In this document: positions 1 through 40,191 of the stretch, one piece after another
Numbering within the stretch: the stretch's first letter is position 1
How the letters are laid out: the number at the start of each line of letters is the position of its first letter
The notes under the pieces: generated by a model
Told to the model about the DNA's origin: nothing
Database searches by the model: none
The model's input: the letters and a program-made list of their open reading frames with translations, nothing else
Virus genome (UHGV): UHGV-1553673
Strand: one strand, 5' to 3'
Origin: a virus
DNA length: 40,191 nt
Translations under genes and position numbers: made by a program

Positions 1-441
1 ACGTAAACTTTTTCCGGTTGTTGTCGATAGCTCTATATCCCTCAACCGGAAAATAATAATAGTAAAATGCTTAGCCCTGCTAATAATCGCCTAATCCAAA
101 CGCCTCATTCATGTTCTGGTACAGTCGCTCAAATGTACTTCAGATGCGCGGTTCGCTGATTTCCAGGACATTGTCGTCATTCAGTGACCTGTCCCGTGTA
201 TCACGGTCCTGCGAATTCATCAAGGAATGCATTGCGGAGTGAAGTATCGAGTCACGCCATATTTCGCTATCAGGATTCTGTGTGATGGTTACATCGCCCG
301 GCCCAGGGCTGTTTAGTCATCAGCGCTTTCTGACAGTGCTGAGATTTCAACCTGTTGCAGTAAAAATGAGTAGATATAAGGCAAGTGTGCTGCCAAACCC
401 ATCTTTTACGGGGTGAAGGTAGATTTCGTTTGAAGGGTATC

Positions 442-456
442 TGGTGTCCCCTGCAG
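442..456. repeat. att core copy (integrase-distal); 15 nt identical to the tRNA-Arg 3' terminus
   Basis: Exact match of 442-456 to 40141-40155; on the minus strand it reads CTGCAGGGGACACCA, the tRNA 3' end. Confidence 0.7.
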
Positions 457-529
457 ACATCTACTTGAGGCGGCAGGGGGTTGATTAGAATGGTGTTTTT
501 TAGATGTGAGAAATATTTTACCCGCTATT

Positions 530-730
530 TTACCCATTGGCGCGGCTTAAGAGCTTATTTTTGAATTCACAATGGTCACGATATAACCATCTTGCTCGCC
601 CGTGGATAACTTTGGCTTTAGGCAGGTCTCCGGACTTAATCCGGTCATAGATGAAGGTTTTACCGAAGCCAGTATCGGCCATGATGAATTTCAAATCAAC
701 CAGTGAATCAGGCTGTAATTCGTGTTGCAT
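530..730 (-). CDS. AlpA-family DNA-binding protein, likely excisionase/regulator
   Basis: 66 aa with MerR/AlpA-like HTH pattern (TGFGKTFIYDRIKSGDLPKAKVIHGRARW); sits next to the att site. Confidence 0.7.
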   Translation of the reverse strand: MQHELQPDSLVDLKFIMADTGFGKTFIYDRIKSGDLPKAKVIHGRARWLYRDHCEFKNKLLSRANG

Positions 731-749
731 GGGTGCTATCTCCGAATAG

Positions 750-765
750 GGAATCGAACCTGCAA
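750..765. repeat. Second tRNA-derived fragment (16 nt identical to the tRNA-Arg T-arm region)
   Basis: ggaatcgaacctgcaa at 750-765 equals 40155-40170; lies about 19 nt upstream of the alpA start. Confidence 0.6.
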
Positions 766-772
766 ATCAGGC

Positions 773-797
773 AATAAAAAACCGCATTGATGCGGCG
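773..797 (-). terminator. Putative Rho-independent terminator (minus strand)
   Basis: Hairpin ccgcattgatgcgg (782-795) followed on the minus strand by a T-run (A-run 773-781 on plus). Confidence 0.45.
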
Positions 798-853
798 ATG
801 GTAGGTCTGGATATCATTGAGCAATGAACAGGCCTCATCGAGTGTGAGGCGGG

Positions 854-1198
854 TTAGTCCTTGCGTAACTCGCTAATTCTTCTGTAAGTCTCTGGTGCTT
901 TGTTTCCGTGTATCTTCATTTCAGACTTCAACAGAGCAACGAGAGAATCCCATTCGTTGAGGATGCCTTTGAATGCCGGAACGCGCTTTGCAACCTTGTC
1001 GAATGAATCTCTGATTTCTGGAATCTGCTCAACAAGTGCAACGCATCGCCGGAAATCGGCTGCGTCATGTGGAGCGCCGAAGTGATGACCATAGATATTC
1101 TTTTTCAGTCCACATGCGATTGAGGCAAGAGTTGCGCTACTGATGCCGACATCGCCAGTCGATTGCCATTTCAAAACCTTCATAGCCAAATCTGACAT
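854..1198 (-). CDS. Hypothetical protein (114 aa from internal ATG with RBS)
   Basis: ORF 854..1225; a GGAG-type RBS precedes the ATG at 1198; no family recognised. Confidence 0.5.
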   Translation of the reverse strand: MSDLAMKVLKWQSTGDVGISSATLASIACGLKKNIYGHHFGAPHDAADFRRCVALVEQIPEIRDSFDKVAKRVPAFKGILNEWDSLVALLKSEMKIHGNKAPETYRRISELRKD

Positions 1199-1210
1199 TT
1201 CTTGTCTCCA

Positions 1211-1235
1211 ATAAAAAACCGCCATCAGGCGGCTT
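1211..1235 (-). terminator. Putative Rho-independent terminator (minus strand)
   Basis: Hairpin ccgccatcaggcgg (1219-1232) with a T-run on the minus strand. Confidence 0.45.
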
Positions 1236-1298
1236 GGTGTTCTTTCAGTTCTTCAATTCGAATATTGGTTACATTGTTTTCATATATGAATAAATAAA

Positions 1299-1478
1299 TT
1301 AGCTTTTTTCGTTACCTTCGCGTTCTTTATTAATTTTGACAAACTCGTTTTTACCACGCTCTCCAAATGCGTCTTTAGAGTCGTTGTATCCGCAATCGCA
1401 GCACACATAATCATCAGACCATCCACGCATTGTTTTTTCTTTTGCAATATTTCCAGAACCGCATTTTGGACAAGACAT
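1299..1478 (-). CDS. Small zinc-ribbon protein
   Basis: CPKCG...CCDCG cysteine pairs; GGAGG RBS upstream of the ATG at 1478; chosen over the overlapping frame 1280..1519. Confidence 0.55.
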   Translation of the reverse strand: MSCPKCGSGNIAKEKTMRGWSDDYVCCDCGYNDSKDAFGERGKNEFVKINKEREGNEKS

Positions 1479-1574
1479 ATCACTACCTCCAAAGCATGAG
1501 AGAGATGACAACGTAACATTGATTGGAGATTAACAATAGATTGCTGATGTAAAAGATATGTATAAGCTTAGCTA

Positions 1575-2252
1575 TCAAAGGGGAGGTTCTGGTAGTTGCA
1601 TCCAGTCGGTAACATTGCGACTCTGTGTTTCGAAAAATTCATCACCATTGCGGACAATATCGAAAAACTCTCCGTCTCGATATTGCGCATAAAGAACGAA
1701 TGCGCCATCACATAAAATAATTACGTGCTGACCATCATCTGGCATTAGCTCACTACAGCTTATCCAACCATCCGGAGTTACCGGAGAGTTGCCAGCCAGC
1801 GCGTTCAACTTGTAAGCCTGGCTTACAGGTTCGGCACTATGAAGCATGGCAGCGCGGCAGGCGTTCCAGCCAGATGTTCGCCCAAGCGCGTAAACTTCAG
1901 ATGGCTCAAGATAATCAATGTCATGCCCGTCCTCATCGTCGTTCTCAGGTAATGCAGCAGGTACTACCGGTACTGGCGGGGCGGTGTAAAGTGGAATAGC
2001 TTCTGTCTTGCACCCATCCCCCTTGCCGGGTGATAGTGGCGCAAGACACACCCGCCACGGGCCAATCTGCACACCGTCAAAAAGACTAGTAAGCCGCCAT
2101 TTCCACGCTACAGGCTCCGCTTCGATCGATGCCAGTGCAATCCGTGCCAGTTCTTCCGCTTCTTCTGCTGGCAGTACAACGTTGCTACCCGGTCCGTATG
2201 TTTCTCGCCACTGCTTGATTGTCAGCAGTCGATCTTTGGTAATAGTGGTCAT
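1575..2252 (-). CDS. DUF551-like phage protein
   Basis: C-terminal motif ...WMQLPEPP typical of DUF551; AGGAG RBS before the ATG at 2252; coupled to the upstream gene. Confidence 0.6.
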   Translation of the reverse strand: MTTITKDRLLTIKQWRETYGPGSNVVLPAEEAEELARIALASIEAEPVAWKWRLTSLFDGVQIGPWRVCLAPLSPGKGDGCKTEAIPLYTAPPVPVVPAALPENDDEDGHDIDYLEPSEVYALGRTSGWNACRAAMLHSAEPVSQAYKLNALAGNSPVTPDGWISCSELMPDDGQHVIILCDGAFVLYAQYRDGEFFDIVRNGDEFFETQSRNVTDWMQLPEPPL

Positions 2253-2253
2253 C

Positions 2254-2691
2254 TCACTCTCCTTTGATGCGAATGCCTGTTGCAATGCTGTTTATGATGC
2301 TGTCAGTGCATGGGGTAGAAAGCTGGGCATCTCCAGCAATTTTCATGACCTCAACATCTGCATATCGAATACCGAGGTGTATCAGACCGGCTATGCCTGA
2401 CTTAAGCCGAGCATTTTCCATAAATAGAACCTTTGCCCGCTGTTTTTCTGCTTCAAGCTCAACGCGCAGCTTCCCTACCGTTAGCGCAATATCCTCGTTC
2501 TCCTGATCGCGGCTTTTGATGTATTTCTGGTTTCTTTCCCGTTCATCCAGAAGCGCCAGCACAATGTGTGGCGTTATCAGGGACTCAAATTCGGCAACAG
2601 CTTGCTCGCCTCGCTTGTAATTCTTAATCCCACCTAAATCTTTCGCGTTCTGCGCCACCTCACGCAGTGCCTGGTAATTAATTTCGCTCAC
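2254..2691 (-). CDS. Ea22-like (ead) family protein, paralog A
   Basis: N-terminus MSEINYQALREV shared with the next two genes. Confidence 0.6.
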   Translation of the reverse strand: MSEINYQALREVAQNAKDLGGIKNYKRGEQAVAEFESLITPHIVLALLDERERNQKYIKSRDQENEDIALTVGKLRVELEAEKQRAKVLFMENARLKSGIAGLIHLGIRYADVEVMKIAGDAQLSTPCTDSIINSIATGIRIKGE

Positions 2692-3368
2692 TGATTGCCT
2701 CCTTTGCGAAGCTGGGCAGCAAAGTCAACTAACCACTCAGTCATTTCAACCTTCCCTACCAGGTCTGAACCAGGGTGCATACAGCAATCACTCTGCGCCG
2801 CTTTGAAATCCTTACACTCATATTCTTGGGCCACCAGATTTTTTGCAGCTTCTATAGCAGCATCCACCCCCTGCGCCCGGACTTCAGCCAGGAAAGCATC
2901 AGTGGTTGGCGTTTCAGGTATCTGTCTCCTCATCCGTTCTATTGCATGATTGAACCCGAAGTCTTCCGCGAGAGATACGTCATCCATATTGTCATTGTCA
3001 TCCTCAATATCCCGTGATTCTGGAATTGCAAACTTTATTCCCGCATTCTCCGCTGCCAGCGCCGCGCACTTGGCTTCAAGAGCTGCAACCACTTCCTGAT
3101 GGTCTTTGTACTTAACGTATGAGCCGGAGATGTCATCACCTTCGGTGTTTAGCCATGCGTCATTGCAATTCACTGCGTAGGTTCTGATGCTGATGCTCTC
3201 CCGCCCCTGACAGACGCCAGGCCAGTCAATAAAGTATCCGCAATGCCTACCCTCAGACGTGCGCGCAGGATAAATGCCGTTATGACCCGGCAAAATATAT
3301 GCTACCCATTCATCTTGCGTTGCCTGTTCCGCCGCCTCGCGCAGTTCTTGATAGTCAATCTTGCTCAC
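2688..3368 (-). CDS. Ea22-like family protein, paralog B
   Basis: N-terminus [13 protein letters not shown]; C-terminus [13 protein letters not shown]...LRKGGNQ shared with paralog C. Confidence 0.6.
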   Translation of the reverse strand: MSKIDYQELREAAEQATQDEWVAYILPGHNGIYPARTSEGRHCGYFIDWPGVCQGRESISIRTYAVNCNDAWLNTEGDDISGSYVKYKDHQEVVAALEAKCAALAAENAGIKFAIPESRDIEDDNDNMDDVSLAEDFGFNHAIERMRRQIPETPTTDAFLAEVRAQGVDAAIEAAKNLVAQEYECKDFKAAQSDCCMHPGSDLVGKVEMTEWLVDFAAQLRKGGNQ

Positions 3369-3865
3369 TGGTTGCCTCCTTTGCGAAGCTCAGCGGCGAA
3401 CAAACGTACACCAGACGCTTCACTGCGTAGAAACTTAACGGCATAATCAAAACCACCTCGTTCTGCGTCGTCTGCTCCGTTGTCGAGGTTATCTGCGTAC
3501 ATCTCTACCCCCTGCGCCAGCACTTCAGCCAGGAAGGCGTCGGTTGCTGTGGTGTTAAGTGAAAAGTCCTGTCGGCCTGATTTCAGATACGCAATGGCGA
3601 TCTTTGTTGCTGCGCATTCGACAGCGAATTTCTCTTTTTCAGCATCCAGCGCCGCGCACTTGGCCTCAAGGTTATCAATCGTGATTCCAGCAGAACGACA
3701 CTCCCGCAACGCCGTTTCTAGTTTTGATTCAAGTTCACCGAACTTACGCACCAGATATTCAGCGTTTGTTTCGTTAACCTTTAAATCTCGGGGGATGCAT
3801 TTACCTTTCAGAAAACCATCCATCTCAATTAGTGACATTTGTTTCATTTCTTCCCACTCCGCCAC
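3365..3865 (-). CDS. Ea22-like family protein, paralog C
   Basis: Shares the C-terminal block [13 protein letters not shown]...LRKGGNQ with paralog B. Confidence 0.55.
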
Positions 3866-4026
3866 ATTGCATTCAGATATTTGTTGTCATTAACAGAGCC
3901 GAAACTATTTCTCTTAAGCAATTCCTCTCTCGATGGCATTGGCTTTACGCGTTGGCGAATAATCATTTCTGCCGGAAGAATGCCGGGATTGTATGCAAGT
4001 CCTCTCATGGTAAATTTCTCAGTCAT
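3844..4026 (-). CDS. Hypothetical small early protein (60 aa)
   Basis: ATG at 4026 overlaps the stop of the upstream gene (ATGACTGA), indicating translational coupling. Confidence 0.45.
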
Positions 4027-4312
4027 TACTGATAGCGCCATAACGTGAGCGGTAATTACGCAGGCGCGGGTCAATTTCAGGGAAGTGGGTATATGTGGCT
4101 TTGCGGAATGGTCGGATTGATGTCTGGTAAATTCGCTCGCGTTCTTCTTTCTCTGCAAGCCATATACAGTGGCGAAATTCCTTTTCCTCTTTCGTTTCCT
4201 GCGGTAGCGACATTATCCGATCGTAGTTTTTCCTGAATTTATCCAGCACCTCCGATACGGAATTGCCGGAACAGCGGCGCGGGTCATCCGCACCATACAG
4301 AGGCGCTGGCAT
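4019..4312 (-). CDS. Hypothetical early protein (97 aa); possibly Abc-type anti-RecBCD by position
   Basis: Sits downstream of erf/ssb where P22 carries abc1/abc2; sequence not recognised with certainty. Confidence 0.45.
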
Positions 4313-4335
4313 AATGGAATCCTTATTTTTCTAAA

Positions 4336-4719
4336 TCAGAATGGGATGGAATCGTCGTATACAGGAGTGTTCTGCTGGTTACTACTTTGCTGCTGCGGGC
4401 TGTTTCCTGAAGTTGCAAATCCAATCTTTGCATTCAGTAATTCAAGAGTGATTGATTGACCATTTTGCCCCTGATAAACATCAACCCTGATGTTTTCTCC
4501 GGTAATTTCTACAATGCCACCTTCAACAAGAACACTACGGTAGTAATCCGCTTGCGCTCCCGGCTTGGCAAATACAACGGCGCTGTAGTTTGTCCATTCT
4601 TTCTTTTTTGTCTGGCGATCGTAATACTGAACGCCAGCACGGATATTGAATCCGATATTTTCCCCGGCCTGAAACTCTCTTGCGGGCTTGTTTAGTCTTA
4701 CAGTAATCGAATGTGCCAT
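4336..4719 (-). CDS. ssb: Single-stranded DNA-binding protein
   Basis: Acidic C-terminal tail ...YDDSIPF typical of SSB; start overlaps the erf stop (TAATG). Confidence 0.75.
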   Translation of the reverse strand: MAHSITVRLNKPAREFQAGENIGFNIRAGVQYYDRQTKKKEWTNYSAVVFAKPGAQADYYRSVLVEGGIVEITGENIRVDVYQGQNGQSITLELLNAKIGFATSGNSPQQQSSNQQNTPVYDDSIPF

Positions 4720-5324
4720 TAAGCAGCCGCTCCTTCTAATTCGTCTCGTCTGATGTTGTAAACGTCCTGCGCTTTGTGCTGCTCAGGTGTGCCTTCGAGC
4801 ATCTTCCACGCTTTGGCGAACGCCTGTTTAAGCTCTTCTACGGTGTTTTTCTGCAATGCTGCGTCAGTGAATGCTTTTAGAACCTGTTCAGGTGTAGGTG
4901 ATGGTTTTGATTGCTTTGCTGCTGCGTTCTGCTGATGTTTATGCTCGTCGGTATCTGCATCTTTTGCATCATCAATGCCGAACAAACCATTGAGGCAATA
5001 CTTGCGTGCATAAGAGCTTGTAGCTCCCGTAACTTGTGCAGAATCCATTCCTTTCTTGCTTTCTTCCTCTCGTGCAAGAGCGGTTGCCGTATGACTGTTT
5101 TCGCCATCGGTAATAGTTGCCGTGGCTTTCACGTAATACCGATCACCAATCAACACAACTTCATCGCTGATTGATAAAAACAGACCATTCAGTAACGGCT
5201 TAACGCCTTCAAGAATATCTTCGCAGCTTCTGTATTTATATTTACCGAATGAGTTGTACTGATTTTTTGGCGCGTTCAGATTCTCCTGAATGGCTGCCAG
5301 TCTTGCGTAAAATTCTTTGCTCAT
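4719..5324 (-). CDS. erf: Erf-family single-strand annealing recombinase
   Basis: N-terminus MSKEFYARLAAIQENLNAPKNQYNSFGKYKYRSCEDILEGVKPLL matches P22 Erf as I recall it. Confidence 0.8.
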   Translation of the reverse strand: MSKEFYARLAAIQENLNAPKNQYNSFGKYKYRSCEDILEGVKPLLNGLFLSISDEVVLIGDRYYVKATATITDGENSHTATALAREEESKKGMDSAQVTGATSSYARKYCLNGLFGIDDAKDADTDEHKHQQNAAAKQSKPSPTPEQVLKAFTDAALQKNTVEELKQAFAKAWKMLEGTPEQHKAQDVYNIRRDELEGAAA

Positions 5325-5425
5325 ATGACTGTTCTCAGAATGGACATGGCCCAAGGAAATAACGCTGATTTAATACTTCGACTCGGGACAAATTAAGGCA
5401 TACCCGCATTCCTTCGCGGTCGCCA

Positions 5426-5584
5426 TTATGGCGATACCAGAGAGCTTTCTGTGTGTACATGCGTCTCTGTAACTTGCTCTCCTTCACTGTGGTTGCAAGT
5501 GACATGAATATCTCCTTCGTTACCGATTAATTCTTTCATCTGACGAATGAATTCTTCGTCTGACCAGTTATCTGTAAAACTCAT
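5426..5584 (-). CDS. Hypothetical small protein (52 aa from MSFTDNW)
   Basis: ATG overlaps the stop of an upstream 56-aa ORF (ATGA). Confidence 0.35.
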   Translation of the reverse strand: MSFTDNWSDEEFIRQMKELIGNEGDIHVTCNHSEGEQVTETHVHTESSLVSP

Positions 5585-5751
5585 GGACGGCCTTGTTGTT
5601 TCAAAATATCCCAAAGCTTTTCGAGCAAGCTTTTCATTCTTGGTTGTTTAAAGTCTGCTCCGGTTAAAATATTTTTTCGTGAATGCTGTACCGATAAAAT
5701 CGGGTTGAAAGGGCGAACCGATGCCGCCCCTGCAATAGCGAACTGTTGCAT
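5581..5751 (-). CDS. Hypothetical small protein (56 aa), kil-region position
   Basis: GAAGGAG RBS 6 nt before the ATG at 5751; below the 60-aa cutoff of the ORF track. Confidence 0.35.
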   Translation of the reverse strand: MQQFAIAGAASVRPFNPILSVQHSRKNILTGADFKQPRMKSLLEKLWDILKQQGRP

Positions 5752-5834
5752 AGGATGCTCCTTCTGTTTGATTGCATAACGAAAACGCCTCGAGTGAAGC
5801 GTTATTGGTATGCGGTAAAGCCGCGCTCAGGCGG

Positions 5835-6809
5835 CTATTTGATGTCTTGCGTGTAGCCTGTACCGCAACAGCATGAGCATTGCTCTATTGGCGCGTGAAT
5901 GGTATCCATAAGCGTCGTAAGGAAGTTATCAATCATTTCCTTTAGCTCCCATTCGTTATTGGCTTTGAACCCTTTAATCGCCGTATAACCTTTGTAATTT
6001 TCTTGGTCATGTGTCATTTGGAAAATTTCAATTTCTTTCACCGTGTCAGTCTTAAAGTGCAACTTTGCTCTTTGCTTCTTGGTTCTGGCAAAAATATCCT
6101 GATATGAATATGTGTGAGGCTTAAGGAGCGGTATTATTTTTTTAACGGTAAAGCAAAATGCGTAATCACTTGTTATTCTAGCCAGTTTGTTGTCGATGTT
6201 ATCTTTTACGTGCTGGCGTACAATGTCATACATTTCTTTTGATGAAATTTCACAAGGGCTGTTAGCCCGCAAAGGCTCAGGAATTATGATGCAGTCAACA
6301 AGAGAGTGTTTTACGTTTATGTTTTTTACAACGTACCTCTCCTCCCGGAACCCAACATGCCTAATTGCAGAGTAATTAAATTCTGGTGCGTCACGAAAAT
6401 TTTCAACCTCACATACTAATGTGAATTCAGCGTCAACTGGAGAGGTGTAATCAGGTGCAGTATCGTATTTGTATTCATAAAGAGAGCCTCTGATATCCTC
6501 GTCCACTGCGTCACGCTCATTGTAACTAAGTGTCAAAGGGTATTTTTTACTCTCAAGTTCAGCATCTTTAAGCTCGTAGCGAACATTAATTCTTTCACCA
6601 GAGATAATTCTCTCAACCTTTTCAGGGTAATGTTCAATTTCAAACCAGTTTTTGTGAAAGCTGGCTTTGGGTTTAACTCCGTCAAATAGGAGATCAGCAA
6701 TTTTAGATTGATGGTACTGGTAGTGATAACCGTCCTTTGCTGTGCAATCAGTGATAAAACATTTACCAGCGTCGGTTTTAATAATGCTTATTTGCAATGC
6801 GTTACTCAT
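5835..6809 (-). CDS. Hypothetical 324-aa protein in an AT-rich moron; candidate accessory/defence gene
   Basis: GC visibly lower than the flanks; GGAGG RBS before the ATG at 6809; hairpins flank both ends; cysteine-rich C-terminus CSCCCGTG; no family recognised. Confidence 0.6.
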   Translation of the reverse strand: MSNALQISIIKTDAGKCFITDCTAKDGYHYQYHQSKIADLLFDGVKPKASFHKNWFEIEHYPEKVERIISGERINVRYELKDAELESKKYPLTLSYNERDAVDEDIRGSLYEYKYDTAPDYTSPVDAEFTLVCEVENFRDAPEFNYSAIRHVGFREERYVVKNINVKHSLVDCIIIPEPLRANSPCEISSKEMYDIVRQHVKDNIDNKLARITSDYAFCFTVKKIIPLLKPHTYSYQDIFARTKKQRAKLHFKTDTVKEIEIFQMTHDQENYKGYTAIKGFKANNEWELKEMIDNFLTTLMDTIHAPIEQCSCCCGTGYTQDIK

Positions 6810-6983
6810 ATCTCCTCCAGGCAAAAAGAATGCCCTCACACTGGAGGGCAAAGAAGATTTCCAATAATCAGAACAAGTCGGCTCCTGTTTAGTTACGAGC
6901 GACATTGCTCCGTGTATTCACTCGTTGGAATGAATACACAGTGCAGTGTTTATTCTGTTGTTTATGCCAAAAATAAAGGCCGA

Positions 6984-7607
6984 CTATGCGGCCTCGGAAG
7001 GAAGTCCAATCATCTTATTCAAATCTTCTACCCGTAAAGCAGGAAGTGCTGTACTTGCTTTGTCTGCTTCTTTTGGTAGCAATTCTTTGCTTTCAGGCCA
7101 AACTTCAATAAGTCGCTTAACTGTTGTGACTGAGTTCAAAGCAGCCCATACATTTGATTCGATATCCTTTTTCTTGGCTTCAAGTTTTTGTTGCAATGCG
7201 CAGATTTCATCAAACCTTTTTGTTATTTCGTGTTCTGCGTCAAACATGCATTTATCTTTGGTCGGAGTAGGGAGCAATATATCTTCGCCGTTGCCGTCTT
7301 TCCCATATGAATGCCATCCAACCCTTCTGCCAGATACAGTCAGATAAATTGAAGTAGAACGAACATCGTATGAGTAAAATGAACATCCCATCTTTTCAAG
7401 TTCTTCACTTATAGCTACCAACTTGGATGATAACTGATCCACTTCCTCAGTTTTCTTTTTACCGCCAAACGCAATAACTCTGGCGTCAAGTGCAAGCTGG
7501 TTCTTTAACTTTGTTACTTCTTCAAGTTCAGTGAAAACCCCAGACTTAATTAAAGCGTTACGAGCGATTTCCTCTTTCATTCTCGTAGTTAAGCGGATTG
7601 ATGACAT
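6984..7607 (-). CDS. Hypothetical 207-aa protein (AT-rich region)
   Basis: RBS gagagg before the ATG at 7607; central coiled-coil-like stretch; family uncertain. Confidence 0.5.
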   Translation of the reverse strand: MSSIRLTTRMKEEIARNALIKSGVFTELEEVTKLKNQLALDARVIAFGGKKKTEEVDQLSSKLVAISEELEKMGCSFYSYDVRSTSIYLTVSGRRVGWHSYGKDGNGEDILLPTPTKDKCMFDAEHEITKRFDEICALQQKLEAKKKDIESNVWAALNSVTTVKRLIEVWPESKELLPKEADKASTALPALRVEDLNKMIGLPSEAA

Positions 7608-7672
7608 ATTAATTCCTCTCAAATAAGTGCTTTGCTGCCAAAACAATGAACCATCCGGAAATTCCAGATAGT

Positions 7673-7897
7673 TCATAATTCACTCTTCAATACTTCCAAC
7701 TTACTAATCGCCGATAGATATCCGCGCTGATAGGGCATCATCATTCCTTCGAGCTTGCCACTTCTTAACTCCTCCCTGAGCAATTGTATTGCTTGATCAA
7801 TAACCTCTGCCTTAGCGTCCTTTATGGCTTGCTTGCGGGGCTTTGCTTTCTGCTTTGGCAGATTTCTCAAGCATGATGGAATGTATGTCTGATTCAT
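7673..7897 (-). CDS. Hypothetical small protein (74 aa)
   Basis: Lies directly downstream of the N-like gene on the same strand. Confidence 0.4.
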   Translation of the reverse strand: MNQTYIPSCLRNLPKQKAKPRKQAIKDAKAEVIDQAIQLLREELRSGKLEGMMMPYQRGYLSAISKLEVLKSEL

Positions 7898-7900
7898 CAC

Positions 7901-8173
7901 TTACCTGGCTGTCAGTTGTTTTGATTTCCGGTAGCCTGCCGAGTAAATGGCTACGTTTGGCAGGCAAATACTTCCACTGCATTCTTCTGCCTTCTTGCAG
8001 CGAAGGCTTCCGAGTGATGCTGCTTTGTCTGCTCTGACGCAACCAGAGAGATTTAGCGCAATTTTTCGCGCCAGTGCTTCATTACTGCGTCGCTCGGCAA
8101 TAAGTTCTGCTCTGCGAGCTTTGTAGCGGCTTTTTGCCGTACCTTTGGATTCTTTCCAGACAATGGTTACCAT
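7901..8173 (-). CDS. N-type transcription antiterminator (P22 gene 24-like)
   Basis: Arg-rich motif near the N-terminus (KSRYKARRAELIAERR); C-terminus ...AGYRKSKQLTAR resembles P22 gp24; AAGGAG RBS; nutL immediately upstream. Confidence 0.75.
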   Translation of the reverse strand: MVTIVWKESKGTAKSRYKARRAELIAERRSNEALARKIALNLSGCVRADKAASLGSLRCKKAEECSGSICLPNVAIYSAGYRKSKQLTAR

Positions 8174-8283
8174 GATGGTCTCCTTTAAGTGGCTTTGGCG
8201 CATGACGCGTCGAGGTGCTTATCTTCTCGATCGCTGTCTTGCAGCTGCAATTCGCGCCATCCCCAAAACCACTCAAGTTCTGG

Positions 8284-8323
8284 TCTCAACGGTTAGGTTG
8301 AGAGTCCGTCGATGTTAAAGAGC
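8284..8323 (-). promoter_or_regulatory. nutL: boxA GCTCTTTAACA plus boxB hairpin
   Basis: Minus-strand boxA at 8313-8323 and hairpin TCTCAAC-CTAACC-GTTGAGA at 8284-8303. Confidence 0.7.
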
Positions 8324-8369
8324 CTGCCAATCTGTTCCTTGTGGCGTCTCAGCGTCCTGCTGATGGAAA

Positions 8370-8440
8370 TGATAGTCACATATTGTGATTTAATGGTCAA
8401 TCACAAAATGTGTAAAATAAAGGTGTGACACGTTATGTGT
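8370..8440 (-). promoter_or_regulatory. OL operators and putative pL
   Basis: Repeated ATCACA..TGTG operator-like motifs resembling those at OR; minus-strand TTGACC then a 17-nt spacer. Confidence 0.55.
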
Positions 8441-8650
8441 ATGATTTTTTTGTGTAAATAGTTTTACCCGCGATGGTTTTGCTTACTTAAGTCGGTGACA
8501 ACAGCAGGATGGGTGCTGAAAAGTTCGAAAAACGAGCGAATGGGGTGGTGGCGAGATGGCGGGATATGGGAGTTGTATTAAGAATTATAGTAATTTAATC
8601 AATAGTTTGGACCGGCGGGCAGGTGCTGTCCTGATAGTGATCGGCGGGCA

Positions 8651-8676
8651 ATAAAAAACCCGGCTCGGTGGCCGGA
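8651..8676 (-). terminator. Rho-independent terminator after the cI-linked operon
   Basis: Minus strand CCGGC-caccga-GCCGG followed by GTTTTTTAT. Confidence 0.6.
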
Positions 8677-8685
8677 TTTGCTAAA

Positions 8686-9237
8686 TTACTGACCTTTCTT
8701 AAGGTACAAGTTTATTAGGAAAAATATAGTTGGCATAGCAAGCGAGGCCAGGAGAACCCCGAGCATCCATACTTTTACATCTGCTATCTTGGTTTCCAAA
8801 GCGGAAAATTTAGCTTCAAAGTAGTCAACCGATGGTTTCTTAGATAATGAAGCATCAAAATCCAGGCTCTTCTGTAAAAGTACAGCGGTGTCTCTTTTGG
8901 CGTCAGTAGAATCAGAAGATATTTTCCGGGTATCCTCTTTAATTCCTGCCATGCTGCTCTTGATGTGCGCAACTTCAGCTTCAAGAACTGCTAATCGCTT
9001 ATCCATGTCGTCGCCTCCATCATCACTTGTTGTTTGAATGATCTCAGTATCATCCATCACAACCGATGTGACAATCCGTTTTTCTTTATCTGAAGCAGCA
9101 ACAGAACAAGCTTTCATCAAGAGCGTTGCTTGGCTTGATGCTACAGAAGAAAATTCCAGCCCTACTGTAGAGCCATTCTTATCAGAGTAAGCAATTACTA
9201 GCTTTCCCTCATCCAAAGATGATTGAGCTGCATTCAT
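8686..9237 (-). CDS. Hypothetical 183-aa protein with C-terminal transmembrane anchor; second gene of the cI-linked operon
   Basis: C-terminal hydrophobic helix VWMLGVLLASLAMPTIFFLINLYL; coiled-coil-like middle; GAGGA RBS; starts 6 nt after the upstream stop. Confidence 0.6.
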   Translation of the reverse strand: MNAAQSSLDEGKLVIAYSDKNGSTVGLEFSSVASSQATLLMKACSVAASDKEKRIVTSVVMDDTEIIQTTSDDGGDDMDKRLAVLEAEVAHIKSSMAGIKEDTRKISSDSTDAKRDTAVLLQKSLDFDASLSKKPSVDYFEAKFSALETKIADVKVWMLGVLLASLAMPTIFFLINLYLKKGQ

Positions 9238-9243
9238 CAGCTT

Positions 9244-9525
9244 TTATTCCTCGAACATGCTTTTCAAGGACTGATAGAAATCGAAGGCCTTCTGTTTACT
9301 TAAAGTCACGGACGCAACCTTAGTGCGCTGCATTCCTGCCACTGCGATTTCGCCATTCATATGGCCGATGACAGGGGTGCTATTGAGAAAAACGAAGTTA
9401 AAAACTTCGTAGCCATTGTTATCCGTTCCGATGGTTACAACCCCATCAGCATTAGTTTCAATATAATTTTTGGACTCCAGCACATCATTGATATGTGCTA
9501 AGGTAACTTCTTGTTTATCGCTCAC
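9244..9525 (-). CDS. Hypothetical 93-aa protein; first gene of the cI-linked operon
   Basis: GTG start with AGGAGA RBS 7 nt upstream; lower GC than the flanks. Confidence 0.55.
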   Translation of the reverse strand: MSDKQEVTLAHINDVLESKNYIETNADGVVTIGTDNNGYEVFNFVFLNSTPVIGHMNGEIAVAGMQRTKVASVTLSKQKAFDFYQSLKSMFEE

Positions 9526-9647
9526 TTATGTTCTCCTGAACCAACAAAATAGGTAAAAATCTTTTCAATTTCATTAGATTAATTTGCATAAAAAGAACAG
9601 GGAAAAGTTGGATTACCAGCTATGCGCCGACCAGAACACCTTGCCGA

Positions 9648-10295
9648 TCAGCCAAACGTCTCTTCAGGCCACTGCGCCTTAACTACCTTGCCTATGATGC
9701 GGCAGCTATGGTCGCAATCCAGGGTTCTATATGCCGGGTTTAAAGGTACCAGGTAACTAACCCCTGCATCCTTCTCATACTTCTTGAACGTTGCCTCTGA
9801 ATCACCATTTGCAGAAGCCACGCAGAAATCCCCAGACTCTACCGGCTCAGCCGGATCAACGAGTATCAGCATGCCTTCCGGAAAACTTGGACGAACCCCC
9901 TGAGGCGCCGTCATTGAATGCCCCTTCACCTCAAGCCAGAAAGCTTTTTCGCTGGCTTTTGTGGTCGTTGGGACCCATGCCTTTGCATCGCTGGCTGTGT
10001 AGCTTCCCACCTCCGAAAATGGCCCGGCCTGCACTGAAGAAAATAACGGGTATTCATATTGGCGAAATACGGCGTCTGAATCCTCGCCAAACATTATTTT
10101 TGCCGGAGATACGCCGAGTGCCGCCCCAAGAACCAGCGCGTCATCCGCGCTAACCTTTCTTGTTCCTAACTCGTAGTTCCCCAGGCGTGAAGGCGCAGCC
10201 CAGCCGCAAAGCTTGGCCAATTGAGCCTGGCTAAGTCCTTTAGCTTCTCTAAGGGACTTTATCCTTTCCCCGATAATTTCATGCATCGTTTTCAT
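9648..10295 (-). CDS. cI: CI/C2-type prophage repressor (HTH + S24 LexA-like peptidase domain)
   Basis: N-terminal XRE HTH ([11 protein letters not shown]); C-terminal GHSM...KK autocleavage motifs; divergent from cro. Confidence 0.9.
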
Positions 10296-10299
10296 CCCT

Positions 10300-10380
10300 T
10301 AAATGTAACACGCAACGTGATTGAACTCTGTACACGAATTGAGGTTGACTGTTAATCACAAATTGTGTGTAATGGGTGTG
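10300..10380. promoter_or_regulatory. OR operators with pR and pRM
   Basis: TTGACT (10345-10350), 17-nt spacer, TGTAAT (10368-10373); operator-like AATCACAAATTGTGTG overlaps. Confidence 0.6.
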
Positions 10381-10403
10381 TGATTAATGCTAGGGAGACC
10401 GCA

Positions 10404-10622
10404 ATGAACAAAATTGCCCAGCAGCGAAAAAAAATCGGAGTTTCGCAAGCTGTACTAGCTTCGGCAATTGGTTGGGGGCAATCCCGCATCGCCAACTATG
10501 AGCTGAATATCCGTACTCCTGGCCTTAACGATTGCCGAATGATCGTAGAAGGCCTCAGGAAGTTAGGGTGCCAATGTTCTTTGGATGATGTTTTCCCTCC
10601 ATCCAGTAACAAAGCCGCCTAA
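10404..10622 (+). CDS. cro: Cro-like HTH regulator
   Basis: XRE-family HTH (IGVSQAVLASAIGWGQSRIANYE); AGGGAG RBS; divergent from cI. Confidence 0.8.
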   Translation: MNKIAQQRKKIGVSQAVLASAIGWGQSRIANYELNIRTPGLNDCRMIVEGLRKLGCQCSLDDVFPPSSNKAA

Positions 10623-10630
10623 GCAGTACC

Positions 10631-10672
10631 CGCTCTTTAACAGTCATGGCCTTTCACCTCTAACCGGGTGAG
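10631..10672 (+). promoter_or_regulatory. nutR: boxA CGCTCTTTAACA plus boxB hairpin
   Basis: boxA at 10631-10642; hairpin tcaccTCTAACCgggtga with the same CUAACC loop as nutL. Confidence 0.7.
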
Positions 10673-10739
10673 CAAACATCAGCGGCAAATCCATTGGGTG
10701 TGCCGCTATAACTCAATATCAATATAGGAAAATTAACAA

Positions 10740-11036
10740 ATGGCACAAGCAAGCTACAGCAAGCCAACACAGCGAGAAATTGATCGCGCTGAAACTGATT
10801 TACTCATCAACCTGTCAACGCTTACCCAGCGCGGTCTGGCAAAGATGATTGGCTGTCATGAATCGAAGATAAGCAGAACGGACTGGAGATTTATTGCTTC
10901 GGTCTTGTGTGCTTTCGGAATGGCATCAGACATCAGTCCGATTAGCAGGGCTTTTAAGTATGCGCTTGATGAAATCACAAAGAAAAAATCCCCGGCCGCC
11001 ACCGAGGATTTTAAGCAAATTGATATGCAATTCTGA
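10740..11036 (+). CDS. cII: CII-like transcriptional activator
   Basis: C-terminus ...[18 protein letters not shown] resembles lambda CII ...KKRPAATERSEQIQMEF. Confidence 0.8.
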
Positions 11037-11068
11037 GGGAATTACTGGATCAATCCACAGGAGTAATT

Positions 11069-11215
11069 ATGACAAAACAACTCAGTCCTTACCAGGACAA
11101 AATTCACAAACACATACTACGTGATCGCTTCCTGTCCAGCTTCAAGCAGCCTGGTCGATTCCGGGCTGAGTTGGAAAAGGTGAAGCTGATGCAGAAGGAG
11201 AAAGGTCATGAGTAA
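11069..11215 (+). CDS. Hypothetical small protein (48 aa)
   Basis: AGGAG RBS 7 nt before the ATG; below the ORF-track cutoff; a similar small ORF sits here in P22. Confidence 0.4.
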
Positions 11216-12107
11216 CATATCTAATCTAGCCGAAGCCAGAGAGGCCAGAAGGCTACAACAACCGCATCAAAGCAGCGGTAAGGGGTATGCCTTGCTGCAC
11301 CGTAAAATTATGGATGTGCCGTTTTACAAGGATGCAGAAGCAGCGCATCTGTGGGTTCACTTAATCCTCAAAGCAAAGCATACGCCTGAGTATGTAATGA
11401 CTGACGCAGGAGAAATTCTGGTAGGCAGAGGGAAGCTACTTGGCGGTAGAAACTCTCTGGCGTTTGAAACAGGACTCAAACCAGATCGCGTTCAGTACCT
11501 GCTTAGAAAGTTCAAAAAACTCGGCATGATTGACTGGGTTTCACACGGTAAATTCTCAGTTTTCTCGGTAGAGAAATATGACGATTATCAGTCAAATTTT
11601 GTACCAGCAGATTACCAGCAAATTACCACCTCAAAGCCAGCAATACCAATGCCTGTAAGCAATACTGTACCAGCAGATTACCAGCAAATTACCACAGATA
11701 AAGAATATAATAATATTATCTCTAATACTGACGTATTAGAGAGTGCCACAGTAGACAAAAAGTCTGACAAGAAAAAACCTTCCGTTAGCTGTCAGGATGT
11801 TGTCGATGCTTACCACGAAATCCTTCCTGAAGCGCCAAAAATCCGCGCACTGAATGACAAGCGTAAAAACCAGATCCGAACGTTCTGGCGCAAAGCCGGA
11901 GTGATAACCCGCCAGCTTGACGGGCATGGGTTCACGATGCAGGACTGGAGAAATTATTTGATCTACGTAGGCGAAAATTGCCGATGGATGTTCGAAGAAC
12001 GCCCAAACCATCAACGCGGAACCGTCTGGCACAAAAAGGGATTTGATTTCCTGCTTAACGACAATACCTACCTGAAAGTTCGTGAGGGTGAACACGATGA
12101 CCGATAA
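11208..12107 (+). CDS. Replication initiator protein (lambda O / P22 gp18-like)
   Basis: Position before the helicase gene; iterons inside the coding sequence; AAGGAG RBS. Confidence 0.75.
11601..11740. repeat. Origin of replication: iterons plus AT-rich segment
   Basis: 29-nt direct repeat gtaccagcagattaccagcaaattaccac at 11601-11629 and 11667-11695 (four CAGCARATTACC units), followed by AT-rich 11701-11740. Confidence 0.7.
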
Positions 12108-13533
12108 TTTTTATGCGCCGCCCCATAGCATCGAGGCAGAGCAGGCGGTGATTGGTGGATTGCTTCTGGATGATGACAGCAGTGAGCGCGTCCAGAAAGT
12201 TCTGGCGATGCTGAAGCCCGATTCATTTTACAGCCGACCACACAAAATCCTTTTCGAAGAAATAACCAGAATGCACCGGGAGCAAAAGCCAGTAGATGGC
12301 CTGACGCTTTTCGATGAACTGGAGCGTAAATCGTTAACGGCGTCTGTTGGCGGTTTTGCTTATATCGCTGAGATCGCAAAGAACACGCCGAGCGCCGCAA
12401 ACATCGTTGCCTATGCAATGCAGGTTCGCGAAACCGCAATGGAACGCTACGCCATCAACCGCATGACTGAAGCGACGGAATTGCTCTATTCCCGCAACGG
12501 AATGACTGCAACGCAGAAGTACGAAGCTATTCAGGCGATTTTCACGCAACTGACAGACCATGCAAAAACCGGATCGCGTCGAGGCCTTCGCTCATTTGGT
12601 GAGGTCATGGAAGACTGGGTTAGCGACCTTGAGAAGCGATTTGACCCGTCAGGCGAACAACGAGGAATGAGCACAGGGATCCCATCTCTGGACAGGATGC
12701 TGTCACCGAAAGGTCTGGTGAAAGGCTCTCTGTTCGTCATTGGCGCTCGCCCTAAGATGGGGAAAACGACGCTATACAGCCAGATGGCAATCAACTGCGC
12801 AGTGCATGAGAAAAAGCCCGCTCTGATGTTCAGTCTTGAAATGCCAGGCGACCAGATACTGGAAAAGCTGGTAGGACAGAAGTCAGGTGTTAACCCGAAT
12901 ATTTTTTACCTTCCGGCGACAAATGACGCTGATGACGGCTATCAGGGTGATTACGATGGTGACTTCAACAGGGCGATCGAAACAGCCAATCGCTTGAGTG
13001 AAATCGACCTGCTTTACATCGACGACACGCCGGGATTATCTCTGGCTCAAATCGTCAGCGAAAGCCGTCGAATCAAGCGAGAAAAAGGATGTGTTGGCAT
13101 GATTCTGGTCGATTACCTGACACTAATGACCGCTGAGAAGGCCGATCGCAACGACCTTGCTTACGGCATGATCACCAAAGGACTGAAGAACCTTGCCAAA
13201 GAGCTTGATTGCGTTGTTGTGCTTCTGACACAGCTTAACCGCGCACTGGAAAGCCGAACCAATAAACGCCCATTACCAAGTGACTCACGAGATACAGGGC
13301 AGATTGAACAGGATTGCGATTATTGGGTGGGGATCCATCGTGAAGGCGCTTTTGATGACAGCGTTCCTCCTGGTGAAACCGAACTAATCCTTCGCCTCAA
13401 TCGTCATGGCAATACCGGCACGGTGTATTGCATTCAGGCAAATGGCGCTATTTATGACACAGACCAACAGTCTGCTGAAATGCGCCGCCGTGAACGCGAG
13501 GAACCGCAGTCCAAGAAGAAAGGAGGATTCTGA
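12097..13533 (+). CDS. DnaB-family replicative helicase (P22 gp12-like)
   Basis: Walker A GARPKMGKT and DnaB-type motifs; ATG at 12097 overlaps the end of the initiator gene. Confidence 0.9.
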   Translation: MTDNFYAPPHSIEAEQAVIGGLLLDDDSSERVQKVLAMLKPDSFYSRPHKILFEEITRMHREQKPVDGLTLFDELERKSLTASVGGFAYIAEIAKNTPSAANIVAYAMQVRETAMERYAINRMTEATELLYSRNGMTATQKYEAIQAIFTQLTDHAKTGSRRGLRSFGEVMEDWVSDLEKRFDPSGEQRGMSTGIPSLDRMLSPKGLVKGSLFVIGARPKMGKTTLYSQMAINCAVHEKKPALMFSLEMPGDQILEKLVGQKSGVNPNIFYLPATNDADDGYQGDYDGDFNRAIETANRLSEIDLLYIDDTPGLSLAQIVSESRRIKREKGCVGMILVDYLTLMTAEKADRNDLAYGMITKGLKNLAKELDCVVVLLTQLNRALESRTNKRPLPSDSRDTGQIEQDCDYWVGIHREGAFDDSVPPGETELILRLNRHGNTGTVYCIQANGAIYDTDQQSAEMRRREREEPQSKKKGGF

Positions 13534-13561
13534 TGACCATCTACATCACTGAGCTAATAAC

Positions 13562-13594
13562 AGGCCTGCTGGTAATCGCAGGCCTTTTTATTTG
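13562..13594 (+). terminator. Rho-independent terminator (tR2-like) before the nin region
   Basis: Perfect 8-bp stem AGGCCTGC/GCAGGCCT followed by TTTTTATTT. Confidence 0.7.
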
Positions 13595-13609
13595 GGGGAG
13601 AGGGAAGTC

Positions 13610-14113
13610 ATGAAAAAACTAACCTTTGAAATTCGATCTCCAGCACATCAGCAAAACGCTATTCACGCAGTACAGCAAATTCTTCCAGACCCAACCAAAC
13701 CAATCGTAGTAACCATTCAGGAACGCAACCGCAGCTTAGACCAGAACCGAAAGCTTTGGGCTTGCCTTGGTGACGTCTCTCGTCAGGTTGAATGGCATGG
13801 TCGCTGGCTGGATGCAGAAAGCTGGAAGTGTGTGTTTACCGCAGCATTAAAGCAGCAGGATGTTGTTCCTAACCTTGCCGGGAATGGCTTTGTGGTAATA
13901 GGCCAGTCAACCAGCAGGATGCGTGTAAACGAATTTGCGGAGCTATTAGAGCTTATACAGGCATTCGGTACAGAGCGTGGCGTTAAGTGGTCAGACGAAG
14001 CGCGACTGGCTCTCGAATGGAAAGCGCGATGGGGAGACGGGCTGCATGACTATCAAATCAAATACGCCAGCACACGACAAGGACTGCTGGCAAACGCCGC
14101 TTTGGCTTTTTGA
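13610..14113 (+). CDS. ninB: NinB (Orf) recombination protein
   Basis: Matches lambda NinB as I recall it (MKKLTFEIRSPAHQQNAIHAVQQILPDPTKPIVV...); 3' end differs and overlaps the next gene. Confidence 0.85.
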   Translation: MKKLTFEIRSPAHQQNAIHAVQQILPDPTKPIVVTIQERNRSLDQNRKLWACLGDVSRQVEWHGRWLDAESWKCVFTAALKQQDVVPNLAGNGFVVIGQSTSRMRVNEFAELLELIQAFGTERGVKWSDEARLALEWKARWGDGLHDYQIKYASTRQGLLANAALAF

Positions 14114-14573
14114 TGCACTGGATATTGAGTTTGGATTCTGGCTGGATTCGGCAGCGAGCGACAAAAATGCTCTGTGCGCTCACTGGTTAACTGAGGCCGA
14201 CGACGCGCTAAATTCTGAGTGGATAAGCCACGGTGCAATCTGGAATAACCCACCGTACAGCAATATCAGGCCGTGGGTGGAAAAAGCCGCTGAGCAGTGC
14301 ATACAACAGCGACAGACGGTAGTTATGCTTGTGCCAGAGGATATGTCAGTCGGATGGTTCAGCAAGGCTCTGGAGAGTGTCGACGAAGTTCGCATTATCA
14401 CTGATGGACGGATTAATTTTATCGAACCATCGACAGGGCTGGAGAAGAAGGGAAACAGCAAAGGCTCCATGCTGCTGATTTGGCGACCGTTCATCAGTCC
14501 TCGACGGATGTTTACTACCGTATCCAAAGCGGCATTGATGGCGATCGGGCAGGGCGTCAGGAGGGCGGCATGA
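14046..14573 (+). CDS. DNA N6-adenine methyltransferase (phage Dam-like)
   Basis: NPPY catalytic motif ([10 protein letters not shown]); GGAGA RBS before the ATG at 14046. Confidence 0.75.
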
Positions 14574-14746
14574 GGCGACAGCGACGAAGTTTCACCGACA
14601 TCATCTGCGAAAACTGCAAATACCTTCCAACGAAACGCTCCAGAAATAAACGCAAGCCAATCCCAAAAGAATCTGACGTAAAAACCTTCAACTACACGGC
14701 TCACCTGTGGGATATCCGGTGGCTAAGACATCGTGCGAGGAAATGA
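14570..14746 (+). CDS. ninE: NinE
   Basis: [23 protein letters not shown]... matches lambda NinE; ATGA overlap with the methylase stop. Confidence 0.85.
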
Positions 14747-15108
14747 CAATGGATTATTCACAGTTAAGTGATTTTGAAATTAACGTGGCGGTATTCGAAG
14801 CCATTCATAACGGATCACCGGATTACAAAGAAGGTGAGAATGGCGATATGGTGTTTGTCTCATTTGAGGGAGACATTGTAAACGGAGACGCAGTTGAAGT
14901 AGAAGTTGAGCGCGGATCCTTTAACCCATGCGCAAACCCAGCAGACGCATGGCCGATTATTGAAAAATACAGGATTAGCATTATCAATCTCGATGAAGAC
15001 GAGTGGGGTGCACGCGGTGTGGCCTACTGTAAATCTAAGCGAGCTATACATGAAAATCCCCTCCGCGCCGCCATGATTGTCTTTCTCATGATGCAGAGAA
15101 TCCAATAA
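14743..15108 (+). CDS. NinX-like protein
   Basis: Position between ninE and ninF; [21 protein letters not shown] resembles NinX-type proteins. Confidence 0.5.
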
Positions 15109-15284
15109 TGCTTAGCCCATCCCAATCCCTTCAATACCAGAAAGAAAGCGTCGAGCGAGCTTTAACGTGCGCTAACTGCGGTCAGAAGCTGCATGTGCTT
15201 GAAGTTCACGTGTGCTCCGATTGCTGCGCAGAACTGATGAGCGATCCGAATAGCTCAATGTACGAGGAAGAAGACGATGGCTAA
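15108..15284 (+). CDS. ninF: NinF
   Basis: Translation [36 protein letters not shown]... matches lambda NinF; below the ORF-track cutoff. Confidence 0.8.
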
Positions 15285-15888
15285 ACCAGCGCGAAGACGA
15301 TGTAAAAACGAAGAATGTCGGGAATGGTTTCACCCTGCATTCGCTAATCAGTGGTGGTGCTCTCCAGAGTGTGGAACCAAGATAGCACTCGAACGACGAA
15401 GCAAAGAACGCGAAAAAGCGGAAAAGGCAGCAGAGAAGAAACGACGACGAGAGGAGCAGAAACAGAAAGATAAACTTAAGATTCGAAAACTCGCCTTAAA
15501 GCCCCGCAGTTACTGGATTAAACAAGCCCAACAAGCCGTAAACGCCTTCATCAGAGAAAGAGACCGCGACTTACCATGTATCTCGTGCGGAACGCTCACG
15601 TCTGCTCAGTGGGATGCCGGGCATTACCGGACAACTGCTGCGGCACCTCAACTCCGATTTGATGAACGCAATATTCACAAGCAATGCGTGGTGTGCAACC
15701 AGCACAAAAGCGGAAATCTCGTTCCGTATCGCGTCGAACTGATTAGCCGCATCGGGCAGGAAGCAGTAGACGAAATCGAATCAAACCATAACCGCCATCG
15801 CTGGACTATCGAAGAGTGCAAGGCGATCAAGGCAGAGTACCAACAGAAACTCAAAGACCTACGAAATAGCAGAAGTGAGGCCGCATGA
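15277..15888 (+). CDS. ninG: NinG (Rap) recombination-associated protein
   Basis: Matches lambda NinG from memory. Confidence 0.85.
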
Positions 15889-16091
15889 CGTTCTCAGTAA
15901 AAACCATTCCAGACATGCTCGTTGAAGCATACGGAAACCAGACAGAAGTAGCACGCAGACTGAAATGTAGTCGCGGTACGGTCAGAAAATACGTTGATGA
16001 TAAAGACGGGAAAATGCACGCCATCGTCAACGACGTTCTCATGGTTCATCGCGGATGGAGTGAAAGAGATGCGCTATTACGAAAAAATTGA
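15885..16091 (+). CDS. ninH: NinH
   Basis: 68 aa, matches lambda NinH from memory. Confidence 0.8.
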
Positions 16092-16734
16092 TGGCAGCAA
16101 ATACCGAAATATTTTGGTAGTTGGCGATCTGCACGGATGCTACACGAACCTGATGAAAAAACTGGAGACGATAGGATTCGACACCAAAAAAGACCTGCTT
16201 ATCTCAGTGGGCGATTTGGTTGATCGCGGTACAGAGAACGTCGAATGCCTGGAATTAATCACATTCCCCTGGTTCAGAGCTGTACGTGGAAACCATGAGC
16301 AAATGATGATTGATGGCTTATCAGAGCGTGGAAACGTTAATCACTGGCTGCTTAATGGCGGTGGATGGTTCTTTAATCTCGATTACGACAAAGAAATTCT
16401 GGCTAAAGCTCTTGCCCATAAAGCAGATGAACTTCCGTTAATCATCGAACTGGTGAGCAAAGATAAAAAATATGTCATCTGCCACGCCGATTATCCTTGT
16501 GACGAATACGAGTTTGGAAAACCAGTTGATCATCAGCAGGTAATCTGGAACCGCGAACGAATCAGCAACTCACAAGACGGGATCGTGAAAGAAATCAAAG
16601 GCGCGGACACGTTCATCTTTGGTCATACGCCAGCAGTGAAACCACTCAAGTTTGCCAACCAGATGTATATCGATACCGGCGCAGTGTTCTGCGGAAACCT
16701 CACATTGATTCAGGTACAGGGAGAAGGCGCATGA
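16069..16734 (+). CDS. Ser/Thr protein phosphatase (lambda PPase / NinI-like)
   Basis: Metallophosphatase motifs GDLHG, GDLVDRG, GNHE; start at MRYYEKIDG. Confidence 0.9.
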
Positions 16735-17354
16735 GACTCGAAAGCGTAGCTAAATTTCATTCGCCAAAAAGCCCGATGATGAGTGACTCACCACGGGCCA
16801 CGGCTTCTGACTCTCTTTCCGGTACTGATGTGATGGCTGCTATGGGGATGGCGCAATCACAAGCCGGATTCGGAATGGCTGCATTCTGTGGTAAGCACGA
16901 ACTCAGCCAGAACGACAAACAAAAGGCTATCAACTATCTGATGCAATTTGCACACAAGGTATCGGGGAAATACCGTGGTGTGGCAAAGCTCGAAGGAAAT
17001 ACTAAGGCAAAGGTACTGCAAGTGCTCGCAACATTCGCTTATGCGGATTATTGCCGTAGTGCCGCGACACCGGGCGCAAGATGCAGAGATTGCCACGGTA
17101 CAGGCCGTGCGGTCGATATTGCCAAAACAGAGCTGTGGGGGAGAGTTGTTGAGAAAGAATGCGGAAGATGCAAAGGTGTCGGCTATTCAAGAATGCCAGC
17201 AAGCGCCGCATATCGCGCTGTAACGATGCTAATCCCAAACCTTACTCAACCCACCTGGTCACGCACTGTTAAGCCGCTGTATGACGCTCTGGTGGTGCAA
17301 TGCCACAAGGAAGAGTCAATCGCAGACAACATTTTGAATGCGGTCACACGTTAG
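16731..17354 (+). CDS. Q: Late-gene antiterminator Q
   Basis: 207 aa, matches lambda Q from memory; followed by pR'. Confidence 0.9.
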
Positions 17355-17396
17355 CAGCATGATTGCCACGGATGGCAACATATTAACGGCATGATA

Positions 17397-17425
17397 TTGA
17401 CTTTTTGAATAAAGTTGGGTAAATT
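17397..17425 (+). promoter_or_regulatory. Late promoter pR' with qut region
   Basis: TTGACT (17397-17402) and TAAATT (17420-17425) in the arrangement I recall for lambda pR'. Confidence 0.7.
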
Positions 17426-17460
17426 TGACTCAACGATGGATAAATGCACTCGTTAAATAA

Positions 17461-17490
17461 AGCCCTGAGTTAATAGCTCGGGGCTTTTTG
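17461..17490 (+). terminator. Candidate tR' terminator ending a short pR' transcript
   Basis: Hairpin AGCCCTGAG / CTCGGGGCT followed by TTTTTG, about 30 nt after the predicted start. Confidence 0.55.
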
Positions 17491-17787
17491 CGTTTTAAGC
17501 ACGGCCTTTCTGAAAGCACATCAAACCAAATACCAGACAGACAAAAATAATCACCTTATCCGCTGTGGCTACGGTGCGGTGTGCTTTGCATAAAAGAAAA
17601 CCAGCTCAATGGCTGGCTTCGTGAAAGCGGGTGGCAAGAGGTTGCGCTAACAACCTCCTGCCGTTTTTCCCGTGCATATCGGTCACGAACAAATCTGATT
17701 ACTAAACACAGTAGCCTGGATTTGTTCTATCAGTAATCGACCTTATTCCTAATTAAATAGAGCAAATCCCCTTATTGGGGGTAAGAC

Positions 17788-18111
17788 ATGAAGATGCCAG
17801 AAAAACATGACCTGTTAGCCGCCATTCTCGCGGCAAAGGAACAAGGCATCGGGGCAATCCTTGCGTTTGCAATGGCGTACCTTCGCGGCAGATATAATGG
17901 CGGTGCGTTTACAAAAACAGTAATCGACGCAACGATGTGCGCCATTATCGCCTGGTTCATTCGTGACCTTCTCGACTTCGCCGGACTAAGTAGCAATCTC
18001 GCTTATATAACGAGCGTGTTCATCGGCTACATCGGTACTGACTCGATTGGTTCGCTTATCAAACGCTTCGCTGCTAAAAAAGCCGGAGTAGAAGATGGTG
18101 GAAATCAATAA
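17788..18111 (+). CDS. S: Holin S (class I) with dual-start Met1-Lys2-Met3
   Basis: [39 protein letters not shown]... matches lambda S107. Confidence 0.95.
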
Positions 18112-18571
18112 TCAACGTAAGGCGTTCCTCGATATGCTGGCGTGGTCAGAGGGAACAGATAACGGACGACAGAAAACCAGAAATCATGGTTATGACGTCA
18201 TTGTTGGCGGAGAGCTATTCACTGATTACTCAGATCACCCTCGCAAACTTGTCACGCTAAACCCAAAGCTCAAATCAACAGCCGCCGGACGTTACCAGCT
18301 TCTTTCACGTTGGTGGGATGCCTACCGCAAGCAACTTGGCCTGAAAGACTTCTCTCCCAAAAGCCAGGACGCAGTGGCATTGCAGCAGATTAAAGAGCGT
18401 GGCGCTTTACCGATGATTGATCGCGGTGATATCCGTCAGGCTATCGACCGTTGCAGCAATATCTGGGCTTCACTGCCGGGGGCTGGTTATGGTCAGTTCG
18501 AGCATAAGGCTGACAGCCTGATTGCAAAATTCAAAGAGGCTGGCGGAACGGTCAGAGAGATTGAGGTATGA
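18095..18571 (+). CDS. R: Endolysin R (lytic transglycosylase)
   Basis: 158 aa, matches lambda R from memory. Confidence 0.95.
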
Positions 18572-19035
18572 GCAGAGTAACCGCGATTATCTCCGCTCTG
18601 GTTATCTGCATCATCGTCTGCCTGTCATGGGCTGTTAATCATTACCGTGATAACGCCATCGCCTACAAAGAACAGCGAGATAAAAAAGTCAGTGAGCTGA
18701 AGCAGGCGACCGCCACCATTACTGACATGCAGCAGCGCCAGCGTTCTGCTGATGCACTCGATGCTAAATACACGAAGGAGTTAGCTGATGCGAAAGCTGA
18801 AAATGATGCTCTTCGGCGTAAGCTTGATAATGGTGGTCGGGTGCTCGTCAAAGGAAAATGCCCTGTGCCATCCTCAGCCGAAACCTCCAGCGCCTCCGGC
18901 ATGGGCAATGATGCCACCGTCGAACTCTCTCCAGTTGCTGGACGAAACGTTCTCGGTGTCCGGGACGGAATTATCCGCGACCAAACAGCACTGAGAACGC
19001 TTCAGGAATACATCAGGACGCAATGCCTTCGATGA
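18568..19035 (+). CDS. Rz: Spanin inner-membrane subunit Rz
   Basis: N-terminal TM helix [26 protein letters not shown] as in lambda Rz. Confidence 0.9.
18788..18994 (+). CDS. Rz1: Spanin outer-membrane lipoprotein Rz1, embedded in Rz in the +1 frame
   Basis: Lipobox VVGCSS and a proline-rich stretch; fully contained within Rz. Confidence 0.85.
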
Positions 19036-19339
19036 TAGCGATAATTTTACTCATCATCCTTCACATCTGGCTCTGTAGACAGGGTGGTGATCACTTCTGG
19101 AGTGAATCCAGATTAAACATCTCATTGCTGATGCTTGATATTGAGCATCTTGCGCGCGGTAAGGGGCTGCGTTGAGATAAGAGCCAGTCATTACAAATAC
19201 CAGGATTTAGCCTCGCATTCGCGGGGCTTTTTATAGCCATTACAAAAGCCACTCCCTACAGAGTGGCTTTGATAATGGCTTATACCCTGCACGGGATAAC
19301 TTAACTGATATCCCTTTTAACGGATAAACGGAGCCAACA

Positions 19340-19582
19340 ATGGCAGAGATTATTCCCATGACTGAAGAACAGAAATTCCAGTTAGAGATTTATAAACTGG
19401 TCATGAACCAGAACGCAGCCGCAGAGGAAGCATTTCAATTCATTGGCACTGACGAGCTGAAGCTTGAGCTATTCAAAATTCACTTCCAGTCAGGCGGCGC
19501 TAATTCAGATATCACGACCAGAACTATCGAAGCGGTGCGTAAATCGAAGGAAGCGTTAGACCTGTTCACTACCGGAGCATGA
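19340..19582 (+). CDS. Hypothetical protein (80 aa) upstream of the small terminase gene
   Basis: Position equivalent to the small ORF before gene 3 in P22-like phages. Confidence 0.5.
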   Translation: MAEIIPMTEEQKFQLEIYKLVMNQNAAAEEAFQFIGTDELKLELFKIHFQSGGANSDITTRTIEAVRKSKEALDLFTTGA

Positions 19583-19611
19583 TGCTCAACCTGAAATAAC
19601 AACTAAGTGAG

Positions 19612-20106
19612 ATGAATATGGCAGCACCAAAGGGCAACCGATTTTGGGAAGCCCGCAGTAGTCATGGGCGAAATCCTAAATTCGAATCGCCTGAGGCGCT
19701 GTGGGCTGCTTGTTGTGAATACTTCGAGTGGGTGGAAGCTAACCCGCTATGGGAGATGAAGGCATTCTCGTATCAGGGTGAAGTGATACAAGAGCCTATC
19801 GCCAAGATGCGAGCGATGACTATTACCGGCCTCACTCTGTTCATTGATGTGACGCTTGAAACATGGCGCACATATCGCCTGCGAGAAGATTTATCTGAAG
19901 TCGTTACGCGAGCAGAGCAGGTCATCTACGACCAGAAATTCTCTGGCGCAGCCGCTGACCTTCTCAACGCTAACATCATCGCCCGTGATTTGGGCCTCAA
20001 AGAGCAGTCGCAAGTTGAAGACGTGACACCTGATAAGGGAGATCGCGATAAGCGACGCTCTCGTATCAAGGAGCTATTCAACCGTGGAACTGGACGCGAT
20101 TCTTGA
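19612..20106 (+). CDS. Terminase small subunit (P22 gp3-like)
   Basis: Immediately precedes the large terminase gene; sequence [22 protein letters not shown]... resembles P22 gp3 as I recall it. Confidence 0.8.
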
Positions 20107-21583
20107 TAACCTGAGCGACGAAGAGCAAATCGAATTGCTCGAGCTACTCGAAGAAGAAGAGAACTACCGGAACACACACCTGCTATATGAATTTACGCCA
20201 TACAGCAAACAGCGTGAGTTCATCGACGCCGGGCATGACTATCCAGAGCGCTGTTTTATGGCTGGTAACCAGCTTGGTAAGTCATTTACTGGTGCTGCTG
20301 AAGTAGCGTTTCACCTTACAGGGCGTTATCCGGGCACAAAAGGCTATCCTGCTGATGGTAAATATGGCGGTGAGTGGAAAGGTAAGCGTTTTTATGAGCC
20401 TGTTGTCTTCTGGATTGGTGGCGAGACAAACGAGACTGTAACCAAAACGACTCAACGCATCCTGTGCGGTCGTATTGAAGAGAATGATGAACCGGGCTAC
20501 GGTTCAATACCGAAAGAGGACATCATTAGCTGGAAGAAGTCTCCTTTCTTTCCGAACCTTGTTGATCATCTTCTGGTTAAGCATCACACGGCTGATGGCG
20601 TTGAAGATGGCATTTCAATCTGCTACTTCAAACCATACTCGCAAGGCCGCGCTCGCTGGCAGGGTGACACAATCCACGGCGTGTGGTTTGACGAAGAGCC
20701 ACCATACAGCATTTATGGCGAAGGTCTTACCCGTACCAACAAATACGGGCAATTCTCAATTCTGACGTTTACCCCGCTGATGGGGATGTCTGACGTTGTT
20801 ACCAAGTTCCTGAAGAATCCCAGCAAGTCGCAGAAAGTGGTCAACATGACCATCTATGACGCTGAGCACTACACCGACGAGCAGAAAGAGCAAATCATCG
20901 CATCCTATCCTGAGCATGAGAGAGAGGCGCGTGCTCGCGGTATTCCTACGATGGGTAGTGGTCGAATCTTCCAGATACCGGAAGAGACAATTAAGTGTCA
21001 GCCGTTCGAGTGTCCTGATCACTTCTACGTAATTGGCGGGATGGATTTCGGATGGGATCACCCACAGGCGCAGGTTCAGCTTTGGTGGGATAAGGACGCA
21101 GACACAATCTACGTTTCACGCGTGTGGAAGGCGAAAGAAAAAACAGCCGTTCAGGCATGGGGAGCCGTTAAATCATGGGCGCATAAAGTGCCAACCGCAT
21201 GGCCTCATGACGGAAACCAGCATGAGAAGGGCGGCGGTGAGCAGCTCAAAGGGCAGTATGCCGACGCTGGTTTTATGATGTTGCAGGAGCATGCGACATG
21301 GCCTGATGGCGGTAATGCTGTTGAGCCTGGCATCACTGAATTGCGCGACATGATGCTTGATGGTCGCTTCAAAGTATTCAACACCTGTGAGCCATTCTTT
21401 GAGGAGTTTCGCCTCTATCACCGTGATGAAAACGGGAAAATCGTCAAGCTTAACGACGACGTGCTATCCGCCGTTCGCTATGCATACATGATGCGCCGCT
21501 TCGCAAAAATGATGCGCGACATCAAAAAACCAAAAGAGAAAAAGATACCAGCCCCAATCAGGCCCATCGCACGGAGAACTTAA
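20084..21583 (+). CDS. Terminase large subunit (P22 gp2-like)
   Basis: 499 aa; GTG start with AAGGAG RBS; ATPase and nuclease domain architecture. Confidence 0.9.
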
Positions 21584-23749
21584 ATGGCCGACGAAAACAG
21601 ACTCAATTCCATTCTGTGTAAGTTTGACGCAGACTGGATGGCGAGCGATGAAGCCAGAACCGAGGCGACAAATGACCTGTATTTTAGCCGAGTGTCGCAA
21701 TGGGATGACTGGCTATCAAACTACACCACCCTGCAATATCGCGGACAATTCGATGTTGTTCGCCCGGTGGTCAGGAAGCTGGTCGCAGAGATGCGCCGGA
21801 ACCCTATCGATGTTCTCTTCAGACCAAAAGACGGCGCTAATCCTGATGCTGCCGATGTGCTGATGGGGATGTATCGTACTGATATGCGCCATAATACGGC
21901 AAAAATTGCCGTTAACGTTGGCGTTCGTGAGCAGATAGAGTCAGGCGTTGGTGCATGGCGTCTGGTCACGCAGTATGAAGACAACGATCCAACAAGCAAC
22001 AATCAGGTAATCCGACGCCTGCCAATCCATGAAGCCTGCTCACACGTCATATGGGACGCCAACAGCAAGCAGATGGATAAGAGCGACGCTAAGCACTGCA
22101 CGGTGATTAACGCCTTGTCACGCAATGGCTGGAAAGAGTTCGCAGAGGATTACGGTATTGATCCGGATACCTTGCCATCTTTCCAGAATCCGAACGATAC
22201 ATGGCTGTTTCCGTGGGTATCGAATGATGTCGTCTACGTCGCTGAGTATTACGAGGTCGAAGAGAAGAAAGAGAAAGTCTTCATATACCGAGACCCGTTG
22301 ACAGGTGAGCCAGTCAGCTATTACCAGCAGGATATTAAAGACGTTATCGACGACCTGGCTAATCGTGGATTCATTAAGGTAGCAGAGCGCAAGGTGAAGC
22401 GTCGGCGTGTGTATAAGTCGATCATCACCTGCACGCAGATACTGAAAGACCGCGAGAAGATAGCCGGAGAGCATATTCCAATCGTTCCAGTGTATGGCGA
22501 ATGGTCATTCGCTGGTGACAAGGAGTGCTACGAAGGAGTGGTAAGGCTGACGAAAGACGGTCAACGCCTTCGTAACATGATCATGTCATTCAACGCCGAT
22601 ATTGTTGCTCGTTCACCGAAGAAGAAACCGACCTTCTTCCCTGAGCAAATCGAAGGCTACGAATACATGTACGGTGGAAATGATGACTATCCGTACTATC
22701 TGCAGAACAGGACCGATGAAAACGGTAACGACCTGCCGATTGGTCCAATCTCCTACATGGAAAACCCTGAAGTGCCGCAAGCCAACGCTTACATGCTTGA
22801 GGCTGCCACCAACGCAGTGAAAGAGGTGGCTAGTCTTGGCGTGGATGCGCAGGCGGCAAATGGTCAGGTCGCTTTCGATACCGTCAATCAACTGAACATG
22901 CGGGCAGACCTTGAGACATACGTGTTTCAGGATAACCTGTCTACCGCAATGCGACGTGATGGCGAGATTTATGCCTCAATGGTCAACGATATTTATGACG
23001 TTCCTCGCCATGTAACGCTGACTCTTGAAGACGGAAGCGAGAAAGACGTTCAACTCTACGCGCAAGTTGTAGATTACCAGTCCGGCAATGTGGTCACACT
23101 CAACGACATTCGCGGTCGCTATGAGTGCTATACAGACGTTGGACCATCCTTCCAGAGTATGAAGGAACAGAACCGCGCAGAGATTCAGGAGTTACTCACC
23201 AAGGTTCCACAAGGTACTCCAGAGTTCCAGATGCTGATGCTGCAATACTTCACGCTGCTTGATGGTAAAGGCGTCGAGATGATGCGAGAGTACGCGAACA
23301 AGCAACTGGTGATGATGGGGCTGAAGAAACCAGAAACACCTGAAGAGATGGAGATGGTACAGCAGGCTCAACAGCAGCCGCAGCAGCCATCAGCAGAGCA
23401 AATTCAGGCGCAGGGTATCCTTCTGCAAGGTCAGGCTGAATTGCTCAAGGCAGAGAACCAACAGGCGCAGATTCAGGTTGAAGCCGCCAAGGTTGAAGCC
23501 CAAAACCAACTCAACGCCGCGAAGATTGCGGAAATCTTCAACAATATGGACCTCGACAAGCAGGCAGAACTGCGTGAGTACCTCAAGCTCGTAGGTCAAT
23601 TCCAGCAACAGCGCAGCAAAGATGCTCGTGCTAACGCTGAGCTGCTTCTTAAAGATGCAGACCAGACTCATTCACAACGCATGGATTTCGCGAATCTTAT
23701 GCGTCAAGTTCAAATCCCCTCCGGCGGAGTAGCCGAGACACCTCAATAA
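21584..23749 (+). CDS. Portal protein (P22 gp1-like)
   Basis: 721 aa; Gln-rich C-terminal coiled-coil barrel segment. Confidence 0.9.
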
Positions 23750-23762
23750 GAGAGAGTTAACC

Positions 23763-24674
23763 ATGGACCAAACCACCGACATTCAGGCTTCTGAAGAATT
23801 AACCCTGCCCGGCAATCATGCAGCGGCATCTGCTGATGGCTTAGTTGTCGATAATGCCAACGACAACGCAAGTCAGGAAGAAGGCTTCGAGATTGTCCTG
23901 AAAGACGATGAGAAACCAAAACAAGACCCGGCAACTAATGCTGAATTTGCCCGTCGCCGCATCGAACGCAAACGCCAGCGTGAGCTTGAGCAGCAGATGG
24001 AAGCGGTTAAGCGTGGAGAGTTGCCGGAGCACCTGCGGGTGAACCCTGAGTTACCAAAACAACCAGACCCTAACGATTATCTTTCCGAAGATGCACTGGC
24101 TAAGTACGACTATGACCAGAGCCGCGCACTGGCTGCCTTCCAGCAGGCAAACAGTGAATGGCAGATCAAGGCTATGGACGCACGAAGCCAGGCTGTAGCC
24201 GAGCAGGGCCGCAAAACTCAAGAGTTCACCCAGCAATCAGCGCAATACGTCGAGGCAGCCCGTAAGCACTACGACGCAGCGGAAAAGCTCAACATCCCTG
24301 ACTATCAGGAGAAAGAGGATGCATTCATGCAACTGGTGCCGCCAGCAGTCGGTGCCGACATCATGCGCCTCTTCCCGGAGAAATCCGCTGCTCTCATGTA
24401 TCACCTTGGTGCTAATCCTGAGAAAACACGCCAGTTGCTGGCGATGGACGGGCAATCCGCGCTGATTGAACTCACTCGACTGTCAGAACGTTTAACTCTC
24501 AAGCCTCGAGCAAAGCCTGTTTCAGAAGCCCCGTTACCTGATGAACCCATTCAGGGACACGCTGTTGCTGCAAATATCTCTGCGATTGAAAAGCAGATGG
24601 AAGCGGCAGCAAACAAAGGGGATGTAGAGACATACCGCAAGCTCAAGGCGCAACTGAATAAAGGAATTCGATAA
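23763..24674 (+). CDS. Scaffolding protein (P22 gp8-like)
   Basis: 303 aa, acidic and helical; lies between portal and coat genes. Confidence 0.85.
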
Positions 24675-25969
24675 TGGCATTAAATGAAGGTCAACTGGTC
24701 ACGTATGCTCTGGATGAAATCATCGAAACCGTCCAGAACCTGACGCCAATGGCGTCCAAAGTGACAAAATACACCCCTCCGGCAGAATCCATGCAGCGTT
24801 CAAGCAACACCGTGTGGATGCCTGTTGAGCAGGAAGCGCCAACCCAGACTGGCTGGGATTTAACTGGCAACGCAACCGGGATTCTTGAACTCTCCGTGAA
24901 ATGCAACATGGGCGATCCGGATAACGATTTCTTCGAGCTTCGTGCAGATGACCTGCGTGATGAGCGTTCTTACCGTCGCCGCATCCAGGCATCCGCCAAA
25001 AAACTGGCGAATAACATTGAGTCAGCAATTGCCAAACAGGCAACCGAAATGGGCTCACTTGTTGTTCACGATACCCGCGCAATTGGTCCATCTACTGGCC
25101 TGTCTGGCTGGGATTTTGTGTCTGATGCAGAGCGCCTGATGTTCTCCCGTGAGCTAAACCGCGATATGGGCATCAGTTACTTCCTGAACCCTGACGATTA
25201 CCGCAAAGCAGGCCGCAACCTGGTAGATGGTGACATCTTTGGGCGCGTTCCTGAAGACGCGTATCGCAACGGTACTATTCAGCGTCAGATTGCTGGCTTT
25301 GATGAAATTCTTCGCTCACCGAAACTTCCGGCAGTTACCAAGTCAACCGCTACTGGTGTAACTGTTTCTGGTGCGCAGAAGTTTAAGCCGCAGGCATACA
25401 CCCTTGATACCGATGGTAACAAAGAGAACGTCGATAACCGTGTTGCAACGGTGACCGTATCCTCCACCACCGGATTTAAGCGCGGCGACAAAATCAGCTT
25501 CACTGGTGTGAAATTCCTGTCTCAGATGGCGAAGAACGTGCTGACTGATGACGCGACTTTCTCAATCACCCGTGTGATCGATGGTACTCACATCGAAATC
25601 ACGCCGAAGCCTATTGCGCTGGATGACGCGTCACTGACAAAAGAAGAGAAGGCTTACGCTAACGTAAACACCTCTCTTGCTGATACCACTCCGGTAAACG
25701 TTCTTAACGTGGCAACAACCACCGCTAACGTGTTCTGGGCTGATGACTCAATCCGCCTGCTGTCTCAGCCGATTCCGGTAACCCATGAGCTGTTTGCTGG
25801 CATGAAAACGTCTTCCTTCAGCATTCCAGGTATTGGTGTTAACGGCATCTTCGCAACGCAGGGTGATATCAACACTCTGTCTGGTAAGTGCCGTATTGCT
25901 GTGTGGTATTCAGCATGTGCTGTACGACCAGAGGCAATTGGTGTTGGTCTGCCTAACCAGACTGCGTGA
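24674..25969 (+). CDS. Major capsid (coat) protein (P22 gp5-like)
   Basis: 431 aa; [20 protein letters not shown]... matches P22 coat from memory. Confidence 0.9.
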
Positions 25970-25975
25970 TAACCA

Positions 25976-26004
25976 GAGGGAGCTTCGGCTCCCTTTTTTA
26001 TTTG
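25976..26004 (+). terminator. Rho-independent terminator after the coat gene
   Basis: GGGAGC-ttcg-GCTCCC followed by TTTTTTATTT. Confidence 0.7.
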
Positions 26005-26013
26005 GAGACAAGC

Positions 26014-26257
<244 letters not shown>

Positions 26258-26280
<23 letters not shown>

Positions 26281-26758
26281 TCTAGTCCTTGCGGCATTAC
26301 GTAAGCTCGGTGTGGCATCAAATGCCACGTTAACTGATGTCGAACCGCAGTCTATGGAAGACGGCGTCAACGACCTTGAAATGATGATGGCTGAATGGCT
26401 TGGCGGTGATGCGTCACCTGGGATCAACGTTGGCTACATTTTTGCTGATGCAGATGTCGCTCCGGATCCGGGCGATGAGCACGGTTTATCAAATAACGCT
26501 ATCAATGCCGTCATTTTCAACCTTGCCTGCCGCATTGCTCCGGATTATGCGCTGGAAGCGCCAGCAAAACTTATAACCACTGCCAGATACGGGAAAGAGC
26601 GACTCGTCAAACTGTCTGCAATGGACAGAGCAAAAGCCGCTAAATGTAAGTCCGGTTATCCAAACCGTATGCCTGTTGGCAGTGGAAACCAGTTGGCGAA
26701 GTGGAACGGTTGGAATTACTTCCACCGAAAGGAACCTTGCGATAACGGGAGCGAATAA
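26258..26758 (+). CDS. Tail accessory / head-completion protein (P22 gp4-like)
   Basis: 166 aa from [33 protein letters not shown]..., resembling P22 gp4. Confidence 0.8.
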
Positions 26759-28176
26759 TGCCTATTCAGCAACTTCCGCTTATGAAAGGTGTCGGCAAAG
26801 ACTTCCGAAACGCCGACTATATCGACTATCTGCCAGTGAATATGCTGGCAACCCCCAAAGAAATCCTGAACAGCAGCGGATATCTTCGCTCATTCCCGGG
26901 CATTGCCAAGCGTTCTGATGTGAACGGTGTATCTCGCGGCGTTGAGTACAACATGGCGCAGAGTGCTGTTTATCGCGTGTGTGGTGGGAAGCTCTACAAA
27001 GGAGAAAGCGAAGTCGGTGACGTCGCCGGAAGTGGTCGCGTATCAATGGCGCATGGTCGGACATCACAGGCTGTAGGCGTTAATGGTCAACTGGTCGAGT
27101 ATCGCTATGATGGCACGGTTAAAACCGTCTCAAACTGGCCTACAGATAGCGGATTCACTCAGTATGAGTTAGGTTCGGTTCGTGACATTACGCGCTTGCG
27201 CGGGCGTTATGCGTGGTCAAAAGACGGCACTGATTCATGGTTTATCACTGACCTTGAAGACGAATCACATCCTGACCGTTACAGCGCACAATATCGTGCC
27301 GAGTCTCAGCCTGACGGCATCATCGGCATCGGAACATGGCGAGACTTCATCGTCTGCTTTGGTTCATCGACGATTGAATATTTCTCCCTGACTGGTGCAA
27401 CCACCGTTGGTGCTGCTTTGTATGTCGCACAGCCATCACTGATGGTGCAGAAAGGCATTGCCGGGACTTACTGCAAAACTCCGTTCGCCGATTCGTATGC
27501 GTTCATCAGCAATCCGGCAACGGGTGCGCCGTCTGTATACATCATCGGCTCCGGTCAGGTATCACCAATCGCCAGCGCGAGCATTGAGAAAATACTACGC
27601 TCCTACACTGCTGATGAACTGGCTGATGGCGTGATGGAATCGTTGCGGTTTGATGCTCATGAGTTGCTGATTATTCACCTGCCGCGCCATGTTCTTGTTT
27701 ACGACGCATCTTCAAGCGCCAATGGTCCGCAATGGTGTGTGTTGAAAACAGGCCTGTATGACGATGTGTACCGCGCAATCGACTTCATTTACGAAGGCAA
27801 TCAGATAACGTGCGGCGATAAGCTGGAGTCCGTGACCGGGAAATTGCAGTTCGATATCAGCAGCCAGTATGGGCTACAGCAAGAACACCTGCTGTTTACT
27901 CCGTTGTTCAAAGCGGATAACGCCAGGGTGTTTGACTTTGAGGTTGAATCGTCAACTGGCGTTGCGCAGTACGCCGACCGCCTTTTTCTCTCTGCAACCA
28001 CTGACGGAATCAATTACGGACGTGAGCAGATGATTGAGCAGAATGAACCGTTCGTTTACGACAAACGCGTTTTGTGGAAGCGAGTCGGGCGCATCAGGAA
28101 AAATGTCGGCTTCAAATTGCGCGTTATCACGAAGTCACCTGTCACTCTGTCAGGCTGCCAGATAAGGATTGAGTAA
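26758..28176 (+). CDS. Tail accessory protein (P22 gp10-like)
   Basis: 472 aa, same length and position as P22 gp10. Confidence 0.8.
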
Positions 28177-29024
28177 TGGCGGATTCGAATCTCAATGTTC
28201 CGGTAATCATTCAGGCTACACGACTCGACACATCAGTACTTCCACGCAATATCTTCTCGCAGTCGTATCTGCTTTACGTTATCGCACAGGGTACTGATGT
28301 TGGTAATGTGGCGAACAAGGCCAACGAGGCCGGACAGGGCGCTTATGACGCACAAGTCAGGAACGATGAGCAGGATGTGATTCTCGCTGACCATGAGCAG
28401 CGAATTTCTGCTGCGGAAGCAACGCTTGTTAATCATGAGGAGCGAATCAGCCAGGCAGAATCAACTCTTCAGGACCATGAAACGCGAATCGCTCAGAATG
28501 AAAGCGATATTGCGTCGCTTGATACCAGAGTTCAGTCGCTGGAGTTGCAGGTTTCAGACCATGAAACGCGCATTGATGCTCTGGAGTATGCCACTACTCG
28601 CAAAAAGTCAGAGGTTGTTTACTATGGCGTATCTGTAACCATCCCGACAGCGCCGACCAACCTTGTTAGCCTGCTGAAAACGCTCATGCCGTCATCCGGC
28701 ACGTTGGCACCATTCTTCGATACCGTTAACAACAAGATGGTTGTGTTCAACGAGAACAAAACCTTGTTCTTCAAGCTGTCGATCGTCGGGACGTGGCCCA
28801 GCGGAACCGCCAACAGGTCAATGCAGCTAACCTTTTCCGGCTCTGTTCCTGACACACTGGTTAGCAGTCGTAATGCGGCGACAACAGCCGACAACATCCT
28901 GTTAGCTACGTTCTTCAGCGTGGATAAAGACGGATTTCTTGCCACAAATGGCAGTACGTTAACCATCCAGTCAAATGGTGCGGCGTTTACTGCCACAACC
29001 ATCAAGATAATCGCGGAGCAGTGA
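28176..29024 (+). CDS. Tail needle (P22 gp26-like) with C-terminal knob domain
   Basis: Conserved N-terminus [18 protein letters not shown]..., heptad coiled coil ([10 protein letters not shown].. repeats), 282 aa. Confidence 0.85.
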
Positions 29025-29479
29025 TGATTCAGTTCAAACCAACGCGAAACATCGACCTGATCGAAGCAGTCGGAAATCACCCTGACATTATTGCCGGAAG
29101 CAACAACGGTGATGGATACGACTACAAGCCTGAATGCCGTTACTTTGAGGTTAACGTGCACGGTCAGTTTGGCGGCATTGTTTACTATCAGGAAATTCAG
29201 CCGCTTACATTCGATTGCCACGCCATGTACCTGCCAGAGGTTCGTGGATTCAGCAAGGAAATCGGGCTGGCGTTCTGGCGATACATTCTGACTAACACCA
29301 CCGTTCAGTGCGTCACATCGTTCGCCGCACGCAAATTCCGCCACGGGCAGATTTACTGCGCAATGATTGGCCTTAAGCGTGTCGGAACCATCAAGAAATA
29401 CTTTAAAGGTGTGGATGACGTGACTTTTTACAGCGCCACACGCGAAGAACTAATCGACTTCCTGAATCACGGGAGATAG
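29024..29479 (+). CDS. Head assembly protein (gp14 position)
   Basis: Synteny between needle and ejection genes; start overlaps the needle stop (TGATG). Confidence 0.5.
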   Translation: MIQFKPTRNIDLIEAVGNHPDIIAGSNNGDGYDYKPECRYFEVNVHGQFGGIVYYQEIQPLTFDCHAMYLPEVRGFSKEIGLAFWRYILTNTTVQCVTSFAARKFRHGQIYCAMIGLKRVGTIKKYFKGVDDVTFYSATREELIDFLNHGR

Positions 29480-29481
29480 CC

Positions 29482-30171
29482 ATGTTATATGCATTTAAGC
29501 TGGGCAGAAAACTGCGCGGCGAGGAACCTTGGTGCCCTGAAAAAGGCGGGAAAGGTGGCTCAGATAAAAGCGCAAAGTATGCAGCAGAAGCCCAGAAGTA
29601 TGCCGCAGACCTGCAAAATCAGCAGTGGCAGACGATCATGAAAAACCTTGCTCTGTTCACGCCTCTTGCGGAGCAGTATGTTAACCAGCTTCAGAACCTT
29701 TCCAGTTTAGAAGGACAGGGTCAGGCACTTAATCAGTATTACAACTCTCAGCAGTATAAAGACCTTGCAGGTCAGGCTCGTTACCAGAGTCTTGCTGCTG
29801 CGGAGGCTACGGGAGGACTTGGTTCGACAGCCACAAGCAATCAACTGGCTACGATCGCGCCGACTCTCGGTCAGTCTTGGTTATCAAACCAGATGAGCAA
29901 TTACAACAATCTGGCAAACGTTGGGCTTGGTGCTCTGCAAGGTCAGGCAAACGCCGGGCAGACGTACGCCAACAACATGAGCAGCATTGCACAGCAAAGC
30001 GCAGCTCTTGCCGCTGCTAATGCCAACAAACCATCAAGTCTTCAGACGGCAATTAGTGGCGGAACGTCTGGTGCGATTGCCGGTGCAGGTCTTGCCAGCC
30101 TTTTGGGAGCATCAACGCCTTGGGGCGCTGGCATTGGTGCTGGTATCGGATTGCTTGGCTCGTTGTTTTAA
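29482..30171 (+). CDS. Ejection protein (P22 gp7-like)
   Basis: 229 aa; synteny; Gly/Ala-rich C-terminus. Confidence 0.75.
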   Translation: MLYAFKLGRKLRGEEPWCPEKGGKGGSDKSAKYAAEAQKYAADLQNQQWQTIMKNLALFTPLAEQYVNQLQNLSSLEGQGQALNQYYNSQQYKDLAGQARYQSLAAAEATGGLGSTATSNQLATIAPTLGQSWLSNQMSNYNNLANVGLGALQGQANAGQTYANNMSSIAQQSAALAAANANKPSSLQTAISGGTSGAIAGAGLASLLGASTPWGAGIGAGIGLLGSLF

Positions 30172-30180
30172 GGGGTAATC

Positions 30181-31569
30181 ATGGCTACTTGGCAAGGAAC
30201 AAACGGCGGATTGTTGGCTGGTATCGGCGGCGTCAACTCAAACGCTCCGATCGTAAATGACATCGGCAATACGCTTCAGCTTATCAGGCAGAACAATGAT
30301 ATTGAGCGTTCAGGCGCTAACAATGTTGGGCTGACTGCTTTGCAAGGTCTTTCAGGTATTGCAGGGGTGTTTCAGCAGGAAAAGCAGGCTCAGCGGCAGA
30401 AAGAATTTCAGCAGGCATACGCTAATGCTTATGCGTCTGGTGATCGCGGTGCTTTGCGTCAGTTGGCTACTCAATATCCAGACCAGATTGAATCTGTTCG
30501 TAAAGGCATGGGGTTCATTGATGAAGACCAGCGCAATTCTATCGGCACCTTAGCGGCTGGCGCCCGCCTTGCATCATCGTCTCCAGAAGCAATGCAATCA
30601 TGGCTGCAAAACAACGCCAAGGAACTGACTCGCGTCGGTGTTGACCCTAATAACGTTGCTCAGATGTATCAGCAGAACCCTTCAGGATTTGGTGAGTTTG
30701 TTGATCACCTTGGAATGGCTGCTCTTGGTCCGATTGATTACTTCAATGTTCAGGACAAGATGGCTGGTCGTGAGATTGATCGCGGAAAACTTGCAGAGAC
30801 AATCCGCAGCAATCAGGCTGGCGAGGCGCTAACAGCACGAGGCCAGAACATCACGATGCGCGGTCAGGACTTATCTGCTTCTACTGCGCGACGCGGGCAG
30901 GATTTGGCAATGCAGCGAGCGTCAACAAGAGGAACCGCTGGGAATGATGAGCGTACAGTTCAGTTATCAGATGGCAGAACTGTAACGGTAGGCGGGAAAC
31001 TTCACGGCGCTGGGGCTAATGCGTTCTACGAAGGCATCGACAACGAGGGGAATATGGTTCGCGTTCCTGCCAGTTCAATCGCAGCGCCTGCAACATCGTC
31101 TGCATCAGCACAAAACTATGCCATGAAGAAGGATATCGACGCGATCGCAAATGCAGACGCTTCTGCTCTCGATTTCATGACAGGAATGACAGGCGGTGCA
31201 GGTAATCCAGCAATTGGTGCTGATGTTCGCAGCCGATTAACAGGAAAAGAGCAGCGCCAGTTATATAACTCAGCACAACGTATTCAGGGCAGAATGCAGA
31301 ATCAGGGTGTGGCGGCAGCAAGGGATATGGGTGCCAGTGGTATTAACACCGTTGCAGAAGCGAAGATGTATTTTCAGGGGATGCCGCAGGTTGACTATTC
31401 AAGCCCGGAGGCTATGCAGCAGTCGATTCGTGAGATTCAGGAATACACCAACAATTACAACCAACAATATAACGTTAATGTTGGTAAATCTCAGCGGCAG
31501 CAATCTCAACCTGCACAGGTATCACAGCCAGCAGCCAGCAGTAACTTTTCTTCACTATGGGGTGATTAA
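30181..31569 (+). CDS. Ejection protein (P22 gp20-like)
   Basis: 462 aa; synteny. Confidence 0.75.
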
Positions 31570-33566
31570 TGGCTAAAGCATGGAAAGATGTTATCGCCTC
31601 TCCACAGTATCAGGCGTTAGCACCAGAACAAAAAGCGCAGGCTCAGGAGCAATACTTCAATGAAGTCGTGGCCCCGCAAGCCGGAGAAAATGCAGAGCAG
31701 GCTAAGCAAGCTTTCTATGCTGCCTATCCATTGCCATCTGTGCAGCCAGTGGAGACACAACAACCAGAAGCACAGCAACAACCACAGCAAAGTGGATTTA
31801 TGTCTGATCTTGGCGAAGCAGTAAAAGAGACTGGTCGCGGACTGGTGCAGGCTGGCGTGAACGTGGCAAACATACCTGCATCAGTTGCAGATGCTGTAAC
31901 AAGCGCGGCGGCTTGGGCTGGCGGTAAACTCGGCATTGGCGATGGTACATATCACCCAGCGCCACGAGTAACAACGCAGGGATTAGAGCAGGACTTTGGC
32001 CTTCAGCAAGGCGCGCTGACTCCACAAACGACAGAGGGAAGGGTATTTGCTGAAGCATTGCCTTACCTCACTCCTGCTGGCGTTGAGAGAGCGGCAACAC
32101 AGGCACCAACACTTGCTGGTCGAATTGCTCAGGGTGCAACTCGCCTTCTCGCTGAAAACGCAGTTGGATCACTTGCTGCAAATAGTGCGAAAGATGATGC
32201 GGAAGCACTCGCCACCGATTTAGGCGTTGGTGTGCTGGCTGGCGGTGCTATTAACGCTGCCGGACGTGGATTAGGTGCTGCTTATCGTGGCGTACGTGGT
32301 GCTATTGCGCCAGAAGCGCAGCAGGCTATCAGATTTGCAGAGCGTGAAGGAGTTCCTCTGCACACCACAGACCTGTTACAACCAACTTCACGCGTCGGAA
32401 AAATGGCGCAGACTACAGCAGAAAATATCCCTCTGGCTGGCACAAGCGGAATGAGAGCAACGCAACAGGAAGCGAGAAGCCAGTTGGTGCAGAGATTTGC
32501 TGATAAATTCGGTGAGTATGATCCAGCTGTTGTTATTGACAGCCTTAAAGCGAAAACATCAGGAATTCGTCGTGCCGCCGGTAATCGACTGGAGCAGGTT
32601 CAGAATGCTATGGCTGGAGTAAACATTCAGCCTGCACGAGCAATTCAGCAGATTGATACAGAAATATCTAACCTGCAGAAGCTTGGTAAGGTTGCTGATA
32701 ACGAGACTATTTCAAAACTTCAGTCATATCGTGATGAGCTTGTTCGCAATGCTGGTCCTGATGGTCCGGTAAATCTGGATTTGAAGCAATTAAGCGACCT
32801 GCGCAGCCAGTTCAGAATGGACGTGAAGGGTGAGCGACCAGTGTTACCAAACCGTTCCGATGCCGCCATTCAGCGCGTTTACAAGGCGATGACAGACGAT
32901 ATCAATGGTGCCATTGGTCAGAATCTTGGCAACGATACTCTCCGTAAATATCAGCAGGCCAATGCCGTCTACGCTGACGAAGCAGCGAAACTAAAGAATA
33001 CCAGGCTGAAGAATGTTCTCATGAAAGGCGATCTGACGCCGGAAGTTGTCAACAACATGCTATTCAGCAAGAACAAATCTGAAATTAAGACGCTGTATAA
33101 CTCAGTTGGTCGTGTTGGCAGGGCGCAAATGCGCAATGGCATCATTGGAAAGGCGATGGAGAAATCTGGCGGATCCCCTGACCAGTTCCTTCGGCAGCTT
33201 AACATCCTGCAAAACCAGACTGGCATCACATTTAAGGGGCAGGACGCTGCTTATCTGAAAGGATTGAAAAACTACCTGCAATCCACGCAGCAGGCTGCAA
33301 AAGCGGCAGTAACAACACCCACAGGACAGCAAACTATCCCGTTCATTATTGGGTATGGGACGGCAATGAACCCGGCGACAACTGGCGCAGCAGTAAGCTA
33401 CGGACTTCTTACTCGCGCCTATGAGAGCGAGCCATTCAGAAATGCAATGCTCCGAATGGCAAACACCCCACGCGGATCAACAGCCTTTGAGAAAGCAATG
33501 CAGCAGGCACAAAATGCAATTAACGCTCTGACGCAGGGGGCTAAGTCTGATGCGTTGTCAGAATAG
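31569..33566 (+). CDS. Ejection protein (P22 gp16-like)
   Basis: 665 aa; synteny after gp20. Confidence 0.75.
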   Translation: MAKAWKDVIASPQYQALAPEQKAQAQEQYFNEVVAPQAGENAEQAKQAFYAAYPLPSVQPVETQQPEAQQQPQQSGFMSDLGEAVKETGRGLVQAGVNVANIPASVADAVTSAAAWAGGKLGIGDGTYHPAPRVTTQGLEQDFGLQQGALTPQTTEGRVFAEALPYLTPAGVERAATQAPTLAGRIAQGATRLLAENAVGSLAANSAKDDAEALATDLGVGVLAGGAINAAGRGLGAAYRGVRGAIAPEAQQAIRFAEREGVPLHTTDLLQPTSRVGKMAQTTAENIPLAGTSGMRATQQEARSQLVQRFADKFGEYDPAVVIDSLKAKTSGIRRAAGNRLEQVQNAMAGVNIQPARAIQQIDTEISNLQKLGKVADNETISKLQSYRDELVRNAGPDGPVNLDLKQLSDLRSQFRMDVKGERPVLPNRSDAAIQRVYKAMTDDINGAIGQNLGNDTLRKYQQANAVYADEAAKLKNTRLKNVLMKGDLTPEVVNNMLFSKNKSEIKTLYNSVGRVGRAQMRNGIIGKAMEKSGGSPDQFLRQLNILQNQTGITFKGQDAAYLKGLKNYLQSTQQAAKAAVTTPTGQQTIPFIIGYGTAMNPATTGAAVSYGLLTRAYESEPFRNAMLRMANTPRGSTAFEKAMQQAQNAINALTQGAKSDALSE

Positions 33567-33655
33567 CTCTGCAAATACCAGGAAAGTGCAAAAACCAAAT
33601 ATGTAGAATGCAATATTCATCATATCTCTTTGCATAAATCCTCCGTAATGGATGG

Positions 33656-33916
33656 TTAGTTGCTGTCTTTTTTATATAGCTCCTTGAGCGTATCAAAGAC
33701 AATTTTCTTAACCATATCAGATTGTTGTTCTGCCATACGCTCTGCATCGTCAATGTAAACTGATGCAGAGCTTTGTTTAGTCAATGATTCTTCAATCGCT
33801 GCAATTATCTCAGAGTTCAGCGACCTGTTATTCATCTTCGCGCGCTGTTTAATTTTCTCGTGGAGTTCATGCGGAAGTCTCAAGTGAAACTGCGCCTCGT
33901 CGTATTTGCTGTACAT
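33656..33916 (-). CDS. mnt: Mnt-type ribbon-helix-helix repressor (immI)
   Basis: C-terminus DDAERMAEQQSDMVKKIVFDTLKELYKK closely resembles P22 Mnt; RHH motif at the N-terminus. Confidence 0.8.
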   Translation of the reverse strand: MYSKYDEAQFHLRLPHELHEKIKQRAKMNNRSLNSEIIAAIEESLTKQSSASVYIDDAERMAEQQSDMVKKIVFDTLKELYKKDSN

Positions 33917-34047
33917 CCTTGATGCCTCACCAGTTGGGTGGAATGGCATCGTAACCTACTGGATAAATACTCAATAGTACCATTTCGGTATGCAATCACA
34001 TCATGGTTGCATCATATCATTCGTCTGGAGCAATGAAATGTCAGATA

Positions 34048-34548
34048 TCACCTACTCAACAGATGGTCAGCAACCATGTTTGCTGCCTTATAAGCTATAG
34101 CCGCTTCATCAATGGTGTTGAATCTCCCAAGGGTTATGTTTTTACCTGAGACATTTATCTGAGCTTGCCATTGATTTCTGGCTTGACAGAAAGTTACCCC
34201 CTTGATTCCAGCATTGCTATTTCTAGGTCCGACATTTAATGCATTTACGACTCTGCTGACATCCCTAAGGTTTGAGATTGCGTTATTTCTTCTGTTTCTA
34301 TCAATGTGGTCAATCTCTTGTTTGGGCCATTCGCCATATACATACAGCCAGGCAAGTCTATGTGCAAAATATCTTACGCCATCAATATTAATTGCGTTAT
34401 ATCCATAAGAAATTGTGCCAGCAACTTTCCCAACAGCACCTCTGGCGCTTAATTTCTTTTTCCAAGTGAAAATTCCTGTTTCTTTATTGTAATCGAGAAC
34501 CTCCATAAGGCGCTCCCGAGTTACTACCTCGTGACGTCTCTTACTCAT
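34048..34548 (-). CDS. HNH homing-type endonuclease with AP2-like DNA-binding domain
   Basis: HNH block [33 protein letters not shown]; AP2-like [17 protein letters not shown]; GGAGA RBS before the ATG at 34548. Confidence 0.75.
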
Positions 34549-34570
34549 TATTTTCTCCGGAATGTTTATT

Positions 34571-36745
34571 ATGCCAGAACAATTATACAACGTTGTTGTT
34601 TCACAACCAAGTCAGTTATTTACTTTAGCTCGCTCGTTTAAAGCAAATGCCAATGGCAAAATTTATATAGGAAAAATTGACACTAACCCGGTAAATCCTG
34701 AAAACCAGATTCAGGTTTATGTGGAGAACGAAGACGGCTCTCACGTTCCTGTTTCGCAACCAATCATCATTAACGCTGCTGGTTATCCTGTATATAACGG
34801 ACAGATTGCCAAATTCGTTACTGTACAGGGCCATTCTATGGCTGTTTATGATGCGTACGGTGCTCAGCAGTTCTATTTCCCTAATGTACTGAAATATGAC
34901 CCCGACCAATTCAGTATTGACATCGTTAATCAGCTTGCTCAAACGGGTAAATATTTAGATGATGAAAGTAAAGGTGATGCGTTAATTGGCGTTAAACAGC
35001 CTTTTTTTGATGCAATAAGAAGGACTCAGCATGATAAAAATTCTGACCTGCTATCCATACAAGATTTAGGGGCAATAAGTGGCTTAGCTAATCCAGAGGT
35101 GGATGACAAAGTTATTTCTGTGCTTAATGCTAATGCTGGATTGTTAATTCCTGCTGGATTTGTCTACGTGACATCTAAGCCAATAGCTACATCGGCAGGT
35201 AAAGTCTTTAGCATCGTATGCCCAAATGGAAGGGCCACCATCAAAGCATCAGGAAACTATGCAATGTTCACTCAACCAGGCATGTTCAAATTTGAGAGAT
35301 GTCTTTTTGAAAACATACTGTTTATTGGTAATGGAGTATCTGATCTGAAATCAGTGTTCATGGAGGCTGATGATGGTGAGTGGGTGGCTAACTTTGCAAC
35401 ATATAACTGCTCATGGGAAGCATTCCATACTATATGGAATGCTTCATGGATTGCAGTATATCATTATTACCCTAAATTTAAATCTGTGAACGATTCAGGA
35501 TATATTCTTACTACGAATAAGTCTGGTGCAAATAACTTTGCAGCATTCAATCTCAATGTTATGGATAACCCAATATTCGAAAACTGTAGAGCAAGAATTT
35601 ACTTCGATATAACAGGTGGATTTAATTTTACCATCAACAATCCATGGATTGAGAAAGGTGAGGTTTTTGGTGGTGCATTTTTTAGACTAAGGCAGTTCTT
35701 TAATTTCAAAGTTATTGATGGTTGGTTTGAGTATTTCAAAGGGGGAAATTTTCTGTACTTAAGAACAGATGGCACAGAGAATACACAATCTGACAACATA
35801 ACTTTTGATGGGATGCACATTAATAACTCTCGCTCTGATTCAGAATTTAAAGGATTGGTTTTAATGGATCAGCCGCAATATGCAGAGAATTATACCGATC
35901 CTAAATTTACGTTTAAGAATATTGTAGAACACAATAGCTCTTCTTCAGGATGGTACTTACTAAAATCCGGTGATGTTACCAATCGCTCAGAATCACTTAC
36001 CGTAATAGAAAATCTTCGTCTTAAATATGGACATCCACCTTGCTCAGATGGAATGACTATAGCAAGAACACAAGACGGAAATAGCCCAGACATTAAAAAC
36101 TCTACAAGAAACCTTAGCACTAATGGTTTACAGTTTCTGCCTAGAGCCTTTCAAACAACAACATACCGGACAAAAAATGGAGAATATCAGCAACAACAAA
36201 TAGTTGATAGTACATCTAATATAGCATACTGGAATATCGGTACCTCAACGGTTCTCGTGTGGGGCGTAGATTATGTTAGGCCTGGTCGGCAGAACGCTCA
36301 AACATGTGGAACGTCAGCATATGCATGGTCAGGTGGGTATACACAAACAGCTTTTCAGGTCACGTCAGACAGAAACTCAAAAACAGAAGAGTCACAAATA
36401 CCTGATGCTGTTCTCGACGCCTGGGGTGACGTTCAGTATGTATCATATAAATTAAAGGCAAGCGTGGCAGAAAAAGGTAGTAAAGCCCGGAGACATATTG
36501 GGGTCATAGCCCAAGACATCAAGACAGCTTTTGAATCACATGGGGTTGATCCATTCGAATATGGCATACTATGTTATGACAATACCCCAGCAACAGAAGC
36601 TGTTTACGATATTTTAGAAGATGGTACTCAGGTAATGCTTCAGGAGGCACGTGATGCTCACTCAGGTTACACTGTACGCTACGAAGAAATACTTTGTCTT
36701 GAGGCTGCATATATGCGTAGAGAGATAAAAAGGATGCAGAAATAA
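34571..36745 (+). CDS. Tailspike: P22-like N-terminal head-binding domain, distinct central beta-helix domain, C-terminal intramolecular chaperone (S74-type) domain
   Basis: N-terminus aligns to P22 gp9 (VVVS.P...F...[33 protein letters not shown]); C-terminal ...[10 protein letters not shown]... chaperone-like module. Confidence 0.85.
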
Positions 36746-36774
36746 ACAAACGCAATAGTCTATAGTTATTATCT

Positions 36775-36812
36775 ATATACCACCTCAACATAAGAGGTGG
36801 TATATTTTTTTG
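36775..36812 (+). terminator. Rho-independent terminator after the tailspike gene
   Basis: 12-bp stem ATATACCACCTC / GAGGTGGTATAT followed by T7. Confidence 0.75.
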
Positions 36813-36837
36813 GGGAGCGACTAATAAATTATATATT

Positions 36838-38625
36838 TTATTTCAAAGATTGAAGTAAGTCTGTTTTTTTGTCTAAGACTTCTCCAATGTAACTTGCTCC
36901 ATATTTCGTTAGATGGTTTGCATCATATGATAAAAATTTGCCATTCTCATCAAAAACTCTAACCATTCCATTGTTGTCTTTTATAAGGTCAAACAAATCT
37001 ATGTAGTCATCGCCAAAAATCATTTTCGCCTTATTGTTAAACTCTATATATCTTGATAGCGGGTATGTTTTTGCTAAAACTCTGTCATTAAGAGACAGGT
37101 TAACAGCAAAGTTATTGTTATACCCGAAGTTTTTTGTGCCAATCAAGTACATTTTTGCAGTTGTTTTTGATTTTATGTAATCGTAACAGTGTTTTAACTT
37201 TTCAACGTTATTATTATAGTCGCCTGCACCCCAATTCTCCGAATATAAAATAATGTCTGAGTCATTCAAGTAGTAATCTAATTTATTTTTATTATCTATT
37301 GACCAATCACATCCACCCTCAAAATATACAATATTAAGATCATTTGTTTTAATCTTTGTAGATATTGCATTAATTAAATCTCTCGCATATGAGTTACCCA
37401 TGATTAATATTTTCTTTCCATTGTCTGAGAACTCAATATTCTTTAATTTCTTCGGGCTATCCACATACTCCTGTGGATTTCCTCCATATGCAAGATCAGG
37501 CCTGATATTTTGCAATCCATATGTTTTGTGCATCAAAATTCCTGATGCTGATAACACCAACGAAAATGCTAATGTATATGATAAGATTTTTTTTGTAGAT
37601 GTTTTTCTCTTGTTTCTGAATGGTTTTTCTACAAAAACATAAGACATCCACGATATAATAAAAATTAAAGGAATGGATGCGATAAAATATGTTGTTGACG
37701 GTTCAAATTTTGAGTTTAATCTTATAAATGCAAAAACAGGTTGATGCCAAAGGTATAGAGAATAACTTATCATGCCACATAACACAATTGGTTTTATTGA
37801 CATGAGCTTTCCAATTCCTTTAGATGCATTTGAATGCATTAAAAACAAACATGCACCAAGAACTGGAAATAATGTTTCAAATCCAGGGTGTGATTTTTTA
37901 CCATTCACAATGAAGTAACTTGATATTATCAATAAAAAACCAAGGTATGCTAAGATGTTACTTTTTCTTTTTATTTTATAGTGCGCAATAGCGGCAACCC
38001 CACCAAGAGCAATCTCCCACGCCCTTGAAGGGAGCATAAGAAATGAAAGCTCCATATTATGCACTGTTGTAATTGTTGCATATAAAAAACTGGCAATTGA
38101 TATTACCAGTAAAAACATAAAACTATTCTTTATTAGTTTATTATGATTTATTGAGTAAATTATATATATTATTACAGGGGCTACAAGATAATACTGTTCT
38201 TCTACAGCAAGACTCCATGTGTGATACAATGGTTTAAATTCAGATGCTGTAGACCAATATCCTGACGTTAAGTACAATAATATATTGTTTGCTGAAAAAA
38301 TTGTTGCAACAACTGATTGACCTAGATTCTTTAGGTCATATGGAACCATCATAAATAATGATATAATGAATGTTACTGATGTCATTAGAATTAATGCAGG
38401 CGCAATTCTACGAACCCTTCTCTCATAAAACCCAGAGAATGTAAATGTTCTATTGCTGCATTCTTTCAGCAAAATGCTGGTAATTAAAAAACCACTAATA
38501 ACAAAAAAAACATCTACTCCAAGAAAGCCGCCAGGAATCCATTGAACACCTGCATGAAAAAAGATAACAGGTAAAACAGCTAATGTTCTCAACCCATCAA
38601 TTTCGGGTCTGTATTTCAGTTCCAT
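36838..38625 (-). CDS. O-antigen acyltransferase, OafA/Oac-type (acyltransferase-3 membrane domain + SGNH domain); lysogenic conversion gene
   Basis: 595 aa; multi-TM N-terminal half (MELKYRPEIDGLRTLAVLPVIFFHAG...); C-terminal GNSYARD SGNH-like motif; strongly AT-rich. Confidence 0.8.
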   Translation of the reverse strand: MELKYRPEIDGLRTLAVLPVIFFHAGVQWIPGGFLGVDVFFVISGFLITSILLKECSNRTFTFSGFYERRVRRIAPALILMTSVTFIISLFMMVPYDLKNLGQSVVATIFSANNILLYLTSGYWSTASEFKPLYHTWSLAVEEQYYLVAPVIIYIIYSINHNKLIKNSFMFLLVISIASFLYATITTVHNMELSFLMLPSRAWEIALGGVAAIAHYKIKRKSNILAYLGFLLIISSYFIVNGKKSHPGFETLFPVLGACLFLMHSNASKGIGKLMSIKPIVLCGMISYSLYLWHQPVFAFIRLNSKFEPSTTYFIASIPLIFIISWMSYVFVEKPFRNKRKTSTKKILSYTLAFSLVLSASGILMHKTYGLQNIRPDLAYGGNPQEYVDSPKKLKNIEFSDNGKKILIMGNSYARDLINAISTKIKTNDLNIVYFEGGCDWSIDNKNKLDYYLNDSDIILYSENWGAGDYNNNVEKLKHCYDYIKSKTTAKMYLIGTKNFGYNNNFAVNLSLNDRVLAKTYPLSRYIEFNNKAKMIFGDDYIDLFDLIKDNNGMVRVFDENGKFLSYDANHLTKYGASYIGEVLDKKTDLLQSLK

Positions 38626-38797
38626 ATGTTATACCATTTAATGTTAATTACATCAAAAAAAGACGAATGCTACATGTGTGATTGTTTCTGTGGAAACATG
38701 TTAAATTTATTTGTATTCTATCATTGCTGTGAATCATGATCGATACTGTGACTATGCAATGTTATTCTAATTTTTGCTCATGCATGGGAAAACAATT

Positions 38798-39979
38798 TCA
38801 TTGATGTGGCCTAAAAGTTGCGCTATTTTTCTCTCCATCAAGCCAATCTGCCCACCACTGCATCATTTCTCTGCGCTTATCTAGATACTGAGCATGGTTG
38901 TAAATCCCGCGCACAGATCCGCCGTTGGCATGTGCAAGTTGCACTTCAATAGCATCAGCAGGCCATTCGTGCTCGTTCATAATCGTGCTGAATTCATGCC
39001 TGAATCCGTGACCGCTTTCCAGACCCTCATAGCCGATTCGTTTGATCACAAGTAATACCGCGTTCTCGCAGATTGGCTTCTTCTTATCGTTACGCCCGGC
39101 AAAAACAAACTCTGATACTGGTTTGGTGATTGAGCTTAGCGTAGTGAGAAGTTCAACCACCTGGTCTGACATAGGAACCACATGAATTTTGCGTCCCTTC
39201 ATCACACTGGCGTCGATAGTGATAATCCTGTTTTCAAAATCGACGTTCTTCCATTGCATGGAACGAAGCTCTTTCGTTCTTAGGGCTGTGTAGCGTAAAA
39301 CTTTGGTCGCAATGAGCGATACGATGCTTCCTGAAAATGTTGCCAGTGCTTTGTTGAATGCCGGGATCTGGTCTGCAGGAAGAAACGGGAAGTTCTTCTT
39401 GCGGTATCCTTTCATGGCGTCAGCAAGGTCAGGTGCCGGGTTATATTTAGCCCTACCAGTGACAATAGCGTAACGGAAAACCTCGCCGCATCTTCTGCGG
39501 GCTTTATTTGCTCGCTCCATTGCACCGCGATCTTCAAATCTGCGGATTACTTCCAGTAGTTGCATCGGCTCAATATCCTGAATTTCAAGACCGCCGATGA
39601 TGGGTAAAATGTCGTCATCAAACATTTTTGCAAGTTCATTTGCATAGCCTACTGACCAGACTTGCTTCTTGTGCTCGTACCATTCCTTGTAAATGGCGCT
39701 AAAGGAATTGTTGTTAGATGAAGCCTTTTTCGCCTTTACCGGATCGATGCCAACCGAGATGTCTTTCCTCGCGGTCCATGCTTTATCCCTTGCTTCCTGC
39801 AAAGTCATAAGCGGATATTTTCCGACAGTCAGGATTTTCTCCTTACCGTCAATCTTGTAGCGAAGCTGCCATACCTTTTTCCCTGATACAGGGACATAAA
39901 GGTACAGGCCATTACCATCGAGTAGGCGGTATGGTTTTTCTTTCGGCTTTGCTGCTTCAATCTGCTTAACGGTGAGCAT
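38798..39979 (-). CDS. int: Tyrosine integrase, P4/IntS-type
   Basis: N-terminal arm-binding domain (LTVKQIEAAKPKEKPYRLLDGNGLYLYV...); C-terminal catalytic R..H..R..Y region; adjacent to the tRNA; the ORF extends to 40015 with a non-ATG start. Confidence 0.9.
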   Translation of the reverse strand: MLTVKQIEAAKPKEKPYRLLDGNGLYLYVPVSGKKVWQLRYKIDGKEKILTVGKYPLMTLQEARDKAWTARKDISVGIDPVKAKKASSNNNSFSAIYKEWYEHKKQVWSVGYANELAKMFDDDILPIIGGLEIQDIEPMQLLEVIRRFEDRGAMERANKARRRCGEVFRYAIVTGRAKYNPAPDLADAMKGYRKKNFPFLPADQIPAFNKALATFSGSIVSLIATKVLRYTALRTKELRSMQWKNVDFENRIITIDASVMKGRKIHVVPMSDQVVELLTTLSSITKPVSEFVFAGRNDKKKPICENAVLLVIKRIGYEGLESGHGFRHEFSTIMNEHEWPADAIEVQLAHANGGSVRGIYNHAQYLDKRREMMQWWADWLDGEKNSATFRPHQ

Positions 39980-40140
39980 GGGTAAAAATCCGGTGGGTAA
40001 AATTATTTTATCCACTTTTTACCCGTCATGGAGTGCGGCTGTCAACGATCTGACGCGAACCATGACGAACTGTGAATCTACGGAAGGCTTGATATTCAGG
40101 GGATTTTGCGGACTGGTACGGATGGAGGCGAACTGATAAA

Positions 40141-40155
40141 TGGTGTCCCCTGCAG
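40141..40155. repeat. att core copy inside the tRNA 3' end (integrase-proximal)
   Basis: Exact 15-nt repeat of 442-456. Confidence 0.7.
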
Positions 40156-40191
40156 GAATCGAACCTGCAATTAGCCCTTAGGAGGGGCTCG
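40141..40191 (-). tRNA. argW: tRNA-Arg (anticodon CCU), 3' portion; truncated by the window edge
   Basis: Minus strand reads ...AGCCC-CTCCTAA-GGGCT (anticodon stem-loop with CCT), T-arm GCAGG-TTCGATT-CCTGC, acceptor and ACCA. Confidence 0.85.

Follow-up and report, generated by a model that had tools for sequence, protein, structure and literature searches.

The stretch of DNA analysed here (the window; 40,191 nucleotides, UHGV virus genome UHGV-1553673) is a prophage of approximately 39.7 kb integrated at the 3′ end of argW, the gene for tRNA-Arg (CCU). Its recombination module is of the KplE1/HK620/Sf6 type, i.e., the integrase gene intS is next to attL and the excisionase gene torI is next to attR. 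Phages of this type have attP between their excisionase and integrase genes (PMC2951348, PMC8787464), so that the excisionase gene ends up beside attR in the prophage. Since attP of the circular phage sits between torI and intS, torI and two IntS arm-type sites are found between the core and the rest of the phage. The features of the window are as follows.

1–441, no strand: host chromosome flank on the dsdC side of argW; 242–441 runs straight into the argW 3′ end in prophage-free E. coli
442–456, minus strand: attR core copy, i.e., the displaced argW 3′ end (CTGCAGGGGACACCA on the minus strand; “pawZ” in K-12), from the exact repeat, the K-12 annotation and the empty-site test
457–535, minus strand: P arm of attR, with the C core-type half-site GTAGATGTC at 457–465 and IntS arm-type sites GGGTAAAA at 516–523 and 528–535, from motif positions
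530–730, minus strand: torI, encoding the excisionase (recombination directionality factor) of the IntS module, from a 66-aa ORF, RefSeq annotation and protein identity
740–743, minus strand: Shine-Dalgarno sequence GGAG of torI, from motif position
749–765, minus strand: T-arm-like leader element, with the argW-identical 16 nt TTGCAGGTTCGATTCC at 750–765 and the core kept across relatives, CAGGTTCGATTCCC, at 749–762
781–796, minus strand: intrinsic terminator upstream of the torI leader, from a terminator search; left edge of the conserved torI–attP–intS module in the E. coli lineage
809–850, minus strand: truncated 5′ end of a P22-type xis gene (…SLTLDEAC…), from its sequence and its counterpart in phage g341c
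38798–39980, minus strand: intS, a P4-family tyrosine integrase gene transcribed away from argW, from the ORF and protein identity
39980–40140, minus strand: P′ arm (attL), with five TorI pentamers, a −35 and IntS arm-type sites, from motif positions
40141–40191, minus strand: 3′ 51 nt of argW (tRNA-Arg CCU), cut by the window end, with the attL core at 40141–40155 and the T-arm segment at 40155–40170, from the repeat match, the empty site and Rfam

Integration at argW and the left end of the prophage

The tRNA fragment at the right end of the window has 51 nt, which we take to equal the 3′ part of E. coli argW. Rfam scores 40144–40191 (minus strand) as a 5′-truncated tRNA and RefSeq genomes annotate the same locus as tRNA-Arg; ARAGORN misses it, because the window end cuts the tRNA. 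The initial annotation had pointed out that two pieces of a tRNA 3′ end recur at the left end of the window, and exact matching finds both of them again, as pieces of argW: the 15 nt at 40141–40155 are repeated at 442–456 (TGGTGTCCCCTGCAG) and the 16 nt at 40155–40170 are repeated at 750–765 (GGAATCGAACCTGCAA). The gap between them, given previously as about 290 bp with a small gene, measures 293 bp (457–749) and holds a 66-codon ORF on the minus strand (530–730); the second piece does lie directly after a minus-strand terminator (796–781) and before the start of that gene (ATG at 730–728). These are the only two matches of at least 11 nt to the 51-nt fragment on either strand of the whole window. 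Each of the two patterns occurs exactly twice in the window when up to two mismatches are allowed, and dinucleotide-preserving shuffles yield means of 0.02 and 0.04 matches for the two patterns. Thus, a chance match of the tRNA-like pieces, which had been considered for 750–765, is ruled out by the shuffles and by their uniqueness.

The left boundary of the prophage had been left uncertain, at either 442 or 750. It is now settled: the real left end is at 442–456 and not at 750–765. When 242–456 is fused to 40156–40191, thereby reconstructing the empty site, the fusion is uninterrupted at 100% identity in the E. coli genomes among the matches listed, and at least 80% of it is found in one place in 2621 of 5426 genomes. 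In free phage genomes, the match starts at position 442 and continues rightward, with none to the left of 442. Alignment to the empty argW locus and alignment to related phages, both suggested by the initial annotation, therefore place the junction at 442–456. In K-12, the same 15 nt are annotated as the pseudogene pawZ, with the end of CPS-53 at the same place, and the records of HK620 and Sf6 annotate the attP core between int and hkaC/gene 18.

Thus, 442–456 is the attR copy of the 15-nt core in which IntS exchanges strands. The duplicated core of argW-integrated modules is 15–17 nt (CTGCAGGGGACACCA), and here it is an exact repeat of 15 nt; the published core of KplE1 is CTGCAGGGGACACCAT (PMC2951348) and the att of Kapi1 is AATGGTGTCCCCTGCAG (PMC8787464). 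A pattern search (up to two mismatches) gave no copy of the crossover core in the window beyond the two at its ends. Adjacent to the core, most relatives have a C half-site of the pattern TT(C/A)G(A/G)T, loci of the Enterobacter type have TGTGAT-type variants, and the half-site covaries among relatives with C′ around the overlap TGCAGGG. The second of the two arm-type sites in attR (528–535) overlaps the torI stop codon, and a 135-bp attR ending at the 3′ end of torI (primer CTCTTAAGCCGCGCCAATGG) has served as the substrate for excision in vitro (PMC3509656).

On the other side, five predicted TorI pentamers are present in attL, at 40129–33 (GTTCG), 40109–13 (GTCCG), 40066–70 (GTTCG), 40056–60 (GTTCG) and 40046–50 (GATCG), followed by a −35 (TTGACA, 40040–45) and by predicted IntS arm-type sites at 40017–24, 40006–13, 39995–40002 and 39980–87, the last of which overlaps the intS ATG by one base. 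This predicted layout matches that published for the IntS-TorI system, in which five TorI sites with pentamers GTTCG/GTCCG/GATCG are arranged in two blocks, IntS arm sites that contain TAAA overlap PintS in attL, and attR has arm sites as well (PMC2951348). The identity of IntS with integrases of E. coli P22-like phages, CUS-3 among them, reaches 99.5%.

The closest described relatives of the module are of two kinds. KplE1 (CPS-53), the cryptic prophage of K-12, has the order argW–intS…torI–attR (pawZ)–dsdC and the same integration site, and shares with the window the 15–16-nt core, an identical TorI, the arm-type sites, the five attL TorI pentamers, the −35, and the 16-mer, likewise placed 20 nt before the torI ATG. 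KplE1 is a remnant of 10 kb, as against approximately 39.7 kb for the element in the window; the terminator upstream of the torI leader is a different one in K-12; and the base after CCA in the displaced copy is G in the window but T in K-12, which is why the identical stretch is 15 nt in the window and 16 nt in K-12. In the P22-like phages HK620, Sf6, CUS-3, Kapi1 and IME10, the module from the core through torI to the terminator has 96–97% DNA identity with that of the window, and Kapi1 is integrated at argW with int and xis at opposite ends of the prophage (PMC8787464).

The torI leader and its T-arm-like element

The small gene between the two tRNA-derived pieces had been called alpA-like, a name that is incomplete: the gene is torI. 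Its product is 100% identical to HkaC of HK620, to gp18 of Sf6 and to many prophage copies, and it is annotated as torI in RefSeq E. coli genomes. The Shine-Dalgarno sequence GGAG is present in 31 of 31 aligned leaders, in two of them shifted by one column. The 16-mer is 5 nt upstream of this ribosome-binding site in the window, and in HK620, Sf6 and K-12 it precedes the torI start by 20 nt. Thus, 750–765 is phage DNA inside the torI leader, not an att junction, and it does not include the overlap TGCAGGG. Neither ARAGORN nor Rfam finds a tRNA gene or pseudogene there (searched at 380–900), Rfam has no RNA family match in the torI leader, a consensus scan finds no sigma-70-like promoter near it, and neither an RNase III-type hairpin nor a promoter was found within it.

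Upstream of the leader, the genes are mosaic among relatives. The same torI leader is joined to three different terminators across 80 related loci, and in the window an additional eag-like gene, together with a second terminator, stands between the usual terminator and the torI leader. The truncated P22-type xis at 809–850 has an intact counterpart in phage g341c, an ORF with a 90% match to residues 1–21 of P22 Xis; the fragment is the scar of a module replacement.

Two further accounts of the leader were tried and rejected. The whole leader read as a degenerate tRNA 3′ end (GGAG from GGGG, ATG from CCAT-G) scores no better than 91 other gene leaders, and a small upstream ORF through the motif (with an AGG codon read by argW) would be in a frame that differs between lineages and, in E. 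coli, would span the terminator.

Retention and origin of the element

Comparison of sequences indicates that an element of 11–14 nt, (C)AGGTTCGATTCC(C), is kept before the TorI-type excisionase genes of many phages and prophages of Enterobacterales, with differing flanks. It lies shortly before the ribosome-binding site of TorI-type genes (39–100% protein identity) in Escherichia, Salmonella, Enterobacter, Citrobacter, Erwinia, Pantoea, Serratia and Edwardsiella. Among 31 species-level loci gathered through protein similarity alone, 13 have GTTCGATT(C/T)CC 3–13 nt upstream of GGAG, and the TorI identity of these 13 ranges from 38 to 100%. The motif is present in most g341c-type loci, in phiEt88 despite a TorI identity of 39%, and twice, in tandem, in Midgardsormr38. 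In IMG/VR, outside tRNA-like genes, the only recognisable genes that follow motif, GGAG and ATG are TorI-type xis genes, with one exception, in which the 3′ end of a tRNA directly adjoins an integrase gene. GTTCGATTCC stays nearly unchanged in at least seven leader lineages, although these have different 5′ flanks, loops and spacers, columns that vary throughout the aligned leaders. This conservation is to be read with two limits: it is partly by construction, because the aligned leaders were chosen for containing the motif, and its apparent depth is inflated by recombination, which has swapped leaders between xis clades.

The motif occurs with both classes of excisionase site (GTTCG and (A/G)TTACC) and with both classes of integrase arm site (GGGTAAAA and GGGCATA). 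All motif-bearing loci with a readable core have an argW-type core, consisting of TGCAGGG and the acceptor 3′ strand in host-specific variants; modules with a core other than that of argW (Pantoea L119/L122 and their relatives) are without the motif, and the distant IntS relatives YeP4, VW-6S, Kp4865-2 and Acinetobacter 5W do not have the xis–attP–int layout. Approximately half of the argW-targeting relatives are without the element, which is thus dispensable; some of these look as if about 25 nt had been deleted cleanly, and the short leader that occurs naturally without the motif reads …TTTTTATTGCCTGGAGAT…. In Yersinia loci, two inverted tandem copies of the motif lie inside the 3′ end of xis; the first encodes the conserved residues WKSNL, and the arrangement may be a coding coincidence together with a 13-nt duplication.

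From these sequences we infer that the T arm of tRNA-Arg (CCU) was once copied and that this copy gave rise to the element. The tRNA match extends differently in each lineage, different extra tRNA-like bases being kept on either side of the T loop: the tRNA-like stretch is TTGCAGGTTCGATTCC in E. coli, CAGGTTCGATTCCTG in Serratia fonticola and GGTTCGATTCCTG in Pantoea, while Edwardsiella and P. stewartii have ACAGGTTCGATTCC[C]TGT, which is a Proteus-type T arm apart from one extra C. The element may be a vestige of an ancestral attP that had either a longer tRNA segment or a T-loop-type core. Williams reportedly described, in 2002, attachment sites in tRNA genes whose symmetric core is the T arm (the T-loop sublocation). 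Cores of that kind consist of an inverted repeat around 7 nt, and so do the leaders of Serratia fonticola (CAGG-TTCGATT-CCTG) and Edwardsiella (ACAGG…CCTGT). Unlike those cores, the module of the window has its working core next door, with the overlap TGCAGGG at the junction of T stem and acceptor, as judged from the covariation of C and C′, and the leader copy of the E. coli lineage is without the 3′ arm.

Possible roles of the element

The best account overall, to which we assign a probability of about 0.6, is an argW prophage with an IntS-TorI module, a left end at 442–456, and a tRNA-derived element retained before torI. Why the element is retained can be answered with less assurance. Perhaps, and this is put forward tentatively, it is kept as an accessory cis element that would limit or time the production of the excisionase. 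The leading guess as to its nature is an integrase core-type half-site: GGTTCGATTCC within the element equals the B arm of attB, and the element contains TTCGAT, which fits the C-site pattern TT(C/A)G(A/G)T; most of the relatives examined have some version of this hexamer at the C half-site that adjoins the core. The likeliest reader of the element would be the core-binding part of IntS, because the element reproduces the B half-site of attB; this assignment is putative. The element would then be a working part of the module, and what the integrase still recognises would be either a duplicate of the attB B arm or the vestige of a T-loop-type core. Integrase bound there, perhaps with a bridge to the arm sites that lie 215–230 bp away at the torI stop codon, would hold the excisionase down until strong early transcription overrides the hold on torI. 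Stated in this full form, the proposal is a doubtful one. Core-type half-sites that stand alone are as a rule weak sites for an integrase, and GATTCC, which the element keeps, is the weaker host-type form, GATGTC being the phage-type one. The element is not required for strand exchange itself, and it is absent from the 135-bp attR used for excision in vitro (PMC3509656), which also speaks against the mechanism. The fixed place of the element, 3–7 nt before the ribosome-binding site, fits a role at the level of RNA at least equally well.

Such a role would be played by the torI mRNA, in which the element (GGUUCGAUUCCC) would pair with the ribosome-binding site and the spacer (GGAGAU..AACC), thereby hiding the site and keeping translation of the excisionase low on read-through transcripts; the tRNA fragment would have been recruited because UUCC is complementary to GGAG. 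This is somewhat unlikely. Many lineages share the predicted fold GGUU..AUUCC(C)-loop-GGAG(A)U..AACC, with a loop of 3–7 nt whose sequence is free. The variant GATTTCC gives a perfect 6-bp stem (−11 kcal/mol, z approximately −2.7), the conserved third C, where the tRNA has T, would pair with the first G of GGAG, and 78% of cells are paired as compared with 30–58% when the partners are slid. However, covariation does not exceed that of shuffles, the RNAalifold consensus is only −1.2 kcal/mol with three pairs, the mean z is −0.4 (0.02 for this window), and the ribosome-binding site is paired about as often in shuffled leaders (0.76) as in the real ones (0.83). The C and G of TTCGA rank with the best-kept positions, yet would be unpaired; in Serratia fonticola, Edwardsiella and P. 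stewartii, the fold is one of the element with itself instead; and the lack of an Rfam family match counts against the fold as well. A hairpin in the RNA of the torI leader is thus weakly supported. The element could also be a relic without present function, left over from a longer tRNA-identical segment or from an old T-loop-type core of the ancestral attP, and carried along because it sits at the edge of a module that is exchanged as a unit. Its position at the left edge of the conserved module, the three terminators that abut the same leader in the E. coli lineage, the homology of g341c to a truncated P22-type xis that stops immediately 5′ of the element, the identical leaders in different xis clades, which imply horizontal spread, the many relatives that do without it and its absence from the in vitro attR substrate are all in keeping with a relic. 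Nevertheless, we consider this improbable on balance, given the divergence of the leader lineages that keep the motif nearly unchanged, with downstream TorI proteins that differ by up to 60%, across which a neutral 11-mer is not expected to survive, and the tandem duplication in Midgardsormr38.

Other readings are far less probable. Were the element a TorI operator, its GGTTCG would be bound by TorI, which would then regulate its own synthesis. The resemblance is to the published pentamers (GTTCG/GATCG/GTCCG; PMC2951348), the leader CAGGTTCGA is close to site I4 (TGGTTCGC), and Phytobacter has CAGTTCGA. This is quite unlikely, as phiEt88 and the loci L192, L195 and L199, whose P′ repeats are (A/G)TTACC or GTAAC, still carry GTTCGATTCCC, and thus the element does not track the specificity of the excisionase; moreover, conservation covers ATTCC(C), exceeding a TorI site, and there is no local promoter to repress. 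The HK620 record (AF335538) annotates 1664–1702 as “promoter, phage integration” with a cII site at 1689–1701, and the Sf6 record has a similar pI feature, so that in a cII-activated integration promoter the 16-mer would serve as spacer, with a TTGC..TTGC activator site on one side and a weak −10 on the other, a geometry that resembles the cII-dependent promoters of lambda. Comparison lends the putative pI no support and makes it very improbable: the repeats are spaced TTGC-N5-TTGC and not N6, the E. coli lineage is polymorphic at the first TTGC (ATTACC is common), the second is missing from all other lineages, which still keep the T-loop part, the consensus scan shows no sigma-70-like promoter, and a spacer would not be the conserved part. 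The suggestion of the initial annotation that the two pieces record an island present earlier, or that argW of this host was entered twice in succession, is the least probable of all and is refuted for this host. A small gene from a family common in islands does have a tRNA-derived piece on either side, but HK620 and Sf6, as free phages, hold the 16-mer and torI in the same arrangement; the pieces are complementary parts of the tRNA and not nested repeats; between them are only torI and integrase arm sites, with no integrase or island gene; the window has no copy of the core beyond the two at its ends; and the empty site joins at 442–456. An ancient island-type event may have occurred while attP evolved. 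The closest of the three original options was “unusual attP organisation”, in that attP lies between the genes for excisionase and integrase.

The lambda system shows how the synthesis of Int and Xis can be controlled around an attachment site: pI lies inside xis, and sib exerts retroregulation across attP. The likeness is that a short cis element near attP could bias the ratio of Int to Xis, and that attP separates elements which are contiguous only in the phage form; the lambda elements differ from the leader element of the window in sequence, position and gene order. The IntS-TorI system at argW is already known, and the T-arm-like leader element is an unremarked detail of it rather than a new system. 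No earlier description of such an element was found in the literature, though some work on the region upstream of attR/torI may cover it.

For annotation, the consequences are that the argW prophage ends at the 15-nt core, that torI belongs to the phage, and that the T-arm-like 16-mer should not be taken as a second att site. In the KplE1/HK620/Sf6 family, the amount of excisionase decides excision, and the control described to date targets the integrase promoter, through repression of PintS by TorI and IntS (PMC2951348). An element that copies the T arm of the target tRNA before torI in many genera is, from the comparison of leaders, a candidate for control of torI, and it may be a trace of how tRNA-targeting attP sites evolve. 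If it is recognised by the integrase, occupancy by Int would be tied to the synthesis of Xis in phages in which xis and int are split by attP, and the element would be a record of a shift of the crossover within the tRNA during the evolution of the P4-family integrases.

Boundaries of the prophage and its recombination module

According to the initial annotation, the 3′ end of a tRNA recurs at the left end of the window in two separated pieces, the second adjoining a minus-strand terminator. Both pieces are real and lie where they had been placed, and the terminator is present. The features on which the argument depends are the following.

442-456 and 40141-40155: TGGTGTCCCCTGCAG, exact repeat
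750-765 and 40155-40170: GGAATCGAACCTGCAA, exact repeat (the 16-mer)
796-781, minus strand: intrinsic terminator, upstream of the 16-mer in the direction of the torI ORF
743-740, minus strand: GGAG, 5 nt past the 16-mer, then ATG at 730
809-850, minus strand: 5′ fragment of a P22-type xis (…SLTLDEAC…), without start codon, between an eag-like gene and the torI terminator
516-523 and 528-535: arm-type sites GGGTAAAA, attR side
38798-39980, minus strand: intS; integrases of CUS-3 and related phages are up to 99.5% identical

Each repeat pattern occurs exactly twice with at most two mismatches, against 0.02-0.04 expected from shuffles, which contradicts chance as the source of the piece at 750-765. 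Both strands of the whole window held no further match of at least 11 nt to the 51-nt tRNA fragment. ARAGORN made no call on this tRNA because the window end cuts the gene, and Rfam recognised it as 5′-truncated. Its sequence is that of the 3′ part of argW, tRNA-Arg(CCU); unoccupied-site matches to the locus carry a tRNA-Arg annotation in E. coli genomes. Inside the prophage, ARAGORN calls an 83-nt tRNA-Ala(CGC) at 10015-10097 (minus strand), where the Rfam tRNA model stays below threshold; the call is probably false, or reflects a degenerate tRNA-like sequence.

The left boundary, previously left between 442 and 750, is placed at 442-456 by three lines of sequence evidence: the empty site, phage genomes and the K-12 annotation. 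The comparison with an empty argW locus and related prophages that had been proposed used a 251-nt fusion of 242-456 to 40156-40191, searched in E. coli genomes; it is uninterrupted at 100% identity in the genomes listed, and at least 80% of it lies in one place in 2621 of 5426. In HK620, Sf6, IME10, Kapi1 and other phage genomes the match to the window begins at 442, with none to its left, and this is exactly where the records of HK620 and Sf6 place the attP core, with int on one side and hkaC/gene 18 on the other. The CPS-53 feature of K-12 stops one base short of the 15-nt copy, and K-12 labels this copy as the pseudogene pawZ. A left end at 442-456 makes both torI and the 16-mer part of the phage. 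The base next to the core differs (C at 441, A at 40140), which leaves a repeat of 15 nt, where 16-17 nt are reported for K-12 and Kapi1; the host base after the CCA end varies naturally.

The 293 bp between the left-end pieces contain a 66-codon ORF (530-730, minus strand). This gene, termed “alpA-like” in the initial annotation, is torI, the name it bears in thousands of E. coli genomes in RefSeq, and the protein is 100% identical to K-12 TorI, HK620 HkaC and Sf6 gp18. In the KplE1 (CPS-53) prophage, TorI serves as the recombination directionality factor, and the gene for the integrase IntS lies at the opposite end, beside argW. The published KplE1 core is CTGCAGGGGACACCAT (PMC2951348); for Kapi1, with a like layout, att is given as AATGGTGTCCCCTGCAG (PMC8787464). 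In the attL arm of the window, two blocks hold five TorI pentamers between them, and there are a -35 TTGACA and four arm-type sites, an arrangement that agrees with the KplE1 description (PMC2951348). The two-piece tRNA arrangement is a real feature of a well-known system.

Several other features were seen around this module. At the TorI-site positions of the P′ arm there are two repeat classes, G(T/A)(T/C)CG (window 40046-40133) and (A/G)TTACC or GTAAC (related loci L087, L192, L195 and L199), equally spaced relative to the integrase -35, which suggests two DNA specificities among TorI-type excisionases. A 43-codon ORF (406-537, minus strand) spans the core into host DNA and corresponds to HK620 hkaB and Sf6 gene 17, which cross the attP core in the phage form; integration therefore alters its 3′ end, and it is probably not a real gene. 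Directly downstream of intS lies a 595-codon ORF with a hydrophobic-looking product (36838-38625, minus strand), a likely candidate serotype-conversion gene, since Sf6 and g341c carry O-antigen acetyltransferase or gtr genes in that position. The late region has a CAGAGC hexamer run at 26159-26218, for which a repeat finder gives 24-nt copies with 12-nt spacing.

Retention and origin of the element in the torI leader

The 16-mer was not left behind by an earlier integration in this host, which disposes of two of the three readings offered initially, an island remnant and two successive integrations. TTGCAGGTTCGATTCC stands equally far from the torI start in HK620, Sf6 and K-12; neither a second overlap region nor, between the left-end pieces, an island gene is present in the window. 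Excision in vitro used a 135-bp attR ending at the torI 3′ end (PMC3509656), so the 16-mer lies outside that fragment.

TorI relatives were gathered regardless of leader sequence. With one genome per species, GTTCGATT(C/T)CC stands 4-13 nt upstream of GGAG in 13 of 31 loci (Escherichia, Serratia fonticola, Citrobacter, Pantoea, Edwardsiella, Enterobacter, Phytobacter and two metagenome bins), the chance expectation being ~1e-4 per locus. It is also present in most of 80 g341c-type IMG/VR loci. When IMG/VR was scanned for the motif with GGAG, the only recognisable downstream gene besides tRNA-like genes was a TorI-type xis; in one further hit the 3′ end of a tRNA adjoins an integrase gene. Among annotated phages, Salmonella g341c and Emek (TorI identity ~50%) have AAGTTCGATTCCC and Erwinia phiEt88 (39%) has AGGTTCGATTCCC; the element is absent from the leaders of Klebsiella Chronis and Erwinia vB_EhrS_49. 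Erwinia phage Midgardsormr38 (88%; L003 2803-2834) carries a tandem pair, CAGGTTCGATTCCC-gt-CAGGTTCGATTCCC, with a 16-nt period, 3 nt before GGAG of its excisionase gene. Across 31 distinct leaders, picked for containing the motif so that column statistics are not independent evidence, GTTCGATTCC and GGAG are nearly fixed, while the 5′ flank, a 3-7-nt loop and the spacer vary. Motif-less leaders resemble a ~25-nt deletion (…ATTGCCTG joined to GAGAT…). Yersinia alsatica (L110 10163-10188, also L111 and L112) has no motif in the xis leader itself and carries two tandem TGGAAATCGAACC, the reverse complement of the motif variant GGTTCGATTTCC, inside the xis ORF 3′ end just before the integrase arm-type sites; as the first copy encodes conserved residues (WKSNL), the pair may be coincidence plus a 13-nt duplication.

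The shared core of the element is the T loop and part of the T stem of tRNA-Arg(CCU). Leaders in E. coli add the tRNA bases TTGC on the 5′ side, those of Serratia fonticola and Pantoea add CCTG on the 3′ side, and those of Edwardsiella and P. stewartii have the full ACAGG…CC[C]TGT, a Proteus-type T arm with one extra C. Combined, these variants cover 18-19 contiguous tRNA positions, best explained by one longer ancestral T-arm copy that decayed differently by lineage. Since lineages keep different extra bases, the perfect 16-nt match in E. coli is partly luck (three bases beyond the shared CAGGTTCGATTCC). Outside the element, the torI leader was not tRNA-like when compared with 91 other gene leaders.

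The element sits at the left edge of an exchanged module. Just 5′ of it, the homology of g341c to a truncated P22-type xis (residues 1-21) ends, and the E. coli lineage shows one leader joined to three different terminators. The xis fragment at 809-850 looks like the scar of a P22-type xis-int-attP module replaced by torI-attP-intS. The g341c counterpart (L086 2403-2513) is an intact short ORF, MESHSLTLDEACAFLKISLPS…, matching P22 Xis residues 1-21 at 90% and diverging right at the T-arm-like motif. The window also has two similar junctions of a terminator with TTTTTTATTG (772-796 and 1209-1233, minus strand), the second leading directly into the GGAG-N8-ATG of the eag-like gene (854-1196), like the short motif-less torI leaders of other phages. 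In HK620 this second terminator directly precedes the torI leader; an additional gene and terminator have therefore been inserted at this point of the window.

Possible function of the element

The element might be an operator for TorI, as it shares GTTCG with the TorI sites; however, phiEt88 and the IMG/VR loci L192, L195 and L199 have (A/G)TTACC or GTAAC at the TorI-site positions and still keep GTTCGATTCCC in the leader, and this retention with another class of excisionase site makes such a role unlikely as a general answer. The element also occurs independently of the integrase arm-site class, GGGTAAAA or GGGCATA. Action at the RNA level is somewhat less probable than the leading guess given below: the element can be folded with the ribosome-binding site into a hairpin, but this has no covariation and a consensus energy of -1.2 kcal/mol, and the window leader is no more stable than shuffles. 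A relic without function is about as probable as action at the RNA level. The pI/cII promoter annotated in HK620 was not supported by sequence comparison and a promoter scan.

Wherever the core is readable, motif-bearing modules have an argW-type core. Most relatives have TT(C/A)G(A/G)T as the half-site adjoining the overlap; around TGCAGGG, this half-site and its partner covary. The host-side half-site, GGTTCGATTCC, is repeated in the leader element. Our leading guess, tentative at a probability of about 0.3, is that the core-binding part of the integrase may recognise the element, and that this recognition would hold down TorI production. The remaining interest of the locus lies in this short tRNA-derived element before the excisionase gene, an element that is retained widely and of which no earlier description could be found.

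Follow-up and report, generated by a model that had tools for sequence, protein, structure and literature searches.

Three adjoining genes in the accessory region of a P22-like prophage meet at two junctions of nearly the same sequence, which raises the question of whether such a joint records the duplication of one ancestral gene, serves translation, or allows whole genes to be exchanged between phages. The stretch of DNA analysed here (the window) comprises 40,191 nucleotides of virus genome UHGV-1553673, a complete P22-like E. coli prophage, and the three genes belong to its early-left operon, where they lie in the non-essential 'ea' segment. The genes there run in the order abc2, DUF2737, g3 (EaE/HkaH type), g2 and g1 (both Ead/Ea22 family) and g0 (DUF551/EaA type). 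The genes g3, g2 and g1 adjoin one another on the minus strand, with stop and start codons overlapping by 4 nt at both junctions (Table 1). Pfam and an ORF survey of the wider context identified erf, abc2, Gad1, an N antiterminator, the P22 portal, coat and tailspike, and an integrase. The neighbours of the Ea22/EaE genes include Abc2 (anti-RecBCD), Gad1 (anti-Gabija) and a Lar-like gene.

Table 1. Genes and conserved islands of the ea segment and its operon, with positions in the window.
Feature	Position	Strand	Evidence or remark
erf, Rad52-superfamily single-strand annealing recombinase, same operon	4719..5354	-	PF04404, 2.5e-44
DUF2737 gene, HK620 hkaI / HK97 gp38 type, 54 aa	3844..4008	-	PF10930, 2.4e-29, aa 51-102 of long ORF
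g3, EaE / HK620 HkaH / HK97 gp37 type, 160 aa, ends ...LRKGGNQ	3365..3847	-	phrog_614, HkaH match
g2, Ead/Ea22 family, 226 aa, ends RKGGNQ	2688..3368	-	PF13935; bounded by two J1 joints
g1, lambda-type Ead/Ea22 family, 145 aa, N-terminal block and coiled-coil region, ends ...GIRIKGE	2254..2691	-	PF13935
g0, DUF551 gene of EaA type that follows g1, started by J2	1575..2252	-	PF04448, 2.7e-17; equivalent to HK620 hkaE
J1a, boundary island at the g3/g2 junction, includes first ~12 codons of g2	3330..3400	-	dot-plot, string search, conservation
J1b, second copy of the J1 island, at the g2/g1 junction	2653..2723	-	dot-plot, string search
J2, second boundary-island class at the g1/g0 junction, GGCATTCGCATCAAAGGAGAGTGAgATG	2233..2277	-	survey of 121 loci
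LEAKCAAL island in g2	3046..3080	-	dot-plot; isolated island of ~40 nt across loci; partner in g3
LEAKCAAL island, g3 copy	3636..3670	-	dot-plot, cross-locus conservation
TDAFLAEV island in g2 (12 codons)	2863..2919	-	dot-plot; isolated island of ~55 nt, 53 loci; partner in g3
TDAFLAEV island, g3 copy	3504..3560	-	dot-plot, cross-locus conservation

The three genes had been described in the original prediction as Ea22-like paralogs, a description that suits two of them. Both g1 (82.4 bits, 6e-23) and g2 (93.6 bits, 2e-26) match Pfam Ead_Ea22 (PF13935), for which the gathering threshold is 27 bits. The third gene, g3, gave no match to this family at E<=0.01, nor at E<=10, and is of the EaE/HkaH type: it matches phrog_614 (1.4e-47), is 74% identical to HkaH over its full length (160 aa), shows partial similarity to phrog_368 (aa 39-160) and lies directly downstream of the DUF2737 gene, with the same neighbours as in HK620. 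Its ORF was listed as 3365-3865, with a GTG at 3865; the start is likely the ATG at 3847, which overlaps the DUF2737 stop. An N-terminal MSxIxYQxLRE block had been attributed to all three genes. Pairwise BLAST found it in g1 and g2 only, which have their first 16 residues in common (10/16 identical) and nothing further, whereas g3 has a different 11-residue start. The C-terminal block ...LRKGGNQ is indeed common to two genes, as had been predicted: the C-terminal halves of g2 and g3 are 34% identical (E 3e-9) and also share a 20-residue stretch. No significant similarity between g1 and g3 was detected by pairwise BLAST.

Against lambda Ea22, g1 is 62% identical over aa 1-85, while g2 matches over its first 21 aa only. 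With the BLAST matches ending at residues 85 and 21, both genes lack the lambda-type C-terminal domain (CTD; PDB 8DSX) as judged by sequence match. In addition, g1 is 77% identical to HF4s EaD over aa 1-102, and aa 97-226 of g2 are 37% identical to HkaH. Based on these alignments, g2 is chimeric, with an N-terminus of Ea22 type, a middle segment of its own and an EaE-like C-terminal half. Its homologues in E. coli, which number in the thousands, are annotated 'ead/Ea22-like family protein'.

The junction string, AGCTTCGCAAAGGAGGCAAYCAGTGAGC, has exactly two occurrences, at 2686-2713 and 3363-3390, which are identical at 27 of their 28 nt; this near-identical repeat had been predicted, with coordinates 1-3 nt off. 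A repeat as short as 28 nt might be a meaningless chance match or low-complexity sequence, but 100 shuffles yielded 0 matches with 3 mismatches allowed, and the core recurs in at least 120 viral contigs, at gene junctions in all cases analysed, leaving this possibility negligible. In a self dot-plot, nucleotide similarity among g1, g2 and g3 was limited to three short islands, namely the two copies of J1 (71 nt, 80%), of the TDAFLAEV island (57 nt, 77%) and of the LEAKCAAL island (35 nt, 86%). The original prediction had correctly suggested a self dot-plot as a check and had taken a lack of extended identity beyond the junction as evidence against shuffling. Extended identity is indeed lacking, and the expectation has to be inverted, since short conserved islands amid unrelated DNA are the signature of boundary-sequence mosaicism and are not counter-evidence.

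A tandem duplication in situ would make g1, g2 and g3 the diverged descendants of one Ea22-like ancestor and the junction their slowest-evolving remnant. The genes are adjacent on the same strand, the same joint occurs twice, and both g1 and g2 match Ead_Ea22. Moreover, tandem pairs of Ea22-motif genes were found at 18 of 123 loci, and three Ea22-type genes are annotated in a row in an E. coli O111:H2 prophage. However, the similarity between g1 and g2 stops after 16 residues, none is significant between g1 and g3, and g3 fails Ead_Ea22 and has a full-length homologue in HkaH. Each of the three genes also has 96-100% identical copies in other phages, beside different neighbours, which argues that the arrangement was assembled from pre-existing, diverged modules with no divergence in place. 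In-place duplication is thus very unlikely.

The joints carry signals for translation. At J1, the upstream gene ends in ...CGC AAA GGA GGC AAY CAG TGA and the GTG of the next gene overlaps this stop (GTGA); the joint reads AAAGGAGGCAAYCAGTGA, with the GTG as start. The SD, AAAGGAGG, lies inside the codons for the terminal RKGGNQ, 6 nt upstream of the GTG. A synonymous or near-synonymous variant of this SD would be of the type AAGGGTGG. At J2, which reads AAAGGAGAGTGAgATG, the KGE codons contain the SD AAAGGAG, and 1 nt separates the stop from the ATG (TGAnATG). At the DUF2737/g3 joint, GGAGTGGGAAGAAATGA, the tail ...NAMWRSGKK carries the g3 RBS, and the TGA overlaps the g3 ATG (ATGA). The layout is the same at all three, with the SD in the upstream coding end and the start overlapping or abutting the stop, and g3-g2-g1-g0 appears, on this layout, to be built for translational coupling. 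The SD in the last codons and the GTGA stop/start overlap, which mark J1 as a putative coupling element, had been missed in the original prediction.

Since the last 5-6 codons spell the downstream SD, conserved C-terminal tails may be by-products that travel with the next gene. The DUF2737 tail is RSGKK or WSGKK in 28/28 cases in which a g3-type gene comes next, and RKGGNQ or RKGGSQ in all 19 cases with another gene next (17 Ea22-type, 2 M[SN]NRFYMM-type). Carriers of the RKGGNQ tail comprise 24 Ead_Ea22, 18 DUF2737 and 2 DUF4406 proteins and 57 with no Pfam match. The '+GE' C-terminus of Ea22 has been termed 'of unknown significance' (Dydecka et al. 2020, PMC7093339). In the window, g1 ends with the '+GE' tripeptide, which coincides with the SD of g0. 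In lambda ea22, the ATG after '+GE' has been lost (TGAgATC), and '+GE' there therefore looks like a relic. From these sequence patterns, the best reading of the '+GE' and RKGGNQ tails is that they are RBS codons of the next gene, hitchhiking at the end of the upstream one.

Selection on translation initiation could account entirely for the conservation of the core at the nucleotide level. An explanation by functional constraint only would hold that a strong coupled RBS and an important N-terminal helix keep the island constant, and that the joints arose by rare illegitimate recombination, with those at gene borders being selected (Hendrix/Juhala). The SD and the GTGA overlap plainly serve a function, and in the N-terminal stretch that the island encodes, MSKIDYQALREAAEKA, protein conservation extends through codon 16 while synonymous variation returns from codon 11. 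What constraint of this kind does not readily explain is the near fixation of synonymous codons well outside the SD, namely CTT (60/64) at codon -7 and ATT (84/84), GCA (63/66) and CGT (77/84) at codons 4-10, codons whose window-wide shares are 0.20-0.45. RNA structure was considered as a cause of the conservation and rejected, as folds of the three joints were no better than shuffles (z -0.60, -1.56 and -1.07).

Comparison across phages bears on exchange. Our survey covered at least 120 IMG/VR viral contigs, with loci selected by the exact 23-nt J1 core, and in every case analysed the core lay at a gene junction. The flanking genes formed 50 upstream and 33 downstream clusters, which occurred in 84 combinations among 113 instances. 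Mean pairwise identity was 0.6-1.0 only within -30 to +50 nt of J1 and 0.30-0.35 outside. Homology was lost within 50 nt of the start codon in 106/135 pairs on the upstream side and 41/75 on the downstream side, pair counts that, like the binomial p-values, are nominal because the loci were core-selected and are phylogenetically non-independent. A g3-type gene was joined directly to a g1-type gene, with no g2, in ~18 instances, and a g2-type to a g1-type gene, as in the window, in ~12.

Roughly 3,000 E. coli genomes gave matches. In curated collections, however, neither a phage record nor a complete E. coli genome covered at least 80% of the 1500-4400 arrangement, and the only exact copy is in the metagenome contig L124 (identity 100% over 7,368 nt). 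Similar DNA occurs in records of E. coli, Shigella and Salmonella phages. Among GTDB species-representative genomes the exact J1 core was present in one only, an Escherichia sp., and by this search the element looks confined to Escherichia within that set.

Near-identical relatives locate the breakpoints. Six loci (L125-L129 and L065) share 98-100% identity with the window as far as 2653, which is 37 nt into g1, and are unrelated beyond; in two of them (L126 and L065) the match is limited to the segment from 3400/3390 to 2653, at 99-100% identity. The positions where similarity stops, 2653 and 3390-3400, are the outer edges of the two joints, and g2 accordingly behaves like a separate cassette. 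For an island that is universally conserved, however, the loss of homology between two relatives must fall at its far edge irrespective of where the crossover took place, so that these breakpoints localise the exchange only to the island or its edges. The same relatives have other breakpoints at gene borders (4020, 4315, 5334 and 5813), and PMC3233612 notes that a conserved boundary sequence is missing from many borders between phage modules, both of which would favour illegitimate joining. But the genes overlap with no neutral spacer, so an illegitimate joint would need nucleotide exactness to keep both ORFs and the RBS, and yet 84 flank combinations exist and the relatives are identical through the whole J1 island. 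Taken with the fixed synonymous sites, and with perfect-identity tracts that meet or exceed the minimal pairing length of phage recombinases, this makes constraint without homologous recombination unlikely.

With regard to those tracts, the ~80-nt island is conserved among lambdoid phages with unrelated flanking genes and thereby provides a stretch of perfect homology: uninterrupted identity across J1 has a median length of 29 nt and reaches at least 27 nt in 63% of pairs in which both flanks differ. Efficient pairing is reported to need a segment of at least 23-27 bp with Red-beta and 31-34 bp with RecA, and Erf-type recombinases are efficient on short, diverged homologies (PMC3945230). Between the window's own two J1 copies the longest perfect run is 19 nt, which is below the Red-beta minimum, so that intramolecular deletion of g2 is probably inefficient. 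To judge by these run lengths, J1 probably matters mainly for exchange between phages.

J1 is not the only such island. J2 was present at 85 of 121 loci, with conservation limited to -20 to +17. It forms an isolated 45-nt match in L125 and L127-L129. The hkaG/hkaF joint of HK620 has the same sequence, as does the end of lambda ea22. Inside the genes, L126 contains a block of 96% identity that spans exactly 3080 to 2856, between the LEAKCAAL and TDAFLAEV islands.

We consider it likely that the boundary islands double as coupled RBSs and recombination patches, and that g2 is a cassette held between two copies of J1. Genes packed without spacers would be joined by short conserved islands with two roles. 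In the first, which can be read off the DNA itself, the upstream gene would supply the downstream SD in its last codons, followed by a start of the form GTGA, ATGA or TGAnATG. In the second, which is suggested by the comparison of phages, annealing recombinases would exchange, insert or delete whole genes with both reading frames kept. The recombinases would be Erf, which the window encodes, and in relatives RecT or Rad52-type enzymes, and we infer that erf is the likely catalyst of the short-homology exchange. The LEAKCAAL and TDAFLAEV islands may have the same recombination role at domain borders, which would explain the Ea22-head/EaE-tail chimera of g2. The original proposal, in which modules are shuffled by homologous recombination at the junction, is thus well supported by sequence comparison, in that the same joint links many unrelated gene pairs and near-identical relatives break at the island edges.

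Boundary (linker) sequences were described in the early-left operon of HK620 by Clark, Inwood, Cloutier & Dhillon (2001, J Mol Biol 311:657), whose model, as far as it is recounted in PMC3233612 and PMC2327257, follows the Susskind-Botstein modular theory. In these accounts, as in the window, short conserved sequences lie at gene borders of an early-left region that is highly mosaic in P22-like/lambdoid phages and are proposed as targets of homologous recombination. The behaviour of the window agrees with such a model: J1 is conserved among phages with unrelated flanking genes, J2 behaves likewise, and homology between near-identical genomes ends at the island (2653 in six loci, 3400/3390 in two). 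HK620 has the same J1 at hkaH/hkaG, with one base different, and the same J2 at hkaG/hkaF. Its order hkaI-hkaH-hkaG-...-hkaE matches DUF2737-g3-(g2)-g1-g0, and the window differs in the extra Ea22-family cassette, g2, between two J1 copies. P22 EaE, HK97 gp37 and HK620 HkaH (phrog_614) occupy the same position as g3, after the DUF2737 gene; the middle of g3 (~aa 68-98) differs from that of HkaH, an intragenic mosaic.

A mosaic organisation of Ea22, with a common N-terminus, a coiled coil and unrelated CTDs, has been published (Goddard et al. 2024, PMC10834534). Lambda and Stx phage Ea22 carry the same Pfam/InterPro Ead_Ea22 signature as g1 and g2, and lambda ea22 likewise starts at a GTG that overlaps the previous gene's stop and has the same nucleotide island at its N-terminal end. 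Unlike lambda, the window has two Ead/Ea22 family members in tandem, and g2 has an EaE-like C-terminal half that ends in RKGGNQ, not +GE. By analogy only, the ea segment resembles integron cassette arrays, in which promoterless, co-oriented accessory genes of variable number and identity are bounded by a short conserved element. It differs from them in lacking both an attC-type structured site and a dedicated cassette integrase, in an element that also belongs to two ORFs and to an RBS, and in exchange that is proposed to proceed by general or phage homologous recombination over ~25-80 nt of shared coding sequence. A shufflon, a DGR and a site-specific cassette were each rejected, the repeats being direct and coding and the surveyed ORFs containing no dedicated recombinase or reverse transcriptase.

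With regard to the proteins, lambda Ea22 is tetrameric and pro-lysogenic (lambda and Stx phages; PMC7093339, PMC10834534), and by analogy the products here are probably oligomers built on an N-terminal helix and a coiled coil, with interchangeable C-terminal domains. NCBIfam and PADLOC searches gave no matches, and all PHROGs matches were to families of 'unknown function'. A PDB sequence search with g2 returned only a spurious antibody match (E 0.94), and a literature search on Ead/Ea22-like protein function found nothing relevant beyond the Wegrzyn and Donaldson papers. The AlphaFold model of g2 had a mean pLDDT of 45.3 and a pTM of 0.31, from an alignment, drawn from the best 120 matches, of 12 sequences that included g2 itself and g3 and of which 10 were at least 97% identical to g2; the model suggests that aa 157-221 may be helical (pLDDT 60-74).

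In a bolder reading, which we regard as rather unlikely, the ea segment in lambdoid and P22-like phages is a recombination-based cassette array and Ea22/EaE a common oligomerising scaffold that displays C-terminal effectors subject to rapid swapping. Each gene would carry a 5' 'adapter' consisting of the preceding gene's last 5-6 codons, the SD, the start and the first ~12 codons, so that any cassette could follow any other with reading frame and translational coupling in place from the outset, and the effector domains would be aimed at host or rival-phage targets. If this were true, the +GE and RKGGNQ peptides would be without any protein-level function.

In summary, this locus is a clear case of known phage mosaicism and reveals neither a new system nor a biochemical function. 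It provides an unusually clean and quantified example of the reshuffling of an accessory region, in which one ~80-nt joint serves at least 84 gene pairings with breakpoints at its edges. For engineering, J1 and J2 represent natural in-frame docking sites for swapping accessory genes. The puzzle of the conserved '+GE' C-terminus would have a simple explanation, in that the tail co-varies with the next gene and not with its own protein. Conserved termini, therefore, need not mean protein function, which matters for the annotation of Ea22-type proteins and for structure-function work on them.

The four minus-strand genes g3, g2, g1 and g0 abut end to end, with a GTGA overlap at both g3/g2 and g2/g1 and the arrangement TGAgATG at g1/g0. 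Three of them were originally predicted to be tandem Ea22-like paralogs. Two are Ea22-family genes, since Pfam matches PF13935 (Ead_Ea22) to g1 (6e-23) and g2 (2e-26), but g3 gave no Pfam match to Ead_Ea22 even at E<=10. Over its full length g3 is 74% identical to HkaH of phage HK620, which is recorded as similar to HK97 gp37 (HK620 record) and whose HF4s counterpart is annotated 'EaE'. The N-terminal block MSxIxYQxLRE, thought to be present in all three genes, is found in g1 and g2 as MS(E/K)I(N/D)YQ.LRE.A..A (10/16 residues, BLAST) and is absent from g3; beyond these 16 residues, no further similarity between g1 and g2 was detectable by BLAST. The C-terminal ...LRKGGNQ block had been correctly assigned to two genes, as it is included in the 34% identity (E 3e-9) between the C-terminal halves of g2 and g3. 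The g1 protein is 62% identical to lambda Ea22 over aa 1-85 and 77% identical to an annotated EaD over aa 1-102, and g2 is a chimera of a 21-aa Ea22 N-terminus, a middle segment of its own and an HkaH/EaE-like C-terminal half (aa 97-226, 37% identity). Judged by similarity, the locus comprises two Ea22-family genes and one EaE-type gene, which read as a chain of partial homologies running from g1 to g2 through the N-terminus and from g2 to g3 through the C-terminus. Duplication in situ followed by divergence of g1, g2 and g3 is a very improbable origin, given that the three genes have little in common, that g3 is of another family and that near-identical copies of each gene occur elsewhere beside other neighbours.

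Coordinates of genes, shared islands and neighbouring ORFs in the window
Feature	Position	Strand	Description
g3	3365-3865 as listed; likely ATG at 3847	-	ORF, 160 aa; ATG overlaps TGA of upstream gene (ATGA)
g2	2688-3368	-	ORF, 226 aa
g1	2254-2691	-	ORF, 145 aa
g0	1575-2252	-	ORF, 225 aa
DUF2737 gene	3844-4008	-	
AGCTTCGCAAAGGAGGCAAYCAGTGAGC	2686-2713 / 3363-3390		28 nt
Junction island	2653-2723 / 3330-3400	-	71 nt, 80% (self-BLAST 1501-4400)
Island at TDAFLAEV codons	2863-2919 / 3504-3560	-	57 nt, 77% (self-BLAST)
Island at LEAKCAAL codons	3046-3080 / 3636-3670	-	35 nt, 86% (self-BLAST)
Lar-like zinc-finger ORF	1299-1511	-	70 aa; PF14354 1.6e-4, below gathering score
Gad1 (Gabija anti-defence 1)	5835-6905	-	356-aa ORF; Pfam 5.7e-67
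Nmad5 (nucleotide modification associated domain 5)	6984-7676	-	230-aa ORF; Pfam 5.2e-72
ORF between Nmad5 and N genes	7673-7900		75 aa
N antiterminator gene	7901-8203		
Tailspike gene	34562-36745		P22 head-binding domain + Peptidase_S74 chaperone domain
AT3-SGNH acyltransferase	36838-38625	-	595 aa

Searches for functional matches to the Ea22- and EaE-type proteins returned none in PADLOC, PDB and NCBIfam, all PHROGs matches were unannotated, and the AlphaFold model was unusable (pLDDT 45). By analogy with lambda Ea22 (PMC7093339, PMC10834534), these proteins probably form coiled-coil oligomers whose C-terminal domains are interchangeable and which affect the choice between lysis and lysogeny.

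The near-identical sequence reported at the two junctions is real: AGCTTCGCAAAGGAGGCAAYCAGTGAGC is found at these two places and nowhere else in the 40-kb window, and a chance origin is excluded by the absence of any match in 100 shuffles with three mismatches permitted. Self-comparison by BLAST recovered the junction similarity, and what it recovered amounts to three short islands pairing g2 with g3 coordinates. The two intragenic islands are isolated conserved patches across loci.

The junction island, J1, has a 23-nt core present in at least 120 IMG/VR contigs; the compared loci were chosen by exact J1 core and are not independent of one another. When 113 instances were anchored on the start codon, their 400-nt flanks fell, among the matches listed, into 50 upstream and 33 downstream clusters that pair many-to-many in 84 combinations. 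Mean pairwise identity in this set, again among the matches listed, is 0.6-1.0 only at about -30 to +50 nt and 0.30-0.35 elsewhere. Within the core, synonymous sites are nearly fixed (Leu-7 CTT 60/64, Ile4 ATT 84/84, Ala8 GCA 63/66, Arg10 CGT 77/84), compared with window-wide synonymous shares of 0.20-0.45 for the same codons, although, the sequences being related, p-values for this fixation are nominal. Variation at synonymous sites resumes at codons -10/-9 on one side and from +11 onward on the other. Functional constraint alone, combined with illegitimate recombination filtered by selection, is an unlikely explanation, as it does not readily account for joints that are exact and in frame in 84 combinations or for synonymous sites fixed outside the Shine-Dalgarno sequence.

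Module typing found g3-type genes joined straight to g1-type genes, with no g2, in about 18 instances, and g2-to-g1 joints in about 12. Copy number varies among relatives, with one Ea22-motif gene in 98 loci, two in 18 (12 directly tandem) and none in 7 (123 loci). A prophage of E. coli O111:H2 12A (NZ_CP077479.1; locus 2751-3921) has three consecutive CDS, of 161, 168 and 61 aa, that are annotated ead/Ea22-like, each with a 4-nt overlap with the next; the shortest looks like a truncated N-terminal module, and ORFs of this kind with 61 aa are also present in six IMG/VR loci. The 2.9-kb region as a whole is extremely mosaic: 546 phage entries have matches to it, as do 2,981 of the 5,426 complete E. 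coli genomes, but coverage reaches 80% in none of them.

Breakpoints were located in pairs of loci homologous over at least 300 nt on one side of J1. Among the matches listed, upstream homology is lost 10-50 nt before the start codon in 106 of 135 pairs and downstream homology no more than 50 nt past it in 41 of 75; homology necessarily ends at the far edge of a universally conserved island, wherever the crossover lay. Six contigs chosen for an identical encoded g2 protein (L125-L129 and L065) follow the window at 98-100% identity as far as position 2653, which is 37 nt into g1 at the downstream edge of the g2/g1 copy of J1, and are unrelated beyond; g1 is replaced by an Ea22-family gene of 153, 216 or 178 aa. 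Two of them, L126 (100%) and L065 (99%), match only from 3400/3390 to 2653, exactly g2 plus both J1 islands, and the genes on either side are unrelated. A 96%-identical block in L126 at 3080-2856 lies between both intragenic islands. In these alignments g2 behaves as a cassette delimited by two J1 copies.

Contigs L124-L129, 98-100% identical across g3-g2, differ in their recombination modules relative to window 4020-5813 (ERF + ssb-like, RecT + Sipho_Gp157, or Rad52 + SSB), with homology breaks at the gene borders 4020, 4315, 5334 and 5813. Window 1-7368 recurs with 100% identity in L124 (ENA ERZ1745129 NODE_435), a metagenome contig of 45 kb.

Homologous recombination at short boundary sequences is already known, passages of PMC3233612 and PMC2327257 attributing it in HK620 to Clark et al. 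2001. J1, the g1/g0 joint (J2) and the two internal islands are best interpreted as boundary sequences in this sense. Because the genes overlap, there is no neutral spacer, and only exchange inside a shared island would preserve both reading frames and the ribosome-binding site (RBS). Crossovers would lie within the island and may be catalysed by phage annealing recombinases. For pairs of loci with unrelated flanks on both sides, the unbroken stretch of identity through J1 measures 29 nt in the median, and 63% of the pairs reach at least 27 nt. This equals or exceeds the minimal efficient pairing segment of Red-beta (23-27 bp; 31-34 bp for RecA; PMC3945230). Erf-type recombinases equal Red on short or diverged homologies (PMC3945230); erf lies three genes upstream in the window, and relatives have RecT or Rad52-type modules instead. 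Reassortment and breakpoint positions support in substance the proposal that the junction is a substrate for module shuffling. The longest perfect run between the window's own two J1 copies is only 19 nt, so g2 is probably seldom excised within a single genome, and the joint probably matters mainly between genomes.

The joint is also a translation element. On the coding strand J1 reads ...CTT CGC AAA GGA GGC AAY CAG TGA, with GTG AGC... beginning one base ahead of the stop; the strong Shine-Dalgarno sequence AAAGGAGG, 6 nt 5' of the GTG, is encoded by K-G-G codons of the upstream protein. J2 reads ATC AAA GGA GAG TGA g ATG, with its Shine-Dalgarno sequence within K-G-E, and the DUF2737/g3 joint reads CGG AGT GGG AAG AAA TGA with an overlapping ATG. 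The genes are presumably translationally coupled. RNA folding at the joints was unremarkable. Across loci L001-L129, the DUF2737 protein ends in RSGKK* or WSGKK* in 28/28 cases before a g3-type gene (MKQMSLIE...) and in RKGGNQ* or RKGGSQ* in 19/19 before other genes, 17 of them Ea22-type (MS[KE]I[DN]YQ...) and 2 M[SN]NRFYMM-type. The last 5-6 residues switch in perfect step with the successor, and the tail belongs to the RBS cassette of the downstream gene and not to the upstream protein. Among the matches listed, RKGGNQ* is carried by proteins with Ead_Ea22 (24), DUF2737 (18), DUF4406 (2) or no Pfam domain (57).

A basic-Gly-Glu tripeptide 'of unknown significance' ends all Ea22 proteins (Dydecka et al. 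2020, PMC7093339). This +GE tripeptide is J2, followed by the TGAnATG of varied downstream genes in 88 instances among the matches listed. Lambda ea22 (NC_001416; locus 540-560) ends with the GGCATTCGCATCAAAGGAGAGTGAg island, as g1 does, but with the ATG changed to ATC and no gene for about 190 nt. This looks like a relic of a boundary joint, which would explain the conserved KGE terminus of lambda Ea22.

The window spans the entire genome of a P22-like temperate phage and encodes the P22 portal, coat and large terminase, an integrase and a CI-like repressor; it is probably an E. coli prophage, its relatives being integrated beside a lacY-like MFS gene. Its early-left operon runs N - Nmad5 - Gad1 - ... 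- erf - ssb-like - abc2 - DUF2737 - g3 - g2 - g1 - g0 (DUF551) - Lar-like - ... - xis. The Gad1 ORF sits between the Nmad5 gene, itself downstream of N, and erf; in L125 and L129 other DNA replaces the Gad1 segment, with breaks at about 5813 and 6825-6944. Together, the Lar-like ORF, Abc2 and Gad1 suggest a segment rich in counter-defence genes. The acyltransferase gene has the tailspike gene on one side and int on the other, a position typical of lysogenic-conversion O-antigen acetylases.

HK620 has the same gene order, hkaI (DUF2737) - hkaH - hkaG (Ead/Ea22) - hkaF - hkaE (DUF551), and the same joints at hkaH/hkaG and hkaG/hkaF, but a single Ea22-family gene where the window has g2 and g1. 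The Ead/Ea22-like annotation is already in databases, Ea22 proteins are known to be mosaic, with a common N-terminus, a coiled coil, unrelated C-terminal domains and a 63-aa insert in Stx variants (PMC10834534), and P22-like early-left operons are highly mosaic (PMC2629481). Our analysis adds a quantitative description of one particular joint and demonstrates that two copies of it bound g2 as a cassette. It also interprets the +GE and RKGGNQ tails as RBS codons moving with the downstream gene, a point not found in the Ea22 papers PMC7093339 and PMC10834534. The original prediction is partly confirmed: the element is real and ordinary for lambdoid phages, and it makes a good teaching example.

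Follow-up and report, generated by a model that had tools for sequence, protein, structure and literature searches.

A predicted Gad1 inhibitor of Gabija defense encoded by an accessory gene in the early-left operon of a P22-like Escherichia coli prophage

The early-left operon of the prophage considered here contains, directly upstream of its cIII gene, an AT-rich gene for a protein of 324 amino acids. The window, i.e., the whole stretch of DNA analyzed, comprises 40,191 nucleotides (UHGV virus genome UHGV-1553673). What this protein does, and whether its gene is a self-contained moron or a cargo of the operon in which it resides, are the questions raised by the locus. The original prediction, made from the sequence alone, described a terminator-flanked moron with an unrecognized product. 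The protein is, with high probability as judged from its sequence and predicted fold, Gad1, with which phages inhibit the Gabija (GajA-GajB) complex. Its gene, hereafter gad1, is an accessory gene that a P22-like E. coli prophage carries in its early-left (pL/N) operon. Gad1 was described in 2023-24 along with its structure and mechanism, as was a version from an E. coli prophage, and there is little new biology in this gad1 itself.

The gad1 gene and the family of its product

The gad1 coding sequence (5835-6809, minus strand) starts at position 6809 and ends with a TAG stop codon at 5835. A Shine-Dalgarno sequence, GGAGGA (6813-6818, minus strand), is located 4 nt, counted from GGAGG, before the ATG. 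The 324-codon gene with a GGAGG ribosome-binding site (RBS) of its own is thus as originally described. The start at 6809 is supported by this Shine-Dalgarno sequence and because all homologues, as well as the RefSeq coding sequences in three E. coli genomes, start with MSNALQ. A 356-amino-acid version of the reading frame, starting from an ATG at 6905, was rejected, since the 96-nt extension holds a terminator hairpin and is conserved as non-coding backbone in phages that do not contain the gene. The C terminus of the protein reads CSCCCGTGYTQDIK.

A Pfam scan matched the product over its full length to PF25705, "Gabija anti-defense 1" (E 4e-67, 227.3 bits, with a gathering score of 27; residues 6-320 on positions 2-291 of the 293 of the profile). 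The same family was assigned to all 55 homologue clusters that were found. A phmmer search of the PDB gave Gad1 of phage phi3T (8U7I) as the sole match (E 2.6e-43, residues 14-319). An AF2 model, computed with an alignment of homologues as input, has a pLDDT of 82.3 and, in a Foldseek search of the PDB, retrieved 9a3w_I (E 1.5e-25, TM 0.65/0.70 over 324 columns) and 8u7i_I (TMt 0.83), whilst no chain other than Gad1 scored below E 0.001 and the next match was at E 0.07. The structure-based search that had been proposed as a check thus revealed a recognized fold. The description of the protein as unrecognized and devoid of any placeable motif does not hold: a Pfam family covers the protein in its entirety, and a cryo-EM structure and, in this case, a 98.8%-identical, experimentally verified homologue are available. 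All NCBI members listed for this protein cluster are named "hypothetical protein"; with such names, a reader without tools cannot recognize gad1, although routine scanning with Pfam is enough to identify it. The product does clearly match a known phage protein, an outcome that had been named as speaking against the original prediction, but the protein matched is an accessory anti-defense protein and not a housekeeping one.

The residues with known roles at the interfaces of phi3T Gad1, i.e., Y190/F192, Y103 and C282/C284/C285 (Antine et al., PMC10781630), are all retained. Y190 and F192, which contact GajA, correspond to Y216 and F218 within the segment SDYAFCF; among 34 aligned family members, F218 is invariant and Y216 is at least 90% conserved. 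An F192R substitution abolishes the function of phi3T Gad1 (Antine et al., PMC10781630). The tyrosine of the fist-fist contact, Y103, corresponds to Y111, which is invariant in the 34 members, and the basic β5-β6 loop ARTKKQRAKLHFK (TKKQRAK) aligns with AMYKRRKPKLEKR of phi3T. C282, C284 and C285, which are located at the tetramer interface of the Gad1 shoulder (Antine et al., PMC10781630), correspond to C311, C313 and C314. C311, C314, G316 and G318 are invariant in the 34 members and define a family motif, CxxCxGxG, whose middle position is His or Cys in most members; an extra cysteine, C315, is present here at a variable position of the motif. Thus, the C-terminal cysteine cluster that had been remarked upon is real, but it is a conserved family motif rather than unusual. 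Since cysteine mutants of Gad1 were still largely functional in vivo (Antine et al., PMC10781630), conservation of these residues is weak evidence of activity. Speculatively, in the reducing cytoplasm the motif could serve as a metal hook between subunits instead of forming a disulfide. A defense role for gad1 was also considered and was rejected, as a PADLOC scan of Gad1, Nmad5 and the other small early genes yielded no match to a defense system.

The closest characterized relative is Gad1 of E. coli MS 115-1 (IMG gene 648535034; RefSeq WP_000063561.1), which has the same length and is identical at 320 of the 324 residues, with 5 nt differences between the genes. This protein is listed as "experimentally verified: yes" in Supplementary Table 8 of Yirmiya et al. 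(bioRxiv 10.1101/2023.05.01.538930), where non-toxic Gad1 homologues, including the one from E. coli, "efficiently inhibited Gabija defense"; the assay employed Bacillus cereus Gabija in B. subtilis and not Gabija of E. coli. From the present allele to that of MS 115-1, the substitutions are A127V, H151Q, G153E and C315G. Three of the four are located in the length-variable arm, and A127 and G153 are the consensus in the close cluster. The fourth, C315, occupies the variable "x" of CxxCxG, where homologues have G, K, N, E, D, C or H; it is unique among 10 close cluster members, in which G315 is nearly invariant, but a cysteine is also found in the family member P0029. Four of the five nucleotide differences are non-synonymous. 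Positive selection was rejected as an explanation, since the changes are too few and the 4:1 ratio fits neutrality. The exact same protein is encoded on at least 4-5 independent metagenome contigs. The present allele may be expected to act on Gabija like the MS 115-1 protein.

A cassette in a slot directly upstream of cIII

gad1 is located between the gene for antiterminator N (8203-7901) and the cIII, kil, erf, ssb and abc2 genes. Directly downstream, a cIII-like gene (5581-5751, minus strand; phrog_550 "CIII anti-termination", E 1e-22), whose equivalent in related phages is annotated as cIII, marks the position of lambda ea10 and P22 gene 17. Upstream, the neighbor is a gene for an Nmad5-domain protein (6984-7676, minus strand; PF18757, E 5e-72), which is followed by a terminator-like hairpin (6995-6976) in a terminator scan. 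As to this neighbor, a role as an anti-Tmn gene was considered, but according to the literature mutations in nmad5 allow escape from sensing by Tmn, which does not establish an anti-defense role.

Comparison with phage isolates revealed what has been inserted. When the locus was compared with these by megablast, the flanks alone matched (33% coverage), which uncovered an empty site. In HK542 and mEpX1, which are otherwise collinear with the window, the 1012-bp segment 5814-6825 (minus strand), consisting of the RBS, gad1 and a 3' GC hairpin, is replaced by 4 nt, and the two hairpins of the slot are 38 nt apart. BLAST break-points agree with these borders: the window up to 5813 and from 6826 onward aligns to adjacent positions in loci L002 and L005. 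Thus, the genes on the two sides of gad1 are direct neighbors in related phages, as expected for the accessory insertion in the early-left operon that had been proposed, and the neighborhoods of relatives show the same slot, either empty or with differing cargo. In other prophages, the cargo is P22 gp17 (PF17420), annotated as "superinfection exclusion," a lambda Ea10-like DUF2528 protein or a 138-amino-acid protein of phrog_8967. The swaps are ORF-precise, with the RBS on one side and the 3' hairpin on the other being retained; the other cargoes, too, have a GGAGGA-type RBS at the equivalent place. The flanks of the slot are found in roughly 2255 E. coli genomes.

The hairpins that had been noticed on both sides of the gene are present. 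Upstream, an intrinsic-terminator-like stem-loop (6850-6831) with T-run (together 6822-6850, minus strand; ΔG -12.3 kcal/mol, z -2.7; tail TTCTTTTT) is found in every locus that bears a cargo as well as in HK542 and mEpX1, where the site is empty, and its equivalent in mEpX1 is annotated as a rho-independent terminator. Downstream, a small GC hairpin, AGCCGCCTGAGCGCGGCT (5819-5836, minus strand; ΔG -10.3, z -1.9), overlaps the gad1 stop codon and is not followed by a T-run; as a conserved element, it follows each of the cargoes of the slot (gp17, DUF2528 and the 138-amino-acid ORF) but is absent from the empty site. A stronger hairpin (5774-5813, core 5803-5784, minus strand; ΔG -14.5, z -5.1, with 0 of 200 shuffles as stable) is located between the cassette and the RBS of cIII; it is part of the backbone and is kept in HK542, mEpX1 and loci L006-L008. 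Further upstream of the slot, a strong 14-bp hairpin (6905-6950, minus strand; ΔG -22.8, z -6.7) is identical in the HK542, MS 115-1 and ABWA45 contexts despite differing upstream genes. Hence, the flanking hairpins belong to the slot and not to gad1. They flank any cargo, and the upstream one and the stronger downstream one are present even in the empty site, which does not support the insulation of the gene that had been proposed. In a search of the whole window with Rfam at gathering thresholds, no RNA family was found in or near the locus, the only hit being a tRNA fragment at the window end.

The base composition is less distinctive than it had seemed. The GC content of the gad1 ORF (39.1%) is below that of the window (46.8%), i.e., 1.5 SD below the mean of windows of the same size, of which 8.7% are as low or lower. 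However, the upstream Nmad5 gene is similar (40.0%), with a GC3 of 0.351 vs. 0.397 for gad1, and GC3 is 0.39 for cIII and 0.38 for the kil-like gene. These comparable values make the dip a feature of roughly 2 kb (about 5850-7800), which is sharp only against the erf/abc2 side. Thus, gad1 does have a lower GC content than the window mean, but the deviation is weak and not specific for this gene, in contrast to the marked difference from the neighbors that had been perceived.

gad1 is rare in E. coli. It was found in 3 of 5426 complete E. coli genomes (CP146665, which is MS 115-1, CP087564 and CP022154) and, by tblastn against the phage collection, in no enterobacterial phage isolate; among metagenome contigs, ERZ1745129 NODE_435 carries it. 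In the three E. coli genomes and in Cedecea, it immediately precedes cIII within an operon headed by N, and in Xenorhabdus it is also located in the early-left region. The gene resides in a prophage here as well, and many prophages carrying Gad1 are found in Gabija-positive genomes (Yirmiya et al., 10.1101/2023.05.01.538930). A role of the gene in the phage-host arms race is supported. Given its rarity in E. coli, the present prophage is one of few natural coliphage carriers of gad1, and it could be used for studies of Gabija evasion in a genetic system of the lambda/P22 type.

The stretch between N and cIII is a recognized accessory region with counter-defense genes, such as ral and abc2. A bolder proposal, which we consider rather doubtful, is that the site directly upstream of cIII is a conserved plug-in slot for counter-defense genes in lambdoid early-left operons. 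Such a slot would be bounded by the terminator hairpin and GGAGGA RBS on one side and the AGCCGCCTGAGCGCGGCT GC hairpin on the other, and its conserved flanks would allow for swapping of whole ORFs by homologous recombination. If so, Ea10/DUF2528 and the 138-amino-acid phrog_8967 protein, alongside P22 gp17, would likely be uncharacterized anti-defense proteins, following the "same locus" logic that uncovered Gad2. Ea10/DUF2528 and phrog_8967 are, therefore, candidates for anti-defense screening.

Expression, mode of action and alternative explanations

The homologue of N (7901-8203, minus strand; PF25694 N_peptide, E 1e-16; phrog_271) marks the operon as an N-dependent early-left operon. A putative pL (TTGACC-17 nt-GACTAT; 8400-8372, minus strand) and a putative nutL (8284-8324, minus strand), with boxA-like GGCTCTTTAACA (8324-8313) and a boxB-like hairpin (8303-8284), were read by eye. 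A consensus promoter scan did not flag this pL, but in HK542 a lambda-PL-like promoter is annotated at the equivalent place. Neither the scan nor inspection by eye revealed a σ70-like promoter upstream of gad1 (6950-6810, minus strand). All promoter-like sites in the region are inside the ORF and were taken as chance occurrences, since they are fewer than in shuffled sequences (4 vs. 8.3). Thus, a promoter of its own was not found for gad1 downstream of the terminator that precedes its start codon, although a non-consensus promoter may exist there, and the proposal of a moron is, strictly speaking, not supported. The gene order and the hairpins suggest that its expression is N-dependent.

After infection or induction, transcription from pL would be modified by N at nutL and would pass the intrinsic-terminator-like hairpins downstream of N, including that at 6850-6831. 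The gad1 product would be a delayed-early protein, silent in the repressed prophage. Its protomers would bind the dimerization surface of GajA via the SDYxFC segment (Y216 and F218) and the basic loop, four of them would lock together via the C-terminal shoulder with the CxxCxGxG cysteines (C311, C313 and C314), and the N-terminal arm and fist (Y111) would reach round to the partner from the other side. In this way, the 4:4 GajAB complex would be enclosed by eight Gad1 copies, which would prevent the binding and cleavage of DNA by steric hindrance, and the phage could replicate in Gabija-positive hosts. For Gad1 of phi3T and Shewanella, binding to GajAB, assembly into an octameric web and inhibition of both the binding and the cleavage of DNA were demonstrated (Antine et al., PMC10781630), and for MS 115-1 Gad1, inhibition of Gabija in vivo was shown (Yirmiya et al., 10.1101/2023.05.01.538930).

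The protein could have the Gad1 fold but be directed in Enterobacterales mainly against another OLD-family (ABC ATPase-Toprim) or similarly sized defense complex, with only partial activity against Gabija. Between the enterobacterial clade and phi3T Gad1, identity is only about 30% and the arm differs in length, Gad1 was verified only against Bacillus Gabija, OLD-family nucleases are diverse, and further phage inhibitors of these nucleases exist. Yet, the nearly identical MS 115-1 protein does inhibit Gabija, the residues that contact GajA do not vary within the family (with at least 90% conservation in the case of Y216), many Gad1 prophages reside in Gabija-positive genomes (Yirmiya et al., 10.1101/2023.05.01.538930), and nothing points to a second target; we consider this explanation improbable. 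Even less probable is an attenuated or inactive allele, a decaying passenger in which G315C, resulting in four cysteines in five residues, or the changes at H151, A127 and G153 disturb tetramerization of the shoulder or the geometry of the arm. That C315 is unique among the 10 close relatives and adjoins the interface cysteines, and that most of the differences from MS 115-1 are non-synonymous, could be explained in this way, but position 315 varies freely in the family, with Cys in P0029, A127 and G153 are cluster consensus, and a 4:1 ratio on 5 changes is the neutral expectation. In addition, the reading frame is intact and preceded by a strong RBS, the identical protein recurs on independent metagenome contigs, and Gad1 tolerates peripheral and even cysteine mutations in vivo (Antine et al., PMC10781630).

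The least probable explanation, to which we give hardly any credence, is a classical moron, i.e., a self-contained gene that is expressed in the prophage and benefits the lysogen, e.g., by superinfection exclusion or defense. The insertion between genes that are adjacent in relatives, the flanking hairpins, the AT-richness relative to the genome mean and the "superinfection exclusion" protein gp17 in the same slot elsewhere would all fit. However, an own promoter was not found, the hairpins are backbone elements that the empty site also contains, the Nmad5 gene has an equally low GC content, PADLOC gave no defense match, and the family was experimentally shown to be involved in anti-defense and not in defense. 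Thus, a Gad1 inhibitor of Gabija, carried as cargo of the early-left operon, is the explanation we prefer.

Comparison with known systems

The present protein shares with phi3T Gad1 (8U7I/9A3W; PMC10781630) the Pfam family PF25705, the predicted fist-arm-shoulder fold (TM 0.65-0.70 over the full length and 0.83 on the shoulder), the Y/F motif contacting GajA, the basic loop, the fist tyrosine and the C-terminal cysteines. The two are about 30% identical, and the present protein is longer (324 vs. 295 amino acids), with a longer arm. Also the carriers differ: phi3T is a 128-kb SPbeta-like siphovirus, whereas gad1 is found here in a 40-kb lambdoid podovirus-type E. coli prophage. Moreover, phi3T Gad1 is toxic in Gabija-containing cells, whilst the E. 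coli homologue is not (Yirmiya et al.).

In MS 115-1, like here, gad1 is located in a lambdoid early-left operon upstream of cIII, kil, erf and abc2, with the same conserved 5' segment, terminator hairpin and RBS. However, the upstream neighbors are small hypothetical genes and a DUF7446 gene instead of Nmad5, the downstream cIII allele is different, and that prophage is integrated at ybhC, whereas the present one is located in the csc/tRNA region. In SPbeta-like phages, the gad1 locus can instead hold another anti-Gabija gene, that for Gad2 (SPbetaL7), likewise a case of one slot with alternative counter-defense genes. Gad2 has no sequence similarity to Gad1 and is a predicted nucleotidyltransferase enzyme, in contrast to the steric wrapper Gad1.

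The position of lambda ea10 (DUF2528) and P22 gene 17 is the same slot as that of gad1 in E. coli prophages, as judged from the lambda gene order (PMC10695390). The proteins encoded there are unrelated to Gad1, the gad1 gene is three times longer, and Ea10/DUF2528 is without an established function. The morons of lambdoid phages of the HK97/HK022 type are extra genes between neighbors that are adjacent in relatives, with a low GC content and a 3' hairpin. gad1 resembles them as an extra gene that is followed by a 3' hairpin and is lower in GC than the genome on average, but it differs in that no own promoter was detected and in that the flanking hairpins are part of the backbone. Rather than from a promoter of its own, gad1 probably is transcribed from pL, and only in lytic growth.

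Identity, reading frame and distribution of gad1

The 324-aa minus-strand protein matches the Pfam family PF25705, "Gabija anti-defense 1", over residues 6-320 (E 4e-67; 227 bits vs. a cut-off of 27). A sequence search of the PDB returned a single match, Gad1 in structure 8U7I (E 2.6e-43, residues 14-319), whose C-terminus, CKCCKGRG, is aligned with CSCCCGTG in the window protein. Its PHROGs family, phrog_20113, is labelled function unknown. The gad1 gene was discovered in the Bacillus phage phi3T; 94 homologues were found and five were tested, including prophage proteins of E. coli and Enterobacter roggenkampii, and the four that showed no toxicity "efficiently inhibited Gabija defense" (Yirmiya et al., bioRxiv 10.1101/2023.05.01.538930, preprint of the Nature paper). 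Supplementary Table 8 of that preprint lists the protein of E. coli MS 115-1 (IMG 648535034, 324 aa) as "experimentally verified: yes" and gives its sequence, with which the translated RefSeq CDS of MS 115-1 agrees exactly. Compared with this protein, the window protein has 4 substitutions in 324 residues (A127V, H151Q, G153E, C315G; 98.8% identity, 5 nt differences), and it shares 77.8% identity with the verified protein from E. roggenkampii. In view of the full-length family match, the 8U7I match and this published near-identical homologue, the original prediction of an unrecognised protein does not hold. The Gad1 family, its structure, its mechanism and the E. coli homologue have all been published, and the finding is thus already known.

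The open reading frame, read from the sequence, extends from an ATG at 6809 to a TAG at 5837-5835 (minus strand). The ribosome-binding site of its own that had been claimed for the gene was found as GGAGGA at 6818-6813, 4 nt ahead of the ATG. A mechanical ORF list gave a 356-aa frame from an ATG at 6905, but the start at 6809 is preferred because the extension lacks a ribosome-binding site, contains a terminator-like hairpin and is conserved non-coding backbone in phages without gad1. MSNALQ is the N-terminus in all homologues and in the RefSeq CDSs of three E. coli genomes.

A tblastn search of 50,697 phage records detected gad1 in only 19, i.e., SPbeta-like Bacillus phages including phi3T, phages of Clostridioides, Vibrio and Shewanella, and one unclassified bacteriophage record from human faeces; some records annotate Gad1, and no enterobacterial phage isolate was among them. 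Three of 5426 complete E. coli genomes (MS 115-1, CM2010-0578/1 and ABWA45) carry the gene, with about 99% DNA identity. This rarity is modestly informative, as is the persistence of the name "hypothetical protein" in NCBI: a 108-member cluster of the window protein covers E. coli, E. albertii and Citrobacter amalonaticus, and all NCBI members listed are named "hypothetical" or "uncharacterised". The identical protein is encoded on metagenome contigs in a prophage that borders the csc sucrose-utilisation genes. For the exact window allele, ENA/Logan metagenome-assembled contigs were the only source: L014 (ERZ1745129 NODE_435) and L015 (ERR528744_32608), which carry the same prophage next to these genes.

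Functional residues and structural model

Eight Gad1 copies wrap 4:4 GajAB (4:4:8 stoichiometry, about 775 kDa) and stop DNA binding and cleavage through steric occlusion (Antine et al., PMC10781630). In phi3T Gad1, the GajA interface is centred on Y190/F192, with F192R abolishing function, and includes a basic beta5-beta6 loop; C282/C284/C285 form the shoulder tetramer interface, and the N-terminal arm, which is variable in length, ends in a fist, where Y103 mediates fist-fist contact (PMC10781630). The aligned counterparts in the window protein are Y216/F218, the loop TKKQRAK, C311/C313/C314 and Y111. Invariant in a 34-member family alignment are Y111, F218, C219, C311, C314, G316 and G318; therefore, what had been described as an unusual cysteine cluster is the family motif CxxCxGxG. 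An AlphaFold2 model derived from the same 34 aligned sequences (pLDDT 82.3) matched, below E 0.001, only Gad1 chains when compared with the PDB by Foldseek (9a3w_I: E 1.5e-25, TM 0.65/0.70, whole length; 8u7i_I: TMt 0.83); all non-Gad1 PDB matches had E 0.07 or more.

The C-terminal motif (window 5835-5900, residues 311-318; alignments A3/A4) has the pattern of a DnaJ zinc-finger repeat. At the position of phi3T C284, most family members have His or Cys and some have Ser, Ala or Asn. Inter-subunit disulfides were modelled in the published structure; a metal site between subunits would be a candidate alternative.

Position 315 is freely variable in the wider family (G, K, N, E, D, C or H), and Cys occurs there only in the window allele among 10 close relatives. 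The other three substitutions relative to MS 115-1 are located in the variable arm, with A127 and G153 being the cluster consensus. An inactive allele is unlikely, given the intact reading frame and ribosome-binding site, the recurrence of the identical protein on several contigs and the tolerance of Gad1 to mutations of this kind (Antine et al., PMC10781630). A different or broader target among OLD-family relatives is conceivable but unsupported. A role in defence, or the moron role originally proposed, is contradicted by the demonstrated anti-Gabija function of the family, by the lack of any PADLOC match for gad1 and by the absence of a promoter of its own: a promoter scan and reading by eye revealed no sigma-70-like promoter between the upstream hairpins and the gad1 ATG. 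Inhibition of Gabija remains the preferred reading.

Prophage setting, expression and base composition

The window represents an E. coli prophage of the P22-like (IME10-like) type. At one end, a P4-type integrase gene (40015-38798) adjoins the 3' part of a tRNA (40144-40191, Rfam), which is cut by the window end and is probably the attachment site. A tRNA-Ala(cgc) called by ARAGORN at 10015-10097 lies inside the repressor ORF and is probably a false positive. The gene order around gad1, all on the minus strand, is pL/nutL, N (7901-8203), a phrog_5305 gene, Nmad5 (7676-6984; PF18757, E 5e-72), gad1, cIII (5751-5581, directly downstream of gad1), small kil-region genes, erf, an ssb-like gene and abc2. 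The putative pL (TTGACC-17-GACTAT, 8400-8372) and nutL (boxA-like, 8324-8313; boxB-like hairpin, 8303-8284) were read by eye.

Computed folding energies and z-scores showed that the hairpins reported on both sides of the gene are real. Upstream, hairpin 1 (6850-6831, minus strand; dG -12.3 kcal/mol, z -2.7) is a stem-loop followed by TTCTTTTT, and its equivalent is annotated in mEpX1 as a rho-independent terminator. Downstream are a small 3' hairpin (5836-5819, minus; dG -10.3, z -1.9, no T-run) and the hairpin 2 stem-loop (5813-5774, minus; dG -14.5, z -5.1). Another terminator-like site (6995-6976, minus) is 3' of Nmad5. The stretch from N to cIII contains three terminator-like hairpins. The simplest model would be transcription of gad1 from pL with N-mediated readthrough. 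The gene would then be delayed-early upon infection or induction and silent in the repressed lysogen, timing that would suit an inhibitor of a host nuclease, unlike a classical prophage-expressed moron.

A very stable 14-bp hairpin (6950-6905, minus; dG -22.8 kcal/mol, z -6.7) has no T-run and no Rfam match. It lies within a ~120-nt segment that is identical in the HK542, MS 115-1 and ABWA45 contexts despite different upstream genes, and might mark a recombination boundary or a site of RNA processing.

The markedly lower GC content claimed for gad1 was borne out only in part. The ORF has 39.1% GC vs. 46.8% for the window, i.e., 1.5 SD below same-size windows, 8.7% of which are as low or lower. 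However, the dip is modest and not specific to gad1, because Nmad5 (40.0% GC; GC3 0.351 vs. 0.397 for gad1) and cIII and the kil-like gene (GC3 about 0.38-0.39) are similarly low. The Nmad5 gene, as AT-rich as gad1, is found at the same position in a large fraction of E. coli prophages; in Dhillonvirus, nmad5 point mutations, but not gene deletion, lead to escape from the Tmn defence (PMC11846954). The lowest-GC stretch of the window is 34551-39250 (975-bp windows down to about 30%), containing the receptor-binding part of the tailspike (34562-36745) and, adjoining the integrase, a 595-aa AT3+SGNH acyltransferase (38625-36838, minus). As a typical lysogenic-conversion gene of the O-antigen-modifying kind, the acyltransferase gene illustrates an AT-rich moron better than gad1 does.

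Elsewhere in the prophage, two minus-strand ORFs (8686-9525) between the repressor (10295-9648) and pL occupy the position of rexAB in lambda. Their products, of 93 aa (9525-9244) and 183 aa (9237-8686; hydrophobic helix at the C-terminus), match phrog_12039 and phrog_12602, which have no function assigned in PHROGs, and gave no Pfam or PADLOC matches. A good terminator-like hairpin (8679-8656) lies 3' of the two ORFs, which are candidates for exclusion genes expressed by the prophage. An HNH_3 + AP2 domain protein (34048-34590, minus; PADLOC "homing endonuclease", E 2.8e-07) is encoded between an Mnt/Arc-like regulator (33949-33656) and the tailspike gene.

The slot upstream of cIII

In HK542 and mEpX1, the sequences matching the window up to 5813 and from 6826 are 4 nt apart, which fixes the limits of the insertion exactly. 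In this empty site, a mere 38 nt separate the starts of hairpin 1 (6850-6831) and of the core of hairpin 2 (5803-5784). In other E. coli prophages, exactly the same slot is filled by one different gene each: a PF17420 P22-gp17 "superinfection exclusion" gene (L006:1728-2039), a DUF2528 gene of the lambda Ea10 family (L007:1728-2096) and a gene for a 138-aa phrog_8967 protein (L008:1736-2152). Their homology to the window ends only a few bases away from the start and stop codons of gad1. A GGAGGA-type ribosome-binding site and the small 3' GC hairpin AGCCGCCTGAGCGCGGCT are common to all cargo-bearing loci; this hairpin is absent from the empty site. The flanking hairpins are thus features of a reusable slot and not of gad1. 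This ORF-precise cassette slot is modestly informative, and hypothetically nominates the Ea10/DUF2528 and phrog_8967 proteins as counter-defence candidates.

Ea10 is also encoded just upstream of cIII in lambda itself (PMC10695390). Among more distant homologues of Gad1, which keep the same kind of position, that of Cedecea lapagei is encoded immediately ahead of cIII in an operon led by N, and that of Xenorhabdus is encoded in the early-left region.

Follow-up and report, generated by a model that had tools for sequence, protein, structure and literature searches.

The early left operon between N and Gad1

We analyzed a window of 40,191 nucleotides (UHGV virus genome UHGV-1553673), whose source is a P22-like lambdoid E. 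coli phage. On its minus strand, where all features described below lie, the pL operon runs in the order N, a 74-aa gene (p74), a 207-aa gene, two terminators, and Gad1; the genes annotated around them comprise N, Gad1, kil, an ERF-family recombinase, and anti-RecBCD. The antiterminator N gene (7901..8203; PF25694 N_peptide, E = 1e-16, and phrog_271) encodes 100 aa from the ATG at 8203 and 90 aa from the ATG at 8173, which has an AAGGAG ribosome-binding site. The latter start (7901-8173) is the likely one, and N is annotated as 90 aa in the closest E. coli genome. A sequence-only reading had placed two unassigned early genes of lower GC content between N and an AT-rich moron, and both minus-strand ORFs are indeed present: p74 at 7673..7897 (phrog_5305, E = 5e-38) and the 207-aa gene at 6984..7607. 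Their GC contents (43.6% for p74 and 40.4% for the 207-aa gene) are below that of the window (46.8%), as that reading had noted. It had also described the 74-aa product as a basic protein directly following N, which agrees with a pI of 9.7 and a start codon 4 nt past the N stop codon.

Between the two genes, a terminator scan detected an RNA hairpin at 7646..7676, with a 14-bp stem followed by UUGUUUUGG (fold −20.3 kcal/mol, z = −5.0). It overlaps the p74 stop codon and buries the ATG at 7676, and may act as a tL1-like terminator or as a processing site. A displaced gene, phrog_37429, has its 5' end in the same segment, and this remnant corresponds to the beginning of both phrog_37429 and cluster c46, MNYLEFPDGSLFWQQ. 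The 207-aa ORF starts at the ATG at 7607, with a ribosome-binding site (GAGAGG) at 7615-7620, and its homologues all begin with MSSxRLT. A 230-aa reading from the ATG at 7676 is mechanically possible, but it disagrees with this shared start, and its additional 23 codons are the phrog_37429 remnant inside the hairpin.

Neither ORF arose by chance; both belong to the pL (N) operon as genuine early genes, given the size of the 207-aa family (2,281 representative clusters at 50% identity), the 69 relatives of p74, and the pN/pS values among close alleles (0.36 for the 207-aa gene and 0.27 for p74).

Downstream, an intrinsic-terminator-like hairpin at 6976..6995 (GAGGCCG...CGGCCTT, then TATTTTT; terminator scan and fold) overlaps the final codons of the 207-aa gene and is kept with it in related loci, and the 3' flank of the gene is conserved across IMG/VR loci. 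A second terminator-like hairpin found in the same way (6831..6850) lies inside a conserved non-coding junction that mimics the N-terminal extension (MSLVTKQEPT...) of whichever gene comes next; other loci have in common with this junction only a 27-37-codon "leader". The next gene, the AT-rich moron of the sequence-only reading, can be identified by its profile match (PF25705, E = 5.7e-67) as Gad1 (Gabija anti-defence 1; 5835..6809, GC 39.7%), a known inhibitor of Gabija defence. The protein comprises 324 aa from M33 of a 356-aa ORF, the same length as in the RefSeq annotation, and matches the solved chain PDB 8u7i_I over residues 14-319 (E = 2.6e-43). Gad1 is the immediate downstream neighbor of the 207-aa gene, is likewise low in GC, and forms a cassette in the same variable stretch, although it has a known target (GajAB) and is homologous to neither gene.

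A helical protein with a conserved C-terminal motif

By profile search, the 207-aa protein is a stand-alone, full-length member of the Nmad5 family (PF18757, E = 5.2e-72; 242.7 bits against a curated cutoff of 27 bits), covering profile positions 1-206 of 206, and it matches phrog_1965 with E = 4e-84. The nucleotide-modification-associated annotation that the sequence-only reading had tentatively suggested proved correct as a family name. RefSeq already names this protein Nmad5. The names "Smchd1" and "Transposase" in some records were unsupported by any result. We know of no Nmad5 family member for which a biochemical function has been demonstrated, and in full-text literature on PF18757, the PHROG identifiers, and Nmad5, functional bearing was found only in a paper on Dhillonvirus and Tmn. 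Dhillonvirus SM_A8/SMS22 Nmad5, Pseudomonas phage YuA gp15, and PhiJL001 gp23 belong to the same PF18757/PHROG 1965 family, with the predicted fold and the C-terminal WPE..ELLP...LN..IGLP in common with the window protein.

The AF2 model of the 207-aa protein (pLDDT 86) combines a helical bundle with a beta-hairpin, and its long helices at residues 8-72 and 127-158 fit the charged, coiled-coil-like middle noticed from the sequence. A Foldseek search of the model against the PDB gave no match with E below 0.27, and a BFVD fold search returned only other unnamed Nmad5 proteins, with TM-scores of up to 0.77. Profile searches of both the 207-aa and 74-aa families against PDB sequences gave no match. 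PADLOC and NCBIfam yielded nothing meaningful for either protein (for the 207-aa protein, no PADLOC match at all), and homology to replication proteins was found for neither gene. When the N- and C-terminal halves of the 207-aa protein were searched separately against Pfam (E up to 10), the only match besides Nmad5 was to YfjL_C, which was rejected as sub-threshold (18.8 bits).

Conservation was computed over 114-140 relatives at approximately 30% identity. Residues conserved in at least 85% of them were R5, I14, A18, R43, G48, G49, and G93 in the N-terminal and middle parts, T162, L166, W170, P171, E172, E175, L176, and P178 in the C-terminal part, and L188, P189, L196, N197, G201, L202, and P203 at the last positions. 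Conservation is concentrated in the last 45 residues, and the most conserved part is the C-terminal TTVKRL..WPE..ELLP...LPA..DLN..IGLP. The window protein carries both family-wide motifs (RLT..R..I..NA..KAG at the N-terminus and TTVKKLL..WPEA.ELLP ... LPA..DLN..IGLP at the C-terminus), and the near-invariant family positions, from R5 to G201, are all present. The set contains no His or Cys, and its only acidic members are E172 and E175 of the WPE..EL motif, so that no catalytic-looking residue set emerges. Nmad5 is therefore probably non-enzymatic, although the lack of catalytic-looking residues does not exclude activity. The C-terminal motif looks like a docking site, and residues 183-192 have a pLDDT below 50 in the model, as would be expected of a peptide that folds upon binding.

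Genomic contexts of Nmad5 and its link to Tmn

We examined neighbors within three genes of Nmad5 in 48 non-redundant viral loci, obtained by a motif-based degenerate DNA-pattern scan. A DUF2800 PD-(D/E)XK nuclease and DNA polymerase A were each found in nine loci, an Enc34-type ssDNA-binding protein in eight, ThyX and AAA_24 in five each, and a PriCT primase in three. The order DUF2800 nuclease, Enc34-type ssDNA-binding protein, Nmad5, polymerase A was recurrent. In distant phages, then, Nmad5 usually lies in replication/recombination modules and rarely beside base-modification enzymes, but replication-module synteny accounts for only about 18 of the 48 contexts. This synteny speaks for a function in DNA metabolism no less than for one in anti-restriction.

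One explanation is that Nmad5 is itself a component of phage replication or recombination, such as a recombination mediator or an accessory to the polymerase or the ssDNA-binding protein, and is not directed at the host. The recurrence of the nuclease-to-polymerase order in many loci and the AAA_24, primase, and ThyX contexts argue for it, as does the window operon, with its genes for an ERF-family recombinase, a 127-aa SSB-like protein ending in DDSIPF, and anti-RecBCD. However, in lambdoid phages, variable cassettes together with cIII and kil separate the Nmad5 gene from the recombination genes, and lambdoid and Dhillonvirus carriers have unrelated replication/recombination systems. Most lambdoid phages lack the gene, which was present in 211 of 5,426 E. 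coli genomes, and it is dispensable in Dhillonvirus (PMC11846954). We consider this explanation possible but doubtful.

The family name carries another meaning, namely that Nmad5 takes part in chemical modification of bases in phage DNA. The link is real in some phages, since the YuA gene (gp15) lies among hydroxymethyl-dU pathway genes, beside dUMP hydroxymethyltransferase, and a 5-hmdU DNA kinase occurred within three genes of Nmad5 in one of the 48 contexts. The YuA modification genes themselves, however, lie within a replication module. The window Nmad5 stands alone in its lambdoid pL operon, and neither a polymerase gene nor one for nucleotide modification lies near it; its annotated neighbors include no base-modification genes, and no modification enzymes flank it in the window or in 80 close lambdoid loci. 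Together with a fold that has no enzymatic precedent and the lack of conserved catalytic residues, this makes participation in base modification very improbable.

The Dhillonvirus protein differs from the window protein by a large insertion (254 aa) and by its position in the head module, where it forms a divergent cassette. (Its 104-aa partner gene was rejected as a relative of p74; BLASTP, E = 2.5.) In Dhillonvirus SM_A8, the Nmad5 substitution K216E allows escape from Tmn (PMC11846954). In the alignment, this site corresponds to R165 of the window protein, which lies in the TTVKRL..WPE motif and remains basic. Deletion of nmad5 was viable in Dhillonvirus and its cloning appeared toxic (PMC11846954). 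The point mutant escapes Tmn whereas the deletion does not, which the authors read as a gain of function (PMC11846954). Because the deletion left Tmn sensitivity unchanged (PMC11846954), wild-type Nmad5 is not an anti-Tmn factor. Single substitutions in RIIB, an early protein of T2/T4, suffice to abolish Tmn defence (PMC13001434) and offer a parallel to the K-to-E escape change in Dhillonvirus Nmad5; we claim no homology. T2 RIIB triggers Tmn directly and is called a replisome component in a preprint (PMC13001434), whereas deletion of Nmad5 did not abolish Tmn sensitivity. The replisome association described for this other known trigger (PMC13001434) also fits a replication role of Nmad5.

These data bear on whether Nmad5 is a dedicated anti-defence protein that binds and neutralizes one particular host immune system, with the Dhillonvirus K-to-E change altering that activity. 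The gene behaves as a cassette of its own, flanked by conserved sequence, within the hypervariable N-to-cIII stretch, where relatives harbor Ral, Nun, gp17, and Gad1; in Dhillonvirus it is non-essential and appeared toxic when cloned, and the point mutant, not the deletion, escapes Tmn (PMC11846954). On the other hand, the deletion had no effect on Tmn sensitivity (PMC11846954), and the family forms 2,281 clusters, often within core replication modules, whereas typical anti-defence genes are sporadic. In addition, neither its fold nor its sequence matches any known anti-defence family (PADLOC, BFVD, and structure searches). A dedicated anti-defence function thus appears unlikely.

p74 and a working model for both genes

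The sensitive profile search suggested by the sequence-only reading assigned p74 to phrog_5305, without a Pfam match (E up to 1-10) and with only a 13-bit noise match in PADLOC; it is an uncharacterized orphan of Enterobacterales phages. Its 69 relatives are all about 68-75 aa long, extend down to approximately 41% identity, and all begin with MNQTY or MNSTY. The AF2 model (pLDDT 86) is a helical hairpin (helices at 21-45 and 54-73) preceded by an extended basic N-terminus. p74 directly follows N in 66 of 76 loci, with a varying gene downstream, and a relative in a Pantoea prophage (57% identity) is also directly after N. The link to N is not universal, however, as a relative at 42% identity lies in a non-lambdoid early region after RdgC, without N.

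Related phages have lambda Ral, HK022 Nun, and P22 gp17 in the N-to-cIII stretch, where the window has Gad1. Ral, Nun, and gp17 have operon and cassette slots in common with p74 and Nmad5, and early expression from pL is common to them all. In 11 sister loci, Ral is found immediately upstream of Nmad5, and in others it immediately follows p74; given this co-occurrence, the p74 gene does not simply replace Ral. In some relatives, Nun, downstream of N, precedes the Nmad5 gene instead of p74. Nevertheless, Ral and Nun have no sequence or profile similarity to the window proteins, and p74 was rejected as a relative of either (hhalign probabilities of 0.1% against lambda Ral and 0.05% against HK022 Nun). 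Neither protein matched the Ral, SieB, cIII, or Kil families (Pfam/PHROG, E up to 1-10) or defence-related models. The earlier proposal of both genes as candidates for anti-restriction or host modulation gains strength by position, through the Ral, Nun, gp17, and Gad1 genes of this stretch, but not by similarity to these families, and none of the results marks either protein as an anti-restriction factor or a cell-division inhibitor. With such genes in the same stretch of relatives, a host-takeover or counter-defence role of both is plausible.

p74 might alternatively be tied to the function of N, modulating its stability or antitermination or acting as a Nun-like exclusion factor. Its nearly constant place beside N (4-nt gap) in both E. 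coli and Pantoea, its basic N-terminal tail, and the occurrence of Nun in its place are in line with this. Yet p74 shows no similarity to Nun, and its tail, as read from the sequence, is Lys/Pro-rich and not an arginine-rich RNA-binding motif. Moreover, p74 is missing beside most N genes, its 42%-identical relative lives without N, and a conserved recombination junction at the 3' end of N could by itself account for the adjacency. We regard a tie to N function as distinctly unlikely.

The explanation that we prefer, at a probability of roughly 40%, is that Nmad5 is a docking adaptor and p74 an immediate-early accessory protein, both encoded by genuine pL genes. Nmad5, most likely no enzyme, would be produced early in infection as a helical scaffold or adaptor whose C-terminal module (TTVK-R165-L..WPE..ELLP, a flexible linker, and LPA..DLN..IGLP) probably docks onto a partner protein. 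We infer that this putative partner belongs to the phage or host machinery for DNA replication, recombination, or nucleotide metabolism; a DNA-metabolism role is indicated by the synteny with replication genes in distant phages. Nmad5 would then act as an accessory (non-essential) host-takeover factor that is perceptible to Tmn-type immunity. p74, predicted to be a small and basic helical hairpin, occupies the first cassette slot behind N and is probably translated together with N; its position and timing make it most likely an immediate-early accessory protein for host modulation or counter-defence. A bolder version, which we hold to be improbable, is that Nmad5 represents a hitherto unrecognized and very widespread class of early phage adaptors clamping a conserved proteobacterial DNA-metabolism protein through the invariant C-terminal peptide, that the conserved basic patch (R165) would be read as an infection signal by Tmn-type membrane NTPases, and that p74 is a new immediate-early counter-defence factor co-translated with N.

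Nmad5 ranks among the larger functionally unassigned families of phage proteins; its clusters at 50% identity exceed 2,000 and come from phages, temperate as well as virulent, that infect many Gram-negative hosts. Our analysis replaces a vague name with testable hypotheses: a probably non-enzymatic protein, synteny with replication/recombination genes and not with base-modification enzymes, and a mutation in the most conserved motif of the family, K216E, which is the only known phenotype-changing Nmad5 mutation. The lambdoid Nmad5 offers a convenient, genetically tractable entry point, with mEp235, HK542, and Kapi1 among its carriers. Because counter-defence cassettes such as Ral, Nun, gp17, and Gad1 accumulate in the N-to-cIII stretch, the orphan p74 and the neighboring cassettes are reasonable candidates for screening.

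The leftward early operon and its two genes

The window is a P22-like Escherichia coli phage or prophage (Lederbergvirus, IME10/HK620-type), and phages IME10, HZ41, and APC_JM3.2 were its top DNA matches. The two genes under study, the Nmad5 gene (207 aa, family PF18757) and a small 74-aa gene, were placed in the minus-strand pL (leftward early) operon, which we mapped from the window sequence and scans, the far downstream genes being named from the annotation of the closest genome. On this strand, a cI-like repressor (9648–10295) is followed by two ORFs (8686–9525) in the slot that rexAB occupies in lambda, of 93 aa (phrog_12039, 9244–9525) and 183 aa (phrog_12602, 8686–9237), which a strong terminator (8656–8679) closes. 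A pL-like promoter (TTGACC-17 nt-GACTAT, near 8366–8400), flanked by palindromic operator-like sequences (region ~8270–8400), precedes a boxA-like GCTCTTTAA and, upstream of N, a 7-bp hairpin (UCUCAAC-CUAACC-GUUGAGA; both elements at ~8275–8320) that we take for boxB and that resembles the phage 21 type. For N (7901–8203), ATG 8173, which has an AAGGAG ribosome-binding site and gives 90 aa, is a likelier start than 8203. The 74-aa gene (7673–7897), the Nmad5 gene (6984–7607), and a 324-aa gene, Gad1 (5835–6809), come next, and then small kil/cIII-like ORFs, an ERF-family recombinase, an SSB-like protein, and an anti-RecBCD.

The rexAB-slot ORFs are candidates for exclusion or defence functions carried by the prophage. 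Of the two proteins, the 183-aa one resembles a coiled coil that bears a hydrophobic helix at its C-terminal end, and a Pantoea prophage carries a pair of like size (99 + 190 aa) and weak similarity in this slot (E = 5e-4 between the small ORF and its 99-aa counterpart). Downstream of the ERF-family recombinase, a 127-aa protein (4336–4719, minus strand) ends in ...DDSIPF, an acidic tip of the kind that bacterial SSB C-termini typically bear; this apparent short SSB-like phage protein could compete for host SSB-interacting partners.

The sequence-only reading had described two early ORFs of lower GC, the smaller one basic and directly after N, and this description held: both ORFs were found where it placed them, GC was 40.4% in the Nmad5 gene and 43.6% in the 74-aa gene (window: 46.8%), the 74-aa protein has a pI of 9.7, and its ATG at 7897, the start common to all its homologues, lies 4 nt past the N stop codon. 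Among close alleles, pN/pS was 0.36 for the Nmad5 gene and 0.27 for the 74-aa gene; both genes are real and under selection. We rejected a 230-aa reading of the Nmad5 ORF from ATG 7676 in favor of the 207-aa form from ATG 7607, because a GAGAGG ribosome-binding site is present, MSSxRLT opens every homologue, the 23 additional codons correspond to the beginning of the unrelated family phrog_37429, and ATG 7676 sits within a hairpin. In sister phages, phrog_37429 is a complete 105-aa gene at the same place (start MNYLEFPDGSLFWQQ...), and the 65-nt spacer between the 74-aa and Nmad5 genes (7608–7676, minus strand) is what remains of the 5' end of such a gene after its displacement, which marks a recombination junction.

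A scan of the coding strand from N through the 3' end of Nmad5 found no sigma-70-like promoter, which would make both genes pL-dependent. The spacer hairpin (7646–7676, minus strand; 14 bp, −20.3 kcal/mol, z = −5) sits just ahead of UUGUUUUGG and could work as a tL1-like terminator, in which case only the 74-aa gene would share the N transcript until antitermination sets in, and Nmad5 expression would require N. Past Nmad5, two predicted hairpins (6976–6995 and 6831–6850, minus strand) resemble a cluster of terminators; the conserved non-coding junction that holds them (6825–6983, minus strand) adds, in many phages, a spurious shared N-terminal extension (MSLVTKQEPT...; MSLVTKQEPTCSDYWKSSLPSSVRA...) to unrelated downstream genes, an annotation trap.

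Nmad5 family, fold, and genomic context

The sequence-only reading had tentatively linked proteins like the 207-aa one to nucleotide-modification annotations, and rightly so: it is a single-domain, full-length member of PF18757, "Nucleotide modification associated domain 5" (E = 5e-72, positions 1–206 of 206), and also belongs to phrog_1965. An identical sequence was already public as "Nmad5 family putative nucleotide modification protein"; this membership, annotated in RefSeq, was known before, as was the 74-aa protein as a hypothetical. The Nmad5 gene occurred in 211 of 5,426 complete E. coli genomes. An exhaustive profile search gave 2,281 representative clusters at 50% identity, and nearly all of the best 150 were stand-alone proteins of 190–225 aa. 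Among sequenced phages, relatives occurred in those of Escherichia, Salmonella, Vibrio, Pseudomonas, Bordetella, Klebsiella, Edwardsiella, and Acinetobacter, and in one cyanophage.

The AlphaFold2 model of Nmad5 (pLDDT 86) comprises three long helices (8–72), a beta-hairpin region (86–100), a long helix (127–158), a small helical sub-domain (163–182), a low-confidence linker (183–192), and a short helix (193–199). Across 114–140 relatives (~30% identity), the most conserved positions included R5, I14, A18, R43, G48, G93, T162, L166, W170, P171, E172, L176, P178, L196, N197, and G201, peaking in ...TTVKKLL..WPEA.ELLP-(about 9 residues)-LPA...DLN..IGLP, and no catalytic-looking set was found among them. 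Since this best-conserved peptide falls partly in the flexible tail of the model, we infer that it may be a protein-docking module on a helical scaffold.

The family name suggests a base-modification factor, and in Pseudomonas phage YuA, Nmad5 (gp15) indeed adjoins hydroxymethyl-dU pathway genes, themselves inside the replication module. A degenerate-pattern search of viral contigs for WPEA.EL[LI]P returned 92 loci, of which 88, in 48 non-redundant groups, encode Nmad5. Within three genes of it lay, among others, DNA polymerase A and a DUF2800 PD-(D/E)XK nuclease (9 of 48 groups each), an Enc34-type ssDNA-binding protein (8), ThyX and AAA_24 (5 each), repressor-type HTH/S24 proteins (4), a PriCT primase (3), and a 5-hmdU DNA kinase (1); the order nuclease, ssDNA-binding protein, Nmad5, polymerase A recurred. 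The modification name therefore fits a minority context, and a base-modification role is highly improbable. That Nmad5 is a true replication or recombination component, a role in keeping with the recurrent order, we consider unlikely. In Dhillonvirus SM_A8 (3178–4297), the two-gene cassette that Nmad5 makes up with a 104-aa unknown gene lies within the head module, on the strand opposite to the surrounding morphogenesis genes, a moron-like setting quite unlike the replication-module context elsewhere. The common denominator is early expression beside DNA replication, recombination, and nucleotide-metabolism genes.

Independent cassettes in a hypervariable stretch

Between N and cIII, E. coli lambdoid phages carry a hypervariable array of cassettes (sister loci L004–L083 and L176–L255), holding Ral, Nun, P22 gp17 (PF17420), DUF7446, Ea10, a TolA-like coiled-coil protein (320–350 aa), a 149-aa protein that looks membrane-spanning, and several unannotated families of 80–170 aa. 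Across 80 IMG/VR loci whose Nmad5 copy is 95% identical or more, the gene forms a cassette: its flanks (the upstream ribosome-binding-site region and the downstream terminator-containing junction) are conserved, and its neighbors vary. Directly upstream were N (47), lambda Ral (11), HK022 Nun (6), and others, including the 74-aa gene in about 6, and downstream were Ea10, the TolA-like protein, P22 gp17, and several unknowns. The AT-rich gene 5835–6809 is Gad1, a known Gabija inhibitor (PF25705, E = 6e-67; PDB 8u7i, E = 3e-43), which probably starts at M33 of a 356-aa ORF. Gad1 follows Nmad5 in this window only and was absent from all 80 sister loci. Most of the N–Nmad5–Gad1 stretch was matched by only one of 5,426 complete E. 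coli genomes, whose annotation lacks the 74-aa gene; the combination of the two genes with Gad1 is rare.

The 74-aa protein matched phrog_5305 (E = 5e-38); searches against Pfam, NCBIfam, and PADLOC yielded no matching model, and the protein showed no similarity to Ral or Nun. Single-sequence and profile searches found relatives of ~68–75 aa, down to ~41% identity, in Enterobacterales only (Escherichia, Enterobacter, Citrobacter, Leclercia, and Pantoea), none annotated; the gene occurred in 149 of 5,426 E. coli genomes. In its AlphaFold2 model (pLDDT 86), a basic, extended N-terminus (...NLPKQKAKPRKQ...) precedes a hairpin of two helices. N directly preceded it in 66 of 76 IMG/VR loci, and a Pantoea dispersa prophage copy (57% identical) also starts 4 nt after N, as might be expected of an N-linked regulator; another relative, 42% identical, follows RdgC in an early region that is not lambdoid, and we regard such a role as quite unlikely. 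The genes after it varied (the phrog_37429 gene, a 156-aa unknown, Ral, DUF7446, and others), with Nmad5 in only 4 of the 76 loci. Given these variable neighbors, the 74-aa and Nmad5 genes are independent cassettes, adjacent here by chance.

Nmad5, Tmn defence, and possible roles

Our literature search on Nmad5 function returned nothing bearing on it beyond one study, in which Dhillonviruses escaped Tmn, a bacterial anti-phage defence, through one Nmad5 substitution (K216E in SM_A8, K296E in SMS22); nmad5 deletion gave no escape, and the gene was not clonable, apparently owing to toxicity (PMC11846954). Aligning SM_A8 Nmad5 (254 aa) to the profile of the family placed its K216 (second K of NTDKKLIKAWPE) on R165 of the window protein (TTVK-R-LIEVWPE), and the sole known phenotype-changing residue therefore lies within the signature motif. 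T2 RIIB, described as a replisome component, directly activates Tmn (PMC13001434, 2026 preprint). Nmad5 and RIIB are both early proteins in which single substitutions remove Tmn defence, a weak parallel.

That the two genes may serve in host takeover or counter-defence, as guessed earlier, is a reasonable positional hypothesis, now better grounded by Ral, Nun, gp17, and Gad1 in the same stretch; that Nmad5 is a dedicated anti-defence protein seems unlikely. Our best-supported joint reading, at a probability of roughly 0.4, is that Nmad5 would be an early adaptor without enzyme activity, whose conserved C-terminal module would dock onto a replication, recombination, or nucleotide-metabolism partner in an accessory host-takeover function perceivable by Tmn-type immunity, and that the 74-aa protein, encoded in the first slot after N, would be an immediate-early accessory factor. 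What is new here is the reassessed Nmad5 context, in which replication modules are far commoner than modification genes, a putative docking-type C-terminal motif, and the placement of the Tmn-escape residue on that motif. Most N-to-cIII cassettes, functionally unassigned, are natural candidates for counter-defence screens.

Follow-up and report, generated by a model that had tools for sequence, protein, structure and literature searches.

The window considered here (the whole 40,191-base stretch analyzed, virus genome UHGV-1553673) contains two short sites on opposite strands, one to each side of a repressor gene, and the question they raise is whether they are the nutL and nutR of an N-type antitermination system and, if so, which class of N they serve. 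They were described in an earlier note as a matched pair, each with a boxA followed by a hairpin with a CTAACC loop, and this description stands: the 11-mer GCTCTTTAACA occurs exactly twice in the window, at 8313–8323 on the minus strand and 10632–10642 on the plus strand, with spacers of 9–10 nt before the hairpins. The boxA 11-mer alone was set aside as evidence, since it is statistically unremarkable when up to one mismatch is allowed (at least two matches in 20 of 100 shuffles). The composite pattern GCTCTTTAACA-N5-20-CTAACC, by comparison, has two matches in the window vs. none in all 100 shuffles.

Both sites have the general lambdoid arrangement: a boxA (CGCUCUUUAACA-like) with a boxB a short distance 3′ of it, both on the strand that is transcribed (from PL for nutL and from PR for nutR). 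In nutL, read on the minus strand, the boxA (GCUCUUUAACA, 8323 to 8313) is followed by a 9-nt spacer (UCGACGGAC) and a boxB hairpin at 8284–8303, with the stem UCUCAAC/GUUGAGA and the loop CUAACC at 8291–8296. In nutR, on the plus strand, the same boxA (10632–10642) is followed by a 10-nt spacer (GUCAUGGCCU) and a boxB hairpin at 10653–10672, with the stem UUCACCU/GGGUGAG, including two U·G pairs, and the loop CUAACC at 10660–10665. All seven stem pairs differ between the two sites, five on both sides and two on one side, and yet pairing is kept at all seven; the loop is identical despite these stem differences.

Both hairpins fold, alone and in transcript context; a failure to do so had been named in the earlier note as grounds for refutation. 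RNAfold gives a 7-bp stem and 6-nt loop for each boxB, as minimum free energy structure and as centroid, and both hairpins are kept when folded within 121–148 nt of transcript. The minimal nutL hairpin has a predicted energy of −7.4 kcal/mol (z = −5.1; 0 of 200 shuffles as good), and the minimal nutR hairpin −7.3 kcal/mol (z = −2.2; 8 of 200 as good). Segments of 56 nt around the sites do not outdo their shuffled versions in folding energy (z of roughly −0.1 to −0.3), which is unsurprising for boxB hairpins of this small size; since only the minimal hairpins stand out, folding energy alone is insufficient to establish nut sites. A whole-window Rfam scan at gathering thresholds found only a cut tRNA (40144–40191) and no nut site, a neutral result because no curated Rfam family covers nut sites.

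The layout around the sites can be read from the Stx1 prophage VT1-Sakai (AP000400.1), which has 99.5% DNA identity to the window over 7911–10750 and the same PL, PR, operators, cI, cro, and tR1. A consensus promoter scan found neither PL nor PR, because their −10 hexamers (GACTAT and TGTAAT) are below its match thresholds; they were therefore placed by transfer of the VT1-Sakai annotation (for PL and oL, with a constant offset of 6410), with the hexamers read by eye. PL is thereby assigned to 8372–8400 on the minus strand (TTGACC-17 nt-GACTAT), with three oL operators at 8374–8390, 8399–8415, and 8426–8442 on the same strand, and PR to 10345–10373 on the plus strand (TTGACT-17 nt-TGTAAT), with oR operators at 10306–10322, 10330–10346, and 10354–10370. 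The core of the region is a cI-type repressor gene (9648–10295, minus strand) with HTH and Peptidase_S24 domains, and the gene that transcription from PR enters first is cro (10404–10622, plus strand; 72 aa, HTH_3), both assigned from Pfam and the VT1-Sakai annotation. The two sites thus flank the immunity region, as the earlier note had it, with PL/oL, cI, PR/oR, and cro between them. Neither PADLOC nor Pfam, run on the ORFs adjoining the nut sites, gave a match for the two ORFs in the rex position.

By the ORF map and Pfam, nutL lies between PL and N, its boxA about 40 nt downstream of the leftward transcript start, while nutR follows the cro stop codon, ahead of tR1 and cII. This order, PL-nutL-N and PR-cro-nutR-tR1-cII, is the same in the annotated records of lambda, P22, phage 21, and VT1-Sakai. 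The putative tR1 region (10681–10716, plus strand), placed by transferred annotation only, is listed as a putatively rho-dependent terminator of the PR transcript in VT1-Sakai and likewise in phage 21; the hairpin it contains (10681–10707) is without a U-run. On the leftward side, two intrinsic-terminator-like hairpins with U-runs downstream of N, at 6976–6995 (−11.0 kcal/mol, z = −1.9) and 6831–6850 (−12.3 kcal/mol, z = −3.2) on the minus strand, are candidates for tL as pattern matches only.

For comparison of class, nut sites of lambda and P22 were taken from the genome records of these phages and folded beside those of the window. Lambda shares the architecture and gene order, with boxA preceding a boxB hairpin, but has a 5-bp boxB stem, GNRA-like pentaloops (GAAGA in nutL, GAAAA in nutR), a shorter boxA (CGCUCUUA), and an N with an unrelated arginine-rich motif (MDAQTRRRERRAEKQAQW). 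P22 also shares the architecture, with the nutL boxA CGCUCUUUAAC, but its boxB loops are of GACAA type, its arginine-rich motif is GNAKTRRHERRRKLAIER, and its N is just 38% identical overall to that of the window. Neither a lambda-type (GAAGA/GAAAA) nor a P22-type (GACAA) pentaloop is present at the window sites, whose loops differ from these in length as well as sequence; the earlier note, which had called the loop unlike either one, was right in this.

The match is instead to coliphage 21 (OL657228.1), with the CUAACC hexaloop of its boxB found at both window sites. The window nutL is identical base for base, through boxA, spacer, and boxB, to the features annotated there as “boxA-L” and stem_loop “nutL”; the nutR boxA and boxB are identical to the “boxA-R” region and stem_loop “nutR”, with 2 nt changed in the spacer between them. 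From boxB through the cII start, the two genomes differ by one base. The placement relative to PL, N, cro, tR1, and cII is shared as well. The window repressor, operators, and cro between the nut sites are not those of imm21, but match VT1-Sakai and mEpX1, and the phage backbone is P22-like, unlike that of phage 21. In VT1-Sakai the same sites are annotated “putative N-utilization leftward/rightward”, at coordinates that coincide with those proposed, to the base, in the earlier note, so that its suggested comparison with catalogued nut sites yields matches in both phages. Its further proposal, that the loop indicates a distinct N specificity, holds with respect to lambda and P22 but not as a novelty: PDB entry 1NYB is the complex of the phage 21 N peptide with a boxB bearing a CUAACC hexaloop (PMC12550061, a secondary source), and phage 21 specificity is the classical third class beside lambda and P22, already known.

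The N gene (7901–8173, minus strand) encodes 90 aa and is intact, with AAGGAG as ribosome-binding site 6 nt upstream of its ATG. A 100-aa form beginning at an upstream ATG was rejected in favor of this one, given the AAGGAG and where N begins in phage 21 and VT1-Sakai. The identification of this arginine-rich protein as an N-type antiterminator, made earlier from the sequence, is upheld by its matches to Pfam PF25694 (N_peptide; 62 bits vs. a cut-off of 27.9, residues 4–90) and to phrog_271 (E = 1.5e-33). Its arginine-rich motif, GTAKSRYKARRAELIAERR, is that of phage 21, residues 8–29 being identical at 22 of 22 positions to 1NYB chain A (the phage 21 N peptide), and over residues 1–64 the identity with the N of phage 21 (imm21) is 98.4%, with K41N as the sole change.

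Beyond about residue 64, the window N departs from that of phage 21, whose own C-terminus is lambda-like; its last ~25 aa instead resemble the C-terminal ~24 aa of P22 gp24. This N is thus chimeric by sequence: its boxB-reading and central part are of phage 21 type, while its C-terminus is like that of P22. The VT1-Sakai N, annotated as “similar to phi-21 N”, is 96.7% identical to it and is the same chimera. In sequence comparison, orthology with the N of phage 21 did not extend over the full length of the protein; it fails in the C-terminal segment for RNA polymerase contact, a part that the phage 21 data therefore do not cover. The divergent C-terminus bears on the modular ancestry of N, and not on the class of its nut sites.

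Loop and motif also keep company elsewhere. Among IMG/VR viral contigs, all 48 loci with a nutL-type CUAACC hairpin then carry a GTAKSRYKARR motif on the same strand, while none of 65 loci without the hairpin has it. The exact phage 21-type motif is found in 33 loci, in every case starting 180 nt after boxA; variant motifs start 184–224 nt after it, and 15 of the 48 loci encode natural N variants keeping only GTAKSRYKARR. One natural variant of the N peptide is GTAKSRYKARRAAKIEQAQQDAS. An IMG/VR variant with four perfect pairs was rejected as a separate class of site, being a nutR variant with one C·A mismatch in an otherwise 8-pair stem. Among complete E. coli genomes, about 6% have these nut sites.

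Taken together, the two sites are almost certainly nutL and nutR of an N antitermination system of phage 21 type, housed in a common, P22-like (IME10-like) lambdoid E. coli prophage with a VT1-Sakai-type immunity region. The relationship to VT1-Sakai has its limits: sieB adjoins N in that prophage, where the window has a 75-aa ORF and an Nmad5 gene, and its replication genes are of the lambda O/P type, while those of the window are O and a DnaB-like helicase. Its nutR boxA also has a 3-nt deletion and a substitution (GCTCTTTCA---TCATGG), while that of the window is intact and of phage 21 type.

This last difference bears on whether the window sites might be relics in a decaying prophage, inactive since N is not made or is itself inactive. 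The window, a chromosomal prophage, runs between an integrase gene and a tRNA fragment, many E. coli prophages are defective, and the damaged boxA shows that such decay happens in a close relative. Against this, the N ORF is intact and has a good ribosome-binding site, both boxA and both boxB sequences are identical to those of the viable phage 21, and the window has kept genes for cI, cro, cII, O, a DnaB-like helicase, and Q, for homologues of terminase, portal, and scaffold proteins, and for an integrase. Decay of this system therefore seems very improbable.

The sequence GCUCUUUAACA fits an rrn-type boxA more fully than does lambda CGCUCUUA, which counts toward a reading in which a consensus boxA is enough by itself to seed an rrn-like Nus antitermination complex that needs no N, the CUAACC hairpins being incidental. 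Although the rrn complex does depend mainly on boxA, with boxB dispensable under most conditions (PMC8632103), this is the least credible of the explanations considered: the stems of nutL and nutR covary around an unchanging loop, hairpin and phage 21-type arginine-rich motif go together in the IMG/VR loci (48 of 48 vs. 0 of 65), a solved structure has this peptide on this loop (1NYB; PMC12550061), and boxA followed by boxB is the phage order, that of rrn being reversed (PMC8632103).

For the phage 21-type N-nut system favored here, a function can be proposed because the sites are identical to those of phage 21 and analogous to those of lambda, following the general N-nut mechanism (PMC8632103, PMC3526286). 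Upon loss of the repressor, host RNA polymerase would start at PL and PR; leftward it would transcribe nutL some 40 nt from the start of the RNA, and rightward it would transcribe nutR directly behind cro. The linear boxA of the nascent RNA would probably be bound by NusB-NusE, while the boxB hairpin would offer the CUAACC hexaloop to the arginine-rich helix near the N-terminus of N (residues ~8–29); the remainder of N is expected to touch NusA and, via the C-terminus, RNA polymerase. Such an RNA-tethered complex would then move with the polymerase and confer resistance to termination. On the rightward transcript, the first terminator met by N-modified polymerase en route to cII would be the putatively rho-dependent tR1, and read-through would carry it into cII, O, and the DnaB-like helicase gene, then on to Q; on the leftward transcript, it would presumably pass the terminator-like hairpins downstream of N. 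The specificity of this N relative to those of lambda and P22 would lie in the pairing of boxB loop and arginine-rich motif.

No unanswered question turns on this locus. It might be speculated, with rather little confidence, that the chimeric N, acting with a full GCUCUUUAACA boxA, differs from phage 21 N in its NusA/NusB/NusE dependence or in the range of terminators it overcomes, and that the variants keeping only GTAKSRYKARR may indicate a CUAACC loop read by no more than the first half of the arginine-rich helix.

The value of the assignment is mainly in correct annotation: the early antitermination module is of phage 21 type, and is therefore expected to be heterospecific to the N proteins of lambda and P22. 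Identification of the nut sites further bears out the calling of the N gene and the arrangement of the transcripts. Lambdoid mosaicism is illustrated both by the modular N and by the natural N variants that share its boxB, and these proteins could help to dissect which residues of N recognize the CUAACC loop.

The window (40,191 bases) holds exactly two copies of the 11-mer GCTCTTTAACA, one at 8313-8323 (minus strand) and the other at 10632-10642 (plus strand). This boxA is not improbable alone, since at least two matches with one mismatch allowed arise in 20 of 100 shuffles; the composite GCTCTTTAACA-N5-20-CTAACC has two matches in the window and none in any of 100 shuffles. As RNA, nutL reads GCUCUUUAACA-UCGACGGAC-UCUCAAC-CUAACC-GUUGAGA (minus strand, boxB 8303->8284) and nutR reads GCUCUUUAACA-GUCAUGGCCU-UUCACCU-CUAACC-GGGUGAG (plus strand, boxB 10653-10672); the earlier note had described a boxA followed by a CTAACC-loop hairpin at both sites, and its coordinates are exact to the base. 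The hairpins also hold up on folding: with RNAfold, a 7-bp stem and 6-nt loop is both the MFE and the centroid structure for each boxB (z = -5.1 for nutL and -2.2 for nutR, minimal hairpins against shuffles), and both are retained in 121-148 nt of transcript context. All seven stem pairs differ between nutL and nutR, five of them through two-sided changes, with pairing intact and the loop identical.

The sites flank the immunity region as in lambda and P22, as had been proposed, in the canonical lambdoid order N-nutL-PL ... cI ... PR-cro-nutR-cII. On the minus strand, nutL lies between N (7901-8173) and PL/oL (about 8372-8442). A terminator-like hairpin of the repressor operon (8656-8679), cI (9648-10295; HTH and Peptidase_S24), oR/PR (about 10306-10373) and cro (10404-10622) follow, with nutR next, then the tR1 region (10681-10716) and cII (10740-11036; Phage_CII); beyond cII come an O-like ORF and a DnaB-like helicase, and Q (PF03589) lies further along. 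Leftward of N, intrinsic-terminator-like hairpins with U-runs at 6976-6995 and 6831-6850 are candidate N targets.

In a megablast search of window 7850-10750 against phage records, the Stx1 phages phiSTEC801-Stx1a and VT1-Sakai were 99.5-99.6% identical over 98% of the query, and the N/nutL and nutR/cII flanks matched phage 21, lambda imm21 and DE3 at 98%. The phage 21 record annotates boxA-L, nutL, boxA-R, nutR and tR1, and the window sites match these catalogued sites: nutL is identical in boxA, spacer and boxB, nutR has the same boxA and boxB with two base differences in the spacer, and a single base differs from boxB to the cII start. The VT1-Sakai record has "putative N-utilization leftward/rightward" and an N "similar to bacteriophage phi-21 N"; its nutR boxA carries a 3-nt deletion and a substitution (AP000400.1, about 4221-4240, GCTCTTTCA---TCATGG; window 10629-10648, GCTCTTTAACAGTCATGG), while boxA is intact in the window and phage 21.

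For direct comparison, the nut sites annotated in lambda (NC_001416) and in a P22 record were folded alongside those of the window. Lambda has boxA CGCUCUUA and boxB GCCCU-GAAGA-AGGGC (nutL) or GCCCU-GAAAA-AGGGC (nutR), and P22 has boxA CGCUCUUUAAC / CGCUCUUUACC with GACAA-type boxB loops, whereas phage 21 and the window have a 7-bp boxB stem with a CUAACC hexaloop. The loop difference stated in the earlier note is therefore correct, and the distinct N specificity it suggested is distinct from lambda and P22, being the well-known third class, that of phage 21. This class reportedly dates from the work of Franklin (1985, J Mol Biol 181:75) and of Lazinski et al. (1989, Cell 59:207); PMC9074901 lists both papers among its references. 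The nut-site pair is confirmed and its interpretation supported, as a phage 21-type system, already known, of nut sites and N.

The 90-aa Arg-rich protein, called an N-type antiterminator from sequence, matches Pfam N_peptide (PF25694; 62 bits, cut-off 27.9) and phrog_271 ("anti-termination protein N-like"), with AAGGAG 6 nt 5' of its ATG. Residues 8-29 (ESKGTAKSRYKARRAELIAERR) are identical at 22 of 22 positions to chain A of PDB 1NYB, the phage phi21 complex of N peptide and boxB RNA with a CUAACC hexaloop (PMC12550061, citing Cilley & Williamson 2003). Residues 1-64 are phage 21-type, with K41N the sole exception; HK630 N shares 95% identity with residues 34-90, and the last ~24-25 are common to 933W/VT2-Sakai-type N proteins and P22 gp24-like. 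Phage 21 N has its own C-terminus, lambda N-like at 22 of 37 residues. Judged by sequence, N is a natural modular chimera with a phage 21-type front and a P22-gp24-like C-terminus; VT1-Sakai N (96.7% identity) is the same chimera, which is therefore not new.

In the general mechanism of N antitermination, N binds NusA and RNA polymerase, and the resulting complex stays attached to the nascent RNA and resists termination (PMC8632103); at nutR/tR1, where nut and rut sites overlap, Rho is counteracted by N (PMC3526286). By identity to phage 21 and analogy to lambda N, the PL and PR transcripts here would carry a boxA that binds NusB-NusE and a boxB bound by the arginine-rich helix of N; N, also contacting NusA and RNA polymerase, would form such an RNA-tethered complex, antiterminate through nutL and nutR, and counteract Rho at nutR/tR1. 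There is a small possibility that the P22-type C-terminus changes the host-factor requirements of N.

The window overall is a P22-like (IME10-like) prophage, and early regions near-identical to its own are present in several complete E. coli chromosomes. At its right end, a cut 3' tRNA fragment (40144-40191, minus strand), the probable attachment site, lies beside a tyrosine integrase (38798-40015, minus), which adjoins an AT3-SGNH acyltransferase (36838-38625, minus), likely an O-antigen-modifying lysogenic conversion gene. Between cI and the 8656-8679 hairpin, where lambda has rexA/rexB, are minus-strand ORFs of 183 aa (8686-9237; phrog_12602, with a hydrophobic C-terminal stretch) and 93 aa (9244-9525; phrog_12039). 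Neither had a match in Pfam and PADLOC scans; both are present in VT1-Sakai and HK544, VT1-Sakai annotating the 183-aa ORF only, and they are plausibly lysogen-expressed exclusion or defence genes. In VT1-Sakai and P22 sieB adjoins N; the leftward operon 3' of N here (5835-7900, minus) instead has a 75-aa ORF (phrog_5305), an Nmad5 protein ("nucleotide modification associated domain 5", PF18757; 6984-7676, minus) and a phrog_20113 ORF (5835-6905, minus) whose homology begins at residue 34.

Among complete E. coli genomes, 336 of 5426 contain nutL and 329 of 5426 the nutR-tR1 segment. An IMG/VR scan for the composite boxA-CTAACC pattern gave at least 119 stretches. True CUAACC hairpins among the matches listed are of the window's two stem types, plus a nutR variant whose stem has one C.A mismatch. 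Among these matches, 48 loci have a nutL-type hairpin, and in every one of them the same strand encodes a GTAKSRYKARR motif downstream; at the 65 loci where the pattern matched but no CUAACC-loop hairpin is present, the motif is absent throughout. A protein and its cognate RNA would be expected to co-occur in this way. In at least about 25 instances, the IMG/VR sequence GCTCTTTAACAATCTGG(A/G)TAT(T/C)CCTAACC has the same boxA with CTAACC not in a hairpin loop, one subtype placing it within the 5' arm of another stem (GGUAUUCCUAACCACAAAGGAAU). Such non-loop loci are probably a different nut class that fits the composite pattern by chance.

Of the 48 nutL loci listed, 33 have the exact phage 21 motif, which begins 180 nt after boxA; in the other 15, GTAKSRYKARR begins 184-224 nt after boxA and the sequence diverges past ..KARR. 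These variants keep GTAKSRYKARR, followed by ..AAKIEQAQQDAS or ..EELIAERRSSER (for example at IMG/VR loci L007 5809, L029 7035, L037 3043, L045 and L093), and a CUAACC nutR is also retained in 8 of the 15. N variants with the same CUAACC nutL offer a natural experiment on which segment of the arginine-rich helix recognises the loop.

Follow-up and report, generated by a model that had tools for sequence, protein, structure and literature searches.

A predicted iteron-type replication origin inside the initiator gene of a P22-like E. coli prophage

Genomic context of the initiator gene

The DNA analyzed here, referred to below as the window, is the whole 40,191-nt stretch of virus genome UHGV-1553673. 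Its replication region contains three overlapping genes:

11069..11215, + strand: small gene orf48/hkaW (DUF2740), overlapping the initiator start
11208..12107, + strand: replication initiator gene (ORF, 299 aa), of the HK620/HK022 "O" type, called the "Eru3A" type in Stx phages
12097..13533, + strand: DnaB-type replicative helicase gene (HK620 "P", functional counterpart of P22 gene 12)

The 299-aa initiator was matched by PHROG 345 ("replication initiation O-like", E = 8e-86), and no family in Pfam or NCBIfam scored above cutoff for it. The protein is 100% identical to HK620 O and 98–99% identical to the O proteins of HK022 and VT2-Sakai, and the gene DNA is 99.8% identical to HK620 O and 99% identical to VT2-Sakai O. 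The domain bounds used were aa 25–128 for the N-terminal domain (N-domain) and aa 190–299 for the C-terminal domain (C-domain), both approximate. The helicase gene (Pfam DnaB_C, 3e-60, and DnaB, 3.5e-31; PHROG 19) lies directly downstream and, with its start position (12097) adopted from the HK620 annotation, overlaps the initiator end by 11 nt. The small gene (Pfam DUF2740, 8.9e-29) is also found 5' of the initiator in HK620, phage L, Chronis and ST101 and belongs to the conserved replication module.

Upstream of the initiator lie a LexA-like cI gene, cro, cII and the small DUF2740 gene. An 83-nt tRNA-Ala(cgc) called by ARAGORN within the cI repressor gene (10015–10097, minus strand) was not recovered by Rfam at the gathering threshold and is probably a false positive. 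A strong terminator-like hairpin of 12 pairs is present on the minus strand at 10985–11012, followed shortly, on the plus strand at 11044–11076, by a conserved 33-bp "ACTGGATCAATCCACAGGAGTAATTATGACAAA" box, which has been described as the oop promoter and 5' end (PMC3349717). Hairpin and box together suggest a lambdoid oop antisense RNA; oop RNA was not reported by Rfam at 10985–11076.

The window as a whole is a P22-like prophage: its tailspike has a P22 head-binding domain, it encodes an integrase, and it ends in a truncated tRNA. Its best overall match, IME10, extends over just 56% of the first 25 kb. The tyrosine integrase gene (38798–40015, minus strand) is followed by a tRNA gene (40144–40191, minus strand; Rfam, 31.3 bits) that is cut by the end of the window, an arrangement that looks like a prophage end with a tRNA attachment site. 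Between tailspike and integrase lies a very A+T-rich gene (36838–38625, minus strand), encoding an AT3 acyltransferase fused to an SGNH domain and probably an O-antigen-modifying moron; most of the lowest-G+C windows of the whole sequence fall within it.

Anatomy of the repeats

The predicted origin is contained entirely inside the initiator gene, in the linker between the N- and C-terminal domains, and consists of the following elements:

11600..11633, + strand: iteron cluster I, three 11-bp units GTACCAGCAGA / TTACCAGCAAA / TTACCACCTCA, starting at 11601, 11612 and 11623
11634..11665, + strand: spacer between the clusters, the most polymorphic part of the region
11666..11699, + strand: iteron cluster II, three 11-bp units GTACCAGCAGA / TTACCAGCAAA / TTACCACAGAT, starting at 11667, 11678 and 11689
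11696..11718, no strand assigned: A+T-rich stretch, presumed DNA-unwinding element, of which 11699–11718 is 95% A+T
11719..11742, no strand assigned: perfect 10-bp inverted repeat with a 4-nt loop, TCTCTAATAC tgac GTATTAGAGA (arms 11719–11728 and 11733–11742)

A sequence-only reading of the window had described a 29-nt direct repeat at 11601–11629 and 11667–11695. The repeat is real, but its length is 30 nt: TGTACCAGCAGATTACCAGCAAATTACCAC occurs exactly at 11600–11629 and 11666–11695, and lengthens to 35 nt at 94% identity (starting at 11595 and 11661). The four CAGCARATTACC units of the same reading were found at 11605–11616, 11616–11627, 11671–11682 and 11682–11693, and adjacent 12-mers share one base, which sets the actual period at 11 bp. 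Six in-phase 11-bp units, arranged 3+3, with the core (G/T)TACCA, give a better description of the repeats, the second cluster being offset from the first by exactly 66 bp (6 x 11). A seventh in-phase CCA unit, weaker than the others (AAGCCAGCAAT, 11634–11644), falls in the spacer. The duplicated 10-aa peptide that had been pointed out is encoded at aa 132–141 and aa 154–163.

The motif KTACCAGCARA has four exact matches in the 40 kb, all within the iteron region, and with one mismatch allowed there are 13 matches in the 40 kb, compared with 2.3 expected from shuffles. No second repeat cluster of this kind was found anywhere in the window. Single one-mismatch copies are scattered at 4371, 13565, 15837, 20733, 22321, 30666, 32496, 37100 and 38103; these nine compare with ~2.3–2.7 expected, an excess of marginal significance (~3% of column-shuffled motifs reach nine, p ~0.03), and may reflect codon usage or weak secondary sites.

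A structured-RNA or structured-ssDNA reading of the repeats was rejected, as the iteron region has no single-strand fold (z = +1.24). An Rfam search returned nothing in the origin region.

A+T-rich block and palindrome

The AT-rich block that the earlier reading had placed at 11701–11740 is borne out by its composition (80% A+T, versus 55% for the gene). Of 40152 segments of 40 nt, the one that starts at 11687 ranked 44th lowest in G+C, and an A+T-rich block is found at the equivalent place in all homologues.

The inverted repeat at 11719–11742 was absent from that description. As ssDNA it folds with a free energy of -8.6 kcal/mol (z = -5.9), and among close relatives none of its 24 sites is variable. 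Across 26 distinct versions from homologues, 98.1% of cells are paired; each segment was centered on its own best hairpin, which introduces some bias into this count, but the hairpins do share one position in the gene. Compensatory changes were seen at all ten pairs, and G-U combinations in only 1 of 260 cells. Such strictly Watson-Crick pairing is more in keeping with a DNA palindrome than with an RNA helix.

The arm sequence of the palindrome tracks the C-domain (partial r = 0.63) and not the N-domain (0.04), which places a module junction in the A+T block. Identity to Sf6 and phage L also starts within 11696–11718. It is here that a module of N-domain and iterons joins a module of C-domain and palindrome.

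A DnaA-dependent origin was considered and dropped: no DnaA box is present in 10387–12758, and DnaA boxes are not enriched in the window.

Conservation of the layout among homologues

A set of 120 related loci was drawn from annotated phages, IMG/VR and GTDB genomes and reduced to 105 distinct full-length genes. It provided ~100 distinct homologues at 44–99% amino acid identity, from phages and from Enterobacter, Yersinia, Erwinia, Pantoea, Raoultella and other genomes. The order of elements (three units, 33-bp gap, three units, A+T block, perfect 9–10-bp palindrome with a 4-nt loop) is kept in nearly all of them, down to 44% amino acid identity and at equal distance from the gene end, with both unit triplets on one 11-bp lattice at a 66-bp offset. 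At least five different unit cores are in use, in which CCA is invariant and the flanking bases define the classes:

TTACCAGCA: the window, HK022-type genes, Enterobacter and Pantoea prophages
TGTCCAACG: phage L, Sf6, ENT47670 and Edwardsiella
TGTCCAGCC: Chronis, Kosakonia and Izhakiella, with the near variant TGTCCAGCG in an Erwinia prophage
(G/A)TGCCAACA: ST101, Raoultella, Yersinia and Brenneria
AATCCAA(A/G)G: Ewingella and Biostraticola

Exceptions to the layout were copy-number variants and one Silvania/Leclercia lineage. In the latter (prophage loci L110 and L111) the units (ATTACCAA...) are ~12 bp apart and less regular, with A+T block and palindrome unchanged. The 66-bp (22-aa) module occurs twice in the window and in most relatives, once in L063 (gene 1501–2334, 834 nt), three times in L059 and L060 (gene 1501–2466, 966 nt; 321 aa, 26 protein clusters) and four times in P0001 (343 aa, 35 member sequences), the proteins concerned being P0001–P0027. 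With a copy number that varies from 1 to 4, the encoded peptide is a tolerant linker, and the repeats recombine among themselves.

The module is very common in E. coli prophages, with single protein clusters present on hundreds of contigs and one on ~1000. Enterobacterial-type initiator copies were also seen in L095, a contig labelled Chryseobacterium sp. 18061 (a Bacteroidota species), and in L118, a 501-bp contig labelled Catenulispora yoronensis (an Actinomycetota species); these labels likely reflect contamination or mislabelling.

Selection on DNA and co-variation with the N-domain

The 11-bp unit passes through all three reading frames (GTA CCA GCA GAT TAC CAG CAA ATT ACC ACC), and the repeat therefore cannot stem from a repeated peptide. 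Encoded peptides vary between lineages while the DNA periodicity is kept. In pairs of genes that share a unit class and have N-domains no more than 75% identical, third-codon identity was 94% in the unit cores, versus 46% over all N-domain codons and 52% over same-residue codons. Among 46 close relatives, polymorphism did not separate the origin elements (9 of 110 sites variable) from the rest of the gene (82 of 790; p = 0.61), so the deeper comparisons were used instead; the spacer had 7 variable sites of 33 in the same relatives, including the only two common polymorphisms.

Unit class tracks the N-domain: with the C-domain controlled for, the partial Mantel r is 0.86, a value reached in 0 of 2000 permutations. 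It does not track the C-domain (r = -0.40). Since the iterons lie ~100 nt from the N-domain coding region, linkage alone would give some of this co-variation. Sf6 and an HK022-type gene have identical C-domains and differ in N-domain and iterons, and a Pantoea prophage shares its iterons with the window at 76% identity in the N-domain and only 45% in the C-domain. Taken together, the third-codon, palindrome and unit/N-domain patterns provide strong evidence for selection on the DNA and support the origin reading.

Within the N-domain, one short segment stands out:

11484..11513, + strand: codons of the putative recognition helix, aa 93–102 of the N-terminal domain

Residues 96, 97, 100 and 101 of this segment change together with the iteron core across lineages, in the following combinations:

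QY..RK with unit TACCAGC
KY..(N/G)K with unit TGCCAAC
KS..RK with unit GTCCAGCC
KS..R(S/T) with unit GTCCAACG
KS..DT with unit ATCCAA(A/G)G

Aa 93–102 are probably the recognition helix, as judged from these correlations, and the N-domain fold is probably a winged helix. Pfam matches to winged-helix families were weak and sub-threshold, a low-confidence single-sequence AF2 model (pLDDT 43.7) has a helix at 92–104, and PDB sequence and profile searches with the initiator gave no match.

Comparison with annotated and known origins

The feature is already known as a prediction, and public records carry the annotation. The HK620 GenBank record contains a two-part "rep_origin" and that of VT2-Sakai an "ori iteron 1" and an "ori iteron 2"; these features map exactly onto 11600–11629 and 11666–11695 of the window. 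At the homologous site, the Sf6 record notes a repeat region likened to the lambda origin and to HK620, and the phage L record a "putative origin of replication". Zaworski et al. described six imprecise 11-bp repeats (TGTCCAACGGA) in gene 18 of phage L as "likely the origin" (PMC8022706). In Stx phages the module has been named Eru3, in a paper that does not discuss the origin (PMC8044961). No binding, footprinting, origin-plasmid or initiation-mapping data for HK022/HK620-type origins were found in the searchable literature, a scope outside which the key early papers on HK022 and VT2-Sa fall, and origin function in this family is at present inferred.

The window shares its element with HK620, HK022, HK630 and VT2-Sakai ("Eru3"): gene DNA is 99–99.8% identical, the iteron blocks match throughout, and downstream lies the same DnaB-type helicase partner, so that only the surrounding prophage mosaic differs. 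The initiators of phages L, ST64T and Sf6 (gene 18 / gene 43) are homologous at 64–66% amino acid identity, with C-domains 92–98% identical, and their genes have the same 3+3 layout of 11-bp units, 66-bp offset, A+T block and palindrome sequence. They differ from the window in the unit core (TGTCCAACG versus TTACCAGCA), in an N-domain that is only ~50% identical and in the putative recognition helix, which reads DNKV(K/R)SLLR(S/T)F, unlike that of the window.

The sequence-only reading had likened the site to lambda ori within the O gene. This holds for the layout and not for ancestry, the initiators having no detectable homology (hhalign probability against lambda O, 0.08%). In lambda, too, the origin lies in the initiator gene at the domain junction, with iterons followed by an A+T-rich block and then a short inverted repeat, which is of 12 bp and lies ~42 nt after the last iteron (L122, 863–890). 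Lambda iterons, however, are four, of ~19 bp, internally dyad-symmetric and spaced 20/24/23 bp, in contrast to the six 11-bp direct units without dyad symmetry seen here; Phage_rep_O of Pfam did not match the 299-aa initiator; and lambda P is a loader that captures the host DnaB, whereas this phage encodes its own DnaB-type helicase. Specificity in lambda resides in the N-terminal part of the initiator and in the iterons (PMC2629481).

P22 likewise has its origin inside the initiator gene (gene 18) and a DnaB-type helicase partner (gp12). The C-domains of P22 gp18 and the window family are weakly similar (hhalign E = 1.3e-4, probability 53%), but their N-domains have no similarity detectable by hhalign, and P22 has four iterons of ~20 bp with the lambda-like 20/24/23 spacing rather than six of 11 bp. 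Theta plasmids (pSC101, R6K, RK2, F, P1) combine phased direct repeats with a plasmid-encoded initiator and an adjoining A+T-rich unwinding element. Plasmid iterons, at 17–22 bp, are found outside the rep gene and usually cooperate with DnaA boxes. The present units are 11 bp long and intragenic, with no DnaA box in the 10387–12758 interval.

Alternative explanations

The repeats might bind the initiator while replication starts elsewhere, and serve in control through O-P autoregulation, initiator titration or "handcuffing". Plasmid iterons are known to function in both origin and control roles, and a 66-bp module present in 1 to 4 copies in nature is as expected of a dosage-type control element. 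That the A+T block and palindrome adjoin the repeats in every lineage, as in lambda ori, nevertheless speaks for an origin, as does the lack of any other such repeat cluster in the window. P22/L hybrids are stated to have exchanged only the whole replication region (Hilliker, 1981, as relayed in PMC8022706), which on that second-hand account puts the origin within the replication region. A role in control with initiation elsewhere is considered very unlikely. Strongly disfavored is a reading of the repeat as no more than a linker peptide that was duplicated, or as a product of recent slippage, without any role at the DNA level. It does encode a duplicated peptide in a disordered-looking region, and recombination adds and removes copies of the 66-bp module, but the 11-bp units run in three frames, their third-codon identity is 94% against ~50% in the flanks, the layout survives to 44% amino acid identity with different unit sequences, and the peptides differ across lineages while the DNA periodicity persists.

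For the hairpin at 11719–11742, together with the T-rich minus-strand sequence beside it, the competing explanation is an intrinsic terminator of leftward (antisense) transcription that is no origin element. In a consensus scan it resembled a minus-strand terminator (10 pairs, tail TAATATTATT), and that is how the homologous hairpin is labelled in the phage L record. The stem, however, contains just 3 G-C pairs and its tail is an imperfect T run; a scan of both strands over 10900–12300 gave no promoter-like site; the Watson-Crick co-variation, with its single G-U cell in 260, suits a DNA palindrome over an RNA helix; and lambda ori carries an equivalent inverted repeat. A terminator was judged unlikely.

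Interpretation and proposed mechanism

The placing of an origin inside the initiator gene by the sequence-only reading is supported by the annotated origins of relatives, by DNA-level selection and by the co-variation of iterons and N-domain. We consider it highly probable (roughly 0.85) that a P22-like (Lederbergvirus-type) E. coli prophage with an HK022/HK620-type module has its replication origin in these repeats. Assignment to the iteron-origin class follows from phased direct repeats whose sequence co-varies with the initiator N-domain, with linkage as a caveat, and which are under selection as DNA by third-codon identity; assignment to the HK022/HK620-type (Eru3A-type) module follows from the near-identical initiator, the two 30-bp blocks in place and the DnaB-type helicase downstream.

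In the proposed mechanism, the initiator N-domain (aa ~25–128) would bind the six (G/T)TACCAGC... units, 3+3, at a near-helical phasing of 11 bp. The resulting protein-DNA complex would strain and open the adjoining 95% A+T stretch, and the C-domain (aa ~190–299) would recruit the phage's own DnaB-type helicase, encoded immediately downstream. The conserved palindrome next to the A+T stretch probably has a part in its opening or in helicase loading.

A more far-reaching proposal, which is possible but on present evidence doubtful, is that the origin consists of two exchangeable halves. The iterons would be matched to the N-domain by a residue-to-base code of helix 93–102, and the palindrome would belong to the C-domain/helicase module, as an entry site for a DnaB-type helicase loaded without a separate loader; the 1 to 4 modules would tune origin strength or incompatibility. 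This reading was not found in the searchable literature.

The comparative data firm up the origin prediction and leave the accepted picture unchanged. What they add is modest: a correlation between the putative recognition helix and the units, an origin in two parts and a palindrome whose arms covary. From these come testable hypotheses as to which helix reads which bases and what role the palindrome has. The Stx2a phage of O157:H7 Sakai also carries the module, and its toxin production is driven by phage replication (PMC8044961).

Follow-up and report, generated by a model that had tools for sequence, protein, structure and literature searches.

The late region of this prophage raises a question of descent: is it a lambda-type nin, Q and lysis cassette joined to P22-type immunity, packaging and head genes, as a sequence-only reading had proposed, or the product of exchange among a wider set of lambdoid phages? 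The window, by which we mean the whole 40,191-nucleotide stretch of UHGV virus genome UHGV-1553673, is a complete P22-like prophage of the Sf6/HK620/Sf101/IME10 group, integrated at argW, a tRNA gene of E. coli. Direct copies of the 15-bp att core repeat TGGTGTCCCCTGCAG lie at 437-451, the left prophage end, and at 40143-40157. Positions 1-436, left of the repeat, are host DNA that in E. coli genomes sits after cscB, and the right copy stands together with the 3' part of tRNA-Arg(CCU) argW (40143-40191, minus strand; tRNA part 40144-40191). An IntS-like integrase gene with Arm-DNA-bind_3 and Phage_integrase domains adjoins argW (38798-40015, minus strand), and 530-730, annotated as torI in E. 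coli genomes, is a TorI-type xis at the other prophage end. Having int and xis at the two opposite ends of the prophage defines the KplE1/Sf6/HK620-type recombination family, and the argW module found here is of this type.

The records nearest to the window are IME10, Sf101, HK544, mEp234 and Sf6. Neither the phage nor the complete E. coli genome collections contain a record identical to the window, and the best record in them covers 92% of 13000-20000 at 97.4% identity; therefore, the exact combination of modules is new, and only the combination, as each single module is known. The region is an ordinary mosaic lambdoid late region of a kind already known, and its replication-to-lysis genes match several sequenced phages. 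Alignment to lambda and P22 located the breakpoints and confirmed that the mosaicism is real, but the scheme of a lambda cassette fused to P22 proved too simple. We put at roughly nine in ten the probability that the prophage arose through the well-known swapping of gene-sized modules between lambdoid phages and did not come from crossing lambda with P22.

The nin region illustrates this (protein identities to lambda and P22 are from tblastn; features given with coordinates from here on lie on the plus strand unless stated otherwise). It opens with a small ninA-like ORF (13533-13610; 92% identity to P22 NinA), followed by a lengthened ninB, encoding the Orf recombination mediator (13610-14113; 99.3% identical to lambda NinB over amino acids 1-143). 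Where lambda has ninC and ninD, which are absent here, stands a gene for a Dam-family N6-adenine methyltransferase of the HK97/434/Sf101-type allele (14046-14573), whose PF05869 match, at 218 bits, lies above the cut-off of 28.1 and covers profile positions 1-167 of 169, that is, its full length. Next come ninE (14570-14746; 96.6% P22, 92.9% lambda), an extra NinX-like gene that has no counterpart in lambda (14743-15108; PF10765, 49% identity to P22 NinX) and ninF (15108-15284), the first 34 nt of which are non-lambda, with lambda-type DNA resuming at 15142. The block then runs through ninG/rap (15277-15888; 98.5% lambda), ninH (15885-16091; 100% lambda) and the ninI Ser/Thr phosphatase gene (16069-16734; 96.8% lambda, no P22 counterpart). 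The near-identity to lambda that had been proposed for these proteins stands for NinB, NinG, NinH and NinI (96.8-100%), is looser for NinE at 92.9%, and fails for NinF, to which P22 (96.6%) is closer than lambda (84.9%).

As the same reading had noticed, the methylase gene overlaps the altered 3' end of ninB: the dam ATG at 14046 falls inside the lengthened ninB, which ends at 14113. The altered end was considered as a recombination junction and rejected; its cause is a single-base deletion between 14038 and 14039, which shifts the frame and adds a 24-amino-acid foreign tail, and which is private to this prophage lineage. The deletion abolishes the ATGA stop/start overlap of ninB with dam. An assembly or sequencing error, with the true phage encoding a normal NinB of 146 amino acids and the ninB stop overlapping the start of dam, is unlikely, although several observations speak for it. 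Every top relative in the phage collection carries one extra base at this site, the intact 21-mer occurs in 39 viral contigs, and a longer 34-mer of the deleted form was not found among viral contigs. In the species-representative genome collection no enterobacterial genome carries the deleted form, the sole match to its 20-mer being a chance one in a Rhodospirillales MAG. However, the exact 167-amino-acid NinB product is found on five contigs of public assemblies, one of which, Logan ERR528744, matches the window with 100% identity along 5,820 bp, and the deleted base is an A that does not lie within any homopolymer run.

Downstream of ninI, a lambda-family Q late antiterminator gene (16731-17354) lies directly upstream of the late promoter; its product is 100% identical to lambda Q (207 amino acids) and 97.1% identical to P22 gp23, and PF03589 is listed for an identical Q gene on L048. 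Within Q, the antisense promoter paQ/a23 is likewise conserved, with a CII box TTGCGAGCACTTGC (17018-17031, minus strand) identical to the annotated P22 site. The late promoter pR' (17397-17437) is of the sigma-70 type, with a -35 element TTGACT at 17397-17402, a spacer of 17 nt and a -10 element TAAATT at 17420-17425. On the basis of homology to the P22 annotation we place +1 at 17432, so that the -10-like pause element AACGAT occupies 17432-17437 (+1 to +6). This element is unchanged across the window, P22, HK97, HK620, Emek and lambda, and the -35 and -10 elements are likewise the same as in lambda. In contrast to the near-identity to lambda that had been claimed for pR', the pR'/qut/tR' segment is of the P22/HK97 type: the spacer bears both P22/HK97-type substitutions, and the spacer with the early transcribed region is 100% P22/HK97-type and 88% lambda.

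From +9 onward the window and lambda part. Lambda homology ends at 17454 (lambda 44609) and restarts at 17617 (lambda 45015), and 162 bp with a terminator and a spacer stand in for lambda 44610-45014, a segment that is absent here and contains the body of the 194-nt 6S RNA as well as orf-64; no homologue of lambda 44610-44780 lies between the pause site and tR'. The gap between Q and S is 433 nt, against 434 in P22 and 676 in lambda. The predicted intrinsic terminator tR' (17459-17496) consists of a hairpin at 17459-17487 with 13 pairs, six of them G-C, spanning +28 to +56 and followed directly by the T tract TTTTTGCGTTTT; its RNA fold of -23.3 kcal/mol (z = -4.1) is far better than that of shuffled sequence. 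With +1 at 17432 by P22 homology, the hairpin therefore begins at +28, in agreement with the earlier estimate of about 30 nt. In the P22 reference annotation tR' occupies +31 to +59, and the P22 system of gene 23, pR'/P-late, qut and tR' resembles the present one in promoter, pause element and terminator (17400-17449 100% and 17450-17499 96% identical). The hairpin AAAGCCCTGAG...CTCGGGGCTTTTTGCGTTTT with its T tract is identical to that of HK97 and Emek, and P22 differs in the loop only. Over the whole pR'-tR' stretch HK620 is identical, Emek two bases off and P22 nearly identical. HK97 is identical over 17390-17530 except for one extra base just upstream of the proposed +1, HK97 and HK022 match 17425-17640 at 95.4%, and the leader is 98.6% identical to that of HK544. 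Beyond the terminator, the non-coding spacer at 17500-17616 is of the HK97/HK022/HK544/Sf101 type, 62-74% identical to P22 and without a lambda match.

The prediction of a leader much shorter than the lambda 6S RNA was borne out as far as the predicted length goes (about 60 nt versus 194 nt), but the short form is not unusual. It occurs in 81 phage records, counted as those covering at least 80% of the query, versus 24 for the 194-nt long leader of lambda; the short leader is the usual P22/HK97 arrangement and the lambda 6S RNA the rarer form. From homology and fold prediction, which also give the +1 and the termination point, we can propose the following course of events. By homology to lambda and P22, pR' would be constitutive, and RNA polymerase would pause at about +16/+17 at the -10-like AACGAT; without Q, transcription would end at the hairpin and U tract (+28 to +65), leaving a leader RNA some 60 nt long. 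Q is predicted to bind between the -35 and -10 elements and to render the polymerase terminator-resistant, and read-through would express S107/S105, R and Rz/Rz1 and then the P22-like packaging and head genes. It could be argued instead that the hairpin at +28 is a part of the Q-utilisation site and a poor terminator, and that the effective tR' lies downstream, so that the leader is not short. Annotators have indeed disagreed here, as in the HK620 record the homologous hairpin carries the label 'qut' and a late terminator, 'tQ', stands some 650 bp downstream of it, whereas the P22 and Emek records name the same hairpin as terminator. We regard this alternative as improbable, given the stability of the hairpin and the T tract behind it. 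In addition, a terminator scan of 17200-17900 found no further plus-strand terminator-like site, leaving a single one between Q and S, and a short late-promoter RNA has been reported for P22, as for lambda, 21, phi80 and 82, according to citations in PMC7547250.

After the short leader, lambda-type DNA returns in the 170 nt upstream of S. The S holin/antiholin gene (17788-18111; 99.1% lambda) begins with ATG-AAG-ATG at 17788 and so has the dual start M1-K2-M3, as had been read from the letters; this start and the region upstream are the same as in lambda. The R endolysin (18095-18571; 98.7% lambda) is also of the lambda type, and a tblastn query with the P22 gp19 endolysin gave no match in the window; holin and endolysin are those of the lambda lysis cassette. 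The claim of near-identity to lambda holds for these two genes and not for the spanins. The Rz i-spanin (18568-19035; PF03245) is lambda-type to 18815 and HK620/mEp460-type beyond, and its overall identity to lambda comes to just 61.7%, since homology to lambda in the DNA ends at that position. The Rz1 o-spanin (18788-18994; PF06085, lipobox VVGC) is a non-lambda allele resembling lambda in the first few codons only. The embedded two-component spanin architecture is present, with other alleles than those of lambda.

The P22 side of the proposed junction is similarly mixed. P22-type immunity had been assigned wrongly as regards immC, which is of the VT1-Sakai/mEpX1 type: VT1-Sakai and phiSTEC801-Stx1a match the N-cI-cro-cII DNA at 99%, whereas cI shares 39% identity with P22 C2 and 48% with lambda CI; a repressor and operators of P22 specificity were not found. 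An Mnt homologue (50% identity to P22; PF03869, PF11423) is present, but arc and ant gave no tblastn match in the window, and the immI arrangement mnt-arc-ant of P22 is not found. Likeness to P22 stands for Erf (74.6%), Mnt, coat (72.9%), portal (77.4%) and the tailspike N-terminus (70% over amino acids 1-117), and not for N, which is just 37.6% identical to P22 gp24. The stretch 19326-20950, which comprises orf80, the small terminase gene gp3 and 5' terL, shows 94-99% identity to P22, and the gp3 product is 100% identical in amino acids; within terL identity drops to about 70-80%, the level of the head genes. The P22-like virion genes all follow in order, gp3, gp2, gp1, gp8, gp5, gp4, gp10, gp26, gp14, gp7, gp20 and gp16, up to a tailspike with the P22 head-binding domain (PF09008), at 33-100% protein identity, and the tail needle carries an Sf6-type knob (PF16532).

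These comparisons bear directly on whether the prophage could have arisen recently as a direct hybrid between lambda and P22 or phages very close to them. Such an origin would account for the 95-100% identity to lambda over 15142-17454 and 17617-18815, and for the P22 identity from 19326 to about 20950. However, it is already contradicted by the sequence alignments, and we give it almost no weight. The two-parent picture fails because lambda and P22 already share most of nin and Q (ninB, ninE, ninF, 5' ninG and Q, whose DNA is 90-98% identical between them), leaving as specifically lambda-type only 15700-16730 (3' ninG, ninH, ninI) and 17617-18815 (S leader, S, R and 5' Rz). It also fails because several segments match neither phage, namely the HK97-type Dam gene, the NinX-like gene, the spacer at 17500-17616, 3' Rz with Rz1, immC, and the O and helicase genes, all of which are 95-99% identical to other phages. 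Moreover, the short leader is the norm in P22, HK97 and HK620 and no departure, the ninB end is a point deletion and no recombination junction, and identity to P22 in the head genes reaches only about 70-80%.

Across the block Sf101, HK544 and HK97 match better than lambda. Sf101 (NC_027398) has the gene order ninA, ninB, dam, ninE, ninX-like, ninF, ninG, ninH, ninI and Q, continuing with the short leader, S/S', R, Rz/Rz1 and a small ORF, and it is 98-99% identical in DNA over 13533-14784 and 15055-18684; this shared order and identity of the nin-Q-S-R block further argue against two parents. It differs in the NinX-like gene (no megablast match at 14785-15054), in the allele of 3' Rz and Rz1, and in its intact ninB. 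Sf101 is a published Sf6-like phage whose nin/lysis layout and mosaicism have been described, and it integrates at sbcB, compared with argW here (PMC4159516). HK97 and HK022 share the ninB-dam junction at 99.5% identity, the 1-nt deletion aside, although they are siphoviruses with unrelated virion genes. P22 itself differs in its Q allele, in having gp19 in place of lambda R, in lacking ninI and dam, and in an immC unrelated in type.

The pR' leader (17432 to about 17492) might also be a trans-acting small RNA of the Hfq type with targets in the host or the phage, a suggestion that we offer as a long shot. The leader would be made constitutively in lysogens, and its layout is an A/U-rich single-stranded stretch followed by the terminator hairpin and its U tail. 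Rfam has no entry for it. In Shiga-toxin phages StxS, a small RNA from the pR' leader, acts in trans (PMC7547250). The present leader would resemble StxS in being a short transcript, constitutive in lysogens, from an antiterminated late promoter, and differs from it in that the Q/qut family of StxS is not that of the P22/HK97-type leader. Because the leader is widespread among phages, occurring in HK97, HK022, P22, Sf101 and dozens more, any function would apply to a large group of prophages.

Comparison of the window with lambda (L001) and P22 (L002) at the DNA and protein levels resolves the region from nin to the terminase genes into a series of short modules. ninB (13532-14049) is 96.9% identical to lambda and 91.7% to P22, and the Dam methylase segment that follows (14050-14576) matches neither phage and is 97-99.5% identical to HK97, 434, SfI, Sf101 and HK544. 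ninE (14577-14743) is about 97% identical to both references; a NinX-like gene with the start of ninF (14744-15141) is 54-94% identical to P22 and absent from lambda; the remainder of ninF into ninG (15142 to about 15700) is about equally close to both; and the 3' end of ninG, ninH and ninI (15700-16730) match lambda only. Q (16731 to about 17390) is again common to both, with a protein identical to that of lambda. Because most of nin and Q is shared by lambda and P22, lambda-specific sequence is confined to two stretches. The pR' spacer, early transcribed region and terminator (about 17390-17500) are 100% and 96% identical to P22 and 88% to lambda, and are followed by a non-coding spacer (17500-17616) with 95-99% identity to HK97, HK022, HK544, mEp phages, Sf101 and Emek and 62-74% to P22. 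The S leader, S, R and the 5' part of Rz (17617-18815) are lambda-like, mostly 92-100% per 50-nt window, with a dip to 78-80% within Rz at 18650-18749, and the 3' part of Rz, Rz1 and a 50-residue ORF (18816-19325) are 96-98% identical to HK620, mEp460 and Ayreon. From orf80 through gp3, whose small terminase product is 100% identical, to about 870 nt into terL (19326 to about 20950), identity to P22 is 94-99%; it then falls to about 70-80% over the rest of the virion genes, which places a recombination breakpoint inside terL. The phage probably has the pac specificity of P22.

The sequence-only reading had described this region as a lambda-type nin/Q/lysis cassette joined to P22-type immunity, packaging and head genes, and most of the likenesses that it proposed are real. 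Near-identity to lambda holds for NinB (99.3% over residues 1-143), NinG (98.5%), NinH (100%), the Ser/Thr phosphatase NinI (96.8%), Q (100%), S (99.1%) and R (98.7%), and S does begin M-K-M, the dual start. NinE is somewhat less close (92.9%), and for NinF the claim partly fails (84.9%). It does not extend to Rz, which is only 61.7% identical, or to Rz1, whose gene lies within Rz (PF06085, lipobox VVGC) and which shares just its first few codons with lambda Rz1. On the P22 side, the likeness proposed for Erf, coat, portal and the head-binding domain of the tailspike (residues 1-117) is borne out at 74.6%, 72.9%, 77.4% and 70%, respectively; scaffold is 84.9% identical, and the P22 virion gene order is wholly kept. 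For N and Mnt the proposed likeness amounts to family-level similarity only (gp24/N, 37.6%; Mnt, 50%).

A mosaic of this kind is already known. The published Sf6-like Shigella phage Sf101 (NC_027398) shares its gene order with the window from ninA through to the small ORF beyond Rz and is 98-99% identical to the window over the nin-Q-S-R block; the same nin and lysis layout has been described for it and its genome called highly mosaic (PMC4159516), and the point has been made for P22-like phages generally in work on epsilon34 (PMC2629481). Each module has a 95-99% identical counterpart in some sequenced phage; it is the combination alone that is new. The gain is a clean breakpoint map of one more mosaic lambdoid prophage, with little import beyond annotation.

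The altered 3' end of ninB, which the sequence-only reading had noted as overlapped by a Dam-type methylase, is explained by a single-base deletion. In lambda, P22 and every close relative, the TGA of ninB and the ATG of the gene that follows overlap (ATGA). One base, the A in lambda's GAC-A-GGG, is missing from the window between 14038 and 14039; the last three ninB codons are thereby put out of frame and ninB (13610-14113) runs on to 14113, giving a 167-residue product with a 24-residue foreign tail, a 68-nt overlap with dam and loss of the ATGA stop/start overlap. In all of the matches listed from the phage collection (40 rows), 182 bases align to 181 of the window, and the intact 21-mer was found on 39 viral contigs. 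In exact-pattern scans the deleted-form 34-mer was absent from genome contigs and viral contigs, and the sole match of the deleted-form 20-mer was a chance match in a Rhodospirillales MAG. The exact 167-residue protein is, by exact-protein look-up, called on five contigs of public assemblies, and the contig shown of these, Logan ERR528744, matches window 11294-17113 (5.8 kb) at 100% identity. We conclude on these sequence comparisons that the deletion is genuine and private to this lineage, not a recombination junction. The dam gene is intact (PF05869, 218 bits), with GGAG upstream of its ATG; a minus-strand ORF of 174 residues called in the Logan contig (14180-14704) was rejected as a shadow of dam, the Dam Pfam match being decisive. 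The frameshift may affect either gene.

The pR' leader is indeed predicted to be much shorter than the lambda 6S RNA, as had been proposed from a tR' hairpin about 30 nt after the pR' start. Scans found one sigma-70 promoter (TTGACT, 17 nt, TAAATT; 17397-17425) and, between Q and S, one plus-strand intrinsic terminator (17459-17487; 13 pairs, then TTGCGTTTT). The annotated late RNA start of P22 (37887) aligns to window position 17432; with this as +1, the pause element AACGAT (-10-like) occupies +1 to +6, the hairpin spans +28 to +56 and the U tracts extend to +65, so that the predicted terminated RNA would be about 60 nt. The +1 to +69 RNA folds at -23.3 kcal/mol (z = -4.1 versus shuffles). 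In lambda, the same alignment gives a start at 44587 and a terminator U tract near 44780, reproducing the known 194-nt 6S RNA; lambda 44610-45014 (405 bp) is replaced in the window by 162 bp.

Judged from the sequence records, such a short leader is not unusual. The annotation of P22 puts tR' at +31 to +59, and that of Emek marks the same hairpin as a terminator; HK97 and HK620 have this leader stretch unchanged, and Emek has it with two base differences. The Q-S gap is 433 nt in the window and 434 in P22, whereas it is 676 in lambda. Counting records with at least 80% of the query covered, we found the short form in 81 records of the phage collection versus 24 for the lambda long form, making the 194-nt leader of lambda the minority form among phages with a lambda-type Q. 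For P22, a short RNA from the late promoter was reported in 1976, as cited in PMC7547250. HK620 alone dissents: in its record the hairpin is called 'qut', and a terminator is placed about 650 bp farther downstream. Lambda-type sequence gives way to P22-type sequence within the -35 region, between 17389 and 17403. Pairing of a lambda-type Q with this qut is common in nature: in HK97, HK620 and Emek, a Q annotated as lambda-like lies directly upstream of the same leader. P22 gp23 and lambda Q are interchangeable. Within Q, a CII-dependent antisense promoter box (17018-17031, minus strand) is identical to the annotated site of P22.

By homology, pR' would be constitutively active, with polymerase pausing on the AACGAT element and, without Q, terminating at the +28 hairpin. 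Q would be supplied by the early-right operon once N-dependent read-through of the nin region occurs, and would bind between -35 and -10, rendering the paused polymerase terminator-resistant. The late operon would then be switched on, comprising S107/S105, R, Rz/Rz1, the small and large terminases and the P22-like head, ejection and tailspike genes. The widespread leader of about 60 nt might itself have a regulatory role as a small RNA, on the model of StxS, the pR' leader small RNA of Shiga-toxin phages; we regard this as very improbable. No curated Rfam family covers the leader, either in the whole window at gathering thresholds or in a permissive scan of 17300-17850, which returned one chance-level match (NsiR1, E = 0.56). 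Downstream of tR', lambda 44866-44952, which is absent from the window, is 83% identical to sequence in the tRNA regions of large virulent phages, and at the corresponding site phage Kapi1 has tRNA-Thr and tRNA-Asn; this lambda segment may be a tRNA-gene remnant.

The immunity region is not of the P22 type that the sequence-only reading had assigned to it. Over N-cI-cro-cII (about 7905-11080), identity to the Stx1 phage VT1-Sakai is 99%, as it is in part to mEpX1, and cI is just 39% identical to P22 C2. N (7901-8203, minus strand) resembles P22 gp24 in its C-terminal third only, and its arginine-rich motif, GTAKSRYKARRAELIAER, is presumably of the phage 21 type. Of the second immunity region of P22, arc and ant have no match and a Mnt homologue alone remains; this protein, encoded within 33656-34590 (minus strand) with no arc/ant partner, carries Arc and Repressor_Mnt domains. 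Beside it, in the slot before the tailspike, lies a homing endonuclease-like HNH-AP2 ORF (34048-34590, minus strand), whose weak homing-endonuclease match was the only one returned by PADLOC for ten early-left and immunity-region proteins. In the early-left operon, a 356-residue protein (5835-6905, minus strand) matches the Gabija anti-defence protein Gad1 (PF25705, 226.8 bits; phrog_20113), and its neighbour (6984-7676, minus strand) has an Nmad5 nucleotide-modification-associated domain (PF18757, 242.7 bits). Two ORFs between N and cI (8686-9237 and 9244-9525, minus strand), at the position of rexAB in lambda, are shared with VT1-Sakai and have no Pfam or PADLOC match, belonging to phrog_12602 with function unassigned; they could be prophage-expressed exclusion genes. 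Secondary BLAST matches revealed two identical 30-bp direct repeats (11600-11629 and 11666-11695) inside the O-like replication gene, which are probably origin iterons.

The window (40,191 bases) is an entire prophage, with a 15-bp att direct repeat, TGGTGTCCCCTGCAG, at 437-451 and 40143-40157. The right-hand repeat forms the 3' end of a tRNA gene (Rfam tRNA match) that is truncated at the window edge and reads as tRNA-Arg(CCU), that is, argW. This fragment is the sole Rfam match in the whole window at gathering thresholds; a tRNA-Ala(CGC) called by ARAGORN inside cI (10015-10097, minus strand) has no Rfam tRNA match and is probably a false positive. The gene next to argW (38798-40015, minus strand) encodes a tyrosine integrase whose arm-binding domain is of the P4 type, and a 66-residue ORF, TorI in E. 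coli genome records (530-730, minus strand), lies at the opposite prophage end; we take int and excisionase at opposite ends to be the argW recombination module of the KplE1/Sf6/HK620 type. As int adjoins the tailspike/oac end, we considered that the window might instead be a circularly permuted virion genome; this is ruled out by the att repeats, argW and the host flank, bases 1-436, which in E. coli chromosomes come after the csc-locus gene for the sucrose transporter. Among phage records, the nearest are IME10, Sf101, HK544, mEp234, Sf6 and phiv205-1. Neither the phage collection nor that of complete E. coli genomes has a record identical to the window, and the best one in these collections covers 92% of 13000-20000 at 97.4% identity.

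The tail needle (28176-29024, plus strand) combines a gp26-like N terminus (59% identical to P22 over residues 1-137) with an Sf6-type knob (PF16532) at the C terminus. The tailspike (34562-36745, plus strand) is chimeric: the P22 head-binding domain (residues 1-117) precedes a segment (residues 134-726) that shares 74% identity with tail fibre proteins of Shigella phage DS8 and Escherichia phage HK2, and an intramolecular chaperone domain, Peptidase_S74, is present at the C terminus. A 595-residue fused AT3-SGNH acyltransferase (36838-38625, minus strand; phrog_6705, O-antigen acetylase), encoded between the tailspike and int, is probably the product of a serotype-conversion gene.
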